NCBI RefSeq assembly: GCF_000016745.1 | Contig: NC_009483.1 | Location: 2,490,001 to 2,522,000, forward strand | Length of the DNA stretch: 32,000 nucleotides | Source: Geotalea uraniireducens Rf4 | GTDB lineage: Bacteria; Desulfobacterota; Desulfuromonadia; Geobacterales; Geobacteraceae | Reading direction: 5' to 3' | The notes under the pieces: model-generated | Told to the model about the DNA's origin: nothing | What the model saw: the letters and a program-made list of their open reading frames with translations, nothing else | Databases searched by the model: none | Translations under genes and position numbers: made by a program | Shown: positions 1-32,000 of the stretch, piece by piece | Position numbering within the stretch: the first letter of the stretch is position 1 | How the letters are laid out: every line of letters begins with the position of its first letter

Positions 1-142
1 TGCTTTTCTCAGGCTCGCCAAGAAAAGAGGCCGGACCGGTGACCGAAAACAGTGCCCCGATTCTTATGGCGGGAGCAGCCAGCGCCGAAGTTACGGAAAA
101 CATCATTACAATGCCCAGTGCGAATAATACGATTTTCCTCAT
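1..142 (-). CDS. ABC-transporter periplasmic substrate-binding protein (LivJ/K-like), N-terminal fragment running off the window start
   Basis: Reverse-strand ATG at 142-140 is preceded by AAAGGAG. Translation is MRKIVLFALGIVMMFSVTSALAAPAIRIGALFSVTGPASFLGEPEK: a signal peptide, then the IRIGxxFxxTGPxxxxG opening typical of branched-chain amino-acid binding proteins. Too short in-window to appear in the ORF track. Confidence 0.5.
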   Translation of the reverse strand, partial: MRKIVLFALGIVMMFSVTSALAAPAIRIGALFSVTGPASFLGEPEKS

Positions 143-167
143 AGCAAGCTCCTTTGATAACAGGTGG

Positions 168-599
168 TTACATACTGTAAAGTCTTTCACCGGCAAGGAC
201 ATTGAAACCGTTGTCAAGCAAAGCTTTTATCGCTTTTTCGGTTTCATCGAATCGAAAGATAATAACCGCATTTTCACCGCAACGTTCAACGAAAGCATAC
301 ATGTATTCGACGTTTATGGATTTACTGTCAAGCGCCAGGAGGATTTCCGAGAGTCCGCCGGGGCGGTCGGGAACCTCTACAGCGACGACTTCGGTTTTGC
401 TGACCGTAAAGCCCTTTTCTTTCAGGACATTATTCGCTTTCTCCCGGTCATTGACGATCAGCCGCAGAATGCCGAAATCAGAGGTGTCGGCGAGGGACAG
501 GGCGCGGATGTTGATGCCGGCCTCTCCCAGGATGCGGGTCACCTCCGCCAGACGGCCTGACTTGTTTTCAATAAAGATGGAGATCTGTTCTACCTGCAT
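168..599 (-). CDS. ACT-domain protein (tandem ACT), partner of the PaaK/IorAB cluster
   Basis: From ORF 168..635, with the start moved to ATG 599 (AAGGGGG Shine-Dalgarno just upstream). Two ACT-like halves: [26 protein letters not shown] and [26 protein letters not shown]. Confidence 0.85.
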
Positions 600-624
600 G
601 ATTGCCCCCTTTAAAAGCCATTTC

Positions 625-1929
625 TTAAGAATCAATAGTTCGGTTGTCTATTACTCTTTTGGCTTTACCTTCACTGCGCATGATGGTTTTCGGCTCTACC
701 AATCGCACCTTGCATGTTACTCCCAGTAAATCCTTGATCTCTTTCTCGATGGTATGTGACAAGGCCTGAAGATGTTTGACCTCATCGGAAAAGATGTTTT
801 CGTCCACCTCTACCTGTACCTCAAGGATGTCCAGGTTTTCCTTCCTGTCGACAATCAGCAGGTAGTGGGGTTCTACCCCTTCGATACCCATCAGAATTGA
901 TTCGATCTGCGACGGGAAGACGTTGACGCCGCGGATGATGAGCATATCGTCGCTGCGGCCACTCATACGGCTAATCCTGGCATGGGTCCTGCCGCAAACA
1001 CACGGCTCATAGGTAATGCTGGTGATGTCCCTGGTGCGGTAACGGAGCAGCGGGATTCCTTCTTTGGTAATGGTAGTTATAACCAGTTCCCCCTTGACTC
1101 CGGGAGGGAGAACCGCACCACTGTCCGGGTCGATGATTTCGGGGATAAAATGGTCTTCCCAGATATGCAATCCCTGCTTCGCTTCCTGGCACTCAATGGC
1201 TACCCCGGGCCCCATTATCTCGGATAGCCCGTATATGTCGATGGCGGAGAGGTTAAGCTTTGCCTCGATTTCACTTCGCATGGAGTCGGACCATGGTTCT
1301 GCCCCGAAAATACCGACACGCAGGTTGAGCCCCTTGAAATCGATACCTTCTTCCCTTGCCGCCTCGGCCATATAGAGCGAATAGGAGGGGGTGCAGGTGA
1401 GCACGGTCGAACCGAAGTCCTTCATGATCATGATTTGTTTCTTGGTGTTTCCGCCGGACATGGGAATAACCGATGCCCCCAGCTTTTCGGCGCCATAGTG
1501 CGCGCCCAAACCGCCGGTAAAAAGACCGTAACCATAGGAATTATGGATGATGTCCCCCTTATGGGCGCCGGCAGCGACGAACGAGCGGGCCATAAGTTCG
1601 GACCATGTGTCGATGTCTTTCTGTGTGTATCCGACCACCGTCGGTTTGCCGGTAGTGCCGGATGAGGCGTGGATACGGACGATGTCCTCCATCTTTGCCG
1701 CAAACAGTCCGTAAGGATAACTATCGCGCATGTCCTGCTTGCAGGTGAAAGGAAGCCGCTGAAGATCTGCCAGAGATGTGACCTGTTCCGGTTTGATACC
1801 AGCTTTGTCAAGGGATTGGCGATAAAACGGGACGCGGGAGTAAACACGCTCCACCATGGCCTTGAGCCGTTTCAACTGCAATGCTTCAAGGGCCGGCCTG
1901 GGGAGGGTTTCAAACTCTTCGTTGAACAT
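625..1929 (-). CDS. paaK: phenylacetate-CoA ligase family (aryl/indoleacetate-CoA ligase)
   Basis: 434 aa. Adenylate-forming motifs [17 protein letters not shown] and [16 protein letters not shown]. The N-terminus [18 protein letters not shown] is typical of PaaK-type ligases. Confidence 0.9.
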
Positions 1930-1992
1930 TTTGAGGAAACCTCTCTGTTAAAAGAATTAGGTCTGGTTAAACGGGGGGAACGATATGCTTAA

Positions 1993-2574
1993 TTATGCGC
2001 CGTTTCTACCGAGATAGAATGCCTTTTTATTGATTTCCAGCGCCTTGGAGGGCGCCATTTTTTCTATGGCCGCCAGCCAGAACTTTTCATCAATGTCAAG
2101 TTGCTTTGAAAGTGCGCCAATCAACACCGTGTTGGCGGCTTTGGGGCTTCCGGCCGAGTTGGCCAGCTCCACCCCGTCAAGCACGACGCAGTCGGGAAAA
2201 GACTCCCTGATTTTGTCGACCAAGCCCGCAGGATAAGGCTCTCTACCTGTTGAAACGATTGACGGGTTAATTTTAAGGTCGTTTACTACCACCTTGCCTC
2301 CCTTTTTCAGGAGCGGCAGGTAGCGATAAGATTCCAGCAGCTCGAAACCCAGCAGTATGTCGGCTTCCCCTTCGGGAATGATGGGGGACTGTACTTCTTT
2401 GCCGAAGCGGACATGGGAAACGACACTACCCCCACGCTGGGACATGCCGTGAATTTCGCTCTTTTTCACGTCAAAGCCCGCCTGCTTCAAAGCTTCAGAT
2501 AGAATTTCCGAGGCAAGAAGCGTCCCCTGCCCTCCTACACCGACCATGAGTACATTGATAATTGTGCTGCTCAT
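1993..2574 (-). CDS. iorB: indolepyruvate:ferredoxin oxidoreductase subunit beta
   Basis: 193 aa. The VGVGGQGTLLASEIL N-terminus matches the 2-oxoacid:ferredoxin oxidoreductase gamma-like fold. 4-nt overlap with upstream iorA. Confidence 0.9.
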   Translation of the reverse strand: MSSTIINVLMVGVGGQGTLLASEILSEALKQAGFDVKKSEIHGMSQRGGSVVSHVRFGKEVQSPIIPEGEADILLGFELLESYRYLPLLKKGGKVVVNDLKINPSIVSTGREPYPAGLVDKIRESFPDCVVLDGVELANSAGSPKAANTVLIGALSKQLDIDEKFWLAAIEKMAPSKALEINKKAFYLGRNGA

Positions 2575-4322
2575 TTTTTTGCCTCAATTGCGTTAAGTTT
2601 ACAGACCTGCTCACAGACATTGCAGCCCGTGCAGAGCTGTGGGTCGATAAATGCCTTTCCCTTTTTCCCATCCGCCTGCCAGATAATGGCCGGACATCCC
2701 AGTTTCAAACAGGCCTTGCAGCCTGCGCAGAGTTCAATGTCAACCTTAACCCCAGCGCCATTCTCGTAAACCCCTTCCCGCTTGATAAGTACACAGGGAC
2801 GCCGTGTAATGACGACTGACGGTTCAGGACGTTCCATTTCCTCCTGAAGAACCTGCTTCGTTTCGTCGATGTTTAACGGATCGACAATCCGTACATTTTT
2901 AACACCCAACGACCTCACCAGTTGCGGCAGATCGACTTTAAAAGTCTCATCTCCCACCAGGGTAAAGCCGGATGCCGGATTTTCCTGTCTGCCGGTCATG
3001 GCGGTTATGCGGTTATCAAGGATTATCACCGTAGCGGGCACGTTGTTATAAACCATGTCCAAAAGCCCGGTAATCCCCGAATGGAGGAAGGTGGAGTCGC
3101 CGATAACGGCAACGACCTTTTTCTGTTCTTCAGTGGAAAGCACCTTGGTGATTCCGATGGCGTTGCCGATGCCGGCCCCCATGCATACGCAGGTGTCCAT
3201 TGCAGAAAGCGGCGGAAGGAAGCCGAGGGTGTAGCAGCCGATATCGCCCATTACGTAAGCCTTGAGCTGGTTCAGGGTATAGAAAATACCGCGATGAGGG
3301 CATCCAGGGCACATGTTGGGCGGTCTGCCCGGAAGGATGTCAACCCTGGATCGTGCCGGTTCCGGCAGTTTGAAGGCTTTACGCAGGATCCCCGGGGTCA
3401 GCTCACCGCAGATCGGGATGATCTCCTTGCCGATCACCTCGACCCCCATTGCCTTTACCTGTTCTTCGATAAAGGGGTCAAGCTCTTCGACAATATATAG
3501 CTTTTCAACCTTCCCGGCAAATTCACGGATCAACTTGTCCGGCAACGGATAAACCATGCCGAGCTTTAACACCGATGCTTCCGGCAGCACCTCTCGCACA
3601 TACTGATAAGGGATACCGGAGGTAATGACGCCGATTGACCTGTCCCTCAGTTCCATCCGATTAATGGTGAGCGTATTGGCATACTGCTGCAGTTTGAGTG
3701 TGCGTTCCTCGATAAAAGGGTGACGGACCCTCGCATTGCTCGGGAGCATGACGAATTTTGCAGCATTTCTCGTCAACTTGGGTACCGGTAAGCCGGCAAC
3801 CGGTTCTTCCAGTGTGACGATGGACTTACCATGGGAGGTGCGGGTTGTGGTACGGAGCATGACCGGTGTGTCAAACTGTTCGGAAATGGCGAATGCAAGT
3901 TTGGTGAAATCTTTACATTCCTGGGAATCAGCAGATTCCAGCATCGGCACTTTGGCGAATTTGGCGTAGTTGCGGTTGTCCTGCTCATTTTGCGAGGAGT
4001 GCATTTCCGGATCGTCAGCGCTGACAAGGACCAATCCGCCATTGACACCGGTATAGGAAAGGGTAAAGAGTGGGTCGGCAGCAACATTGACCCCCACATG
4101 TTTCATGGTGACCAATGCTCGGCCACCGCCAAAAGAAGCGCCAATCCCTACCTCAAGCGCTACTTTCTCATTTGGAGCCCAAGACGCGTCGATATCCTTA
4201 TATTGAATGATATTCTCAAGGATTTCTGTTGATGGAGTACCGGGATAGGCGCTGGCCACCTTTACCCCTGCTTCAAAGGCGCCGCGGGCGATGGCTTCGT
4301 TGCCGGAAAGAATTTCCTTCAT
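2571..4322 (-). CDS. iorA: indolepyruvate:ferredoxin oxidoreductase subunit alpha
   Basis: 583 aa. TPP-binding region GDIGCY...GDSTFLHSG. C-terminal two ferredoxin-type clusters, CAGCKACLKLGCP and CTGCNVCEQVC. Confidence 0.92.
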   Translation of the reverse strand: MKEILSGNEAIARGAFEAGVKVASAYPGTPSTEILENIIQYKDIDASWAPNEKVALEVGIGASFGGGRALVTMKHVGVNVAADPLFTLSYTGVNGGLVLVSADDPEMHSSQNEQDNRNYAKFAKVPMLESADSQECKDFTKLAFAISEQFDTPVMLRTTTRTSHGKSIVTLEEPVAGLPVPKLTRNAAKFVMLPSNARVRHPFIEERTLKLQQYANTLTINRMELRDRSIGVITSGIPYQYVREVLPEASVLKLGMVYPLPDKLIREFAGKVEKLYIVEELDPFIEEQVKAMGVEVIGKEIIPICGELTPGILRKAFKLPEPARSRVDILPGRPPNMCPGCPHRGIFYTLNQLKAYVMGDIGCYTLGFLPPLSAMDTCVCMGAGIGNAIGITKVLSTEEQKKVVAVIGDSTFLHSGITGLLDMVYNNVPATVIILDNRITAMTGRQENPASGFTLVGDETFKVDLPQLVRSLGVKNVRIVDPLNIDETKQVLQEEMERPEPSVVITRRPCVLIKREGVYENGAGVKVDIELCAGCKACLKLGCPAIIWQADGKKGKAFIDPQLCTGCNVCEQVCKLNAIEAKK

Positions 4323-4475
4323 GGAAAAAACACCTTCTTGTTAAACAAAATAAGGGGATCGCTCCCCGTAAAAGTGCCAAAAAATATACAGAAAGAAGCC
4401 GGTCAAGTCAACTGCTTTTAGAACGCCGATACTGTTTTATAGAACGAGGTTTCAATGTTTATCCGTTGCTATCTA

Positions 4476-4503
4476 TTGACAAAAGGCAATTATCAGCTAT
4501 TCA
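4476..4503 (+). promoter_or_regulatory. candidate sigma70-type promoter for the cytochrome c gene
   Basis: TTGACA (4476-4481), 16-nt spacer, TATTCA (4498-4503), about 35 nt upstream of the start codon. Pattern match only. Confidence 0.3.
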
Positions 4504-4536
4504 TTTTGATAGAAAATGAAACTATCGGAGGATTAT

Positions 4537-4854
4537 ATGAAAAAAGTTACTTTAATGTTTCTAATGCTCTTTGTATCAGCTACAATTTCTTTGGCCGCTG
4601 AAGCACCGTCTGTAGACCAGGGCAAAGAGTTATTTGAAAGCACAAAACTGGGGACGAATGGAAAAAGCTGCTCGACGTGCCATCAGGGAGGGAGAAAATT
4701 GGAGTGGGCAGCTACTTATGACGACGAAAAACTGGCAAATATTGTTAATTCCTGCATTCAAAAGACTTTGAAGGGACAGCCGCTTCCCCCCGATTCAGAC
4801 AGCATGAAATCTCTGCTGTCATATATACACACCTTTGCCGGGCCGGGCAGGTAG
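4537..4854 (+). CDS. small secreted monoheme c-type cytochrome
   Basis: Start moved to ATG 4537 (GGAGGA SD 6 nt upstream). Signal peptide MKKVTLMFLMLFVSATISLAAEA. Single CXXCH heme motif (CSTCH). Confidence 0.75.
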   Translation: MKKVTLMFLMLFVSATISLAAEAPSVDQGKELFESTKLGTNGKSCSTCHQGGRKLEWAATYDDEKLANIVNSCIQKTLKGQPLPPDSDSMKSLLSYIHTFAGPGR

Positions 4855-4918
4855 CCAGTCGCAAGAGGAATTATCGAATGGGGGGATTCAGCACATGCTG
4901 CATCCCCTTCCGCATTTG

Positions 4919-5830
4919 TCAGTCTGCCAGTAACAAGCCTTCGAGCAGTCCGAAATCGCTCACCTTTATCCGATTAAAACCAAATATTTTCATGGTGTTG
5001 ATGGTTATCAAGATACCGGCTATTATCAAATCCTCACGTCCCTTTTCAAGTCCTGTTATTTTCAGGCGTTCAGCCGGCGTCAACGGAAGAAGGTCCGCAT
5101 AGATATCCTCAATTTCCGCCAGCGTCATCGTATGATTGTTGACCTTCCGGTAATCATAATCAACCATTTTCAGATTTATGGCTGCAAGAGTCGTTGCTGT
5201 CCCCGCAGTGCCGACGAGGGTTACTTTGGATATATCATGCATCAGACCCAGTCGCTGCATCTCTCCCGTCAGAAGATCAAGCTCCCTTTTTACCTTATCA
5301 GTCATGGCTTCGCAGGTTATTTTCCCTTCGGTAAGCCTTACAACACCAAGAGGAAGGCTCCGGGTGAACAAGGGGGACTCTCCGTGCGACAGGGTATATT
5401 CGGTACTGCCGCCACCAACATCAAAAACGAGAAAATCTCCGATCTTGTCATCGATACCCGCCAGAACGCCGCGCAAAGTAAAGAGCGCCTCTTTCTCGCC
5501 ATCGATAACCTCAAGCTTGATGCCTGTTTCGCGGAAAACCCGCTCACAGAAGATATTACCGTTGACGGCATCGCGCACCGCGCTTGTCGCAACGGCCCGA
5601 ACATTATTTACTCCGTGGAGCCTGATTTCGCCGGCGAAATCTCGCAATGCCTCGATCGATCTTTCGGCGGCTTCCGATGATATGCCGGCATTCTGAGAAA
5701 ATCCACCCCCAAGCCTGGTAATGTGCCGTTTTAAGAGTACCGGAATGAAGGAATCGTTATCGCCTATTCCCCCGATTAATAAACGTGCGGTATTTGTTCC
5801 AAGGTCAATAGCTGCGTTCAGTCGAGACAT
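4919..5830 (-). CDS. Ppx/GppA-family phosphatase (short form, N-terminal ASKHA domains only)
   Basis: 303 aa. AIDLGTNTARLL and VFDVGGGSTE phosphate-binding motifs of the Ppx/GppA actin-like fold. Start overlaps the stop of the upstream transporter gene by 1 nt (TAATG). Confidence 0.85.
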   Translation of the reverse strand: MSRLNAAIDLGTNTARLLIGGIGDNDSFIPVLLKRHITRLGGGFSQNAGISSEAAERSIEALRDFAGEIRLHGVNNVRAVATSAVRDAVNGNIFCERVFRETGIKLEVIDGEKEALFTLRGVLAGIDDKIGDFLVFDVGGGSTEYTLSHGESPLFTRSLPLGVVRLTEGKITCEAMTDKVKRELDLLTGEMQRLGLMHDISKVTLVGTAGTATTLAAINLKMVDYDYRKVNNHTMTLAEIEDIYADLLPLTPAERLKITGLEKGREDLIIAGILITINTMKIFGFNRIKVSDFGLLEGLLLAD

Positions 5831-7515
5831 TAAAATTCCTTTTCAATCTCAATGATGGTAAGGGACATCTGGGCAATTTTAGTAAATGCCGCGATAATAT
5901 CTCCGTAAAGTAATCCTGCAACAATAGTGCACTTACCGCTGTGAAGACGTTTAATATGATTCTGCTGTAAGGTTTCATGCGCCAAATTGATTGCATTCAT
6001 TTTCTCTTTAGCGCTGGCGGAATCCGCAGTCGTTGTTGATTCTTCGCATAGGGAGTTTACAGCTAATGTGACCATTTCAGCGACTTGAGCGGCAAACGCT
6101 TTGATTTCTACCATGGCGGCACTGGAAAAACGGAGTTTTTCTTCCTTTTTACGCCGCATGTATTCCATTATAGCCTCACTTTGATCACCGATATGTTCAA
6201 GTTCATTAATAATCTGGATCATTGTCGGGATTTCGACTGCGTTTGTCGACGGCAGCGGCTGCCTGGAAAGGGTAATCAAAAAACTCGAAATATCTCGTTG
6301 CAAGACATCCAGCAGTTCTTCCCGTTGCTTTATGCGATTAGCGCTACGAGCATTAAAGCTGTGAAACTGTTCAACCATCTCGTGGTACATCGAGCCGGTA
6401 ACCGTCGCCATCCTCTTTATTTCGTTACGGGCCTGCAAAAAAGCAATGGTCGGCGTATTAACAACCCGCAGATCAATAAATTTAGGACGGGGCTCAACAT
6501 CGCTTTCACCATCCTTTCCTGGAAGTATCACTGTTGCTGACCTGGCAAAAAAACCGATGAGCGGAAGGAAGATAAGGGCGCTCAGAATACTGAATACCGT
6601 GTGTGCGTTAGCCAAATGTCTTGCAATGTATGGTTTTGTTTCAGAAGCTAGGGGAGCGATGGCGTATGTGTGGAGGGTTTGAACGGTGAAATCGGCTTCT
6701 CCAGGAGAAAAAACCTGAACAAAACGCAGAAATAGCGGGAATGTGATTAAGACAAGACCAATAGCTACGCAATTAATGACGATATATACAAGAGCCGTCC
6801 TTTTTGCAGCCAGAGTGCCATTGATAGCCGCAATGGCAGCTATCAGCGAGCCACCGAGCGATTCACCTACAACCATAGCAACGGCGGAATCGAAATTCAG
6901 CAGTCCGCTGCTGGCAAGGGCGATGACAATACCGATTGCTGCGCTGCTGGATTGAATCAGAAACGAAAGCAAAGCTCCCAGTATAACAGCAGATATGCGC
7001 CACGATAAAAATTGCCGGCTTAACCCGTTAATTAACGTGTTTTGTTTCAACGGCGCAAAGCCTAATTCCATTATGTGCAGACCAAAGAAGACTAGACCGG
7101 CCCCAAGCAATAGCGTCCCTATGTTTACCCATCTTCTTCTGCTACTGAAACACCTTAAAATCACACCGATGAATATTGTTGGTAAAGCGAAGAAAGAGAT
7201 TTTAAACGCGATGAATTGTATTGCCAGGGTGGTGCCGATGCCGGTACCGAGGAGAACACCTAAAGCCTGATACAGAGAAATGAGGCCGGCATTTACAAAC
7301 CCTACAACAAGGATGGAAGCGGTGCTGCCGGATTGAAGCAATGAGGCAAGACAGCTCCCCATGAGAGCTGCGGTCAAGCGGTTGCCGGTGATTTTTTCAA
7401 GGGAGTGTCTAAGACGATCACCGGCTAGCTTCTGAAGGCCCTCGGACATGGATTTCATGCCAAGGATGAAAAGGCCCAACCCTCCAAGTGCCTCCATGAG
7501 AAATGAGAGAGGCAT
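5830..7515 (-). CDS. Na/Pi cotransporter family protein with C-terminal PhoU-like domain
   Basis: 561 aa. The N-terminal two thirds are polytopic (GLFILGMKSMSEGLQ, QSSSAAIGIV repeats typical of NptA-type transporters). The helical C-terminal third is PhoU-like. Confidence 0.85.
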   Translation of the reverse strand: MPLSFLMEALGGLGLFILGMKSMSEGLQKLAGDRLRHSLEKITGNRLTAALMGSCLASLLQSGSTASILVVGFVNAGLISLYQALGVLLGTGIGTTLAIQFIAFKISFFALPTIFIGVILRCFSSRRRWVNIGTLLLGAGLVFFGLHIMELGFAPLKQNTLINGLSRQFLSWRISAVILGALLSFLIQSSSAAIGIVIALASSGLLNFDSAVAMVVGESLGGSLIAAIAAINGTLAAKRTALVYIVINCVAIGLVLITFPLFLRFVQVFSPGEADFTVQTLHTYAIAPLASETKPYIARHLANAHTVFSILSALIFLPLIGFFARSATVILPGKDGESDVEPRPKFIDLRVVNTPTIAFLQARNEIKRMATVTGSMYHEMVEQFHSFNARSANRIKQREELLDVLQRDISSFLITLSRQPLPSTNAVEIPTMIQIINELEHIGDQSEAIMEYMRRKKEEKLRFSSAAMVEIKAFAAQVAEMVTLAVNSLCEESTTTADSASAKEKMNAINLAHETLQQNHIKRLHSGKCTIVAGLLYGDIIAAFTKIAQMSLTIIEIEKEF

Positions 7516-7533
7516 AGGAGTTATTCTCCGTTA

Positions 7534-8172
7534 TTATTTTTCAATTTTAAATGGGAAAGTAAAATCGGGCGCAGCCGATTTAGCGGTTCCTTTTTTATAT
7601 ACAAGTAATTTGACACCTTTTTTACCGCTAAGGTCAATCTTGAAGTAAACAAGACCAGCAACCTTCGCTTTTGGAATAATGATTCCGTTTGCAATGGCTT
7701 TTGTGTATATATCCTGAGGGTATACTTCATAGAAATAGGGAAGTTGAGAGTTGAAAGTATTATAAAATGACGATTTTTCATAATCTTCCATATAATAAAA
7801 ACCGACGTATGGATAGGGTATCAAATAATAAGAATCTTTGGAGATAATTTCTTTAACCTTTTCCGGTGTCAAGGGGAAATACTGATTTCCATCACTGTCA
7901 ACGAGCAGAAATAAATCAGAGTCTAATGGCATCTCATTGTTACCCTGATTCTCTATCAAAACAGAAAATGCAGAAACAGTTCCTTCAAGATTATATGTGT
8001 AAAGTTGTGTATCGGCGCTAGATACTGTGATGGAAATGCTGTCTTTTGTCAGTGTCTGTGAGTTGTCCTTAGGATTTACGACACCCGATTCAACCGGTAC
8101 CGGTACAACTTTGAGTGAGCATCCTGTAACGAAAAATAACAATATCGCAAAGGAAAGAAATGACTTTTTCAT
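7534..8172 (-). CDS. lipoprotein of unknown function
   Basis: 212 aa. Signal peptide with lipobox MKKSFLSFAILLFFVTGC. Beta-rich, Tyr-rich mature part. No family recognised. Confidence 0.7.
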   Translation of the reverse strand: MKKSFLSFAILLFFVTGCSLKVVPVPVESGVVNPKDNSQTLTKDSISITVSSADTQLYTYNLEGTVSAFSVLIENQGNNEMPLDSDLFLLVDSDGNQYFPLTPEKVKEIISKDSYYLIPYPYVGFYYMEDYEKSSFYNTFNSQLPYFYEVYPQDIYTKAIANGIIIPKAKVAGLVYFKIDLSGKKGVKLLVYKKGTAKSAAPDFTFPFKIEK

Positions 8173-8207
8173 ATAATTCCCCCTTAGACTACACTGAGAT
8201 CATTAGA

Positions 8208-8636
8208 TTAAATTTTAATTTCCGAAAAATCATTCGCATACAACAAAATACGCACGGATTGGCGATTGCCTTTATCTACAGTATCATCTTGTGCCGCAAT
8301 ATACAAGTCAAGTCCCAGCTTATGTTTTATCCGCAAATATTGTTCAACTTCCTTGGCAAGATACAGCGACTTTTTCACCTTTTCATCTTTGCTGTTGGAG
8401 GGCGCAAAATAACCTTCTATTCTGACCACCTTCCCTTTCCCCAACATGATTAATTTGGGAACCAATGCATCAAGGTTATGCATGGCACGACCATCGGAGT
8501 TCAAGCTGCCTGTGCGAAAACTTATCTCTCCAATCTGTTCGCAACCTTCAGGAAGTGACTGATTGTCTCCCTGGGCGTATGTGAGTGTACACCAACCCAT
8601 TAATACAAGAAAACACACAATTCTAAACCGTTTCAT
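8208..8636 (-). CDS. secreted protein, possibly a degenerate OmpA-C-like domain
   Basis: 142 aa. Signal peptide MKRFRIVCFLVLMGWCTLTYAQG. VRIEGY...SLYLAKEV...NRQSVRILL loosely follows the OmpA-C pattern without the canonical peptidoglycan-binding residues. ATGA overlap with the upstream ompA-family gene. Confidence 0.6.
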   Translation of the reverse strand: MKRFRIVCFLVLMGWCTLTYAQGDNQSLPEGCEQIGEISFRTGSLNSDGRAMHNLDALVPKLIMLGKGKVVRIEGYFAPSNSKDEKVKKSLYLAKEVEQYLRIKHKLGLDLYIAAQDDTVDKGNRQSVRILLYANDFSEIKI

Positions 8637-10195
8637 CTGTTCCCCTTTGGAACGAGAAAGAGGACTTCAAAGCGACGGTTCATTCTTCTCCCATCAGTGG
8701 TGGAGTTGTCGGCGATTAACTTTGATTTTCCCATTCCTTTAACAAAGACGCGAGTCGGGTCTATGCCTTCTTTGATGATGAGATAACTGGCAATAGCAAT
8801 TGCACGCTTAATCGAAAGGTCCATATTGTAACCAACTGAACCAATACTGTCCGTATGACCATCTATACGTAAATACAACCATGTTTTATCAGTACGTGCT
8901 TGCTCGGCTACTTCCGACAAGGCTTTCTTCACTTCGTTCGACAACTCGATCTGGCCAAACTCAAACATAATATCCGGGAATCGGAACTTCCGATACACCG
9001 ACATTTTTTGTGAAATCTGCGTTGGCTTGGCATTCGAAACTTCAATATTGTCTCCCTTGACTTCGATCCCATAAAGTGGGGTTACCCCCTCCAAACTGGA
9101 CTCAGCAACAGGGTTTAATTCAGTCGCAATCTCAGCCTTCGGCTCGACGGGAATTTCACTTTCCAACTGAATCACCTTGGCTTCTCGGGGCAGCAACGGC
9201 ATAACAACGGGAGTCGAAACAGGTTGAGAAGGTATTGTTATCTGCCCGTAAGGCTTTATGACGATTTCTTCCTTGTCTGGATCGACCGGTATTTCTAATT
9301 TACTGGCCGGTACGATTGGTACAGCTGTTTTTATTAATGATGTGATCGGAATAATTTTGACCGGTTTTACTATTTCCTGTTTTTTATTTTTTTCATCATT
9401 CTCCGAGGCAAGCTTAGGAACCGCTTTTATATAGTTACCTATCCCCTGACAGGTAGAAAATCCGACGAGTGCCCGCCAATCGGGGCTAACAGAAGTAAGG
9501 CCGAACCCACCGGCTAAATTAAGCGTGAGGTGTGGTGAGATATAGTATTGGAGACCGACAGATCCCTCGACAGGGTAATCTGGAACATTGCTGCCGAATG
9601 GATTAGCTGCGTTCTTGCCAAAAACTTCCACAATTAATTTAGTTCTGGGGGTAGCCATATATTCAACACCGCCGCCATAAAGCAGTTCGTTATCGTAGGC
9701 ATTGCCGCCCGGGGCAAGGTAGCCGCCATAAAGATGGATTCCCACCCGATCCGTCTTTAATGAAGCTATGAGGCGTCCCCCCACATCGTTGATACCGTCA
9801 ACAGCTTTGTCTTCAGAAACATGCCGCTGAACAAATACATCCGCAGCAAGCTTTAGATTTGAATTCCTTTTTCCCAAAAATCGAATTTTAGCCCCTAAGT
9901 CGGCAGTACCTCTGCCCGAAGCATCTTCCTGGCCATTGAAAAGCAAGTTCGGATAGGTGCCATAAAATTCCAAGAAGGAACCCATGCCAAGAGTTACAGT
10001 TGCTGGCAGAATAGTAGAGTTTTTATTACCGGTGTTGCTGATATTACCCCAGATGCCAACACATATGTTTCCGGAATCCAACGTGTCGGCGGAAGGAACA
10101 TTGATAAGACCGGTGGCGCCGGTTTGGGTAGGGTTAGCGAATGCCAGCGAGGCAGGGATAATTATAGATAAAATCAATAAAATTAATATTTTCAT
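8633..10195 (-). CDS. OmpA-family outer-membrane protein (N-terminal beta-barrel, Pro/Val-rich linker, C-terminal OmpA/MotB peptidoglycan-binding domain)
   Basis: 520 aa. Signal peptide MKILILLILSIIIPASLAFA, then alternating beta-barrel-like sequence. Linker PVKIIPITS...PVVMPLLP. C-terminal motif IDGHTDSIGSVGYNMDLSIKRAIAIASYL...NRRFEVLF. Confidence 0.85.
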   Translation of the reverse strand: MKILILLILSIIIPASLAFANPTQTGATGLINVPSADTLDSGNICVGIWGNISNTGNKNSTILPATVTLGMGSFLEFYGTYPNLLFNGQEDASGRGTADLGAKIRFLGKRNSNLKLAADVFVQRHVSEDKAVDGINDVGGRLIASLKTDRVGIHLYGGYLAPGGNAYDNELLYGGGVEYMATPRTKLIVEVFGKNAANPFGSNVPDYPVEGSVGLQYYISPHLTLNLAGGFGLTSVSPDWRALVGFSTCQGIGNYIKAVPKLASENDEKNKKQEIVKPVKIIPITSLIKTAVPIVPASKLEIPVDPDKEEIVIKPYGQITIPSQPVSTPVVMPLLPREAKVIQLESEIPVEPKAEIATELNPVAESSLEGVTPLYGIEVKGDNIEVSNAKPTQISQKMSVYRKFRFPDIMFEFGQIELSNEVKKALSEVAEQARTDKTWLYLRIDGHTDSIGSVGYNMDLSIKRAIAIASYLIIKEGIDPTRVFVKGMGKSKLIADNSTTDGRRMNRRFEVLFLVPKGNR

Positions 10196-10322
10196 TATGA
10201 ATTATTAGTTTCGATAAGGTTATTGTATAAACGGCTGGCAAAAAGCGCAAAATTTCAATACATAATCAGAGATTACATTCCGTCATTCAACGTGACAACA
10301 GCTCACCTCTATCGGAATAACC

Positions 10323-10598
10323 TTAACCTGATACCTTTTCTTTAAGTTCTTTTCCAACCTTAAAAAATGGCAGTTTTTTTGATTTTACAGCTATAGACTC
10401 ACCTGTCTTTGGGTTTCTTCCCGTATAGGCCTGATAACCTTTAACTACAAAACTTCCAAAGCCCCTTATTTCAATGCGATCTCCATCCAACAAGGCATTG
10501 GTCATAGAGTCAAAAATCACATTGATTATCTCTTCGGCTTTTTTGTACGACAACCCTTTTTTTGTTGCCAAGGCTTCTATTAATTCTGATTTGTTCAT
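10323..10598 (-). CDS. ihfB: integration host factor subunit beta (HU/IHF family)
   Basis: Start moved to ATG 10598 (GGAGG SD). MNKSELIEALA...RIEIRGFGSF...TGRNPKTGE matches the IHF-beta signature. Confidence 0.85.
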   Translation of the reverse strand: MNKSELIEALATKKGLSYKKAEEIINVIFDSMTNALLDGDRIEIRGFGSFVVKGYQAYTGRNPKTGESIAVKSKKLPFFKVGKELKEKVSG

Positions 10599-10653
10599 AT
10601 TTAACGCCTCCAACAGAGCTTTCTATTAGTTAACCACAATCACCATTAGTTAA

Positions 10654-11688
10654 TCAACAGCATGCTTTCAGATAACGTTTTGAAATATAAGCAGCTTCTT
10701 CCACTCTATCATGCTTTTTCAGCAAAGAAACGAGTTTTTCTGCTGCTCCTCGGGCCACACCGGGTGATGACAGAGCTTTTGAGAAATTATCAATAGCCTT
10801 TAAATCGTCACCGATCATAACATAAACATCACCTAAAAGTACAAGAGCCTGGTCTGACAGCAATCCGAATTCAATCATATGATTAAGCACGGGAATAACC
10901 TCATGCAATCTGTCGGAATCAATCAACAGCTGAACTAGTCCCAGATAACAAAGTGAATTAGAAGGATTTATACTGATTGCTTGGCGAAGGAAACGCTCAC
11001 AATCAATAATTTCACCACACCTGTATTTTATTAGGGCAGCCTCATAGAGCAATATATCGTTTTCATTTTCCGATAACAATTCTTCTAATATTTGCAGGGC
11101 CTTAACATCATCGCCATCATGAATCAACAAATAAGCGCATGCAAATTTCTTTCCCAAAGCAGCATAGCGTTCCGGCAGAGGAGCAGGCAGGGTATGAATC
11201 AGGAGTTCGAATCTGTCCTCCATAGAGAGTTGGTCATCAGAAACATGGCTGTTTTCTGAAAGTTCTTCTGCTGAGGATTTACAGCCAAAACAGCCATTAT
11301 TATTATTAATTAAGTTGGTTGAATGATTTTGAACGGTTAGATTTTCCAGAAGCTTGCCAGCCTTTTCCCTAATCGTTACGTCTTCTGCCAATTCCATGAC
11401 CAGAAGAAGATGATCTTCTGCTTTAGATCGATCATTGCAGTTTATAGCATGCTCAGCTTCTAATAGATTCAAATCAGCCAGCCCATCATTGACAATGATT
11501 ATCTTATTTTGTAGCCGAAGCATGTCAGCTTTACCGGCATCATTTGTCGTATCAATTTTATCAATCGCTTCGCCATACGAGTATTTCGCATCAGCAAATC
11601 TGCCCTCTTGCAGAAATTTATCACCCTGCTCCATATAATAACGATAATTTTTTTGAAATAATTTATTGAATAACATATCCATACCCAC
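10654..11688 (-). CDS. TPR-repeat protein
   Basis: 344 aa, helical repeat composition with recurring A/Y/L TPR-like spacing. Start uncertain: GTG 11688, ATG 11682 or ATG 11676 (the last has the best spacing to AGGTGG). Confidence 0.65.
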   Translation of the reverse strand: MGMDMLFNKLFQKNYRYYMEQGDKFLQEGRFADAKYSYGEAIDKIDTTNDAGKADMLRLQNKIIIVNDGLADLNLLEAEHAINCNDRSKAEDHLLLVMELAEDVTIREKAGKLLENLTVQNHSTNLINNNNGCFGCKSSAEELSENSHVSDDQLSMEDRFELLIHTLPAPLPERYAALGKKFACAYLLIHDGDDVKALQILEELLSENENDILLYEAALIKYRCGEIIDCERFLRQAISINPSNSLCYLGLVQLLIDSDRLHEVIPVLNHMIEFGLLSDQALVLLGDVYVMIGDDLKAIDNFSKALSSPGVARGAAEKLVSLLKKHDRVEEAAYISKRYLKACC

Positions 11689-11718
11689 CTGCTAAGGCAA
11701 TGAAAAATCGCGAAGAAT

Positions 11719-13038
11719 TTATTCGGCCCTAAGTAGTGTAACGCTTTCTATATGATAAGTTTGTGGAAACATATCCACAGGTTGGCACTTTACAACTTCA
11801 TAATTACTTTTCTTAAGTATGTCGACATCTCTCGCCAGAGTAGCAGGATCGCAAGAAACATAAAGTATAAAATGTGGACTAACTGCATGAATCCGGCTGA
11901 CCACTTCAGCTGCTCCACACCTGGGAGGGTCAAGCAAAACTACGTCAAAACTTTCACCCGCAGCGGCCAGTTTTTTGACTTCCAAAGTCGCATCAGAACA
12001 ATAGAATTCTGCATTTGTTACATTATTGGACTCACAATTTTGGCGCGCATCGTTAATCGACTGTCCAAATTCTTCAAATCCTACCATACTTTGTGCAAAA
12101 CCAGCCAGAGGAATGGTAAAATTACCGTTACCACAGTAAAGATCAAGAACTTTTTCTTTGCCGGTAAGTTCAGCCCAGTTCCATACTAATTGAATAAGAT
12201 GCAGGTTTTGCTGGTAATTTACCTGTGAAAAGCTCCCTTTACCAAATGATAACCGCTTTGGTGAGCTGCCGGGGATGAAATTTTCCGGAATCTGATACGA
12301 AAGGCTTTCAATGCCAAAAACTTTACCAAGATTTGATTTATTTCCCCCTTGGATAAATATACCATCGGCAAAACCAAGCATTTTATTTTGTTCAAGAAGG
12401 AATTCGGAAAAACCGATATGCGCGGCGCCTGTATAATGCACAATAACAAGGGCACTTCCGTCATCACCTCTTGCCACGTCAATCTGGGGGACTGTATCCG
12501 GTTCTGGCAGATGCTGCAATAATTGGCGAAGTTTACTGATGATTCTGTTAATGTCGGCATGGGCAATGGCGCATATTTCAGGGATATCAATGACATCATG
12601 AGACTTGGTCCTGAAAAAGCCAAGGTGTGGCTTTCCATCTATAAAACGGACCTTTAACTGAATTCTTGATCGATAGCCATACGGTTCCTGAGCAGGAATA
12701 ACCGGTAAGATACGCTTTCGTTCCACCCGACCGGCACGCCACAAAAGTTCTGCAAAAATCTCCTCTTTTTCTTTAATCTGTGCCGAATAAGCAAGGTGTT
12801 GCCAGTTGCATCCTCCGCATATGCCAAAAACAGGACAGGTTGGCGTTACACGAAGATGCGACGGCTCAAGGAGTTCAATAAGTTCACCTTCAATGTATGA
12901 ACGCTTTTCTGCTGTCACCCGGATACTGGCCACGTCGCCAGGCGCCGTAAAGGGGACAAAGCATGCCTTGCCGTCCACTCGGCCAAAACCAGCCCCGCCG
13001 TTGGCGAGCTTTTCTATGGTTACGACTGCTTCACGCAT
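11719..13038 (-). CDS. rlmD: 23S rRNA (uracil-C5)-methyltransferase, RumA/RlmD family
   Basis: 439 aa. TRAM-like N-terminus, Fe-S Cys cluster CPVFGICGGCNWQH, SAM motif VLDLYCGNGNF, catalytic YVSCDPATLARD. Confidence 0.85.
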   Translation of the reverse strand: MREAVVTIEKLANGGAGFGRVDGKACFVPFTAPGDVASIRVTAEKRSYIEGELIELLEPSHLRVTPTCPVFGICGGCNWQHLAYSAQIKEKEEIFAELLWRAGRVERKRILPVIPAQEPYGYRSRIQLKVRFIDGKPHLGFFRTKSHDVIDIPEICAIAHADINRIISKLRQLLQHLPEPDTVPQIDVARGDDGSALVIVHYTGAAHIGFSEFLLEQNKMLGFADGIFIQGGNKSNLGKVFGIESLSYQIPENFIPGSSPKRLSFGKGSFSQVNYQQNLHLIQLVWNWAELTGKEKVLDLYCGNGNFTIPLAGFAQSMVGFEEFGQSINDARQNCESNNVTNAEFYCSDATLEVKKLAAAGESFDVVLLDPPRCGAAEVVSRIHAVSPHFILYVSCDPATLARDVDILKKSNYEVVKCQPVDMFPQTYHIESVTLLRAE

Positions 13039-13429
13039 GTAGATTTAGTGTATGTGCAGGATAAAAACCCTGTTTCTTCTTGCTCTTGTTTATTTCTGAC
13101 AATACCAGTTTTTTCGGCATGGTTGAGGGTATCAAGTATGGCAATGAATTTTGCTCGAAATTAACAATAAGCCTTTCTTTTACCTGTGAAACCTGAGAAG
13201 AAGGAACTCCCATCTGCTGCACCTTCCGGAGATGAACAATTGTTTCGCCCCAATGCGATTTTACTGCATTATAAGCAGAGATGGTATCGAAATACTCAGG
13301 CAATATCGGTACTTCACAGCGAATTTCAACAATTACCAGATAAAAATCGCCAAAATAGCGGCGAGTATTATCAATAAATAGAAGTTTCATGCCATTTGCA
13401 AGCGATATTTCCCGTAACAGATTATCCAT
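13031..13429 (-). CDS. hypothetical protein
   Basis: 132-aa ORF overlapping the rlmD start by 8 nt (same strand, operon-like). No motif recognised. Confidence 0.5.
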   Translation of the reverse strand: MDNLLREISLANGMKLLFIDNTRRYFGDFYLVIVEIRCEVPILPEYFDTISAYNAVKSHWGETIVHLRKVQQMGVPSSQVSQVKERLIVNFEQNSLPYLIPSTMPKKLVLSEINKSKKKQGFYPAHTLNLHA

Positions 13430-13568
13430 GAAATATTACTGCCTTTTCCACATTGTATGGTAAATTCCGATTGATGAAAATAATATGCTTTTCGTCGTTT
13501 TGTAAAGGTTTTTTTATTGCGATTCAATGAGGTGTAGAGGGTAGTAAAATGAAAGATATAAATCCGGC

Positions 13569-13597
13569 TTGCAATTTCAAATAAATGTTTGTAAACT
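13569..13597 (+). promoter_or_regulatory. candidate sigma70-type promoter upstream of infA
   Basis: TTGCAA (13569-13574), 17-nt spacer, TAAACT (13592-13597). Pattern only. Confidence 0.3.
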
Positions 13598-13646
13598 GTT
13601 CGTTTGTGATGGCATTAGCGCATACTAAACCTTGCTAGGAGTGAAA

Positions 13647-13865
13647 ATGAGTAAAGAAGAAGCGATTGAAGTTGAAGGCACGGTCATAGAACCCCTTCCT
13701 AATGCAATGTTCAAGGTCAAACTGGAGAACGACCACATTGTGCTCGCTCATATTTCCGGGAAAATGCGTAAGTACTTTATTAAAATACTTCCTGGTGACA
13801 AGGTAACGGTTGAACTTTCCCCTTACGATCTTACCCGAGGCCGTATAACATATCGCGCCAAGTAA
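13647..13865 (+). CDS. infA: translation initiation factor IF-1
   Basis: 72 aa from ATG 13647 (AGGAG SD). [42 protein letters not shown]...ITYR is near-universal IF-1 sequence. Confidence 0.95.
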
Positions 13866-14040
13866 GTCCGCCCCGCACCCAACGATTTCAAACAACGCAA
13901 GTATGTGGTTTGATGAAATCAAGCGATGTTCCGGCTAGCACCCCGGGAATCTCGGTATTGCTCTTTATCCCATGATCGGCACGTAACCGAACACGGCATA
14001 ATTTATGTAGAAAATCTATAGACGAGAAGGAAACAAGCTT

Positions 14041-14604
14041 ATGTACACAGTGGCAGATCTCAGAAAAGGATTGAAAATAACCCTCGATGGCGATCCGTAT
14101 ATCGTTATTGCATTTGACTTTGCCAAGCCGGGCAAGGGGCAGGCTCTTTACCGTACAAAGATGCGTAACATGATCAACGGCACTATTCTCGACAGAACCT
14201 ACCGTTCAGGCGAAACTTTCGAACCCGCGAGCCTTGAAGATCGGAAAATGCAGTATCTCTATAAAGAGGACGACCACTACTGCTTTATGGATAATCAGTC
14301 CTACGAGCAGATACATGTGGATGAGAATGCCCTTGGCGATGCAAAGAACTATCTTATCGACAATCTGCCGGTAGACGTGCTTCTTTTCAAAGGCAAGGCA
14401 ATTGGTGTCGACGTGCCGAACTTTGTCAACCTGCGGGTCGTTCAGACAGACCCCTGGGCCAAGGGAGATACCTCTGGAAGCGATTCAAAGCCTGCAACCG
14501 TGGAAACAGGCTACGTACTCCGCGTTCCACCATTTATCGAAGAGGGCGAACTAATAACCATAGACACACGTACTGGTGAATATTCAACCCGGGTTAAGGG
14601 ATAA
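14041..14604 (+). CDS. efp: elongation factor P
   Basis: 187 aa. The KPGKGQA loop carries the modifiable Lys. Full three-domain length. Confidence 0.95.
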   Translation: MYTVADLRKGLKITLDGDPYIVIAFDFAKPGKGQALYRTKMRNMINGTILDRTYRSGETFEPASLEDRKMQYLYKEDDHYCFMDNQSYEQIHVDENALGDAKNYLIDNLPVDVLLFKGKAIGVDVPNFVNLRVVQTDPWAKGDTSGSDSKPATVETGYVLRVPPFIEEGELITIDTRTGEYSTRVKG

Positions 14605-14607
14605 CGG

Positions 14608-15531
14608 ATGGCTAAAAACTGGCCTCTGACCCGGCGCAAAGAAACACTCCGGGGAAGAAGCACCATTATACAGGAAATAAGAAGATTTTTTATTAAAGAG
14701 GGGTATCTGGAAGTGGATACCCCTCTTCGCATTCCTGCACCAGCGCCTGAATCTTATATCGAGGCGATTCCTTCCGGTAGATGGTTTCTTCACACGTCAC
14801 CGGAACTTTGCATGAAAAGGATGCTGGCCGCCGGCTACGAACGCATTTTCCAAATTTGCCGCTGCTGGCGGGATGGGGAGCGGGGTATTCGTCACCTCCC
14901 TGAATTTACCATGCTTGAGTGGTACAGGATCGATGCCGATTACCGCGATCTGATGAGCGAATGCGAGGCATTGATCAGGTCAGTGATCCATGTTTTGGGT
15001 CATGGCGGAAGCATTCGTTATCAAGGGATGGCTGTTGAGATAAACGAGCCCTGGGAAAAGTTGACGGTAAGTGAAGCCTTCATTCGATACAACGGAATGA
15101 CCATGGCGGAGGCATTAGAGACGGACCAGTTTGACGAAATCATGGTGAGAGATATCGAGCCACGGCTTGGCTTCGGGAAGCCGACCTTCATCTACGATTA
15201 CCCGGCTGAACGCGGTGCATTGGCCCGCATCAGTAAAGACAACCCGGCAGTAGCGGAGCGCTTTGAACTATACATCGGTGGCCTGGAGCTGGCTAACGCC
15301 TTTTCCGAACTGACGGATGCACAGGAACAGCGGGACAGATTTGTTCAGGAATCCACTTTCAGGGCATCAATGAACAGAGCCACTTATCCTCTGCCTGAAA
15401 AATTTCTCGATGAACTATCGGATATGCCCCCTTCTGCAGGGATTGCCCTGGGAGTGGACCGGCTCGTAATGGTGCTTCTGGATCTCTCCAGCATAGACGA
15501 CGTAGTTGCATTCACCCCTGAAGAATTATGA
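14608..15531 (+). CDS. epmA: EF-P-(R)-beta-lysine ligase (truncated class II LysRS paralog, GenX/PoxA)
   Basis: 307 aa. Class II aaRS motifs (FFIKEGYLEVDTP, EFTMLEWY, GIALGVDRLVM) without an anticodon-binding domain. Starts 4 nt after efp. Confidence 0.9.
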   Translation: MAKNWPLTRRKETLRGRSTIIQEIRRFFIKEGYLEVDTPLRIPAPAPESYIEAIPSGRWFLHTSPELCMKRMLAAGYERIFQICRCWRDGERGIRHLPEFTMLEWYRIDADYRDLMSECEALIRSVIHVLGHGGSIRYQGMAVEINEPWEKLTVSEAFIRYNGMTMAEALETDQFDEIMVRDIEPRLGFGKPTFIYDYPAERGALARISKDNPAVAERFELYIGGLELANAFSELTDAQEQRDRFVQESTFRASMNRATYPLPEKFLDELSDMPPSAGIALGVDRLVMVLLDLSSIDDVVAFTPEEL

Positions 15532-15547
15532 TCGCATAAACCCGCAT

Positions 15548-16591
15548 TCAGTCCACATCACCATACTCAACCATCTCCCCTCGATAATTCCTGACCAACA
15601 GGACATTCCCCCCTACTCTCTTCACATAGTCAGGCAATAAGGGCACCTTCCCCTTTCCTCCTTCCAGGTCAATCACGTAATAGGGAGATGCCATGCCGGA
15701 AGTATGTCCGCGCAGGCTTTCCATGATCTCAAGTCCCTGCTCGACTCTTGTTCGAAAGTGACCGGTTCCCTTCACCAAGTCCATCTGATGAATATAATAA
15801 GGTTTAACCCTTATCTTCAACAAGAGCTGCATCAGCCGTTTCATCACTCCGGGGTTGTCATTTACACCCTTTAACAGCACTGTCTGGTTTCCCAGAGGTA
15901 TTCCGGCATCGGCAAGCCTTGCACACGCAGTTGCCGATTCAGCGGTAATTTCCAACGGATGGTTGAAATGGGTATTTATATAGAGCGGGTGATATCTTTT
16001 CAGCATGCGACAGAGGCGCGTGGTAATTCGCTCCGGCAGTGTCACCGGGACGCGGCTGCCGATCCTGATGATTTCAAGATGGGGGATTTGCCGCAATCGA
16101 GCAAGTATCTCCTCCAGCGCGTCGTCATCGAGCAGCAACGGGTCGCCGCCGGAAAGTATGACATCGCGGATTTCCGGTCGACTTGCTATATAGTCGAGCG
16201 CAGCGCTGATTTGTACCTTTCCCGTTACAGCGCCAACACAACCGACCTGGCGTTTGCGCATGCAGAAGCGGCAGTAAACGGCACATGTGGATGAAACAAG
16301 CCAGACAACCCGGTCGGGATAGCGATGGATAAGCCCCGGCACGGGACTCAATATTTCTTCCCGGAGAGGGTCTTCCTGTTGCAGATCGTCTTCCAACTCA
16401 CGTGCATCAGGAACGCACTGCCGCCACAGGGGATCTCCCGGCTCATTAATGAGGTTGAGATAGTACGGGGTGATCCGCATCGGATAACGTTGCACCACCC
16501 GCAAAAGCGGTTCTGCATCTATCCCGAAACGCCGGGCAAGTTGTTCCGGGCTGGTAATGCTTGCAGCAAGGATGTTCTGCCATTTTCCCAT
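15548..16591 (-). CDS. epmB: lysine 2,3-aminomutase family radical-SAM enzyme (EF-P beta-lysylation)
   Basis: 347 aa. Radical-SAM CAVYCRFCMRK (CxxxCxxC), KamA-family length, convergent to efp-epmA. Confidence 0.88.
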   Translation of the reverse strand: MGKWQNILAASITSPEQLARRFGIDAEPLLRVVQRYPMRITPYYLNLINEPGDPLWRQCVPDARELEDDLQQEDPLREEILSPVPGLIHRYPDRVVWLVSSTCAVYCRFCMRKRQVGCVGAVTGKVQISAALDYIASRPEIRDVILSGGDPLLLDDDALEEILARLRQIPHLEIIRIGSRVPVTLPERITTRLCRMLKRYHPLYINTHFNHPLEITAESATACARLADAGIPLGNQTVLLKGVNDNPGVMKRLMQLLLKIRVKPYYIHQMDLVKGTGHFRTRVEQGLEIMESLRGHTSGMASPYYVIDLEGGKGKVPLLPDYVKRVGGNVLLVRNYRGEMVEYGDVD

Positions 16592-16610
16592 TTGTAGCGC
16601 TCTTCTCCAA

Positions 16611-16649
16611 CAGGATACGAAGAAGGCGGAGAACCGTTCCTCCGCCTTC
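16611..16649 (-). terminator. putative intrinsic terminator after pyrK-pyrD
   Basis: Perfect 10-bp stem GAAGGCGGAG/CTCCGCCTTC (16622-16631 and 16640-16649) with an 8-nt loop. On the minus strand it is followed by the weak U-tract UUCGUAU. Confidence 0.4.
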
Positions 16650-16678
16650 CTTAATCACAAGAAATAAAAGTCAAATAA

Positions 16679-17596
16679 TCATGTTATCAGGGCGCCGATC
16701 AATTCCTTCACATCGGCGATGCCGTTTTCCTCAAGATACGTTTCCATTCCCTCGGCTATGGTCTGAGCCGCAGAAGGGTCGAGAAAGTTGGCTGTGCCGA
16801 CCTGCACGGCAGTCGCTCCGGCCAGCATGAACTCCAAAGCATCCGTCGCAGTCATTATACCCCCGATACCGATTACGGGGACTTTGACTGCCTGCGCCAC
16901 CTGCCAGACCATCCTGAGCGCCACCGGCTTGATGGCCGGTCCAGACAGTCCACCGGTCATGTTGGCAAGTATCGGCCGACGCTTTTGCAGATCTATGGCC
17001 ATGCCGGTGAGGGTGTTGATCAGCGACAACGCATCAGCCCCGGCATCGACGCAGGCATTTGCCATCTCCACGACATTGGTCACATTGGGTGAAAGCTTGA
17101 CGATGAGCGGTTTAATAGTGGATTCACGCACGAGGCTTACAACCTCATAGGCGGCGTTGGGGTCGGTACCGAAAACGATCCCTCCCTGCTTTACATTCGG
17201 ACAGGATATGTTTACTTCCAACCCTGCAACTTCCGGCAGTTTGTCGAGCTTCTCCGCCAGTTCGCCATACTCTTCAAGGGTGTTGCCGTAAAGGTTGACG
17301 ATCACCGGCGTGTTCACGGTGCGCAGGAAAGGGAGTTTCTCCTGGATAAAGGCATCAATACCCACATTTTGCAAGCCAATGGCGTTCAACATTCCGCCGG
17401 GCGTTTCGACAATGCGCGGGGTCGGATTGCCGGCCTTGGGGCGGATGGAGAGCCCCTTGGTAATGATAGCGCCGATCTTTTCCAGATCGAGGTAGTCTGC
17501 GAACTCTTTACCATAACCAAAGGTTCCGGATGCGGTCATCACCGGGTTGCGCAGCTTTATCCCGGCTACTTCCACAGATAAATCAGGTTTTCCCAT
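16679..17596 (-). CDS. pyrD: dihydroorotate dehydrogenase (class 1B) catalytic subunit
   Basis: Start moved to ATG 17596 (GAAGGAG SD). [19 protein letters not shown] (active-site Cys) and GIGGI motifs. Confidence 0.92.
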
Positions 17597-17634
17597 TCTA
17601 TCTCCTTCGCTCATGCCTATCACCTATCGAATGA

Positions 17635-18450
17635 TTAATCCCATTGCAGATCACGATAATCGAAAACCGGCCCGTCCTTGCAGACGCAACGATAATCCGG
17701 CGTCTCATTCGAATGGTTACGCCCCTTCATAACGCAACCGAGACAAGCACCAACACCGCAGGCCATGTAAGCTTCCAGGGAAACCTGACAGGGAATGTCG
17801 TGCCGGCCGGCAATTGCTGCTATTGCCCGGAGCATGGGAAACGGACCGCAGGCAAAAATGGTCTTGTTGTCAATACTTTCAGACAGATGCTTTTCCAGCA
17901 CCTCTGTTACCAGGCCGCTGGCCCCCAGAGTCCCATCATCGGTGGAAACATAGGTCTCCACTCCCAGCCGTTCGAATTCGGTGATACATAGGATGTCTTC
18001 CTTGTTTCTCCCACCGGCAAAAAGACGGACTTTGGATGTTTTAACCATTTCTTTTGCCAGGTAATACAGTGGAGCCATGCCGACCCCTCCACCGACGAGG
18101 ATTTTCTCCCCTGAAGGATCACCCGGCATGAAACCCTTTCCGAGCGGCCCAAGAATATCGAGATGATCACCCTGGTGAAGCGTGGAGAGCATCTCCGTAC
18201 CCTTCCCTACTACCTTGTACAAAATTTCAAAATAGGTCTGCGTGCCGCAATCCGTATATGCCGTAGCAAAAGTACCCAGATCAAAAATGCCGAAAGGGCG
18301 CCTGAGTAAAGGATCTATGGCATCGCGCACCCTGACCATGATGAATTGCCCCGGTGTTGCACTGCGGACGGCAGGTGGTGCGGTCATTCTCATTTTGAAA
18401 TAACCGGGGGAAACCTCGATGTTGGAAATAATCATTGACTTAAACTGCAT
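17635..18450 (-). CDS. pyrK: dihydroorotate dehydrogenase electron-transfer subunit
   Basis: Start taken as ATG 18450; the ORF-track start at 18474 is a TTG. Ferredoxin-reductase-like RRPFGIF and GGGVGMAPL motifs. C-terminal 2Fe-2S cysteines CGVGACLGC...C. Confidence 0.88.
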   Translation of the reverse strand: MQFKSMIISNIEVSPGYFKMRMTAPPAVRSATPGQFIMVRVRDAIDPLLRRPFGIFDLGTFATAYTDCGTQTYFEILYKVVGKGTEMLSTLHQGDHLDILGPLGKGFMPGDPSGEKILVGGGVGMAPLYYLAKEMVKTSKVRLFAGGRNKEDILCITEFERLGVETYVSTDDGTLGASGLVTEVLEKHLSESIDNKTIFACGPFPMLRAIAAIAGRHDIPCQVSLEAYMACGVGACLGCVMKGRNHSNETPDYRCVCKDGPVFDYRDLQWD

Positions 18451-18470
18451 TGCAGCTGACCTCGCCGAAT

Positions 18471-18932
18471 TCAAGATTCAAATATATATTCCATCAAAAG
18501 TGCGTCATCGCCATTTTCATAATAGGCTTTGCGCCGCCCTGTTTCAACAAAACCAAGACTTTCGTAAAGATGTATCGCGGAGAAATTAGAAAGACGAACT
18601 TCCAATGAAACGAATTCGGCTCCCTTCTCACGGCAATCCAGCAAGACCCTTTCCACCAGCATTCTGCCTACACCCTTACCTCGGAACGCCTTGTCTACAG
18701 CCACATCGAGTATATGACCTTCGTCAATGACGAGCATTGGACAGATGTAGCCGATGACCCTATTCTTCGGGCCAAAGGCTACCAGCGGAAATGCATGGGG
18801 GGAATTGAGTTCATCAAGAAAATGGTTCCTGGCCCAAGGGCGCGGAAAAGATTCGGTTTCAATGATCAGAACCTCATCCAGATCCGTTTCAGTCATCGGA
18901 CAGATGGTTATTTCTTCAAGCCGGTTCTCCAT
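18471..18932 (-). CDS. rimI: GNAT N-acetyltransferase, RimI-like (ribosomal-protein-alanine acetyltransferase)
   Basis: 153 aa. Acetyl-CoA motif VDKAFRGKGVGRMLV. Size and layout match RimI. Confidence 0.78.
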   Translation of the reverse strand: MENRLEEITICPMTETDLDEVLIIETESFPRPWARNHFLDELNSPHAFPLVAFGPKNRVIGYICPMLVIDEGHILDVAVDKAFRGKGVGRMLVERVLLDCREKGAEFVSLEVRLSNFSAIHLYESLGFVETGRRKAYYENGDDALLMEYIFES

Positions 18933-19053
18933 TTACGGGCATCATAAGCAAAGAGGTTCCGGTTGTAAACTGTTTTTTCATTGCCAGTTTGAATTTGACT
19001 TTTGCGCCCTTATGGTTTAAATTTTTCATTTCCAATTGAAGGGGAGGATTGTT

Positions 19054-20100
19054 TTGAGCGAATCCAGAATTACCTATAAGGATGCCGGCGTAGACATCGA
19101 TGCCGGCAATACATTTGTTAAAATGATCAAACCGCTAGTCAAGGCTACGTCAAGACCAGAGGTTATAGCTGACATCGGTGGTTTTGGCGGATTGTTTTCA
19201 CTGAATTCCTCCAAGTACAAGAACCCAGTGTTGGTGTCCGGCACCGACGGTGTAGGTACCAAGCTGAAAATCGCATTTTTGGCCAATCGTCATGATACTA
19301 TCGGCATTGACCTGGTGGCCATGTGCGTCAACGACATCATTGTCCAGGGAGCGGAACCTCTCTTTTTCCTCGATTACCTCGCCACCGCAAAACTTGACCC
19401 GGAAAAGGGCGCATCCATCATCAAGGGTGTTTCGGAAGGTTGTATACAGGCAGGCTGCGCCCTGATCGGCGGAGAGACAGCAGAAATGCCCGGTTTTTAT
19501 TCCGGCGATGAATATGATATGGCCGGCTTTGCCGTCGGAGTAGTAGACCGGGACAAAATTATCGACGGCTCATCCATAACCGTTGGCAATCGTCTCATCG
19601 GTATTGCCTCCAGTGGCTTGCATAGCAACGGCTATTCCCTGGCCCGCAAGATTATCTTCGACAAAATGGGTCTTGGTATAGACGATATCATTCCGGGGCT
19701 GGACAAAACCGTAGCTGACGAACTGTTGACCCCTACCCGCATCTATGTAAGATCAATATTGAATCTGCTCAGGGATTTCCCCATAAACGGCATTGCCCAT
19801 ATTACCGGTGGCGGCCTTCTGGAAAATATTCCCAGGATACTTCCCAACGGCTGTAAAGCGCTTGTCCATAAAAATAGCTGGCAGCCGCCGCCAATTTATC
19901 AAATACTGCAAAATGCCGGCAATATCGAAGAAAATGAACTATTCAGAACCTTTAACTGCGGAATCGGCATGGTGCTGGCGGTGCCGGAAAAGGAAGCTGA
20001 TGAGGTTCTCATCAGGCTTTCCGGTCTTAACGAACATGCTTTTGTCATCGGCGAAATTGCCAAGTGCGAAGCTGGTTCAGAATGCGTTGAAATGATTTGA
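19054..20100 (+). CDS. purM: phosphoribosylformylglycinamidine cyclo-ligase (AIR synthetase)
   Basis: YKDAGVDIDAGN and DGVGTKLK motifs. Start probably TTG 19054 (GGGGAGG SD), which gives the usual N-terminal length. The ORF-track start at 19036 is also a TTG. Confidence 0.92.
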   Translation: MSESRITYKDAGVDIDAGNTFVKMIKPLVKATSRPEVIADIGGFGGLFSLNSSKYKNPVLVSGTDGVGTKLKIAFLANRHDTIGIDLVAMCVNDIIVQGAEPLFFLDYLATAKLDPEKGASIIKGVSEGCIQAGCALIGGETAEMPGFYSGDEYDMAGFAVGVVDRDKIIDGSSITVGNRLIGIASSGLHSNGYSLARKIIFDKMGLGIDDIIPGLDKTVADELLTPTRIYVRSILNLLRDFPINGIAHITGGGLLENIPRILPNGCKALVHKNSWQPPPIYQILQNAGNIEENELFRTFNCGIGMVLAVPEKEADEVLIRLSGLNEHAFVIGEIAKCEAGSECVEMI

Positions 20101-20132
20101 AGAACGGATAAATACATTTAGGTAGAACACTT

Positions 20133-20753
20133 ATGGGGAAATTACTGACAATCGGCGTATTGGTATCCGGCAACGGTACAAACCTGCAATCCATCATCGA
20201 CCATTGTGAAGATGGCAGTCTTTCCGTAAGGATTGGATGTGTAATCAGTAACAATGCCGATGCATTTGCATTGGAGAGAGCCCGGAAACACGGCATTCCC
20301 ACGAGACACATAAACCATCGAGAGTTCTCAGGTAGAGCGTCATATGATGCAGCACTGGTAAAGGTTTTACGCGAACATGACGTGGAACTGATTATTCTGG
20401 CGGGTTTTATGCGAATCATTACCCCTGTACTCATCGATGCTTTCCCTAACGCGATTATGAACATTCATCCAGCCCTTCTTCCTGCGTTTCCCGGGCTTCA
20501 TGCACAACGACAAGCACTTGAGTATGGGGTGAAAATATCCGGCTGTACCGTACATTTTGTGGATGCCGGCACCGATACCGGCCCTATTATCATGCAGGCA
20601 ACTGTTCCGGTCGATGCAAAGGACACGGAAGAAACCCTCTCAGCAAGAATACAGGCAGAAGAACACTGTATTTTCCCCAAGGCAATCCAGTTGTATGCTG
20701 ATGGCCGTTTGACAGTGGAAGGAAGAAAGGTCATCATCTCGTCCCTTGCATAG
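20133..20753 (+). CDS. purN: phosphoribosylglycinamide formyltransferase
   Basis: 206 aa. VLVSGNGTNLQ, NIHPALLP and GCTVHFVD motifs. Confidence 0.92.
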   Translation: MGKLLTIGVLVSGNGTNLQSIIDHCEDGSLSVRIGCVISNNADAFALERARKHGIPTRHINHREFSGRASYDAALVKVLREHDVELIILAGFMRIITPVLIDAFPNAIMNIHPALLPAFPGLHAQRQALEYGVKISGCTVHFVDAGTDTGPIIMQATVPVDAKDTEETLSARIQAEEHCIFPKAIQLYADGRLTVEGRKVIISSLA

Positions 20754-20782
20754 CCGACGCAATTTTCAGCGCATAAAATAAC

Positions 20783-21226
20783 CTACCTTAGACCTACCCT
20801 CTTCAGAATAATACCGAGATACTTGTTCAAAGGATTAGTTCTTTTCAGGAACGGGAGGACAGGAGGCTTTCTTGCGCCAAGTCTGTCCAGTTCAGCGGTA
20901 ATCTGAGGACTGTTCCCGTGCCCAAGGCCTTGACGGAATACCAGCATTGCTTCAGGTTTGTTCCCAAGAAGCATATATATTCGCCCAAGGTTCAGATAAT
21001 GAATCGAATTGTTTGGTTCCATCTCCATCGCCCCTTTGCATAGAGAAACGGCATTATTATATTGGCCGCGTTCTTTCGCCAGACAAAAGGCAAAGTATGA
21101 GCAAAAGGTAGGGTTATTCTCAAGCTGGAAAGCCTTTTCAAAATATGCCAACGCAGAAAGGCTGTCTCCGTTGTTGAGGGCGCTCAGTCCACGAGCAAAG
21201 AGTTTATCCGGCTCAGTACATGGCAT
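20783..21226 (-). CDS. small TPR-repeat protein
   Basis: 147 aa. Three or four TPR-like repeats (ALAYFEKAFQL, AVSLCKGAMEMEPNN, LNLGRIYMLLGNKPEAMLVFRQGL). Confidence 0.65.
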   Translation of the reverse strand: MPCTEPDKLFARGLSALNNGDSLSALAYFEKAFQLENNPTFCSYFAFCLAKERGQYNNAVSLCKGAMEMEPNNSIHYLNLGRIYMLLGNKPEAMLVFRQGLGHGNSPQITAELDRLGARKPPVLPFLKRTNPLNKYLGIILKRVGLR

Positions 21227-21493
21227 ACAGCTTCACTCCTTTGCGAACAAATCGATAACTACACTACTCAGCTTAGCATTACGCAAAGCTCATCATATTC
21301 TAAAGCCCACTGAATCTCCACCATTATTTACAGAAATACCACCGCAAGGTGGAACATAAACGGTTCCAGTGACGAGGTTTTGCTTCCTTCAAGAAAATAA
21401 TCTACAGTCTTATCGATCTGACTGATTCCCTTTTGGTATGCAATCGGCAGGATAAACGGTGAGAGAAACGACGATCAACAACTAGTCGCAAAT

Positions 21494-21525
21494 AAAAAAA
21501 GGGGTCAGACTTAATGTCTAACCCC
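21494..21525 (-). terminator. intrinsic terminator of tRNA-Ala
   Basis: Minus strand: GGGGUUAGAC-AUUAA-GUCUGACCCC followed by UUUUUUU, 10 nt after the tRNA CCA end. Confidence 0.8.
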
Positions 21526-21535
21526 TTGTTATTTA

Positions 21536-21611
<76 letters not shown>

Positions 21612-21625
21612 ATTCAAGAAAGTTG

Positions 21626-21654
21626 TTTATATCAAAACTGCTTTAACGTGTCAA
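21626..21654 (-). promoter_or_regulatory. promoter of tRNA-Ala
   Basis: Minus strand TTGACA (21654-21649), 17-nt spacer, TATAAA (21631-21626), about 15 nt upstream of the mature 5' end. Confidence 0.55.
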
Positions 21655-21699
21655 TCATTTTCTCTCACATTTTTTCTCACATTAAAATCAATTTCCTGC

Positions 21700-21728
21700 T
21701 TGACCCGCTGACAGTCATTCGTTATAAT
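21700..21728 (+). promoter_or_regulatory. promoter of tRNA-Leu
   Basis: TTGACC (21700-21705), 17-nt spacer, consensus TATAAT (21723-21728), 15 nt upstream of the tRNA. Confidence 0.6.
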
Positions 21729-21743
21729 CGCCACACAATTTAC

Positions 21744-21830
21744 GCCGGAGTGGTGAAATTGGTAGACGCACTGGACTCAAAATCCAGCGGGAGCAATCCC
21801 ATGCCGGTTCGACCCCGGCCTCCGGCACCA
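21744..21830 (+). tRNA. tRNA-Leu (anticodon CAA), type II with long variable arm
   Basis: GCCGGAGTGGTGAAATTGGTAGACGCACTGGACTCAAAATCCAGCGGGAGCAATCCCATGCCGGTTCGACCCCGGCCTCCGGCACCA. Anticodon loop CT-CAA-AA, 7-bp acceptor stem, encoded CCA. Closely resembles enterobacterial tRNA-Leu. Confidence 0.93.
21808..21830 (+). repeat. proximal copy of the 23-nt direct repeat (3' end of tRNA-Leu), candidate att core
   Basis: TTCGACCCCGGCCTCCGGCACCA recurs at 29639-29660 with a single G deleted. Confidence 0.55.
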
Positions 21831-21864
21831 TTTAACAATCCGATAAAGTACGAAGCAGCATGCG

Positions 21865-21893
21865 AAGCCCTGAGAAATCAGGGCTTTTTGTTT
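21865..21893 (+). terminator. intrinsic terminator after tRNA-Leu; homing-site hairpin of the group II intron
   Basis: AAGCCCTGA-GAAA-TCAGGGCTT followed by TTTGTTT. The intron 5' end (GTGCG) begins immediately after it, and the T-run resumes (TTTTATTG) after the intron 3' end. Confidence 0.75.
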
Positions 21894-22495
21894 GTGCGCC
21901 AGGCATGGCGCGTGGCGCGTAAGCGCCATCCAATTGGGTATGGTGCCTGATTGGTGACTTGGAGGTGAAAGTCCTCTTCGGACCCTGATGGTGGGAACCG
22001 ATAGCTGAACAGCAAGGGTGTCCGGGGCGACCCGGAATCTGAAGGAAGCTGTAGGCAAAGTCCTGGCCCGACGAACAGGAATCGCATATGAGGCAGCCAC
22101 ATCTGGGCGAGAAGGCAAACAGATTCAAAGCCCGATAACCATCCAGAAAGATGTGGAAGTAGATGCGGCGGGTATATGGGATGAAGGTCACGCGCATTAC
22201 CCTGGGAGGTCTGTCAACCTGCCTTGTGCTACCGGCATCGAGAGGTGCCGGGATGGGTTGGCAGAAGTCAGCAGAGGCCATACGAGTCGGAATAACCGAC
22301 CGACAAAGGGCCGAACTTGAAGTAAGCGGACAGGAGCCTTGAGTTTCGATGACGACAGGAGCAGCAGAAGGCCGGGTTGGGATACCCGGCGCCAGCCCGG
22401 AGGGTAGCGGTTGGAAACCGCGAGAGAAAGGGAGAGGTGCGGCAAACGTCACGGGAAGGAAAGCAGCTCACTGGCCGGAAGCGGCAACGGGACTG

Positions 22496-23752
22496 ATGGA
22501 GAAGATCGTCAGTCGCGGCAACATGATGGCGGCATACTCACGGGTAATGCGCAACAAGGGAGCGCCCGGCGTCGATAACATGCCGGTAACGGCCCTGAAG
22601 GGCTACCTACAGGAGGAATGGCCGCGCATCAGAGAAGAACTGCTGACGGGAACGTATCACCCGCAACCGGTGCGGAAAGTAGAAATTCCCAAACCGGGAG
22701 GCGGCACACGGATGCTGGGAATTCCCACCGTCCTTGACCGACTCATTCAGCAGGCGGTGCATCAAGTTTTGAGCCCGCTGTTCGACCCTGGTTTCTCCAT
22801 AAGTTCCCACGGGTTTCGCCCTGGACGGAGCGCCCATCAAGCGATCAAGGCAGCTCGGAAGTATGTAGAGAGCGGCCTTAGGTGGGTGGTTGACATTGAC
22901 CTTGAGAAATTTTTCGACCGAGTCCACCACGACACCCTTATGTCGCTGGTGAAACGCAAGGTTGGAGACCGTCTGGTGCTGTCCCTTATCGACAGCTACC
23001 TTAAGGCAGGGATACTTGAAGGAGGAGTGACGTCACCCCGGTTGGAAGGCACGCCGCAAGGCGGGCCTCTCTCGCCGCTGCTGTCCAACATCCTCCTCGA
23101 CGAACTGGACAAGAAACTGGAAAGAAGGGGCCATAAGTTCTGCCGCTATGCCGACGACGCAAATATCTATGTTGCAACGAGGAGAAGCGGCGAGCGTGTC
23201 ATGGCCTCAATTACCGGCTACCTGTCCGAGCGGCTCAAGCTCACGGTCAACCAGGGCAAAAGCGCGGTTGACCGTCCGTGGAAAAGGTCGTTTCTGAGTT
23301 ACAGCATGACCCGGCACCGCAAACCGCGGCTTACCGTGGCCAAGAAAGCGGCTGCCAGGCTCAAGGCCAACCTCAAGACGATCTTTAGGCGGGGAAGGGG
23401 TCAGAACATCCAAACCACCGTTGAAGAGACAACCCCGAAACTTAGGGGTTGGTTAAACTACTTTCGGTACGCGGAAGTAAAAGGCATCTTCGAGGAACTG
23501 GACGGATGGCTGAGACGTAAACTGCGTCGCATTCTCTGGAAGCAGTGGAAGCGCCCCAAGACGCGAGCAAAGAAACTGATGCGGCGGGGATTATCGGAGG
23601 CAACTGCATGGCGGTCGGCCACAAACGGCCGCGGCCCCTGGTGGAATGCAGGGGCCGCGCATATGAACAAAGCTGTTCCGAAATTCTACTTCGACAAACT
23701 GGGGCTGGTATCACTCATAGACCAGCTTCACCGACTTCAACGTACTTCATGA
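22496..23752 (+). CDS. group II intron reverse transcriptase/maturase (no endonuclease domain)
   Basis: Start taken at MEKIVSRGNMMAAY (ATG 22496); the longer track ORF from 22349 runs through ribozyme sequence. RT blocks PKPGGGTRMLGIPTVLDRLIQQA, HGFRPGRSAHQA, DIDLEKFFDRVHHD, GTPQGGPLSPLLSNILL and the YADD box (FCRYADDANIYV). Maturase X motif is LRGWLNYFRYA. The C-terminus ends ...FDKLGLVSL with no HNH Cys motifs. Confidence 0.9.
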   Translation: MEKIVSRGNMMAAYSRVMRNKGAPGVDNMPVTALKGYLQEEWPRIREELLTGTYHPQPVRKVEIPKPGGGTRMLGIPTVLDRLIQQAVHQVLSPLFDPGFSISSHGFRPGRSAHQAIKAARKYVESGLRWVVDIDLEKFFDRVHHDTLMSLVKRKVGDRLVLSLIDSYLKAGILEGGVTSPRLEGTPQGGPLSPLLSNILLDELDKKLERRGHKFCRYADDANIYVATRRSGERVMASITGYLSERLKLTVNQGKSAVDRPWKRSFLSYSMTRHRKPRLTVAKKAAARLKANLKTIFRRGRGQNIQTTVEETTPKLRGWLNYFRYAEVKGIFEELDGWLRRKLRRILWKQWKRPKTRAKKLMRRGLSEATAWRSATNGRGPWWNAGAAHMNKAVPKFYFDKLGLVSLIDQLHRLQRTS

Positions 23753-23784
23753 ACCGCCGTGTACGGAACCGTACGCACGGTGGT
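23753..23784 (+). ncRNA. group II intron domain V
   Basis: ACCGCCGUGUACG-GAAC-CGUACGCACGGUGGU. Lower 5-bp helix contains a CGC triad with a G.U wobble. There is a 2-nt AC bulge on the 3' strand and a 7-bp upper helix. This is the canonical domain V architecture. Confidence 0.8.
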
Positions 23785-23786
23785 GT

Positions 23787-23820
23787 GGGAGGACGGCGGG
23801 AGCAATCCCGCCTCCTACCC
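23787..23820 (+). ncRNA. group II intron domain VI with bulged branch-point A (23817)
   Basis: GGGAGGA-C-GGCGGGA-GCAA-UCCCGCC-UCCU-A-CCC. GNRA-capped helix with a single unpaired A, 6 nt before the proposed 3' splice site. Confidence 0.7.
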
Positions 23821-23825
23821 GATTT

Positions 23826-24206
23826 TTATTGTCCGTCGTTATTAACCATCGACCGGAACTCAAGATATGAGCTATCATAATCGGTCATGCTGGCGTAGAT
23901 GTAACATGCGAATGTAAGTTCAGCCAGATTCATAAAAACTATTCCTCTTCTTGCGCAGCAACCGTCCAGATACGTTTCAAAGGCAACTCAGCCTTCAAAT
24001 CCTCATCAAGTTTGTCATAGTGGGCAAAGAGCTGATCAAGTAGTTCGTTCCGCGTCCAAAGGTGCACAGTAAAGAAACTCGCTGCCAGTTCTTTTTGTAC
24101 ATTGCTCTTATAACCACTCCAGGAAACAAATGGGCGGGACGCTCAGCAAAACTCTTTTTCGCTTACAATTTCGGGTTCCAAATGGTTTCCCTCAAGAAAA
24201 ACCATC
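23826..24206 (-). pseudogene. decayed small ORFs between the intron and the IS (one frame with an internal TGA, plus a 36-codon ORF)
   Basis: Minus-strand frame: MVFLEGNHLEPEIVSEKEFC-TGA-ASRPFVSWSGYKSNVQKELAASFFTVHLWTRNELLDQLFAHYDKLDEDLKAELPLKRIWTVAAQEEE (stop at 23939-23941). It is followed 6 nt later by MNLAELTFACYIYASMTDYDSSYLEFRSMVNNDGQ (stop at 23826-23828). No family recognised and no convincing SD. Confidence 0.3.
24199..24206. repeat. left copy of the 8-bp target-site duplication AAACCATC
   Basis: The identical octamer directly abuts both IS ends (24199-24206 and 25532-25539). Confidence 0.8.
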
Positions 24207-25531
24207 GAGGGTGTAAAAAGGTTTGTGTAAATGGTCATTAGGGGGTACACCAAGTTACCCTAAGGAGATCACATGACTATTAACACCGACGTAATCGACG
24301 ATCTACTCAAACATTATAAGACCCCCGAAGAGATTCTAGGGGAAAACGGGCTGCTGAAGCAGTTGACCAAGGCTGTTCTTCAGCGGGCGCTCCAGGCTGA
24401 AATGACACTGCACCTCGGCCACGAGAAGCATGCTTCCGTTTCCGCCAAAGGTGGCAATGCACGCAATGGCTCGTCGGCAAAGACCATCAAAGGCGATTTT
24501 GGCACCATGCCGATTGAGGTCCCTCGTGACCGGGATAGCAGCTTTGAACCAGTCATCATTCCCAAAGGCCAAACCCGGTTCGCCGAGTTCGATGATAAGA
24601 TTATCTCCCTGTACTCCCGCGGGCTTACCACTCGTGAGATCCAGGGACACTTGGAGGAAATCTACGGTGTTGAAGTATCCCCCGCTCTGATTTCAATAGT
24701 GACTGAAGCAGTAGCTGAAGAGGTCAAAGCTTGGCAGAACCGCCCGTTGGATGCGCTTTATCCCATCGTTTACATGGATGCCATCAGGGTCAAAGCCAGA
24801 GGCAATGGCCATGTTGTGAACAAGGCTGTCTATCTGGCCATCGGCATCAACATAGACGGTGCCAAGGAAGTTCTGGGAATGTGGGTCTCCGAAAACGAAG
24901 GAGCCAAGTTCTGGTTGCAGGTTGTGACCGAACTTAAGAACCGTGGTGTCCAAGACATCTTCATTGCCTGCGTTGACGGCCTGAAGGGGTTCCCTGAGGC
25001 CATAGAAATAGTTTATCCCAACACTCAAGTCCAACTTTGCATCGTCCATATGGTACGCAATTCCTTGAAGTTCGTTTCGTGGAAACAACGCAAAGAAGTT
25101 GCGACAGATTTGAAGGTTATCTACCAGTCAGCGACCGCTGAGCAGGCCGAAATGGAACTGACAGCATTTGAGGCAAAATGGGACAAAACACACCCGACGA
25201 TCAGCCAGTCCTGGCGCCGGAACTGGGCGCAAGTTATACCATTTTTTGCCTATCCAGCTGATATACGAAAGGTTATTTACACAACCAATGCCATTGAATC
25301 ACTGAATATGTCACTCAGAAAGGTGACCAAAAACCGGGGCTCGTTTCCCAATGATGAGGCAATGTTCAAGTTACTATACCTGGCGCTGAGAAACATCGCG
25401 AAGAAATGGACCCTGCCGATCAGAGACTGGAAAGCTGCCATGAACCGCTTTTCCATTCTTTTTGAAGACAGAATGCCAAGCTATTAAAAACAGGGAACCA
25501 AAACCATTTACACAAAACTATTGACAGGCCC
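24207..25531 (+). mobile_element. IS256-family insertion sequence (1325 bp)
   Basis: Single mutator-type transposase ORF. Imperfect 29-bp terminal inverted repeats: GAGGGTGTAAAAAGGTTTGTGTAAATGGT at 24207-24235, against the reverse complement of 25503-25531, GGGCCTGTCAATAGTTTTGTGTAAATGGT (22/29 identical). Flanked by an 8-bp direct repeat, the size expected for IS256-family elements. Confidence 0.88.
24273..25487 (+). CDS. IS256-family (mutator-type) DDE transposase
   Basis: 404 aa with AAGGAG SD. Conserved blocks LKQLTKAVLQRALQAEMTLHLG, IVYMDAIRVK (D), FIACVDGLKGFPEAI (D), IYTTNAIESLNMSLRK (E). Confidence 0.93.
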   Translation: MTINTDVIDDLLKHYKTPEEILGENGLLKQLTKAVLQRALQAEMTLHLGHEKHASVSAKGGNARNGSSAKTIKGDFGTMPIEVPRDRDSSFEPVIIPKGQTRFAEFDDKIISLYSRGLTTREIQGHLEEIYGVEVSPALISIVTEAVAEEVKAWQNRPLDALYPIVYMDAIRVKARGNGHVVNKAVYLAIGINIDGAKEVLGMWVSENEGAKFWLQVVTELKNRGVQDIFIACVDGLKGFPEAIEIVYPNTQVQLCIVHMVRNSLKFVSWKQRKEVATDLKVIYQSATAEQAEMELTAFEAKWDKTHPTISQSWRRNWAQVIPFFAYPADIRKVIYTTNAIESLNMSLRKVTKNRGSFPNDEAMFKLLYLALRNIAKKWTLPIRDWKAAMNRFSILFEDRMPSY

Positions 25532-25539
25532 AAACCATC
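25532..25539. repeat. right copy of the 8-bp target-site duplication AAACCATC
   Basis: See the left copy. Confidence 0.8.
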
Positions 25540-25638
25540 CGAGAACTGAATATTTGTTTCAGAGTGTAGACATTACAACTTGACAAAAAGTTCACAGAAG
25601 TGTTAGCGATCCGATGGAGCGATACGTTATACGGTCTT

Positions 25639-26589
25639 CTATGGCCTTATCTCAACAATCGTACCATTTGGCGCTAACTTGGCAATTTCCTCTATTTCTT
25701 CGTCTGTTACGGCAATACACCCTTTCGTCCAGTCAACCTCTGTGTGAAAATCACCAACCCACGAGAAACCATTCTTAATTCCGTGGATCATGATGTTTCC
25801 GCCCGTAGAAACACCTAGTTCTTTTGCTCGCTTTTTGTCTCTCTCGTTTGGATAGGAAATATGAAGAGATAGGTGATAATGGCTGTCCTTGTTTCTTGAA
25901 TCGATGAAGTAGGTTCCCTCCGGGGTTTTGTTATCGCCTTGCCTTTCTTTTGGACCATTCGGGTTTCCCCCCAAGGCTATCTTGTAGGTTTTGAGCACCT
26001 CCCCCTTTGAGATCAACATCAATCGTCGTTCTTTTTTTTCTATCAGAATCTTATCTACCAATCCTTTCTGGATTGCAAAAGCAAAAACCTTTTGTTCTAG
26101 CGCTTTAATCTTTTTTTGCAGTGTAATAATTTCATTCCCCCTGCTTTCAACCTCTTGCTGGAGAGTCTCAATTTGTGTTTGCTGCGTGGTAATCATCTTA
26201 TCCTTGATAGTGACATTATTGATATAAAATATCATCCTCTCACTGTCCTGCCTGTACCCACTCCCTGGGTAGTCCTTTATGAGTTTCTGAAAACATTCCA
26301 GGGATTTCTGATAATCTTTTTGCTCATTCTTCGGATGCGCATAAATAATACCCATCTCGAATAGAACCCTGTCTCCCGTCGTGGGATATTTTTCAATAAT
26401 CTGCTCATATTTGTTCAGAGAGGCCTTGTAGTTTCCCTGGCTAAAAGAATTATTTGCTTCTTCGAAGGTTGACTTGGCCTGGAATCCTTCACTAAAGTGA
26501 CTGCATCCGCACATTAGAATTGATGTTATTATGATGCAGATAAAGAAAAAGAAAAGGTGCTCACCCTTCCTGCTTTGTTTTTTACCCAT
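25639..26589 (-). CDS. YafK/DpaA-like L,D-transpeptidase-fold lipoprotein with N-terminal TPR-like and coiled-coil region
   Basis: The C-terminal 150 aa, ERRLMLISKGEVLKTYKIALGGNPNGPKERQGDNKTPEGTYFI...YHLSLHISYPN...GGNIMIHG...DWTKGCIAVTDEEIEEI, match the YafK-type YkuD fold, including catalytic His and Cys. Start chosen at MGKKQSRKGEHLFFFFICIIITSILMCGC (26589, lipoprotein-like). ATG 26652 has a better SD (AAGGGGTGAGGAG), so the start is uncertain. Confidence 0.8.
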   Translation of the reverse strand: MGKKQSRKGEHLFFFFICIIITSILMCGCSHFSEGFQAKSTFEEANNSFSQGNYKASLNKYEQIIEKYPTTGDRVLFEMGIIYAHPKNEQKDYQKSLECFQKLIKDYPGSGYRQDSERMIFYINNVTIKDKMITTQQTQIETLQQEVESRGNEIITLQKKIKALEQKVFAFAIQKGLVDKILIEKKERRLMLISKGEVLKTYKIALGGNPNGPKERQGDNKTPEGTYFIDSRNKDSHYHLSLHISYPNERDKKRAKELGVSTGGNIMIHGIKNGFSWVGDFHTEVDWTKGCIAVTDEEIEEIAKLAPNGTIVEIRP

Positions 26590-26768
26590 ATATGTCAAAG
26601 ACGGTCTAAATCTTTTAGACAGTACAATTTGGAAGATTCTCAGTTCCCTCATCTCCTCACCCCTTGGCAGAAGCATCAGGAATATCTTGTGCTAAGAGCC
26701 TGATATCCTGGCTTAACAGGTTAAATGCTTGAGTCGTCCAGACAGACTTAAATGATGGATAAGGAAAT

Positions 26769-26790
26769 GGCAGGGTTTTGAGACCCTGCC
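26769..26790 (-). terminator. terminator hairpin after the Lpp-like gene
   Basis: Minus strand GGCAGGGU-CUCAAA-ACCCUGCC followed by AUUUCCUUAU. 8-bp GC-rich stem, 53 nt after the stop codon. Confidence 0.5.
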
Positions 26791-26843
26791 ACTTCATTAT
26801 CCGGAGCGCTAAAGGTAAAGTTAACAGCTCCCTTAAAATTGAC

Positions 26844-27122
26844 TTACTTCCTCATCGATTTCTGGAAAGCGGCGTCAGCTCTTTTCGCCTTTTCATCTGC
26901 GATCCTTTCCCTTTCCAATGCCGCCTTTTCAGCATCATCTGCCTTTAACTTGGCCACATCGGCTGCCGCCTTGGCAGCTTGCGCATCCTGCAATGCCTGA
27001 TCAGCTTTCGCATCAATCAGTTTTTGCTGCGCCTGCACTTTCTCGAGCTCACCGGTTGTTGCACAACCCATCATAGTAACGAGAACAAGCATCATTGAAA
27101 TCACCAAAAGACTTTTCTTCAT
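26844..27122 (-). CDS. Braun-lipoprotein-like small alpha-helical lipoprotein with C-terminal Lys
   Basis: 92 aa, strong SD (AAAGGAGGTG). Signal peptide ends ...LVTMMGC. The mature protein (about 73 aa) is Ala/Lys/Asp/Gln-rich with a heptad pattern (KVQAQQKLIDAKADQALQDAQAAKAAADVAKLKADDAEKAALE) and ends ...KSMRK. Compare E. coli Lpp, which ends ...TKYRK. Confidence 0.75.
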   Translation of the reverse strand: MKKSLLVISMMLVLVTMMGCATTGELEKVQAQQKLIDAKADQALQDAQAAKAAADVAKLKADDAEKAALERERIADEKAKRADAAFQKSMRK

Positions 27123-27301
27123 CTCTAATCACCTCCTTTCTGTTCAGTTTACATTATTTTAATAGTGACTGTTAAAATCCAGCGCTACTTCACAAATAAT
27201 ATTCACATTGGTTATTGATTGGTTGCAAGAACATATACCAGGAAGAGGGAACGCGTGAAGTTCACAATATCTCCCCTGAACATAAGAAAAGCTGGGATCG
27301 A

Positions 27302-28621
27302 CTATCTCTTCTTGACAGGTTCAATCAATATACCGTCTATTTCCAAATCAATTTTCAAGCGTTTGGTTGCATCTTTGGCCTCACTGATATCATTGAAAGG
27401 GCCAGCGATAACACGGTAGCTATTGCTCTTTGATAACACCATTGCCGGGATTTGTGGACCCTGGTGGTTGATAATGGTGGCAATCCTCAGAGCTTCAATC
27501 TCGTCACGCACATCAGCAGCCAAAACATACCACGCCTCCATTTTCAGTTCTGGTATTTCCGGTCTGCCATACAATTTGTCTGGGTGCTCGACTTCTATGG
27601 TTCTCGAAGCCTCTTTTTCACTTCCTTGACTCATCTCGAAGATGGGAACAGGAATCCCTCGGGCCTCGGCCTGCACTTCCTTAACTTTTCTCCAGTCAAG
27701 CGTGCGCGCCGATTTCTTTTCAATATTTCTCAATTTTGCGTATGTCTTCTCTAGCTCAATAGCGCCCGAGTCTTCCAGAGGCGTATGAGCTTCCATGTAA
27801 AGTACTCCATTACGTTGACCTATGAGATATGGCTGGTTAACAATGACTACAGGGGTATTAACTGGAGTGTCATCGTAGAGCATCTTCACGTTTTCTGGAT
27901 ATAGTCTCAAGCAGCCATTGGTTGCTTTAAGACCAATGCTGGCAGGTTTATTAGTACCATGGATCAAATAACCCGATTTGCTTAAATAGAGCGCGCATTC
28001 TCCCAAGGGATTTTGAGGTCCCGGCGGAACTTCTGCGGGCAGAGGATCGCCTTTTTTTCTATGATCCTCAGAAATTGAAGCAGGCACATGCCAGGTCGGC
28101 CGGGTTGCCTTGCGCTCCACATGCATTTGACCTGTGGGCGTGGGTCGCTCCTTGGTTCCGACACCGACCGGGTAGGTCGACACCACCAGTGACTTACTAT
28201 CCCCTTTAAATTGAAAGAGCCTCATGGTGGCTAAGTTGACCACAATGCCTTTTCTGGGAGCGTCCGGCAGGATAAAACTCAGAGGCAACATGATACGCTC
28301 TCCGGCCTCAGGCACCCATACATCTACCCCTGGATTAGCTGCACTGATTGCAATGATCCCCAGACTGAAGTGTCTTGCAATATCCGGTAGCGTATCCCCC
28401 TTTTCAAGCCTGATGACTGCCAACCGACCAATGACGTCATCTCCTCTTGCAACCGAAAACTCATTTCGTTCGATCTCCTTTTCAGGATGGCTTGGAAAAA
28501 GCCAGGATTTCTCCTGAACACTGTTCATAACAGCACATCCATTGAGAGATAAGATGAATGTACATAGAGCTATAAGACGAAGCCAATTGGATAAGAGTGA
28601 CAGGTCAACGATTCGGCACAT
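27302..28621 (-). CDS. L,D-transpeptidase of the ErfK/YbiS/YcfS/YnhG type: lipoprotein signal, LysM-like, YkuD catalytic and C-terminal SPOR domains
   Basis: 439 aa. Signal/lipobox LIALCTFILSLNGC. LysM-like LEKGDTLPDIARHFSLGIIAISAANPGV. FILPDAPRKGIVVNLATMRLFQF...PTPTG...RPTWHVPASI...NPLGECALYL...YLIHGTNKPASIGLKATNGCLRL carries the catalytic His and Cys. SPOR-like AWYVLAADVRDEIEALRIA...YRVIAGPFNDISEAKDATKRL. Confidence 0.87.
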   Translation of the reverse strand: MCRIVDLSLLSNWLRLIALCTFILSLNGCAVMNSVQEKSWLFPSHPEKEIERNEFSVARGDDVIGRLAVIRLEKGDTLPDIARHFSLGIIAISAANPGVDVWVPEAGERIMLPLSFILPDAPRKGIVVNLATMRLFQFKGDSKSLVVSTYPVGVGTKERPTPTGQMHVERKATRPTWHVPASISEDHRKKGDPLPAEVPPGPQNPLGECALYLSKSGYLIHGTNKPASIGLKATNGCLRLYPENVKMLYDDTPVNTPVVIVNQPYLIGQRNGVLYMEAHTPLEDSGAIELEKTYAKLRNIEKKSARTLDWRKVKEVQAEARGIPVPIFEMSQGSEKEASRTIEVEHPDKLYGRPEIPELKMEAWYVLAADVRDEIEALRIATIINHQGPQIPAMVLSKSNSYRVIAGPFNDISEAKDATKRLKIDLEIDGILIEPVKKR

Positions 28622-28786
28622 GGGTTAAATAAGCTACCTTTCTCAAAAATGAAAATTAATATAAATAAAAGAAATAAAAGAAGAAATAAAAGAGTCAGCC
28701 CTTGACACGGGACAAATGGCCCCCCCTCAGCTCTATGCGTCTTTAAAAGCGCAGCTCTTGCTGACTCGACCTCCTTTTTATGTTTT

Positions 28787-28900
28787 GACAACAAAAAAGC
28801 CGGGACCGAATATCGTGTGATATTTCGGCAACCCGGCTGTCTCAGTGAGACCCTGTAGGCTTTCCGCCCCACCCTCGCGGATGGTTGAGTATTATCGTTT
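28787..28900 (-). promoter_or_regulatory. GEMM-I-like cyclic-dinucleotide riboswitch unit 1 (aptamer about 28822-28900, terminator 28787-28837)
   Basis: Minus strand: AAUACUCAACC-AUCC-GCGA-GGGU-GGGGCGGAAAGCCUACAGGGUCUCACUGAGACAGCCGGGUUGCCGAAAUAUC-ACAC-GAUAUUCGGUCCCGGC-UUUUUUGUUGU. It resembles the c-di-GMP-I aptamer core (GNRA hairpin, ACGCAAAGCC-like junction, AGCNGGGUURCCGA 3' segment). The terminator 5' arm is the aptamer 3' segment. Confidence 0.6.
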
Positions 28901-28971
28901 ATCACTAACCGTCATAATACGGTGCCCTTTAAAGGCGCACCTCTTGCTGACTCGACCTCCTTTTATGTTTT

Positions 28972-29085
28972 GACAACAAAAAAGCCGGGACCGAATATCG
29001 TGTGATATTTCGGCAACCCGGCTGTCTCAGTAAGACCCGTAGGCTTTCCGCCCCATTCTTGCGAATGGTTAAGTATTATCGTCTA
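28972..29085 (-). promoter_or_regulatory. GEMM-I-like cyclic-dinucleotide riboswitch unit 2 (aptamer about 29007-29085, terminator 28972-29022)
   Basis: Paralogous copy: AAUACUUAACC-AUUC-GCAA-GAAU-GGGGCGGAAAGCCUACGGGUCUUACUGAGACAGCCGGGUUGCCGAAAUAUC... with an identical terminator. Stem differences from unit 1 all preserve pairing. Confidence 0.6.
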
Positions 29086-29105
29086 TCTCTCAAACATTTT
29101 TTTGC

Positions 29106-29133
29106 ATCTTACATTTCTATAAAGATTTGTCAA
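29106..29133 (-). promoter_or_regulatory. candidate promoter for the riboswitch leader
   Basis: Minus strand TTGACA (29133-29128), 16-nt spacer, TAAGAT (29111-29106), about 25 nt upstream of aptamer 2. Pattern only. Confidence 0.3.
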
Positions 29134-29200
29134 CATTTTTCTAAAGTCCAGTTGAGGGACCAACGGATTCGGGGGAGCTTGCAACCAGGAAAAAGACAAT

Positions 29201-29369
29201 CTAGGAGCCTGTCGGACTTAGGAATGAATCTACTGCGAGAACGGAAAATCGGTCCATATTACCGGAAATTTTCGACAAATAGGTCCACTATTCGCTCTCA
29301 AATTTCCGATAATCTGTCCTCGATTTGCCATTCTCTCGCTACGATTCCCTAAGTCCGACAGACTCCTAG
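29201..29369. mobile_element. MITE-like palindromic element (169 bp) with 22-bp terminal inverted repeats
   Basis: CTAGGAGCCTGTCGGACTTAGG (29201-29222) against CCTAAGTCCGACAGACTCCTAG (29348-29369), 21/22 complementary. There is also an internal inverted repeat (GGTCCATATTACCGGAAATTT against its complement near 29310-29331). No ORF. The terminal CTAG could instead be a 4-bp target duplication. Confidence 0.45.
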
Positions 29370-29638
29370 GGCATGCTTACCTAGGTGGACAAAAAAGCCA
29401 AGTACCTTATCGACATTCTAGGTGAAGGTGGAATTGCAAGCATCGCTGGAAAAAAAGGAACAAAATCCCCCCTCTGCCCCCCCAGGTATAACAAGTAATC
29501 GCGATGATTCTGGAATGTTCATAAGGTAAAGATCGAAGGCGTAAAAGGAGTAAGCTAAATCGTATGAGGGTATTTTGGGGGGATGTAACAAAATTCAACT
29601 TACAGTTTGCTATTGATATCAATAAGTTAATCAAGTTA

Positions 29639-29660
29639 TTCGACCCCGGCCTCCGCACCA
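29639..29660 (+). repeat. distal copy of the tRNA-Leu 3' end (candidate att site / displaced tRNA end)
   Basis: TTCGACCCCGGCCTCCGCACCA equals tRNA-Leu 21808-21830 minus one G. The upstream sequence is not tRNA-like, so this is a fragment and not a second tRNA. Confidence 0.55.
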
Positions 29661-29668
29661 ACAAAATC

Positions 29669-29704
29669 AAGGCCTCATTGTTTTTTCACCATGAGCCTTT
29701 TTGT
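29669..29704 (+). terminator. terminator-like hairpin directly after the tRNA-Leu fragment
   Basis: AAGGCCTCAT-(12-nt loop)-ATGAGCCTT followed by TTTGT, 9 nt after the CCA of the fragment. The geometry is what a native tRNA terminator would have. Confidence 0.4.
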
Positions 29705-29910
29705 CCACTTTTGCCCACCCTACTAATGCCTATGGGCCACCGGCAGGCGCAACCCCACACCCAGGCGTCCGTTCACCGTTCCCCACTTGATGGAAGTGCC
29801 CGAGCAAAGTTCCGATAGTAATTCAAGATGTCAAATATTGAATCCTGTCGATTGAAGCCCATGTGGTCCCCCCGCCCGCAGGGCGAGGAGACCTGTTTGG
29901 GAATGGATGA

Positions 29911-30939
29911 TCAGTAAGCCTGCTTATCCTCCAGCACTTCCTCTACCGTCACTTTGCCGCGGAAAACCCGATAGACCCAGATTTTATAGGCGATGACAAT
30001 CGGCAAAAACATCGCCACCACCAATGTCATGATCTTCAATGTATAGGGACTGGAGGACGAATTGAAGATTGTCAGACTATGTGCAGGATCGAGATTGGAA
30101 GGTATCAGATTCGGGAAAAGGCCAATGACGCCGGTAAAAACGACCATGAGAATCGTTACGCATGAAGAGGCGAATGCACCTAGCAGGTTGCCCTTTGCAG
30201 TAAGGATTCTGATTCCGAGCAGGGCCGCTACAGCCAGGAGCGGTACGATAAGTAAATAAGGAGCGCTGAAGTAATTGTCGTAGAGCCGTGATGCAAATTT
30301 TGTATAGCCAAGGAACGCCACCGCAACCACGAGGAGTGCAGGCCAGAGTTTATCAGCCATGGCATGGGCACGCCGGCTCAGGTCGCCGACGGTCTTGACC
30401 GAAAGGTAAAGAGCACCGTGTATCAGGAAAAGAAGCACAAACAGTATGCCGGTCAACAGTCCATAAGGATTCAGCAGGTAAATGAGCGACCCGTGATACC
30501 CCGTTGCATCCATGGGCAGACCGGCAAAGATGTTACCGAAAGCAACCCCGAAAAGAAGCGCCGGGAGAAAACTGCTGACAACAATGGCAAAATCCCATGA
30601 TCGTTTCCATAGGGCACTATCCTCTTTACCCCTGAATTCAAATGAAACCCCGCGGACAATAAGCGCAAACAACAGCAGCAGCAGAGCCGTGTAGAGATAA
30701 CTGAACATCAGCGCGTAGGTGGTGGGAAATGCTGCAAAGGTGGCGCCGCCTGCTGTTATCAACCAGACCTCGTTGCCGTCCCAGACAGGACCGATCGTAT
30801 TGATGATTACCCGCCGGTCACCATCGTTTTTTCCGAGAAAGATATGAAGCATGCCGGTGCCGAGCACAAAACCGTCTAGCATGAAATAGACTGCCCACAG
30901 TACAGCCCAAAGAACGAACCATAATATCTGTAATTCCAT
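29911..30939 (-). CDS. cydB: cytochrome bd ubiquinol oxidase subunit II
   Basis: Start moved to ATG 30939 (AGGAGGAGGG SD). MELQILWFVLWAVLWAVYFMLDGF is the typical CydB N-terminus. Polytopic throughout. Confidence 0.9.
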   Translation of the reverse strand: MELQILWFVLWAVLWAVYFMLDGFVLGTGMLHIFLGKNDGDRRVIINTIGPVWDGNEVWLITAGGATFAAFPTTYALMFSYLYTALLLLLFALIVRGVSFEFRGKEDSALWKRSWDFAIVVSSFLPALLFGVAFGNIFAGLPMDATGYHGSLIYLLNPYGLLTGILFVLLFLIHGALYLSVKTVGDLSRRAHAMADKLWPALLVVAVAFLGYTKFASRLYDNYFSAPYLLIVPLLAVAALLGIRILTAKGNLLGAFASSCVTILMVVFTGVIGLFPNLIPSNLDPAHSLTIFNSSSSPYTLKIMTLVVAMFLPIVIAYKIWVYRVFRGKVTVEEVLEDKQAY

Positions 30940-30952
30940 AATTTCCCTCCTC

Positions 30953-32000
30953 CTAATTTCTTGTCGGTTTAATGATGGCTGAAAGATCGTCATCCGGCCC
31001 TTTTCGGGCAAGCTTGGTCAGCAGATAGATATCGATGCAGCCGAGTGTGCCGTAAAGGAGGGTAAAGCCGATCAGCGAAACGAGAACCTGGGGAGTACTG
31101 ATGGCTTTGGAAACGGCATCCGAGGTCTTTAGAACGCCGTAGACGATCCAGGGTTGACGCCCCATTTCAGCCACAATCCAGCCGAGTTGATTGGCGATGT
31201 AGGGAAGTGGAAGAGCAAACAACATGATCTTGAGAAACAGCGGATAGTTTTCCAGTTTCCCTTTTCGGGAGAGAAATACCGCGACCAGCGAAAGGACGAA
31301 GAACAGGATGCCGAGACCGACCATGAGCCTGAAGCTGTAGAAAACCGGTGTGACCGGCGGACGTTCCGATTTGGGGAAGTCCTTCAAACCTTTGATTTCC
31401 GCATTTGGCGTATGAAATGCCAGCAAGCTCACCATGTTGGGGATGCAGATACGTTCGAGGGCGTTACATTCCTTAATCTCATCGGGAATAAGCAAAAGGT
31501 TCAACCCTACTCCGCGCTTGGTTTCCCAGACCGACTCCATGGCAGCGAATTTGGCCGGCTGGGTCTTGGCCACCTCCACCGCATGGAAATCGCCGATGAC
31601 CGCCACCAGCAGGGTAGAAACCAGGCCGAAGGTCGCCGCCATCTTGAAGGAAGTTTTAAAAAAATCCGGCTTGTTTTTTTTCAGGAGATGCCACGCGGAT
31701 ACACCCATGACAAAGAACGCCGCCACCGTGTAACCGGAAACAATCTGGTGACCGAACTTCAGAAGGCCGTAGGGGTTTGTCACCATTGCCATGAAATCCA
31801 CCATCTCTGCCCTGCCGTTTCTCAGCACATACCCCACCGGATGCTGCATCCAACCGTTGGCCAACAGTATCCAGAGACCGGATAGATTTGTTGCGATGGC
31901 TACCAGCCAGATGGATATGGCGTGCATTTTCTTCGACACCTTGTTCCAGCCGAATATCCAGACGCCGATAAACACGGACTCCAGGAAGAATGCCATGGTC
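30953..32000 (-). CDS. cydA: cytochrome bd ubiquinol oxidase subunit I, C-terminal part (N-terminus beyond the window end)
   Basis: AFFLESVFIGVWIFGW, the Q-loop region, and GWIVAEMGRQPWIVYGVLKT are hallmark CydA segments. The frame is open to the window edge. Confidence 0.9.
   Translation of the reverse strand, partial: TMAFFLESVFIGVWIFGWNKVSKKMHAISIWLVAIATNLSGLWILLANGWMQHPVGYVLRNGRAEMVDFMAMVTNPYGLLKFGHQIVSGYTVAAFFVMGVSAWHLLKKNKPDFFKTSFKMAATFGLVSTLLVAVIGDFHAVEVAKTQPAKFAAMESVWETKRGVGLNLLLIPDEIKECNALERICIPNMVSLLAFHTPNAEIKGLKDFPKSERPPVTPVFYSFRLMVGLGILFFVLSLVAVFLSRKGKLENYPLFLKIMLFALPLPYIANQLGWIVAEMGRQPWIVYGVLKTSDAVSKAISTPQVLVSLIGFTLLYGTLGCIDIYLLTKLARKGPDDDLSAIIKPTRN

Follow-up and report, generated by a model that had tools for sequence, protein, structure and literature searches.

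The tRNA-Leu locus and its direct repeat

The window, i.e. the 32,000-nt stretch of the Geotalea uraniireducens Rf4 chromosome analysed here, carries an intact tRNA-Leu(CAA) gene with a promoter-like site at 21700-21728 (promoter scan) and, across 7.8 kb of intervening DNA, a second copy of the 3' end of that gene beside cydB (Table 1). All of the contents listed for this interval in a first-pass annotation were recovered: a group II intron, an IS256 element, decayed ORFs, an L,D-transpeptidase/Lpp gene cluster with its riboswitches (the module) and a MITE-like element. The fetched loci used for comparison are designated by L numbers.

Table 1. Features between tRNA-Leu(CAA) and cydB, in window positions.
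Feature	Position	Strand	Basis and remarks
tRNA-Leu(CAA), intact	21744-21830	+	ARAGORN, Rfam RF00005; putative integration target, reconstituted at attL
Putative attL, 23-nt repeat copy (T-loop to CCA)	21808-21830	+	Equals tRNA-Leu 3' end, TTCGACCCCGGCCTCCGGCACCA
Island-derived arm beside tRNA	21831-21893	+	Unlike native flank of L042; own terminator 21864-21887 (terminator scan)
Group II intron, starts GTGCG	21894-23822	+	Rfam RF02001, RF01998, RF00029; Pfam RVT_1, GIIM
Island arm, continued past intron	23823-23882	+	Contiguous with 21893 in L006 and L009; aligned with L026 and L014
Segment X, island debris	23883-24206	-	Present in L009, absent from L006; no family match
IS256-family insertion sequence	24207-25531	+	Transposase 24273-25487; Pfam Transposase_mut, E = 1.8e-127; inverted repeats
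YkuD L,D-transpeptidase-fold protein, TPR/BamD-like N-terminal region	25639-26676	-	Pfam YkuD, YfiO, TPR; module gene 3
Lpp/OprI-family alanine-zipper lipoprotein	26844-27122	-	Pfam Alanine_zipper; NCBIfam NF040598
YkuD L,D-transpeptidase with C-terminal SPOR	27302-28621	-	Pfam YkuD, SPOR; module gene 1
Module leader	28741-29133	-	Promoter-like site 29133-29106; two tandem c-di-GMP-I aptamers
MITE-like element	29201-29369		22-nt terminal inverted repeats; CTAG at both boundaries
Pseudogene remnant, first ~24 codons of 145-aa ORF	29370-29442	+	Stop at codon 4; 93% identical to L031 9346-9272
AT-rich island right end	29443-29638		Without coding signal; present in L011
Putative attR, displaced original tRNA-Leu 3' end	29639-29660	+	TTCGACCCCGGCCTCCGCACCA; 22/23 nt, one G deleted
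Decayed native tRNA-Leu terminator	29661-29712	+	Hairpin 29669-29704 and T-run; collinear with post-tRNA flank of L042 and L040
68-bp remnant of conserved 436-aa ORF	29734-29801	-	82-87% identical to internal part of the ORF in L037, L038, L040-L043
cydB, conserved chromosomal right flank	29911-30939	-	Pfam Cyt_bd_oxida_II; cydA from 30953, Pfam Cyt_bd_oxida_I

The repeat extends from the first base of the T-loop to the CCA, and its two copies align over 17 exact nt, one missing G and 5 exact nt. This recurrence of the tRNA gene's final 23 nt minus one G, claimed in the first pass, was confirmed; scanning the window with the 22-mer (up to 3 mismatches) returned 29639-29660 as the sole extra site. 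The DNA 5' of that copy was checked for tRNA likeness and had none, as had also been stated.

Unoccupied sites and the native flank

A search for an empty site, proposed with the first-pass annotation, was successful in three metagenomic relatives (L040, L041 and L042) whose cydAB genes are about 93% identical to those of the window. The order in L042 is tRNA-Ala, intact tRNA-Leu(CAA) (4706-4792), its own terminator, a 436-aa ORF, cydB and cydA, with 150 nt between the tRNA and the ORF and cydBA genes and with no island; L040 and L041 have the same arrangement. These contigs come from metagenome assemblies and are short (5-7.6 kb), but several independent ones agree. The tRNA-Ala/tRNA-Leu region (window 21584-21831) is 96.4% identical to L042, and the homology runs to 21831, a single base beyond the CCA (21830). 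Nothing of window 21832-29733 is present in L042, and window 29815-32000 is again 93% identical to it.

The DNA behind the second repeat copy aligned with what follows the intact tRNA in these relatives. For window 29661-29735 against the native flanks of L042 and L040, the alignment scores were reached by 1/500 and 2/500 shuffles, respectively, and the terminator alignment scored 37, compared with a mean of 21 (sd 3.8) for shuffled sequences, of which 1/500 attained that value. The flank behind the intact window tRNA gave no alignment to the native flank above chance (286/500 shuffles reached its score). A terminator-like hairpin had been reported after the copy at 29669-29704; hairpin and T-run do exist, but the hairpin is imperfect (-10.8 kcal/mol, RNAfold) and was not called in a consensus terminator scan. 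A terminator of the form AAGGC...GCCTTTTT lies 8-12 nt past the CCA in at least 12 of 19 other Geobacteraceae species, and the same motif follows the repeat copy at the same distance. The 436-aa ORF, located between cydB and tRNA-Leu in relatives, persists in the window as a remnant in matching order, and cydB/cydA synteny is kept in L006, L011, L037 and L040-L044. On these alignments, the window flank after the repeat copy is orthologous to the native flank of L040-L042.

Arm, insertions, debris and probable cargo

The arm directly behind the intact tRNA is ~80% identical to the corresponding flank in Geotalea sp. SG265 (L026), where a P4-like integrase gene starts about 180 nt after the tRNA; the match (window 21532-21897, 80% identical) takes in 67 nt past the CCA as well as a conserved TTGTCC motif. 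In L014 the layout is the same, the integrase domains there being Arm-DNA-bind_3, Phage_int_M and Phage_integrase. Both integrases are of P4 type and are encoded just 3' of the tRNA, in its orientation; the two islands were compared over their tRNA-proximal ends. L013 too has an integrase at tRNA-Leu, and in L037 and L038 a 56-nt tRNA-Leu 3' fragment lies at the same place beside prophage-like genes; the prophage-like element of L037 is another occupant of the same site, with a 56-nt repeat.

In the window, unlike in L026 and L014, no integrase gene, functional or cryptic, stands beside the tRNA. Pfam searches of all ORFs and six-frame fragments found none in the interval, and the integrases of L013, L014 and L026, used as tblastn queries, matched nothing inside it better than E = 2.9. 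The first-pass remark that no integrase is visible thus stands, and the tyrosine recombinase remnants for which a search had been advised were not detected with Pfam or these three integrases. The accompanying idea, a loss of the integrase beside the tRNA, fits the L026 layout, since there an integrase follows the homologous arm; in the window the gene expected beyond 23823-23882 is missing, and no remnant survives.

Comparison with relatives marks the intron, the IS256 element and the MITE-like element (~3.4 kb together) as insertions that came after the island; ~4.4 kb is left without them. The intron, precisely absent from L006 and L009, sits directly behind the T-run of the arm's terminator, and its ORF (22349-23752) encodes a protein with reverse transcriptase and maturase domains, without an endonuclease domain. 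Group IIC introns insert downstream of intrinsic terminators (PMC1702495), and the window intron resembles them in its site after a terminator T-run and in its endonuclease-less protein, which makes it a candidate member of that class; it differs in being a passenger in island remains, with no part in the integration event. The IS256 element is bounded by an 8-bp target duplication (AAACCATC at 24199-24206 and 25532-25539). L009, L006 and L031 lack the element, and their alignments show an 8-bp overlap at its position. The MITE-like element is absent from L031, where its flanks are contiguous and read CTGG; L011 has the same element with a different left neighbour, and three Logan assemblies break within it.

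Segment X contains a 67-codon C-terminal gene fragment (23942-24142), for which a family search gave no match, and shares its last 68 bp (24139-24206) with L031. The 145-aa ORF is intact in L031 (8904-9341), as a divergent neighbour of the module. For the AT-rich right end, probably an attP-derived arm, no homologue was found in L031, L006 or plasmids and no Pfam match in any frame. Homology to relatives breaks off near 23882, 24138 and 29442, which sets distinct pieces apart. The 7.8 kb is not one intact unit and has several apparent internal deletion joints outside the later insertions.

The riboswitch-controlled Lpp/L,D-transpeptidase operon is predicted to be the only functional content of the islet. 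The product of module gene 1 is LdtE/ErfK-like, below cut-off; the best 120 of its 6654 homologues are 79-99% identical, and the named ones among these 120 belong to Geobacteraceae, Desulfuromonas or Deltaproteobacteria. The lipoprotein scored 90.6 bits with NF040598 (cut-off 43), and the product of gene 3 has weak similarity to DpaA/YafK. Both c-di-GMP-I riboswitch aptamers of the leader (29009-29084 and 28824-28900; Rfam RF01051, two matches) lie inside a 185-bp tandem duplication (repeat families D1-D3), and the same tandem pair is found upstream of the module in L005, L006 and L008. Composition, a comparison also suggested in the first pass, did not set the interval apart: module GC (0.442) and tetranucleotide correlation with the flanks (0.755) fall inside the spread of 3.7-kb windows taken from the flanks (GC 0.40-0.53; r 0.72-0.93), and the intron alone stands out.

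Proposed history, alternatives and known systems

We consider it very probable that the repeat copies are the attL and attR junctions of an old integrative element that entered the 3' part of the tRNA-Leu(CAA) gene by site-specific recombination in an ancestor of this lineage of Geobacteraceae. The first-pass interpretation as a scar of integration into a tRNA 3' end is supported by the empty site, the native flank and the island arm. Before the event the locus would have read purM-purN-TPR-tRNA-Ala-tRNA-Leu with its own terminator, followed by the convergent 436-aa ORF, cydB and cydA. We infer as follows which kind of integrase acted, where it crossed over and in what order decay proceeded. 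A tyrosine integrase, most likely P4-like, would have crossed an attP carrying a copy of the tRNA's last 23 nt with the tRNA between T-loop and CCA; the copy brought by the element would now complete the tRNA (21808-21830), with the gene's former 3' end and terminator displaced to the far junction (29639-29712). Decay would have removed the integrase and most other genes and cost attR one G; a group II intron came to lie behind the terminator of the arm, an IS256 element and a MITE were acquired, and the native flank lost most of its 436-aa ORF. The islet that remains is probably unable to move. Since the arm occurs also in L006 and L009/L010, and attR in L011, the element predates their divergence; the earlier description of an island that looks old and immobilised agrees with this history.

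It is possible, if somewhat unlikely, that the att relic is real but the interval is not one element, with tRNA-Leu acting as a hotspot and the module arriving separately, by recombination into earlier island remains from a close donor that had it in its usual neighbourhood. The module is 96-97% identical to that of L005, which lies in a different neighbourhood, and only 84-94% identical to that of L006 at the same locus, where the flanks are ~97% identical. Furthermore, the window is 99-100% identical to L009 from 20.2 to 29.2 kb and 91-99% (mostly 94-97%) leftward, a pattern that reads as a recombination mosaic; a block running from the end of segment X through the module into the start of the 145-aa ORF is found again in L031, in an unrelated context; and the homology breaks noted above bound distinct pieces. 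However, the repeat has two copies only and lacks the internal att copy that tandem accretion would leave behind, no scar was seen that would betray a separate insertion by a particular mechanism, and allele replacement by homologous recombination is expected also if the module was original cargo.

In the main reading, the module is probably relocated cargo that rode in on the element, and its horizontal acquisition, proposed in the first pass, is likely. Its composition is not foreign, and its closest allele has another neighbourhood in a near relative.

The order tRNA-Leu/module/cydBA also occurs in L006 without the repeat, a situation named earlier as grounds for refutation and at first sight a fit. 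One might then suppose the order to be ancestral and the repeat to lie in a later-inserted 640-bp block (29202-29841, flanked by AATC on both sides, one edge being the MITE end), delimiting nothing. We regard this as highly improbable. It is contradicted by the L031 neighbour (the block's first 75 bp are the module's native neighbour there, so the block is no unit), by the native terminator orthologue and 436-aa ORF remnant that the block holds, and by the empty sites, in which the tRNA lies directly beside the 436-aa ORF and cydBA. Because L006 has kept an arm of the island type behind its tRNA and shows GGATT microhomology at the joint, as expected of a deletion, its lack of the repeat is read as secondary loss of attR. 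As a caution on method, this close relative seemed to refute the integration, and only a somewhat more distant one showed the empty site. A chance match, or membership in a dispersed tRNA-derived repeat or MITE family with many copies at unrelated sites, has only the shortness of the repeat in its favour and a negligible probability, being contradicted by the shuffles (0/100 dinucleotide-preserving shuffles with a match) and by the distribution of copies (one extra in the window; among all fetched loci, others only at the orthologous position beside cydB in L001-L003 and L011; in a metagenome scan of repeat plus flank, one contig, likewise beside cydBA).

Integration as proposed is a textbook kind of event, ordinary biology of a known type. 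The tRNA-Leu(CAA) gene leuX is, at its 3' end, the integration site of both satellite phage P4 and the leuX-associated pathogenicity island of uropathogenic E. coli. The islet is like them in tRNA isoacceptor, in the short repeat of the tRNA 3' end and in a tRNA restored by the element, and the relatives L026 and L014 have a P4-type integrase just downstream of the tRNA. It differs in its Geobacteraceae host, its missing integrase, its ~4.4 kb of original DNA and its cargo, which is an operon for envelope tethering and not a set of virulence or phage genes. The CIMEs of Streptococcus thermophilus are cis-mobilisable, att-flanked, integrase-less remnants of integrative elements; here too, two att-type repeats enclose DNA without recombination genes of its own, but attR has a 1-nt deletion, its neighbourhood is eroded and the genome has no known cognate integrase, and CIME-style mobilisation in trans is unlikely. 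Juhas et al. 2009 (PMC2704930) characterise genomic islands by a tRNA 3' end, a flanking direct repeat of ~16-20 bp that is perfect or nearly so, absence from close relatives, a functional or cryptic integrase and distinct nucleotide statistics, with sizes of 10-200 kb and the term islet below 10 kb. The window case agrees with such islands and islets in its tRNA 3' site, near-perfect repeat (23 nt against 22 nt), absence from a close relative and IS elements, and matches their 'evolutionary regression' with missing functions; it departs from the islands in being below 10 kb and without integrase, with nucleotide statistics like those of the chromosome.

For annotation, 21831-29660 is a degenerate genomic islet, and the 22-nt segment at its end is attR, not a tRNA pseudogene. 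The working genes of the islet are predicted outer membrane-peptidoglycan tethers under two c-di-GMP-class riboswitches, probably placed there by relocation and not by ancestry. We suggest, as a doubtful extension, that the cassette of tandem riboswitches, Lpp and two L,D-transpeptidase-fold proteins may be a discrete exchangeable trait, moved among Geobacteraceae by tRNA-Leu integrative elements and recombination. If true, the tethering of the outer membrane to peptidoglycan, normally counted as core envelope architecture, would be horizontally swapped under cyclic-dinucleotide control.

The tRNA-Leu repeat and the layout of the islet

The 3'-terminal 23 nt of tRNA-Leu(CAA), TTCGACCCCGGCCTCCGGCACCA, spanning the first base of the T-loop to CCA, recur at 29639-29660 with one G absent, as the first-pass annotation had observed. 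This was the single further copy in the window when ≤3 mismatches were allowed, and the repeat was matched in none of 100 dinucleotide-preserving shuffles. The copy is followed by an imperfect hairpin and T-run (RNAfold, −10.8 kcal/mol) that was not called by a consensus terminator scan. All of the contents previously listed for the enclosed interval were found: a group II intron, an IS256-family element and a MITE-like inverted repeat are present, as are two YkuD proteins, an Lpp-like lipoprotein and a pair of c-di-GMP-I aptamers. What lies between the repeats is an integrative islet in decay (see table), of which ∼4.4 kb is left once later insertions are subtracted.

Features of the islet and its surroundings, with blocks of the window that are extra relative to the groundwater contig L006
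Feature	Window position	Strand	Remark
tRNA-Ala(GGC)	21536-21611	-	ARAGORN
tRNA-Leu(CAA)	21744-21830	+	ARAGORN
attL	21808-21830
Island arm	21831-21893 and 23823-23882
Group II intron	21894-23822		directly after the arm's terminator; extra versus L006
Debris X	23883-24206
IS256-family element	24207-25531
Debris X + IS256 element	23883-25553		extra versus L006
Module	25639-29133	-
MITE	29201-29369
MITE + ∼470 bp bearing the repeat	29202-29840		extra versus L006
Remnant of 145-aa ORF	29370-29442
Right arm	29443-29638
attR	29639-29660
Native terminator	29661-29712
Remnant of 436-aa ORF	29734-29801		68 bp
cydBA	from 29911

Insertion directly after a terminator, as seen for the group II intron, is typical of IIC introns (PMC1702495). 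The 8-bp target duplication of the IS256-family element is AAACCATC. Homology to relatives breaks at ∼23882, 24138 and 29442, positions interpreted as joints left by internal deletions. X contains, at 23942-24142 (minus strand), a C-terminal fragment of 67 codons (…HLWTRNELLDQLFAHYDKLDEDLKAELPLKRIWTVAAQEEE), presumably left over from an island gene since lost; no family match was obtained for this fragment, the 145-aa ORF or the 436-aa ORF (the last searched against Pfam and NCBIfam).

An exact 14-nt match, GCGGGAGCAATCCC, between the tRNA-Leu variable arm (21787-21800) and the intron's domain V/VI region (23796-23809) is probably a coincidence, both being GC-rich hairpins. In L028, another Geobacteraceae MAG, a degenerate second tRNA-Leu 3' end (TTCGACCCCGGCCCCGCCCA; 2060-2079) lies within an ORF 1.95 kb downstream of the tRNA and could be chance or a further relic.

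The empty site and the flanks of tRNA-Leu

The empty site was found through the contexts of CydB homologues. In L042, a relative with cydAB 93% identical to the window, the order is Rrf2, cydA, cydB, the 436-aa ORF and a strong terminator, then tRNA-Leu(CAA), intact and convergent, and after a spacer the start of tRNA-Ala. The alignment of window 21584-21831 with this contig has 96.4% identity and ends one base beyond CCA. Two further relatives, L040 and L041, share this arrangement, and the empty-site comparison proposed earlier yielded intact tRNA-Leu genes beside the 436-aa ORF and cydBA. At the other end of the islet, window 29661-29735 and the native flank in L042 and L040 are collinear (score 37; shuffles average 21, sd 3.8, and 1-2 of 500 reach the score), and the flank after the window's intact tRNA does not align to the native flanks (score reached by 286 of 500 shuffles). 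The earlier interpretation of the interval as an island is supported, with refinements.

The 436-aa ORF (L037 3075-4385; L040 6122-7432) is conserved on the same strand after cydAB in relatives; the window has lost nearly all of it, and L042 and L043 have it in two pieces. In L037 and L038, where cydAB is 86% identical and the right flank is as in L042, only a 56-nt tRNA-Leu 3' fragment was found, adjoined by prophage-like genes. This fragment is an attR belonging to another element in that tRNA; its crossover position differs from that of the window's element, the 56-nt repeat beginning at the anticodon loop. The prophage-like region of L037 (4498-12929) holds paired HTH_3 regulators, a CII-like protein, a Tad2-like protein and DUF3799.

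A tRNA-anchored genome scan, which returned 19 Geobacteraceae species, was informative for flank types and integrase occurrence only; none of the 19 has purMN, cydAB or the module near tRNA-Leu, and no synteny was seen. An AAGGC...GCCTTTTT terminator lies 8-12 nt past CCA in at least 12 of the 19, and the same hairpin type follows the window's repeat copy. The intact tRNA-Leu genes of the window, L006 and L009 have another flank, with a terminator 30 nt off and then a TTGTCC motif. This flank type is also present in L026 (Geotalea sp. SG265, NZ_JAKZFT010000011.1), which matches window 21532-21897 at 80% identity and in which a P4-like integrase starts ∼180 nt after the tRNA. Integrases were also found beside tRNA-Leu in two further species: L014 has the layout of L026 (domains Arm-DNA-bind_3, Phage_int_M and Phage_integrase), and the L013 protein is a DUF6538/Phage_integrase.

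Relatives at the locus and the envelope module

In L006, a 96.7-kb groundwater contig that matches the window's flanks at 95-97% identity, the gene order is unchanged (purM, purN, TPR, tRNA-Ala, tRNA-Leu, three-gene module with two riboswitches, cydBA) and the repeat occurs once only. The first-pass annotation had stated that relatives with this gene order and no repeat would refute an island, and L006 presents this at first sight. A rival reading, in which L006 is a refutation and the repeat sits in a lineage-specific 640-bp insertion (29202-29841), was considered and rejected. The block is composite: L031, which holds the module in an unrelated context, shares with the window its segment 24139-24206 and also, across a MITE-free CTGG site, 29368-29442, and since the latter 75 bp are the start of the 145-aa ORF (intact in L031, a pseudogene in the window), the ‘470 bp’ is composite and the MITE a simple later insertion. 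An island-type arm is present after the tRNA in L006, the non-native flank being common to it and the window, and the empty site in L042, L040 and L041, together with native flank orthology, contradicts such an insertion. The L006 joint between cydB flank and module is taken as a deletion because it carries GGATT microhomology, as expected of one. 

Two related contigs, L009/L010, match the window at 99% identity across 20.2-29.2 kb; they retain X but have neither the intron nor the IS256 element. Across window 13600-29200 identity is mosaic, at 99-100% to L009 from ∼20.2 to 29.2 kb and 91-99% (mostly 94-97%) leftward, with L006 showing the opposite trend; the mosaic indicates recombination tracts within the population. 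The sole metagenome match to the repeat and its flank was L011, in which the MITE, the 470 bp and cydBA match the window at 98-100%, with thrS and a truncated tRNA left of the MITE instead of the module.

The MITE is located at CTAG, where L031 and L005 have CTGG. In L009 (1-140, at the contig end) this CTAG is adjoined by other sequence, whose end reads 5'-...TATGTCTAG and which has a gene start ∼125 bp inside. In L011 (5354-5522) the DNA left of the MITE comes from another part of the chromosome; the site seems to have been targeted repeatedly and to be a point of rearrangement. Beside thrS in L011 (4958-5357), another tRNA is represented by its 3' half alone (46 nt, minus strand); AT-rich DNA comes next, and then a 45-codon ORF truncated by the MITE. 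The arrangement resembles the attR of a second element in decay.

The module encodes a YkuD+SPOR transpeptidase (LdtE/ErfK-like), an Lpp/OprI-family lipoprotein and a weakly DpaA-like YkuD+TPR protein, with tandem c-di-GMP-I aptamers ahead of the three genes. The aptamers lie within a 185-bp tandem duplication (28741-29133, minus strand), and the pair is kept before the module in each Rfam-scanned copy (L005 9537-9831, L006 9636-9927, L008 9647-9932). For some Geobacter GEMM-I RNAs, ligand specificity is a matter of c-di-GMP versus cGAMP. Module proteins are 79-99% identical among the best 120 homologues, the named ones being from Geobacteraceae and other Desulfuromonadales. The window's own organism is a member of the Geobacteraceae. 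The module (window 25532-29442) occurs in several differing contexts (L005, L008, L031, L032, L033); L005, L032 and L033 have neighbours in common in shuffled order (radical SAM, PilZ response regulator, M23 peptidase), which suggests a usual neighbourhood. The window allele is 96-97% identical to L005, at another locus, versus 84-94% to L006 at the same locus. Since the native tRNA end lies beyond it, the module reached the locus either with the element, probably as the horizontally acquired cargo proposed earlier, or after it.

Integrase, composition and known systems

The earlier remark that no integrase is visible was borne out, and the suggested search of the debris for recombinase remnants came back empty: neither tblastn with three integrases nor Pfam on fragments taken in six frames from 23823-24206, 25532-25640 and 29370-29860 revealed any. 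An integrase N-terminus picked by eye (‘GGQKS...YR’, 29383-29425 plus the 45-codon L011 ORF) was unsupported by Pfam or tblastn, and the stretch around the former, 29370-29442, is the beginning of the unrelated 145-aa ORF. Composition was unremarkable and does not discriminate the islet; outside it, window 7000-14000 has a G+C of 0.37-0.45, below the remainder of the window (about 0.47-0.56). A plasmid search with the 471-bp segment gave no match. Viral-contig scans returned three unrelated contigs for the arm terminator pattern, with the hairpin alone in common, zero matches for the right-arm junction, and integrase relatives just 35-53% identical.

The closest analogue is the integration of P4 and of PAI II into leuX, the tRNA-Leu(CAA) gene of E. 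coli. The islet fits the standard account of a genomic island in regression and departs from the features listed for such islands in three respects, namely integrase, composition and size (PMC2704930).

Follow-up and report, generated by a model that had tools for sequence, protein, structure and literature searches.

Three neighboring lipoprotein genes on the minus strand of Geotalea uraniireducens Rf4 make up a conserved module in which the length of an Lpp/OprI-type lipoprotein changes in heptad steps together with the length of a helical stalk in a DpaA-like enzyme. They lie in the window, a 32,000-nucleotide stretch of contig NC_009483.1, as open reading frames at positions 27302-28621, 26844-27122, and 25639-26676. 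On that strand a promoter-like site comes first, then a tandem pair of GEMM-I aptamers that each have a terminator, and last the three genes. We think that the operon is probably a self-contained covalent tether system joining outer membrane to peptidoglycan, equipped with attaching and releasing enzymes; the predicted division of labor between the two enzymes is well supported by their sequences. The sequence-only reading from which we started had placed three same-strand genes behind a tandem riboswitch leader, and this arrangement is borne out by the positions of the reading frames and by the RF01051 matches. The motifs that it listed are all present in the translated reading frames: FILPDAPR, RPTWHVPASI, and YLIHGTNKPASIG..NGCLRL, as well as SLHISYPN, IMIHG, and TKGCIAV.

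A self-contained three-gene module

The coding features are as follows.

27302..28621, minus strand: gene 1, Ldt-SPOR lipoprotein of 439 aa (ABQ26348), from domain and homology searches
Protein 1, Cys29: lipobox, from the orthologue alignment
Protein 1, residues ~60-120: LysM-like region, subthreshold in Pfam LysM
27842..28252, minus strand: residues 124-260 of protein 1, YkuD domain (PF03734, 80.4 bits)
Protein 1, Cys237: catalytic Cys in TNGCLRL, by motif
Protein 1, to ~residue 333: LdtA-E-like C-terminal region, by homology
27326..27538, minus strand: residues 362-432 of protein 1, SPOR domain (Pfam)
26844..27122, minus strand: gene 2, Lpp/OprI-family alanine-zipper lipoprotein of 92 aa (ABQ26347), from NF040598 and PF11839
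Protein 2, Cys20: lipobox, from alignment; mature form of 73 aa with the C terminus ...SMRK
25639..26589, minus strand: gene 3, TPR-stalk-YkuD lipoprotein of 316 aa from the MGKK start, from domain and homology searches
Protein 3, Cys29: lipobox, from alignment
26254..26487, minus strand: residues ~35-112 of protein 3, BamD-like TPR (Pfam YfiO/BamD-like TPR matches)
26068..26253, minus strand: residues ~113-174 of protein 3, predicted single long helix (the stalk)
25648..26049, minus strand: residues 181-314 of protein 3, YafK/DpaA-type YkuD domain (Pfam YkuD, 70.6 bits)
Protein 3, Cys291: catalytic Cys in TKGCIAV, by motif

Of 81 loci, 73 have the three genes side by side in the same orientation. 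In seven of the other eight, contig ends interrupt the neighborhood, which leaves 74 informative loci, all from other species, and a single real exception; the neighborhood from which the tethering idea was first drawn is thus intact in 73 of 74. The gene order is permuted in seven loci with adjacency kept. Conservation does not extend to the flanking genes, of which no family is common to more than six loci. The module spans Desulfobacterota and Nitrospirota, including many anaerobic sediment bacteria, and the lipobox Cys is invariant in all three proteins across the orthologue alignments. These observations support a self-contained, co-conserved module.

Tether length co-varies with stalk length

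The middle gene product had been called Lpp-like, and this identity holds. The NCBIfam Lpp/OprI family NF040598 matches it at 90.6 bits against a curated cutoff of 43, PF11839 (Alanine_zipper) matches at 42.9 bits against 23.1, and the RefSeq product name agrees. The lipobox Cys is aligned in all complete orthologues, and 76 of the 77 tether orthologues end in Lys, with the endings SMKK, SMRK, SMMK, or SMLK. In the alanine-rich heptad repeat, hydrophobic residues or Ala make up 64% of register 2 and 80% of register 6. The protein is 28% identical to E. coli Lpp and has no match to the enterobacterial LPP family (PF04728) at an E value of ≤0.01.

The mature tether has a length of 73 + 7n residues in 71 of 73 loci, ranging from 73 to 108 residues in six heptad classes, and the length changes are whole AKIADEK heptads. 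The stalk helix of the third protein ranges from 60 to 88 residues. Tether and stalk lengths are correlated (Spearman coefficient, 0.78), a correlation dominated by two large clades, with about eight separate co-changes visible in the tree. Independent contrasts gave an r of 0.68 over 70 contrasts, and 27 of the 28 nonzero contrasts had the same sign. No such correlation with tether length was found for the Ldt core domain lengths. The unusual length of Geobacter Lpp, at least 99 residues, was noted earlier, and experiments with Lpp+21 and RcsF linker lengths established that tether length sets the outer membrane-to-peptidoglycan distance and that outer membrane-anchored partners must match it (PMC5736177; PMC8824477). 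Our data resemble those experiments in the matching of a tether to a partner predicted to be anchored in the outer membrane but differ in that the co-variation is natural, involves the stalk of a neighboring enzyme, and extends across six heptad classes. This heptad-step co-variation with the stalk of a DpaA-like enzyme is new here.

A putative attaching enzyme

The sequence-only reading had assigned the upstream enzyme to the ErfK/YbiS/YcfS type, and the YkuD domain, the TNGCLRL motif, and homology to LdtPae2 and LdtA-E support its predicted place in the ErfK/YbiS/YcfS/YnhG/LdtPae2 lineage. The motif [ST]NGC[ILM]RL, which is of the transpeptidase type (SxGChR), is present in all 70 Ldt-SPOR orthologues. 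The proposed C-terminal SPOR domain was recovered at 31.3 bits, above the gathering score of 21, and the core is collinear with LdtA-E and LdtPae2, residues 60-333 aligning with positions 32-308 of the 322-position LdtE profile. The LysM label did not survive: Pfam LysM scores 13.4 bits against a gathering score of 20.9 (E = 0.08), and the region is LysM-like only.

The closest solved relative is an ErfK-lineage LDT of P. aeruginosa (PDB 9tyw; 41% identity, 231.6 bits), which we infer, by excluding the other two of the three LDTs of that species, to be LdtPae2, the enzyme that anchors OprI (PMC10434034). Identity to E. coli LdtA, LdtB, LdtC, and LdtE is 34-38%, with near-equal BLASTP scores of 162, 161, 159, and 154 bits, respectively. 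It is conceivable, if unlikely, that Ldt-SPOR is instead a 3-3 cross-linking transpeptidase like LdtE that strengthens septal or stress-exposed peptidoglycan, with tether attachment left to the product of some other locus or to the stalked enzyme. Among the NCBIfam profiles LdtE ranks first, with 173 bits where the cutoff is 480; a SPOR domain would be apt for an enzyme directed at peptidoglycan; and anchoring and cross-linking enzymes of the ErfK lineage do not form separate lineages (PMC10434034). The adjacency of an Ldt gene to the tether gene proves little, since E. coli lpp adjoins ldtE, which encodes a cross-linker. However, Ldt-SPOR is nearer to the inferred LdtPae2 (224-232 bits) than to any of the E. 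coli paralogues, and in 73 loci the tether gene strictly accompanies it, even under permuted order. The greater similarity to the inferred LdtPae2 is the sole lead within the sequence toward lipoprotein anchoring over 3-3 cross-linking.

A putative releasing enzyme

The RefSeq start of the third gene (ABQ26346) is an ATG at 26652, which an SD-like GGTGAGGAG abuts, while the start conserved among orthologues is MGKKQSR at 26589 (orthologue alignment A1). The Lpp-like and YafK-like genes had each been credited with a Shine-Dalgarno sequence of their own; this is right for the tether gene, which has a strong one upstream (AAGGAGGTGA), but none is evident before the conserved start at 26589.

The fusion of a YafK-type domain to an N-terminal TPR-like and coiled-coil region was read correctly: the BamD-like TPR is followed by the single long helix, and DpaA is the top match of the protein both in E. 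coli (36% identity over 144 aa, E = 1e-14, versus E = 0.009 for LdtC) and in the PDB. The catalytic motifs are split between the two YkuD enzymes, SxGChR in the SPOR enzyme and SxGChA in the stalked enzyme, all 80 orthologues of which carry the hydrolase-type T.GCIAV. In the DpaA numbering and roles of PMC10653827, the equivalents of K83, Y109, and M133 are invariant (the Lys of GPKE..QGD, the Tyr of S(R/H)Y, and the Met of IMIHG), and A145 is also shared. Taken together, these features support a DpaA/YafK-like identity for the predicted enzyme.

The resemblance to E. coli DpaA is nevertheless incomplete. The score with the NCBIfam DpaA equivalog NF040599 is 43.6 bits, far from the cutoff of 365, and the alignment lacks both DpaA's C-terminal tail and the equivalents of K130 and Y131, where G and N/D are found; the Y131A mutant of DpaA retains 4% activity (PMC10653827). 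The His-to-Cys spacing is 22 residues versus 8 in DpaA, a 14-residue insert, and the AlphaFold model of the catalytic domain is poor. In place of an Lpp-releasing amidase, the protein could be an enzyme of the Csd6, Pgp2, and Bd1075 kind, an L,D-carboxypeptidase that shortens stem peptides, or else an atypical transpeptidase by which the tether is attached. Bd1075 (7o21) is the second YkuD match in the PDB (E = 4e-5), a spacing of 22 is like that of canonical LDTs, K130 and Y131 are not kept, and a stalk matched to the tether would fit any activity at the tether C terminus. We nonetheless hold a nonamidase role to be distinctly improbable: the D-Ala-pocket position is occupied by Met, as in DpaA, and not by Trp; the motif is uniformly SxGChA and not SxGChR/N; and DpaA is by far the best match.

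A model for tethering

In the model that we favor, the middle gene product would be a coiled-coil lipoprotein of the OprI/Lpp type, lipid anchored in the outer membrane at its N terminus, and its C-terminal Lys would be the attachment point to the meso-DAP of peptidoglycan. Ldt-SPOR, by its LdtPae2/ErfK lineage, most likely makes the Lys-DAP bond, and its SPOR domain may keep it on peptidoglycan, possibly on denuded septal glycan. The stalked enzyme would be an outer membrane lipoprotein with a TPR head, a rigid helical stalk of 60-88 residues, and a DpaA-type YkuD domain that most likely hydrolyzes the same bond; the stalk would bring the YkuD domain level with the tether C terminus. A lipoprotein with no covalent peptidoglycan link, acting as a free spacer or a surface protein while the two enzymes remodel peptidoglycan independently, seems very improbable to us, for although E. 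coli holds a large free Lpp pool, the near-invariant C-terminal Lys follows a conserved SM[KR], the lipoprotein gene sits in a tight cluster with those for an anchoring-lineage LDT and a DpaA-like enzyme, and tether length co-varies with the stalk.

Predicted riboswitch control and a conserved hairpin

The noncoding features of the operon are as follows.

29106..29133, minus strand: sigma-70-like promoter candidate TTGACA-16-TAAGAT (10/12 consensus matches; pattern match only)
29005..29088, minus strand: GEMM-I aptamer 1, GEMM-Ib/cGAMP type (RF01051, 51.9 bits; model R1, 113 bits)
28978..29023, minus strand: terminator 1 (-25.6 kcal/mol, z = -4.8), with U6 after the hairpin
28820..28904, minus strand: GEMM-I aptamer 2, a near duplicate of aptamer 1 (RF01051, 42.6 bits; model R1, 108.7 bits)
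28793..28838, minus strand: terminator 2 (-25.6 kcal/mol, z = -4.65), with a hairpin sequence identical to that of terminator 1
26757..26802, minus strand: conserved RNA hairpin (-31.2 kcal/mol, z = -9.2)

The promoter candidate sits immediately 5' of aptamer 1. Both aptamers exceed the RF01051 gathering score of 35 bits, with matches at 29009-29084 and 28824-28900, and the GGC-variant model gives 52.4 bits, short of the gathering score of 59 set for it. Model position 10, which we take to correspond to position 20 in Vc2 numbering, is A in both aptamers, aligned to G20, and the equivalents of A47 and C92 are retained. The 5' arm of terminator 1 is the 3' part of aptamer 1; because each terminator overlaps its aptamer, the leader is predicted to be a tandem ligand-ON riboswitch, an assignment that its architecture supports. 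In Geobacterales, the operon would be transcribed only when cGAMP binds the tandem GEMM-Ib aptamers, one to three in number, and keeps the terminators from forming.

The sequence-only reading had presented the link from a cyclic dinucleotide to this operon as undescribed, yet it is already published for the G. sulfurreducens orthologue, and second-messenger control is therefore known and not new. There, GSU0183-0182-0181, behind the tandem GEMM-Ib riboswitches GSUR3002/3001, fall ~16- to 25-fold in a deletion of gacA, which encodes the cGAMP synthase (Hallberg 2019, PMC6456294); the RNA-seq values go from 53/175/128 in the wild type to 3/7/6 when gacA is deleted (PMC6456294). That operon likewise has a tandem riboswitch, an SPOR-YkuD lipoprotein, a 100-aa lipoprotein, and a TPR-YkuD lipoprotein, and it is orthologous to ours by annotation and architecture, not by sequence comparison. 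Its products were called "uncharacterized lipoprotein transpeptidases," with no attach/detach or tether model proposed (PMC6456294). The conservation of the riboswitch divides by lineage: it is present in 22 of 22 Geobacterales-labeled loci and in 0 of 12 Nitrospirota loci searched with the aptamer model. It is thus lineage restricted and no intrinsic part of the module.

The hairpin noted earlier between the Lpp-like and YafK-like genes, ~50 nt past the tether stop codon, folds and is conserved in 60 loci: of the 11 predicted pairs, 10 have at least 97% of their cells paired and the outermost has 90% (54/60), and some of the changes are compensatory. We considered a canonical terminator and rejected it, since the T-rich 3' side is itself paired. 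RNA-seq of G. sulfurreducens marks a "predicted RNA" at this position (PMC6456294). The conserved RNA hairpin after the tether gene is new here.

Relation to known systems and implications

The nearest parallel is in P. aeruginosa, where LdtPae2 anchors OprI, the YafK-like LdtPae3 is proposed to release it, and anchoring rises in the surface (biofilm) lifestyle (PMC10434034). The module shares with it a tether of the same alanine-zipper Lpp/OprI family ending in Arg/Lys-Lys, an enzyme with the SxGChR motif of LdtPae2, and a second, YafK-type enzyme with the SxGChA of LdtPae3. It differs in that the three genes form one operon, both enzymes are lipoproteins, with a SPOR domain on the anchoring-lineage one and a TPR head plus a long stalk on the YafK-type one, the tether varies in heptad steps between 73 and 108 residues, and cGAMP riboswitch control is found in Geobacterales; the activities of the module's enzymes are predicted only. 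In E. coli, LdtA/B/C attach Lpp and DpaA/LdtF/YafK detaches it, and the chemistry predicted for our module matches this, linking a C-terminal Lys to meso-DAP. There, however, the genes are scattered, only ldtE adjoining lpp, and the SPOR, TPR, and stalk additions are absent.

Covalent Lpp-type tethering has been widely presented as limited to a few gammaproteobacterial orders. If our model is correct, an OprI-type system with its own enzymes would extend to Desulfobacterota and Nitrospirota. The module is genetically easy to test, being one operon with an inducible switch already characterized in G. sulfurreducens, and its natural series of tether lengths with matching stalks offers a ready means of studying how the width of the periplasm is fixed and sensed. 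A broader possibility, which we offer tentatively, is a portable periplasm-ruler kit in which the heptad-quantized tether would fix how far the outer membrane stands from the cell wall, the releasing enzyme would hang from the outer membrane on a stalk co-evolving in length with the tether, the whole would have moved horizontally between Desulfobacterota and Nitrospirota, and cGAMP control in Geobacterales would reset tethering or spacing upon the switch to particle-associated extracellular electron transfer. The tethering model, if true, would assign a role to an uncharacterized Geobacter operon that is among those most strongly dependent on cGAMP and would link second-messenger signaling in metal-oxide respiration to envelope mechanics.

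The three-gene cassette and its surroundings

A sequence-only reading of the Geotalea (Geobacter) uraniireducens Rf4 window had placed three genes on one strand behind a tandem riboswitch leader, and the ORF, profile and folding results confirmed this arrangement, on the minus strand. The three products, which we refer to as the SPOR enzyme, the tether and the stalked enzyme, are exact matches to ABQ26348, ABQ26347 and ABQ26346 and contain every sequence motif cited in that reading; in alignments of their orthologues, the lipobox Cys is invariant in all three.

Features of the cassette and its leader (window positions)
29133-29106, minus: promoter-like TTGACA-16-TAAGAT (consensus pattern match)
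29088-29005, minus: GEMM-I aptamer 1 (RF01051, 51.9 bits; gathering score, 35)
28904-28820, minus: GEMM-I aptamer 2 (RF01051, 42.6 bits; gathering score, 35)
28621-27302, minus: SPOR enzyme, YkuD plus SPOR, 439 aa (profile matches)
27122-26844, minus: tether, Lpp/OprI alanine-zipper lipoprotein, 92 aa (profile matches)
26802-26757, minus: strong hairpin after the tether gene (folding); stem-loop core GUGGCAGGG...CCCUGCCAC, at the same position in 60 related loci
Conserved start MGKKQSR at 26589, 3' end at 25639, minus: stalked enzyme, TPR, helix and YkuD

Some details of the earlier description did not survive. The LysM domain assigned to the SPOR enzyme was rejected as subthreshold (Pfam, 13.4 bits versus 20.9), and the stalked-enzyme gene, credited with its own Shine-Dalgarno (SD) sequence, has no obvious one before its conserved start. 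The hairpin described between the tether and stalked-enzyme genes is present but does not have the form of a canonical terminator.

Directly downstream, the cassette is followed by a transposase gene of the Mutator family (IS256-like; PF00872, 425.8 bits; 24273-25487, plus). Further on is a complete group II intron (22021-23823, plus), with Rfam matches to D1-D4 and domain V/VI and an ORF at 22349-23752 for RT and maturase, adjoined by tRNA genes at 21539-21611 (minus) and 21744-21827 (plus). The genes for cytochrome bd oxidase subunits II and I (29911-31996, minus) precede the riboswitch promoter and share its strand, an adjacency that is not kept in other loci. A stretch of low GC content at 7000-14000 (0.39 to 0.46, versus ~0.50 to 0.56 in the rest) is unconnected with the cassette.

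The cassette is conserved as a unit

Conservation of the neighborhood in relatives was assessed by a locus scan with one genome per species, using the stalked-enzyme alignment as the query. The scan gave 80 loci (L001 to L080) from Geobacteraceae, Desulfuromonadales, Syntrophales, other Desulfobacterota and 21 Nitrospirota metagenome-assembled genomes (MAGs), some of the last on megabase contigs. By tblastn, all three genes are contiguous and co-oriented in 73/81 loci, the window included, bearing out the proposed conservation of the neighborhood; seven of the remaining eight loci are cut by contig ends, leaving L066, where part of a group II intron maturase lies upstream, as the sole real exception. 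The order SPOR enzyme, tether, stalked enzyme is found in 66 loci, is rotated in six and is permuted in one, so that adjacency has been kept beyond simple descent.

No conserved fourth gene or shared synteny was found, as no flanking ORF family is common to more than six loci. Cassette GC content is below that of the flanks in 58/65 loci, and the two enzymes are 65 to 89% identical to the window proteins, Nitrospirota included. Together, the kept adjacency, unshared flanks, lower GC content and high identity suggest a self-contained unit that was probably spread by horizontal transfer. Cassette proteins of Geobacteraceae and Nitrospirota are 70 to 85% identical amid unrelated flanks at L005, L006, L010, L015, L018, L079 and other Nitrospirota loci. 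In a representative library clustered at 50% identity, the full-length architecture amounts to essentially one or two clusters, and the remaining relatives are stand-alone YkuD proteins of 160 to 230 aa, ~50 to 57% identical. Apparent frameshifts or truncations leave the L003 tether with 21 mature residues and split the enzyme HSPs of L019 and L075; these lesions reflect either pseudogenes or errors in MAG assembly.

Enzymes predicted to attach and release the tether

The best-supported reading of homology, motifs and context, which we consider moderately probable, is that the SPOR enzyme would join the tether to peptidoglycan and the stalked enzyme would free it. Residues 60 to 333 of the SPOR enzyme align with LdtA-E-type profiles, and [ST]NGC[ILM]RL, present in 70/70 orthologues, has the SxGChR form, as transpeptidases typically do (PMC10434034). 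Similarity to the E. coli enzymes did not separate attachment from cross-linking for the SPOR enzyme, since the scores against LdtA, LdtB, LdtC and LdtE (162, 161, 159 and 154 bits) are indistinguishable; E. coli lpp itself adjoins the gene for the cross-linker LdtE. The closest solved relative is PDB 9tyw (231.6 bits, 41% identical), whose sequence matches that of a 323-aa P. aeruginosa protein of the ErfK lineage at 100% identity. P. aeruginosa has only three LDTs, of which the OprI-anchoring LdtPae2 alone belongs to this lineage (PMC10434034), and we therefore infer, by elimination and not by accession, that 9tyw is LdtPae2.

For the stalked enzyme, the best PDB match is E. coli DpaA (8ikr, E = 1e-8), and BLASTP likewise favored DpaA (36% identity over 144 aa, E = 1e-14) over LdtC (E = 0.009). 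T.GCIAV, present in 80/80 orthologues, corresponds to SxGChA, the hydrolase form. Like DpaA, the stalked enzyme has K83, Y109 and, at the D-Ala-pocket position, Met instead of the carboxypeptidase Trp, all three being residues that matter in DpaA by mutagenesis or structure. Unlike DpaA, it differs at the K130/Y131 positions, has 14 extra residues inserted ahead of its catalytic Cys and lacks a C-terminal tail; it also fails the DpaA equivalog cutoff (43.6 bits versus 365). An AlphaFold2 model from a 20-sequence alignment was confident for the TPR and a single 62-residue helix, with pLDDT below 50 for the YkuD domain.

Tether and stalk lengths change together

The mature tether measures 73, 80, 87, 94, 101 or 108 residues in 71/73 loci, as set by the copy number of an AKIADEK heptad. 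The stalk, a helix that links the TPR domain to the YkuD domain, spans 60 to 88 residues and follows tether length (Spearman 0.78). Independent contrasts, computed on a tree from which the variable segments had been left out, gave r = 0.68 (70 contrasts), with the same sign in 27/28 contrasts where both lengths change. Sister pairs differ by one heptad in both proteins: tether/stalk lengths are 73/62 in the window and 80/69 in L007, and 94/74 in L013 and 87/67 in L015. Across the loci, the stalk shifted in the direction of the tether in at least eight separate lineages.

No length correlation was found for the core, middle or SPOR segment of the SPOR enzyme, and length tracking by this enzyme was rejected, its Cys-to-core linker being mostly fixed at 31 aa (weak rho, 0.37). 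The modeled TPR and single 62-residue helix fit a stalked enzyme anchored in the outer membrane, whose catalytic domain would need to reach the tether C terminus at the peptidoglycan, an arrangement that echoes the published Lpp+21/RcsF linker experiments. The length coupling, which is new, supports action of the stalked enzyme at the tether-wall junction, without indicating whether the bond is made or broken there.

Leader and intercistronic RNA signals

The two window aptamers are near identical in sequence, and each is followed by a hairpin of -25.6 kcal/mol and a U6 tract. In both cases, the 3' portion of the preceding aptamer doubles as the 5' arm of the terminator hairpin, so that ligand binding should block termination and the leader should act as a pair of serial ON switches. 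When aligned to the Rfam model, each aptamer has A at the G20-aligned position and retains the A47 and C92 equivalents, positions that we take to correspond to Vc2 numbering. As judged from sequence, this combination marks GEMM-Ib, the subtype selective for cGAMP. At permissive settings, RF03167, the c-di-GMP-I-GGC variant, scored 52.4 and 43.9 bits (28823-29083, minus), marginally above RF01051 on both aptamers; these scores fall short of its gathering score, 59, and the middle position that defines the variant is A instead of G in the window aptamers.

A covariance model derived from 10 aptamer sequences was used to count aptamers immediately upstream of the first cassette gene. Conservation of the riboswitch with the three genes held among loci labeled Geobacterales/Desulfuromonadales (one to three aptamers in 22/22) but not in Nitrospirota (0/12), with 10/25 in other "delta" loci, and scanning 15 loci directly with Rfam reproduced this distribution. 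The riboswitch is a lineage-specific addition outside the core module. In leaders of loci without it, conservation is confined to the final ~17 nt ahead of the start codon. Those ~17 nt (CTTATTTRACCCATG; window 28622-28640, minus) are conserved across phyla and lack a canonical SD sequence. One locus has three tandem aptamers ahead of the operon, and several have further GEMM-I aptamers a few kilobases away, before unrelated genes. Aptamer sites lie at 3612-4120 in L008, 4807-4891 in L028, 8456-8541 in L007, 8709-8793 in L052 and 10500-10583 in L029.

The hairpin after the tether gene recurs as a 17- to 20-bp stem-loop ~50 to 55 nt past the stop codon in 60 loci of Desulfobacterota and Nitrospirota. 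For 10/11 predicted pairs, the paired fraction of cells is 97% or more (outermost pair, 90%; 54/60), and there are a few compensatory changes. The G. sulfurreducens RNA-seq data include a "predicted RNA" here, at a level above the flanking genes (PMC6456294). The hairpin may stabilize the tether mRNA or attenuate read-through into the stalked-enzyme gene; its conservation is a new, minor finding.

Relation to known systems

In G. sulfurreducens, the same arrangement (GSU0183, GSU0182, GSU0181) follows tandem riboswitches GSUR3002 and GSUR3001 (Hallberg et al. 2019, PMC6456294), with GSU0182 labeled "lipoprotein" and GSU0181 "...TPR domain-containing." Operon expression was 53/175/128 in the wild type; the corresponding values were 96/286/219 when esnD was deleted and 3/7/6 upon deletion of gacA, encoding the cGAMP synthase (PMC6456294). 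Other papers call GSU0182 "murein lipoprotein," some Lpp proteins in Geobacter are unusually long, at least 99 residues (Mandela et al. 2022), and RefSeq already names the tether gene "Lpp/OprI family alanine-zipper lipoprotein." What the parts are, and their regulatory link, is therefore already known, and the novelty claimed for the second-messenger link is pre-empted for this operon by PMC6456294. Its tethering interpretation is not: no paper found in our literature search states the attach/detach model, and a 2025 LDT review does not mention SPOR-bearing or TPR-bearing LDTs.

The most fitting description of this system is as a variant of the type known from OprI/LdtPae2/LdtPae3 and Lpp/LdtABC/DpaA. 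It differs from these in being operonic, with all three proteins lipoproteins; in the SPOR and TPR-stalk additions to its enzymes; in heptad-quantized tether lengths with a matched enzyme stalk; and in its presence as a cassette in two phyla, under riboswitch control in one lineage.

Follow-up and report, generated by a model that had tools for sequence, protein, structure and literature searches.

An Lpp/OprI-family lipoprotein of Geotalea uraniireducens as a candidate peptidoglycan tether, encoded between two YkuD enzymes behind tandem GEMM-I riboswitches

Does a small lipoprotein of Geotalea uraniireducens Rf4 connect the outer membrane to peptidoglycan in the way that Lpp does in Escherichia coli? 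The question arises from a 32,000-nucleotide stretch of the genome (NC_009483.1, positions 2,490,001 to 2,522,000 of the forward strand), hereafter called the window, in which a first-pass annotation made from the sequence alone had singled out a short gene as encoding an Lpp-like candidate tether. This proposal was followed up computationally. All features are given in window positions, and all of them lie on the minus strand.

The lpp/oprI-type gene occupies exactly 26844..27122 in the list of open reading frames (ORFs) and encodes a 92-amino-acid prolipoprotein, whose translated sequence is MKKSLLVISMMLVLVTMMGCATTGELEKVQAQQKLIDAKADQALQDAQAAKAAADVAKLKADDAEKAALERERIADEKAKRADAAFQKSMRK. A strong Shine-Dalgarno sequence, read directly from the DNA as AGGAGGTG (27130..27137), is located 7 nt 5' of the ATG. 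The precursor begins with MKK and a hydrophobic core, which form a signal peptide of residues 1-19 (27066..27122), and continues into the lipobox TMMG-C, where Cys20 (codon 27063..27065) is the predicted lipidation site. The position of this Cys residue defines a mature protein of 73 amino acids, which ends with Lys92 (codon 26847..26849) directly before the stop codon (26844..26846). The mature part contains A21, K11, D8, Q7 and E6 and has SMRK as its C-terminus. These features agree with the initial description of a lipoprotein precursor whose signal peptide ends MMGC, followed by about 73 residues rich in Ala, Gln, Lys and Asp that terminate in SMRK. Retention of the lipoprotein in the inner membrane was considered and rejected as unlikely because the residue at +2 is Ala and not Asp. 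The rule that Asp at +2 causes inner-membrane retention comes from E. coli, and may not hold elsewhere.

The heptad pattern that had led to the prediction of a coiled coil is also evident. When scored as the share of A, L, I, V, M or F at a/d positions, the best register reaches 75% and the worst register 24%. This core weakens toward the C-terminus, where R and K residues are present at d positions. An AlphaFold2 model of the monomer consists of one helix spanning residues 2-91, with a mean pLDDT of 85.6 and values above 90 over residues 40-90.

Comparison with Lpp-family HMMs, a check suggested by the first-pass annotation, gave a divided outcome. The lipoprotein yields no match to PF04728 (LPP) even at E<=1, and it misses the threshold of the enterobacterial Lpp model NF011925 (10.6 bits versus a cut-off of 108, E = 0.52). 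However, it scores above the cut-offs of two other curated models. These are the NCBIfam model NF040598 (90.6 bits versus 43), with residues 3-92 aligned to profile positions 1-90 of 90, and PF11839 (Alanine_zipper; 42.9 bits versus 23.1, E = 5.8e-11), which is covered over positions 1-69 of 69. A RefSeq protein with 100% identity carries the name 'Lpp/OprI family alanine-zipper lipoprotein [Geotalea uraniireducens]', there are 745 database homologues, and Geobacter proteins are filed in InterPro as murein lipoprotein. The idea that the gene represents an independent analogue of Lpp consequently gives way to homology within a curated and named family, of which an identical protein is already an annotated member.

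Structure-based and profile-based searches provide more distant links to Lpp itself. With the single sequence, matches to Lpp among solved structures are marginal only (E = 0.19). A profile of the subfamily matches the engineered alanine-zipper Lpp 1kfn with E = 0.003 and wild-type 1eq7 with E = 0.51. Alignment by hhalign to E. coli Lpp gives a probability of 91% and E = 9e-7 over residues 1-59, a stretch that includes the signal peptide. Membership in PF04728 was dropped as a claim, since the profile reached 0.003 only against the engineered alanine-zipper Lpp. When the subfamily profile was compared by hhalign with OprI, the signal-peptide region alone was aligned, and so the relationship to OprI rests on the curated HMMs. 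As judged from these sequence comparisons, the protein is the G. uraniireducens member of the Lpp/OprI alanine-zipper murein lipoprotein family. The assumption that Lpp is restricted to Gammaproteobacteria holds for PF04728 only and fails for the PF11839 branch.

Homologues of this lipoprotein reveal which of its features are most strongly constrained. Synteny of the gene was established in 79 species-representative genomes, and 74 homologues were compared. Lys is the last residue in 74/74 of these proteins, and the residue preceding it is K or R in 71/74, where the C-termini are distributed as SMKK (45), SMRK (26), SMMK (2) and SMLK (1). Around the end of the signal peptide, the sequence conforms to [GAS]-C-A-T without exception, with Cys-Ala-Thr fixed. 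Mature lengths are 73, 80, 87, 94 or 122 amino acids, which corresponds to 73+7n in 74/74 homologues, and indels come solely in steps of seven residues (seven codons). Such lengths would follow from a need to keep the coiled coil in register, and would fit a rod-like tether. At 73 mature residues, the G. uraniireducens protein belongs to the shortest class of the subfamily, in which 80 is usual. The first-pass annotation had noted that the protein is longer than Lpp and might imply a wider periplasm. The extra length is real (73 versus 58 amino acids). The idea of a wider periplasm has already been published.

[quoted passage not shown] The mature G. uraniireducens protein comprises 73 amino acids compared with 64 for OprI. 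In both proteins, a lipobox Cys is followed by one helix of Ala-rich heptads, with hydrophobic a/d occupancy of 75% for the Geotalea protein and 78% for OprI by the same measure. Both end with a basic residue plus Lys, and the Geotalea protein passes the cut-offs of PF11839 and NF040598. OprI has been demonstrated by experiment to be linked to meso-DAP via its C-terminal Arg-Lys by the L,D-transpeptidase LdtPae2, and the YafK-like enzyme LdtPae3, which carries an SxGChA motif, has been proposed to release it (PMC10434034). Service by one L,D-transpeptidase of the ErfK lineage and one YafK-like SxGChA enzyme, shown or proposed in the case of OprI, is a further predicted similarity. Peptidoglycan attachment is proven for OprI and predicted for the G. 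uraniireducens lipoprotein.

E. coli Lpp offers a second comparison. Lpp carries a lipidated Cys and forms a parallel coiled coil whose C-terminal Arg-Lys is attached to meso-DAP, and the Geotalea protein has this architecture and, presumably, this mechanism. A core motif is recognisable in both proteins (IDAKADQALQDAQAAK in the lipoprotein and LNAKVDQLSNDVNAMR in Lpp), and an ldt gene, ldtE, is the immediate neighbour of E. coli lpp. In contrast, the core of Lpp is formed by Leu, Val and Ile with 93% a/d occupancy, whereas that of the G. uraniireducens protein is an alanine zipper with 75%. The Geotalea protein also exceeds the 58 amino acids of Lpp by 15 residues. Finally, E. coli Lpp is constitutive and highly abundant, whereas the G. 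uraniireducens operon is predicted to be riboswitch-gated and conditional.

Two YkuD genes are located beside the lipoprotein gene, and these had been missed in the first-pass annotation. The upstream gene (27302..28621) encodes a 439-amino-acid L,D-transpeptidase with a lipobox-like LSLNGC sequence, a weak LysM match (E = 0.08), a YkuD domain (PF03734, E = 2.6e-22) whose catalytic motif is TNGCLR, and, at the C-terminus, a SPOR domain (E = 2.7e-7). Among NCBIfam models of the LdtE/ErfK type, it scores 173 bits with LdtE, 168 bits with PRK10190 and 157 bits with PRK10260, where equivalog cut-offs are 480-583 bits, and its match in the PDB is 9tyw (E = 1.5e-67). All 70 of 70 syntenic orthologues carry (S/T)xGChR, the catalytic motif expected of the lipoprotein-anchoring ErfK/YbiS/YcfS/LdtPae2 lineage. 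From these features, the upstream enzyme is the best candidate for joining the C-terminal Lys of the lipoprotein to meso-DAP. L,D-transpeptidases that anchor lipoproteins and those that form 3-3 cross-links are not separable by sequence and do not form separate lineages (PMC10434034).

The downstream gene (25639..26676) encodes a protein with a lipobox-like LMCGC sequence, a BamD-like TPR region, a coiled coil and a YkuD domain. The ORF comprises 345 codons for amino acids, and the protein is 343 or 314 amino acids long in public gene calls; the true start is likely Met30 at 26589, which would yield a protein of ~316 amino acids. Matches include PF03734 (E = 2.7e-19) as well as TPR and YfiO models. 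In its catalytic motif, TKGCIA, Ala replaces the transpeptidase Arg two residues past the catalytic Cys, and TxGCIA is present in 64/64 downstream orthologues. The lack of Arg at this position, with Ala or Asn instead, is the criterion by which DpaA/YafK proteins are recognised (PMC8263019, PMC10434034), and both the mechanism of DpaA and its Arg-to-Ala signature have been described (PMC8263019, PMC10653827). YkuD enzymes that lack this Arg also include the L,D-carboxypeptidases Csd6, Pgp2 and Bd1075. The downstream protein misses the equivalog cut-off of the DpaA/YafK model NF040599 (43.6 bits versus 365). Its closest solved relative is E. coli DpaA (8IKR, E = 1.3e-8), and it also matches Bd1075 (7O21, E = 5e-5). 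Based on these comparisons, the protein is most likely a candidate DpaA-like amidase that would free the lipoprotein from peptidoglycan, and it may instead function as an L,D-carboxypeptidase.

This protein and E. coli DpaA (also called YafK or LdtF) share the YkuD fold and the Ala residue two positions past the catalytic Cys. In addition, the GD-x-K-[ST]-PEG pattern around the essential Lys83 region of DpaA is conserved in the aligned segment of the downstream protein. The two proteins differ in that E. coli DpaA is compact, single-domain and soluble, whereas the downstream protein adds a lipobox, a BamD-like TPR region and a coiled coil. All three products of the cassette carry lipobox-like N-termini. 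The gene order YkuD(R)-lpp-YkuD(A) is present in essentially all loci of the 79-genome set with sufficient flanking DNA, and the three-gene cassette is found also in other Desulfobacterota- and Nitrospirota-labelled genomes, which span several classes and phyla. At the G. uraniireducens locus, genes for the candidate attaching and detaching enzymes lie on either side of the lipoprotein gene, within what appears to be a single riboswitch-controlled operon, an arrangement that may set it apart from oprI. The proposal of an Lpp-like candidate tether is credible given the Lpp/OprI HMM matches, the Lys residue at the C-terminus of all 74 homologues and the flanking YkuD genes.

In the 3' region of lpp, ahead of the next YkuD gene, a long GC-rich hairpin (26757..26802, core stem 26768..26791) is followed by a weak T-rich tail and gives a terminator-like match. 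The hairpin is very stable, with a fold of 26750-26843(-) of -42.6 kcal/mol (z = -7.6), and probably serves either to terminate transcription in part or to stabilise the mRNA. At the equivalent intergenic position in G. sulfurreducens there is a highly expressed 'predicted RNA' (PMC6456294 supplement).

The leader of the predicted operon carries two GEMM-I aptamers of the same type, each followed by an intrinsic terminator that consists of a hairpin and U6. The promoter-proximal aptamer (29009..29084) scores 51.9 bits with RF01051, for which the gathering score is 35, and its terminator (28977..29023) was observed in the MFE fold of 28965-29088(-) with z = -6.4. The gene-proximal aptamer (28824..28900; 42.6 bits versus 35) resides in a direct duplication of the leader unit of ~185 nt and precedes the second terminator (28792..28838; MFE fold of 28782-28904(-), z = -5.2). 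These terminators were identified by RNA folding, and were missed by a simple terminator scanner because their stems contain bulges. The only sigma-70-like match in the leader is located just 5' of the first aptamer (29106..29133) and consists of TTGACA, a 16-nt spacer and TAAGAT, which is a match to the consensus only, at 10/12 positions.

In both units, the terminator hairpin overlaps and uses the 3' strand of its aptamer. The 3' strand of the first aptamer is the 5' arm of its terminator, an arrangement that suggests ON-switch logic. Tandem GEMM-I aptamers are conserved in Geobacterales loci. At the position aligned to G20 of Vc2, as mapped through alignment to the Rfam consensus, both G. 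uraniireducens aptamers carry A, as do 63/69 related aptamers, whereas G is present in 6/69. Given this nucleotide and the analogy with the G. sulfurreducens orthologues, both aptamers are most likely of the GEMM-Ib, cGAMP type, with 3',3'-cGAMP as the most likely ligand.

The corresponding operon in G. sulfurreducens, GSU0183/0182/0181, sits behind the tandem riboswitches GSUR3002/3001 (PMC6456294 supplement). It shares with the G. uraniireducens locus tandem GEMM-I aptamers, a SPOR-YkuD lipoprotein, a small lipoprotein and a TPR-YkuD lipoprotein, all on one strand, and we regard the two operons as orthologous from their agreement in annotation, gene size and arrangement rather than from the GSU sequences. 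GSU0182 comprises 100 amino acids (80 mature), one heptad more than the 92 (73 mature) of its counterpart. RNA-seq values in wild-type, ΔesnD and ΔgacA strains are 53/96/3 for GSU0183, 175/286/7 for GSU0182 and 128/219/6 for GSU0181 (PMC6456294 supplement). Expression of the operon drops ~20-fold in the mutant lacking the cGAMP synthase GacA, and the riboswitch RNAs are GacA-dependent too (eLife 2019, PMC6456294).

Taken together, these features are best explained by an Lpp/OprI-type murein lipoprotein encoded in an attach/tether/detach operon under cGAMP-type riboswitches, an interpretation that we consider probable. After export, the prolipoprotein would receive its lipid at Cys20 and be delivered to the outer membrane, where it would reside in the inner leaflet. 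Its 73 mature residues would then form a parallel alanine-zipper coiled coil of ~10 nm, probably a trimer as in Lpp, and an L,D-transpeptidase would join the epsilon-amino group of Lys92 to meso-DAP in the stem peptides of peptidoglycan. For this attaching step, the strongest candidate is the product of the gene immediately upstream, with its TNGCLR motif and its peptidoglycan-binding SPOR domain. Because TKGCIA is a DpaA/YafK signature, the downstream YkuD protein would most likely hydrolyse the bond between the lipoprotein and meso-DAP. The three genes appear to make up a single operon, preceded by a tandem pair of GEMM-Ib-type riboswitches that each have a terminator. These terminators would form unless ligand keeps the aptamer closed, and the tether would therefore be made on demand, upon a rise of the second messenger.

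The alternative that fares best against this tether model is that the protein, while still a coiled-coil lipoprotein of this family located in the outer membrane, has no covalent bond to peptidoglycan and exists in a free form that is possibly surface-exposed or vesicle-associated. A search of the literature yielded neither biochemical reports of a bound form in this lineage nor any muropeptide or sacculus results for Geobacter or its relatives, and a Nat Commun 2026 paper asserts a covalent Lpp link in Geobacter by citing E. coli work. The similarity in sequence of anchoring and cross-linking L,D-transpeptidases (PMC10434034) leaves room for such a free form, as does the fact that ldtE, the neighbour of E. 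coli lpp, encodes a cross-linking and not an anchoring enzyme. Furthermore, Arg-less YkuD enzymes include L,D-carboxypeptidases such as Bd1075, which the downstream enzyme matches, and the family member licanantase is reported as the major component of a secretome (PMC4137666). However, it is not obvious why a free lipoprotein would require the C-terminal Lys present in 74/74 homologues or the basic penultimate residue in 71/74. The three genes are also adjacent in fixed order over several classes and phyla, and, among solved structures, the downstream enzyme has DpaA itself as its closest relative. We therefore regard the free form as unlikely, albeit deserving of more weight than the other alternatives.

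Considerably less probable is a role for the lipoprotein in regulating or scaffolding the two YkuD lipoproteins. It would then not be a load-bearing tether and might, for example, be a coiled-coil adaptor by which these enzymes are positioned or activated at the outer membrane. All three products do resemble lipoproteins, by their lipobox-like N-termini and by the GSU annotations, and the downstream enzyme itself contains modules for interaction, namely a coiled coil and TPRs. The operon is moreover conditional and dispensable in the ΔgacA strain, unlike the constitutive and abundant E. coli Lpp. Against this, characterised members of the Lpp/OprI family are substrates and not regulators, and whole-heptad lengths of 73-122 residues with invariant termini better fit a spacer or ruler between two attachment points. 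That the gene is a chance ORF in low-complexity DNA can be dismissed, since the short, Ala-rich, low-complexity product and the ORFs of 52-56 amino acids on the opposite strand are outweighed by passage of curated HMM cut-offs, 745 homologues, retained synteny, a strong ribosome-binding site, indels in multiples of seven codons only and high transcription of the G. sulfurreducens orthologue (PMC6456294 supplement).

Much of what surrounds the preferred tether interpretation is already known, as the protein family, its Geobacter homologues and the operon have been annotated and discussed in the literature. GSU0182 is named 'murein lipoprotein' in two transcriptome papers, and the eLife 2019 paper labels the operon 'uncharacterized lipoprotein transpeptidases', with no discussion of an Lpp-type tether or a DpaA-type enzyme (PMC6456294). 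Mandela et al. 2022 presented a Geobacter Lpp of increased length together with the idea of a wider periplasm, and both were taken up again in the Nat Commun 2026 paper. The text of the latter gives no locus tag for its 'Lpp', which is likely GSU0182, and cGAMP, riboswitch and transpeptidase are absent from it. In the literature searched, no account presents the cGAMP-controlled Geobacter operon as encoding an Lpp tether flanked by YkuD enzymes of the transpeptidase type and the DpaA type. Riboswitch, cGAMP and flanking transpeptidases go unmentioned in the Geobacter Lpp paper. The present analysis adds the 73+7n lengths, the invariant C-terminal Lys and the presence of the cassette in other Desulfobacterota- and Nitrospirota-labelled genomes.

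These additions bear on how the distribution of Lpp is understood. PF04728 was the sole Lpp model used by Witwinowski et al. and Winkle et al. The G. uraniireducens lipoprotein gives no match to PF04728, which explains why surveys that use this model only call Lpp Gammaproteobacteria-specific. Surveys that limit Lpp to this class, or that report DpaA without Lpp, have in this manner missed the PF11839 branch. The presence of this branch in Desulfuromonadota, other Desulfobacterota and Nitrospirota-labelled genomes is a correction to these influential PF04728 surveys. In addition, the strict 73+7n rule provides a natural length series for relating tether length to envelope spacing.

A broader proposal, which we offer only tentatively, is that a covalent Lpp-type tether is installed only when cGAMP signals life on surfaces or minerals, with a length tuned between lineages by heptads from 73 to 122 residues that sets the width of the periplasm for trans-envelope electron conduits, and that the same module without the riboswitch is widespread in Desulfobacterota and Nitrospirota. 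If this proposal is true, covalent Lpp-type tethering would be no recent gammaproteobacterial invention, contrary to the PF04728-only surveys, and the occurrence of DpaA-like enzymes in 'Lpp-less' bacteria would be explained.

The open reading frame at 26844..27122 (minus strand) encodes a 92-aa prolipoprotein; a Shine-Dalgarno sequence (AGGAGGTG) lies 7 nt 5' of its ATG, and a highly stable hairpin (z = -7.6 by RNA folding) lies 3' of its stop codon. These coordinates and this length agree exactly with the first-pass annotation, and the translated product carries the features described there, namely a lipoprotein signal peptide (MKKSLLVISMMLVLVTMMG ahead of the lipobox Cys at residue 20), a mature portion of 73 aa (21 Ala, 11 Lys, 8 Asp, 7 Gln, 6 Glu) and a C-terminus reading ...FQKSMRK. 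The predicted coiled coil is likewise supported. Residues A/L/I/V/M/F occupy 75% of the a/d positions in one heptad register and 24% in the worst (the same measure yields 78% for OprI and 93% for E. coli Lpp), and the AlphaFold2 monomer is a single unbroken helix over residues 2-91 (mean pLDDT 85.6; >90 across residues 40-90).

Membership of the encoded protein in the Lpp/OprI family is near certain. When compared with models of the Lpp family, as the first-pass annotation had proposed, the protein gave no match to PF04728 (enterobacterial Lpp) even at E<=1, whereas it aligned along the whole of two curated models with scores that exceed their cut-offs: 42.9 bits vs. 23.1 (E = 5.8e-11) for PF11839 (Alanine_zipper, 'major outer membrane lipoprotein') and 90.6 bits vs. 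43 for NF040598 ('Lpp/OprI family alanine-zipper lipoprotein'). NF011925 was below threshold (10.6 bits vs. a cut-off of 108). Lpp structures were weakly detected by a subfamily profile, and hhalign against E. coli Lpp returned 91% probability via a common AKxDQxxxDA core. A search of 5.8 billion proteins found the JGI label 'murein lipoprotein' on hundreds of homologues, as well as an identical protein named 'Lpp/OprI family alanine-zipper lipoprotein [Geotalea uraniireducens]', and thus the gene is already annotated as a member of this family; the species was formerly placed in Geobacter.

The lipoprotein gene sits between two same-strand YkuD genes, both overlooked in the first pass. The upstream gene (27302..28621, minus strand) encodes a 439-aa protein with a lipobox-like N-terminus, a weak LysM match, the YkuD motif TNGCLR and a SPOR domain. 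Its nearest NCBIfam models are those of the ErfK/YbiS/YcfS/LdtE group, with scores below the equivalog cut-offs, and it matches PDB 9tyw with E = 1.5e-67. The downstream gene (25639..26676, minus strand), whose start is probably Met30 at 26589, encodes a lipobox-like LMCGC, BamD-like TPR repeats, a coiled-coil stretch and the YkuD motif TKGCIA. The amidase DpaA/YafK, which releases Lpp from peptidoglycan, is recognised by Ala replacing Arg two residues after the catalytic Cys (PMC8263019; PMC10434034; PMC10653827), as in this motif, and the top solved relative of the downstream enzyme is DpaA structure 8IKR (E = 1.3e-8). For OprI, the best-studied non-enteric family member, a Tri-Lys-Arg muropeptide, the anchoring enzyme LdtPae2 and the YafK-like LdtPae3 have been described (PMC10434034). 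In E. coli K-12 (locus L080; NC_000913.3, 1757421..1758725), lpp (b1677) directly adjoins ldtE (b1678) in convergent orientation, and therefore lpp/ldt adjacency is not unique to the Geotalea lineage.

A scan of one genome per species returned 79 loci. In tblastn with the three window proteins, the order YkuD(SPOR), lipoprotein, YkuD(TPR) is kept in essentially all loci with sufficient flanking DNA, and the flanking enzymes are 56-89% identical to those of the window. Locus labels include Geobacteraceae, Pelobacter, Desulfuromonas, Oryzomonas and Pelotalea; Syntrophus/Syntrophaceae, Syntrophorhabdus and Desulfobacterales; and Nitrospirae/Thermodesulfovibrionales (MAG labels taken as given). 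This survey of homologues, also suggested in the first pass, places the cassette far outside the Gammaproteobacteria. Among parsed ORFs, the upstream enzyme carries (S/T)xGChR (70/70), the downstream enzyme carries TxGCIA (64/64), and the lipoprotein ends in Lys (74/74; SMKK 45, SMRK 26, SMMK 2, SMLK 1), with Cys-Ala-Thr directly after the signal peptide in all lipoproteins parsed.

Mature lengths are 73 (7 loci), 80 (44), 87 (12), 94 (10) and 122 (1) residues, fitting 73+7n with no exception among these 74 lipoproteins; the 73-residue window protein falls in the shortest class. These lengths arise from one mid-protein heptad indel plus 1 to ~8 tandem [KR]IA[DE]EKA heptads near the C-terminus, with up to ~8 copies producing the 122-residue mature protein at L056:6001-6426. 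Tandem repeats of this type are also present in L043, L046 and L055. This pattern is to be expected for a coiled-coil spacer with both ends functionally fixed.

Several loci bear labels that are distant from Geotalea: Nitrospirae/Thermodesulfovibrionales (L034, L043, L044, L055, L057, L063, L064 and L071), Thermoplasmata archaeon (L048) and Phycisphaerae (L078). Their flanking YkuD proteins are 70-83% identical to those of Geotalea across phylum labels, which suggests inter-phylum cassette transfer or very strong constraint. Binning errors are the probable source of the archaeal and Phycisphaerae labels, which are both carried by short contigs. In a Syntrophus-labelled MAG, a second lpp/oprI-type paralogue (L023:3892-4185, minus strand) lies on the opposite strand, ~0.5 kb upstream of the cassette's SPOR-YkuD gene.

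Scanning the full window against Rfam located two minus-strand GEMM-I (c-di-GMP-I, RF01051) aptamers in the leader of the upstream YkuD gene, one at 29084..29009 and the other at 28900..28824. The whole leader array (28792..29133, minus strand) contains a directly duplicated unit of ~185 nt; in each copy, the 3' strand of the aptamer doubles as the 5' arm of a subsequent hairpin with a U6 tail. Because the minimum-energy fold of both units without ligand is the terminator, two ON switches in series are predicted. The sole sigma-70-like promoter match in the leader (TTGACA-16-TAAGAT, 29133..29106, minus strand) is just 5' of aptamer 1. A covariance model derived from 14 aptamers identified one to three aptamers, mostly two, ahead of the cassette in every Geobacter-, Geobacteraceae-, Pelobacter-, Oryzomonas-, Pelotalea- or Geoanaerobacter-labelled locus with sufficient upstream DNA, and none in loci with Syntroph-, Nitrospir- or Desulfobacterales labels; Rfam was concordant on six loci of each kind. 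Three serial aptamers, not two, precede the cassette in L028 and L045 (Geobacteraceae), and L007 has an extra strong GEMM-Ib-type aptamer downstream of the cassette on the other strand (8745-8830, minus strand). Both window aptamers, and 63 of the 69 aptamers overall, carry A at the position aligned with Vc2 G20. Work by Kellenberger et al. 2015 and Nelson et al. 2015 is said to have found that this A confers cGAMP selectivity. Ligand contacts are G20, A47 and C92, and GEMM-Ib RNAs are cGAMP-selective (PMC5888326).

The window aptamer pair matches GSUR3002 and GSUR3001, the tandem riboswitches preceding GSU0183 (YkuD, SPOR), GSU0182 (lipoprotein, 303 nt) and GSU0181 (YkuD, TPR) in G. sulfurreducens (Hallberg et al., eLife 2019, PMC6456294). 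Expression of this orthologous operon is cGAMP-dependent, with values for WT, ΔesnD (high cGAMP) and ΔgacA (cGAMP synthase gene) of 53/96/3, 175/286/7 and 128/219/6 for GSU0183, GSU0182 and GSU0181, respectively (PMC6456294). GSU0182 is named 'murein lipoprotein' in two transcriptome papers. From InterPro IPR016367 sequences, Mandela et al. (eLife 2022) reported natural Lpp of 99 or more residues in Geobacter, and asked whether long Lpp is correlated with a wider periplasm. A more recent study (Nat Commun 2026) named the G. sulfurreducens protein 'Lpp, the abundant Braun lipoprotein', found it up-regulated at low Na+, cited its length as suiting periplasmic enlargement, and stated the covalent link on the strength of E. 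coli work. The claim that the window gene is novel therefore fails: homology searches place its product in the curated Lpp/OprI family under which it was already annotated, earlier publications cover both the Geobacter Lpp and how long it is, and the cGAMP regulon is already known to include the operon.

Other features of the window were noted. The cassette ends with the downstream YkuD gene, and ~150 nt past that gene's stop codon lies an IS256/Mutator-family transposase gene (24273..25487, plus strand; PF00872 E = 1.8e-127). Divergent tRNA-Ala(ggc) (21536..21611, minus strand) and tRNA-Leu(caa) (21744..21830, plus strand) genes adjoin a group II intron (22021..23823, plus strand; RF02001, RF01998 and RF00029 matches), which lies just past tRNA-Leu(caa) and contains a reverse transcriptase/maturase ORF (22349..23752; RVT_1 plus GIIM). 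Because the cassette-to-TPR/purN distance is only ~1.15 kb in the close metagenomic contigs L081 and L082 vs. ~4.4 kb in the window, the intron and IS element look like insertions specific to this genome. A long imperfect palindrome (29201..29369; 22-nt arms, 95% complementary, 125 nt apart) separates cydB from the riboswitch promoter, and a sub-threshold 'MIR8562' Rfam match to it on both strands is spurious. Another candidate for linking outer membrane and peptidoglycan, in this case non-covalently, is a 520-aa protein (8633..10195, minus strand) whose C-terminus carries an OmpA peptidoglycan-binding domain; its gene is followed on the same strand by ORFs 8208..8636 and 7534..8172, neither with a Pfam match. 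Finally, at 14041..16591 an elongation factor P gene adjoins two others, one (14608..15531) that is truncated and resembles class II lysyl-tRNA synthetase genes and one (15548..16591) for a radical SAM protein like lysine 2,3-aminomutase; we take the three to resemble an EF-P beta-lysylation set (EpmA/EpmB).

The best overall explanation, and in our judgement a probable one, is that the locus encodes a murein lipoprotein, neighbours that attach and release it, and riboswitch control of the whole. The lipoprotein would be lipidated at Cys20, sorted to the outer membrane and assembled into a parallel alanine-zipper coiled coil ~10 nm long, given a coiled-coil rise of roughly 0.15 nm per residue. 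An L,D-transpeptidase, for which the adjacent SPOR-bearing enzyme is the most plausible candidate, would join Lys92 to meso-DAP, and the adjacent DpaA-type enzyme would release the protein, with the module expressed only when ligand, most likely cGAMP, occupies the tandem riboswitches. We regard the covalent tether as rather likely; this function, guessed in the first pass, was reasonable and is strengthened by the flanking enzymes. It is unlikely that the lipoprotein is instead free and unattached, with neighbours that merely remodel peptidoglycan. Such a reading accords with L,D-transpeptidase activities that are unreadable from sequence and with the occurrence of L,D-carboxypeptidases among Arg-less YkuD enzymes, but the C-terminal Lys is invariant and the three-gene linkage is tight. 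A role as scaffold or regulator of both YkuD enzymes seems highly improbable, and a chance ORF is refuted.

The view that Lpp is restricted to Gammaproteobacteria, which the first-pass annotation took as its premise, does not hold. This limit to a subset of that class (Witwinowski et al.; Winkle et al.) is an artefact of searching with PF04728 alone; the cassette extends well beyond Gammaproteobacteria and, minus the riboswitch, beyond Desulfuromonadia as well. Lipoprotein length is strictly quantised in heptads. With R-type and A-type YkuD enzymes on either side of the lipoprotein, the operon may be read as a module to attach, tether and detach.

Follow-up and report, generated by a model that had tools for sequence, protein, structure and literature searches.

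The leader of a putative L,D-transpeptidase gene in Geotalea uraniireducens Rf4 raises the question of whether a duplicated segment upstream of the gene acts as one regulatory element or two, and which cyclic dinucleotide it senses. In the window (the whole 32,000-nt stretch of DNA analysed), the minus strand between a promoter (29133-29106) and the gene at 27302-28621 contained two units of approximately 185 nt each. We conclude that this leader very probably contains two GEMM-Ib riboswitches, each complete and independent of the other, arranged one after the other ahead of a three-gene envelope operon. Unit 1 is the promoter-proximal unit (GCAA loop) and unit 2 the gene-proximal unit (GCGA loop), the reverse of the numbering used in a preliminary description of this DNA.

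The direct duplication of about 185 nt in that description was borne out, with the two units displaying 93% identity over 188 alignment columns and a repeat search returning three collinear direct-repeat blocks spaced 184-186 nt apart. One block of 78 nt was 99% identical, its single mismatch lying in the aptamer hairpin and not in the terminator, and both approaches agreed that the terminators, as had been claimed, and the sequence 3' of them do not differ between units 1 and 2. Every sequence element named in the preliminary description was found at its place on the minus strand (Table 1). The differences that do exist between the stems keep pairing, again as described. In the tetraloop stem one U-A pair of unit 1 is C-G in unit 2 (changed on both sides) and another is U.G, the loop changing from GCAA to GCGA and so staying of the GNRA type, and in the short hairpin a U.G pair is replaced by C-G.

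Table 1. Positions of the leader elements and of the downstream genes in the window.
Feature	Sequence or description	Position	Strand	Support
Sigma-70-type promoter	TTGACA (29133-29128), 16-nt spacer, TAAGAT (29111-29106)	29106..29133	-	10/12 consensus positions
Aptamer 1	Promoter-proximal, GEMM-Ib type	29004..29087	-	RF01051 match 29084-29009
GNRA hairpin, unit 1	CCAUUC-GCAA-GAAUGG	29068-29053	-	
Segment following the GNRA hairpin	GGCGGAAAGCC	29052-29042 (unit 1), 28868-28858 (unit 2)	-	
Short hairpin, unit 1	GUCUU-ACU-GAGAC	29036-29024	-	
Terminator 5' arm	GCCGGGUUGCCGAAAUAUC	29022-29004 (unit 1), 28837-28819 (unit 2)	-	
Terminator 3' arm	GAUAUUCGGUCCCGGC then U6	28999-28978 (unit 1), 28814-28793 (unit 2)	-	
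Intrinsic terminator 1	GCCGGGUUGCCGAAAUAUC, loop ACAC, GAUAUUCGGUCCCGGC, U6 (28983-28978)	28978..29022	-	Folding
Inter-unit spacer	GUUGUCAAAACAUAAAAGGAGGUCGAGUCAGCAAGAGGUGCGCCUUUAAAGGGCACC...	28904..28977	-	
Aptamer 2	Gene-proximal, GEMM-Ib type	28819..28903	-	RF01051 match 28900-28824
GNRA hairpin, unit 2	CCAUCC-GCGA-GGGUGG	28884-28869	-	
Short hairpin, unit 2	GUCUC-ACU-GAGAC	28851-28839	-	
Intrinsic terminator 2	Same sequence as terminator 1, U6 28798-28793	28793..28837	-	Repeat block, folding
3' leader	To the start codon	28622..28792	-	
Gene 1	439-aa lipoprotein L,D-transpeptidase, YkuD + SPOR	27302..28621	-	Pfam YkuD 2.6e-22, SPOR 2.7e-07
Gene 2	92-aa Lpp-like alanine-zipper lipoprotein	26844..27122	-	Pfam Alanine_zipper 5.8e-11
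Gene 3	345-aa L,D-transpeptidase, TPR + YkuD	25639..26676	-	Pfam YkuD 2.7e-19, TPR/YfiO matches

The covariance-model check proposed at the outset was performed with Infernal on the whole 32-kb window against 4227 Rfam families. Both units exceeded the gathering score of the c-di-GMP-I family (RF01051; 35 bits) and aligned to the full model (positions 1-87 of 87), aptamer 1 with 51.9 bits (E 1.5e-07) and aptamer 2 with 42.6 bits (E 2.7e-05). The three-helix junction (P1, GNRA-capped P2 and P3) can pair in both units, with P1 of aptamer 1 formed by GAUA..CG with CG..UAUC and zero non-canonical pairs flagged in the RF01051 alignment of unit 1. Shuffled sequences folded far worse than either unit (z-scores -5.9 and -4.8, with fold z-scores of -4.5 to -5.9 overall), and taken together with the RF01051 E-values this places the tandem units well beyond chance. 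In a permissive search the marginally top-scoring member of the clan was c-di-GMP-I-GGC (RF03167), with the outermost P1 pair alone flagged as non-canonical in both units. Membership of this family was rejected, as the scores (52.4 and 43.9 bits) lie under its gathering score of 59 and its consensus has a G at the A47 equivalent (GACGC-G-AA), where both units have an A.

Structural conservation was also assessed in a comparative set of 48 aptamers, drawn from the window and from 25 of the 26 orthologous leaders that bear riboswitches. Across the related aptamers (n = 47 distinct), 97.1% of cells were paired compared to 35-45% with slid partners. Compensatory change was observed at two base pairs only within this closely related set; the orthologues are too similar to one another to give strong covariation, and the structural support consequently comes mainly from the Rfam model.

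Each unit carries its own intrinsic terminator. The 19-nt 5' arm of terminator 1 (29022-29004) comprises the 3' strand of aptamer helix P3, the J3/1 segment with the C92 equivalent, and the 3' strand of P1, so that terminator and aptamer share strands and are mutually exclusive, as they are in unit 2. Folding thereby confirmed the earlier statement that the 5' arm of each terminator is the 3' strand of its aptamer. The terminator hairpin has a predicted energy of -23.6 kcal/mol, and the minimum free energy with the terminator compared to that with the aptamer enforced was -42.0 vs -20.7 kcal/mol for unit 1 and -45.4 vs -26.2 kcal/mol for unit 2. Both terminators are evident on folding but were missed by a simple terminator scan, as their stems are bulged. 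The leader holds two complete aptamers, each with a separate terminator, which makes the arrangement a tandem one, and the overlap of terminator and aptamer strands predicts two ON switches in series, a reading that had been put forward before and that holds.

The TTGACA/TAAGAT site was the sole promoter-like site returned by a sigma-70-type scan of the minus strand from 28400 to 29500. Almost every orthologous leader keeps TTGACA and a -10-like hexamer at this distance 5' of its first aptamer, and transcription would be expected to start near 29099, approximately 10 nt 5' of aptamer 1. The same scan detected no sigma-70-like promoter between or after the units, including 28622..28792, although this 171-nt 3' leader could hold a promoter of a type outside such a scan. 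The inter-unit spacer gave no Rfam match at E<=1. Its sequence is conserved among the orthologous leaders, most of which carry a version approximately 33 nt longer. The 3' leader contains a second copy of the first approximately 60 nt of the spacer, a G-rich/GUCAAGGGCUGAC segment and a U-rich tract, as well as a conserved GAGAAAGG (28644-28637) whose final base lies 15 nt 5' of the AUG. No significant structure was detected in these 171 nt (z -0.95), and a third, degenerate aptamer was rejected there with no match at E<=1. Two relatives with a 99% identical protein (L081 and L082) lack approximately 127 nt of the 3' leader, a portion specific to this strain. An exact-sequence look-up of the first gene's L,D-transpeptidase gave no match, and a relative with 99% protein identity (P0001) yielded two contigs, which start approximately 550-590 nt upstream of the gene. 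Two open reading frames overlapping the leader were rejected as genes. A 111-aa frame with a GTG start (28570-28905, minus strand) spans aptamer 2 and terminator 2 and is broken in the 99%-identity relatives by the 127-nt indel, which is not a multiple of three; a 116-aa frame (29002-29352, plus strand) has no Pfam match.

Domain analysis with Pfam (YkuD and SPOR) supports the original assignment of the first downstream gene as an L,D-transpeptidase. Its product has an N-terminal signal peptide and a lipobox (LNGC). The product of the second gene has the lipobox MMGC and a C-terminus ending in ...SMRK. Two YkuD L,D-transpeptidase genes flank this small lipoprotein gene, whose product ends in Lys, and the operon probably tethers the Lpp-like lipoprotein to peptidoglycan. 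This content would link a surface-attached, metal-respiring lifestyle with envelope architecture.

In Vc2, G20 pairs with G-alpha of c-di-GMP, A47 intercalates and C92 forms a Watson-Crick contact, and a G20 to A change is the published hallmark of GEMM-Ib (3',3'-cGAMP) aptamers, with Gs1761 displaying A14, A41 and C75. The column equivalent to G20 had been judged unassignable by eye; a MAFFT alignment checked base by base settled it as A in both units (A29074 in unit 1 and A28890 in unit 2), with the RF01051 consensus AAaGGCAAAcc aligned to AAUACUUAACC and AAUACUCAACC. The A47 equivalents are A29047 and A28863 and the C92 equivalents C29013 and C28828 in units 1 and 2, respectively. Neither unit has the G at the G20 position of a canonical c-di-GMP-selective GEMM-I aptamer, and both show the GEMM-Ib sequence combination, in which this position is A and the equivalents of A47 and C92 are retained. 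The suspicion that these Geobacter-type GEMM-I elements sense cGAMP is upheld at the sequence level by this A/A/C signature in both units.

Riboswitches were present upstream in 26 of the 80 best orthologous loci (one copy, n = 6; two copies, n = 19; three copies, n = 1), always on the strand of the gene and nearly all with terminators. No phylum label other than the one to which the Geobacterales belong occurred among these 26 loci. The nearest relatives of the locus are Geobacteraceae, the best genome match standing at 89% at the protein level. Copy number and leader length change fast, even between strains with a 99% identical protein. This variation between one and three copies, the leader indels, and the 100% identity of the terminator and following spacer, which indicates a recent duplication or gene conversion, would also fit a scenario in which one or both units are degenerating leftovers of a recent duplication and have no part in regulation. 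We consider this extremely unlikely, since both units give full-length, above-threshold Rfam matches with binding-pocket residues and terminators intact, the differences between them preserve pairing, doublets occur in 19 other loci, and the orthologous pair in G. sulfurreducens is functional in vivo.

The same orthologous leaders bear on whether the two units are interchangeable. In related leaders the upstream and proximal units are of distinct types, and in five of them the selectivity position is G in the proximal unit and A in the upstream unit, so that this leader family might integrate two messengers or two thresholds. That the units are non-redundant, with the leader family integrating cGAMP AND c-di-GMP or two thresholds, is a proposition to which we give little credence; were it true here, the difference in the tetraloop stem and the extra A in J2/3 would have to alter how tightly or how selectively one unit binds its ligand. 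For the units of the window themselves, approximately 10 aptamer positions differ, including the tetraloop stem, GCAA vs GCGA, an inserted A in J2/3 and model position 14, and a difference in ligand preference or affinity would turn the leader into a two-input or two-threshold gate. Such non-equivalence is very improbable, however, as the selectivity position is A in both and their binding-pocket residues are identical, and the differences lie in peripheral helices with pairing preserved. In several genomes the units within a leader have been homogenised, which also suggests equivalence.

An A in the G20 column is not in itself sufficient to ensure cGAMP selectivity. The Vc2 G20A mutant binds cGAMP and c-di-GMP about equally, even Gs1761 accepts c-di-GMP by protonating its adenine, bispecific natural A-variants exist (e.g., Cbe 1-2, which binds both ligands), and selectivity can also be shifted by point changes low in P2. 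Near-identity to validated cGAMP aptamers, together with the G. sulfurreducens orthologue, leads us to infer 3',3'-cGAMP as the ligand of both aptamers. The aptamer of the G. metallireducens pilM riboswitch, a cGAMP-binding transcriptional ON switch with a KD of approximately 0.25 uM (Landgraf et al., 2022, NAR, PMC9262584), has 93.7% identity to unit 2 (74/79 columns) and 86.1% identity to unit 1. In G. sulfurreducens, the tandem riboswitches GSUR3001/GSUR3002 (GSU0183a/b) precede GSU0183-0182-0181 (Hallberg et al., 2019, eLife, PMC6456294), and expression in the wild type, the esnD deletion and the gacA deletion was 53/96/3 for GSU0183, 175/286/7 for GSU0182 and 128/219/6 for GSU0181 (PMC6456294). 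Deletion of gacA, which encodes the cGAMP synthase, changed GSU0183-0181 by log2 -4.1 to -4.6, a drop of approximately 16-fold (PMC6456294), and GSU0183 is also among the listed cGAMP-riboswitch transcripts. Geobacteraceae are a lineage known to use GacA (Hallberg et al., 2019, PMC6456294); no gene for a cGAMP synthase (a Hypr GGDEF protein such as GacA) was found within the 32-kb window.

A physiological ligand of c-di-GMP, or of c-di-GMP together with cGAMP, would leave the architecture and the ON logic unchanged. It is suggested by the family match itself, which is to c-di-GMP-I, by the annotation of the G. sulfurreducens orthologues as 'cyclic diguanylate-responsive riboswitch', and by the bispecific G20A mutant and natural A-variants described above. 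We regard it as unlikely given the A at the selectivity position of both units, the similarity to the pilM aptamer, which is used as a cGAMP switch, and the related Gm0970 aptamer, which is reported to be approximately 1600-fold cGAMP-selective. The expression data argue in the same direction, as c-di-GMP was unchanged in the gacA deletion in which the operon fell and lower in the esnD deletion in which it rose.

With 3',3'-cGAMP as the preferred ligand, transcription would start near 29099 from the TTGACA/TAAGAT promoter and each aptamer would either bind cGAMP or remain free as it emerges. Binding would lock P1, J3/1 and the 3' strand of P3 in the aptamer, blocking the terminator and allowing read-through. 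Without ligand the terminator hairpin should form, because it is approximately 20 kcal/mol more stable than the aptamer fold, and transcription would stop at the U6 tract (28983-28978 or 28798-28793). A full-length mRNA would need read-through at both terminators, so that output should approximate one binding curve multiplied by the other. Very little basal expression, a wider dynamic range and a sharper rise with increasing cGAMP would follow. This dose-response shape is predicted by analogy to other tandem riboswitches. In a survey of tandem c-di-GMP-I riboswitches 347 doublets and 12 triplets were described (Sherlock et al., 2022, RNA Biol, PMC9481103), and more digital responses are documented for tandem riboswitches of the same class with separate terminators (PMC9481103). 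The Bacillus thuringiensis triplet ('pseudo-cooperative') resembles the pair in the window in that a single leader contains several complete riboswitches of the same class, every one followed by a terminator of its own. The surveyed riboswitches are described as c-di-GMP sensors, whereas the pair in the window is of the cGAMP variant.

Among single aptamers, Vibrio cholerae Vc2 has in common with both units a three-helix junction, a P2 capped by a GNRA loop, the residues corresponding to A47 and C92, and the conserved stretches GGCAAACC.../ACGCAAAGCC/AGC.GGG.U.CCGA. Vc2 binds c-di-GMP with a G at position 20, where both units have A. P3 is also approximately 12 nt shorter here, 15 model positions being replaced by 3, and the pairs closing P2 are C-G and U.G compared to G-C and C-G in Vc2. 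Gs1761 (pgcA; crystal structure 4YAZ) was compared by contact residues and spacing. The spacing of A14, A41 and C75 (27 and 34 nt) is exactly that of unit 1, and P3 is compact in Gs1761 and in the window units, although Gs1761 is a single riboswitch ahead of a cytochrome gene. The pilM terminator sequesters the ligand-pairing C (PMC9262584), and as in both units its 5' arm includes this C and the 3' strand of P1. The published pilM construct differs in being a single unit ahead of a pilus-assembly operon and in having a terminator loop and 3' arm of other sequence.

The closest known system is the GSUR3001/3002 pair, from a species that lay outside the 80 best loci and 120 best proteins compared. 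Orthology of the first gene to GSU0183 is indicated by domain architecture, gene order, taxonomy and annotation. The GSU0183-0181 operon has the same three-gene layout of a YkuD+SPOR lipoprotein L,D-transpeptidase, a small lipoprotein (GSU0182, 'lipoprotein') and a YkuD+TPR L,D-transpeptidase, and the ON logic of that operon is common with the logic predicted here. The two riboswitches occupy the same strand and operon-relative position and are approximately 200 nt apart compared to 185 nt in the window, and the annotation of the proximal riboswitch ends approximately 30 nt before the start codon, whereas the proximal terminator here ends 171 nt before it. Both G. sulfurreducens operons named with the 16-fold drop have tandem riboswitches upstream (PMC6456294). 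The tandem arrangement ahead of this operon is already known, since the G. sulfurreducens pair is annotated and GacA-dependent, and the locus in the window adds another representative and not a new principle. It would be a further case of the tight control that cGAMP signalling exerts over an envelope operon in the Geobacter lineage, although this was visible earlier in the G. sulfurreducens RNA-seq data, and it provides a well-annotated example with a comparative aptamer set, of modest practical value, to stand beside GSUR3001/3002.

The leader of the L,D-transpeptidase gene (minus strand, 29133-28622) contained two tandem units, the sequence of which matched the preliminary description exactly, and both were assigned to the c-di-GMP-I (GEMM-I) family (RF01051) when the entire window was scanned against Rfam 15 with gathering cut-offs. 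Numbering here runs from the promoter, and the gene-proximal copy, previously called unit 1, is unit 2. A permissive search of a 700-nt region gave scores for the clan member c-di-GMP-I-GGC (RF03167; 52.4 and 43.9 bits) marginally above those for RF01051; membership in RF03167 was rejected because these scores were below its own threshold of 59 and its consensus differs from both units at the A47 position (G in the consensus, A in the units). No third aptamer was detected at E<=1 in the same permissive search. Three collinear direct-repeat blocks with start-to-start distances of 184, 185 and 186 nt were found by a repeat search of the leader, and pairwise alignment showed 93% identity between the two units (each ~186 nt). 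The aptamer 3' half, the terminator and ~60 nt further were essentially identical in both copies, with differences concentrated in the aptamer 5' half. From unit 1 to unit 2 the tetraloop changed from GCAA to GCGA; in its stem one U-A pair became C-G, with a change on either side, and another U-A became U.G, and in the short hairpin U.G became C-G; all stem changes kept pairing, as had been claimed.

An A stood opposite the conserved G before the first P2 pair in each of the two Rfam alignments, the consensus AAaGGCAAAcc corresponding to AAUACUUAACC and AAUACUCAACC in the two units. The Vibrio cholerae riboswitch Vc2 pairs its G20 with G-alpha and its C92 with G-beta of c-di-GMP, with A47 intercalating. 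Riboswitches for cGAMP (GEMM-Ib) have A in place of G20, and a 2022 survey told c-di-GMP aptamers apart from those for c-AMP-GMP by this G/A position (Sherlock et al., PMC9481103). The equivalents in the crystallized cGAMP riboswitch Gs1761 are A14, A41 and C75, and the 27- and 34-nt spacings between these pocket residues are exactly those of unit 1. At the level of sequence, the case for both units being cGAMP sensors rests most strongly on their near-identity to the G. metallireducens pilM riboswitch, a transcriptional ON switch that binds c-GAMP with a KD of about 0.25 uM (Landgraf et al. 2022, PMC9262584). Over 79 aptamer columns the pilM aptamer, taken from the full sequence in the supplement of that study, has 93.7% identity with unit 2 and 86.1% with unit 1, and its pocket residues and terminator design are the same as in both units. 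An A at the G20-equivalent position may also allow bispecific binding, and the remaining uncertainty is one of selectivity. The preliminary observation was confirmed and its interpretation supported, with one refinement: 3',3'-cGAMP, and not c-di-GMP, is the most probable ligand.

Each aptamer is followed by GCCGGGUUGCCGAAAUAUC, a loop ACAC, GAUAUUCGGUCCCGGC and then U6. The 19-nt terminator 5' arm consists of the P3 3' strand, J3/1 (including the C92 equivalent) and the P1 3' strand, so the aptamer and the terminator cannot form at the same time. Minimum free energies with the terminator were -42.0 (unit 1) and -45.4 kcal/mol (unit 2), compared to -20.7 and -26.2 kcal/mol with the Rfam-type aptamer fold enforced; fold z-scores against shuffles were -4.5 to -5.9. 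Since the terminator fold is the more stable, termination is the predicted default and read-through would need a ligand-stabilised aptamer, which makes each unit an ON switch on this folding model. The established ON switch pilM has a terminator that likewise captures the ligand-pairing C (PMC9262584). With a predicted terminator for each aptamer, the earlier proposal of two ON switches in series was upheld; full-length mRNA would depend on two independent read-through events, in line with tandem systems described as 'pseudo-cooperative' (PMC9481103).

Features of the operon, its leader and flanks, and related units at other loci
Feature	Position	Strand	Details
MITE-like element	29201-29369		169 bp
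Sigma-70-like promoter	29133-29106	-	TTGACA-16-TAAGAT; only such site on this strand in 28400-29500
RF01051 match, unit 1	29084-29009	-	51.9 bits, E 1.5e-07, model positions 1-87, gathering score 35
RF01051 match, unit 2	28900-28824	-	42.6 bits, E 2.7e-05, model positions 1-87, gathering score 35
Vc2 G20 equivalent	A29074 (unit 1), A28890 (unit 2)	-	checked base by base
Vc2 A47 equivalent	A29047 (unit 1), A28863 (unit 2)	-	checked base by base
Vc2 C92 equivalent	C29013 (unit 1), C28828 (unit 2)	-	checked base by base
Inter-unit spacer	28904-28977	-	GUUGUCAAAACAUAAAAGGAGGUCGAGUCAGCAAGAGGUGCGCCUUUAAAGGGC...
Segment absent from L081/L082	28660-28786	-	~127 nt
Motif GAGAAAGGU	28637-28644	-	
Lipoprotein with YkuD and SPOR domains	27302-28621	-	439 aa; first gene downstream of riboswitches
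Alanine-zipper Lpp-like lipoprotein	26844-27122	-	92 aa, ends ...SMRK; second gene
TPR+YkuD protein	25639-26676	-	third gene
Mobile-element patch	21539-25487		
tRNA gene	21539-21611	-	within patch
tRNA gene	21744-21827	+	within patch
Group II intron	22021-23823		reverse-transcriptase/maturase ORF 22349-23752
IS256/Mutator-family transposase	24273-25487		within patch
G-carrying gene-proximal units	L002:2858-2934, L013:2835-2911, L024:2841-2916, L044:2833-2910, L029:4-80		orthologous leaders
Further RF01051 match	L024:5993-6072		47.7 bits; G at selectivity position

Transcription was predicted from the promoter to start ~10 nt before aptamer 1, and nearly all orthologous leaders keep TTGACA and a -10-like hexamer at equal distance upstream of the first aptamer. 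The MITE-like element, ~70 nt further upstream of this promoter, has terminal inverted repeats of 22 nt that are 95% complementary, and a further inverted repeat of 17 nt in its interior. On L081 and L082, two contigs with a 99% identical protein, the sequence is unrelated to the window from exactly this point outward. The same contigs carry both units and lack a stretch of ~127 nt that lies in the window after terminator 2 and before the ribosome-binding region, which makes the window's long 3' leader a strain-level variant. At its start this 3' leader repeats the inter-unit spacer, and after this second copy comes a G-rich/GUCAAGGGCUGAC element present too in the leaders of three other loci (L020, L026, L049); folding gave no significant structure in the segment. 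The spacer itself is conserved in sequence across genomes and has a Shine-Dalgarno-like GGAGG with no suitably spaced start codon; most orthologous spacers have an extra AUGCCGG...CGGCAU hairpin (~33 nt), which the window lacks. The GAGAAAGGU motif is strongly conserved in orthologues, its last G lying ~15 nt upstream of the AUG, a distance greater than normal Shine-Dalgarno spacing. An upstream start is excluded: two codons ahead of the AUG the frame is closed by a UAA. Many gene callers start the protein at Met32 (408 aa), which would lose the lipoprotein signal peptide.

We searched the 80 best loci from a one-genome-per-species scan (proteins 71-89% identical to the L,D-transpeptidase); in 26 of them the gene is preceded by RF01051 matches, always on its strand. 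Two units were present in 19 loci, three in one (L002) and one in six, two of which abut a contig end; L070, a further locus outside these six, also has one. Copy number among relatives runs from 1 to 3. The riboswitch-bearing records were labelled Geobacteraceae, Geobacter, Geotalea, Pelobacter, Geobacterales, Desulfuromonadaceae or 'uncultured delta proteobacterium', and no upstream match was found in those of the 80 labelled Nitrospirota, Thermodesulfovibrionia, Syntrophorhabdus or Desulfobacterales. Metagenome-assembled genomes with the latter labels (many of L015-L080) encode a YkuD+SPOR L,D-transpeptidase 71-82% identical to that of the window, unusually high across phyla; mislabelled bins or horizontal transfer may be the cause. 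The terminator design was common to nearly all units. Pairing was seen in 97% of cells over the 47 distinct aptamers, compared to 35-45% with slid partners, and compensatory change was seen in only two pairs because the set is very conserved.

The gene-proximal unit of five orthologous leaders is of the canonical c-di-GMP type at the selectivity position, with a G (GAUAAUGCU); upstream unit(s) carry A in four of these, and the fifth (L029) abuts a contig end. Leaders of this type could, from their sequence, be natural two-input cGAMP AND c-di-GMP tandems, a pairing absent from the 2022 tandem-riboswitch survey (PMC9481103). One of these loci, L024, has a further, more divergent match downstream of the transpeptidase operon that presumably regulates the next gene. 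In leaders of several genomes (L007, L012, L062, L071, L079) tetraloop-stem variants are common to both units and not to positional equivalents elsewhere, which suggests gene conversion between tandem copies.

Three genes lie downstream of the riboswitches. In E. coli, Lpp is linked to peptidoglycan through its C-terminal lysine by YkuD-family enzymes, and by this analogy we infer that the operon would control outer membrane-peptidoglycan tethering. The mobile-element patch adjoins the operon, cydAB lies upstream on the same strand, and otherwise the window consists of ordinary chromosomal genes (EF-P, purine synthesis with AIR synthase-related and formyl transferase domains, dihydroorotate dehydrogenase).

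Hallberg et al. (2019, PMC6456294) reported 17 GEMM-I riboswitches, including several tandem ones, for G. sulfurreducens, and the GSU0183-0181 operon of this species has the same gene order, domain architecture and tandem leader as the window. The supplementary table of that study lists GSU0182 as 'lipoprotein' and GSU0181 as '...YkuD family, TPR domain-containing', with two riboswitches upstream of them, GSUR3001 (197761-197876) and GSUR3002 (197961-198075). For GSU0183, GSU0182 and GSU0181, respectively, expression in wild type/esnD deletion/gacA deletion was 53/96/3, 175/286/7 and 128/219/6, and for the two riboswitch regions it was 56/115/7 and 47/91/7 (PMC6456294). GSU0183 was also among the cGAMP-riboswitch transcripts of a 2022 study. 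Four aspects of the arrangement are already known: its fold, from Rfam; the occurrence of the cGAMP variant in Geobacter; the use of such units in tandem (347 doublets catalogued; PMC9481103); and, in G. sulfurreducens, a tandem pair ahead of this same operon.
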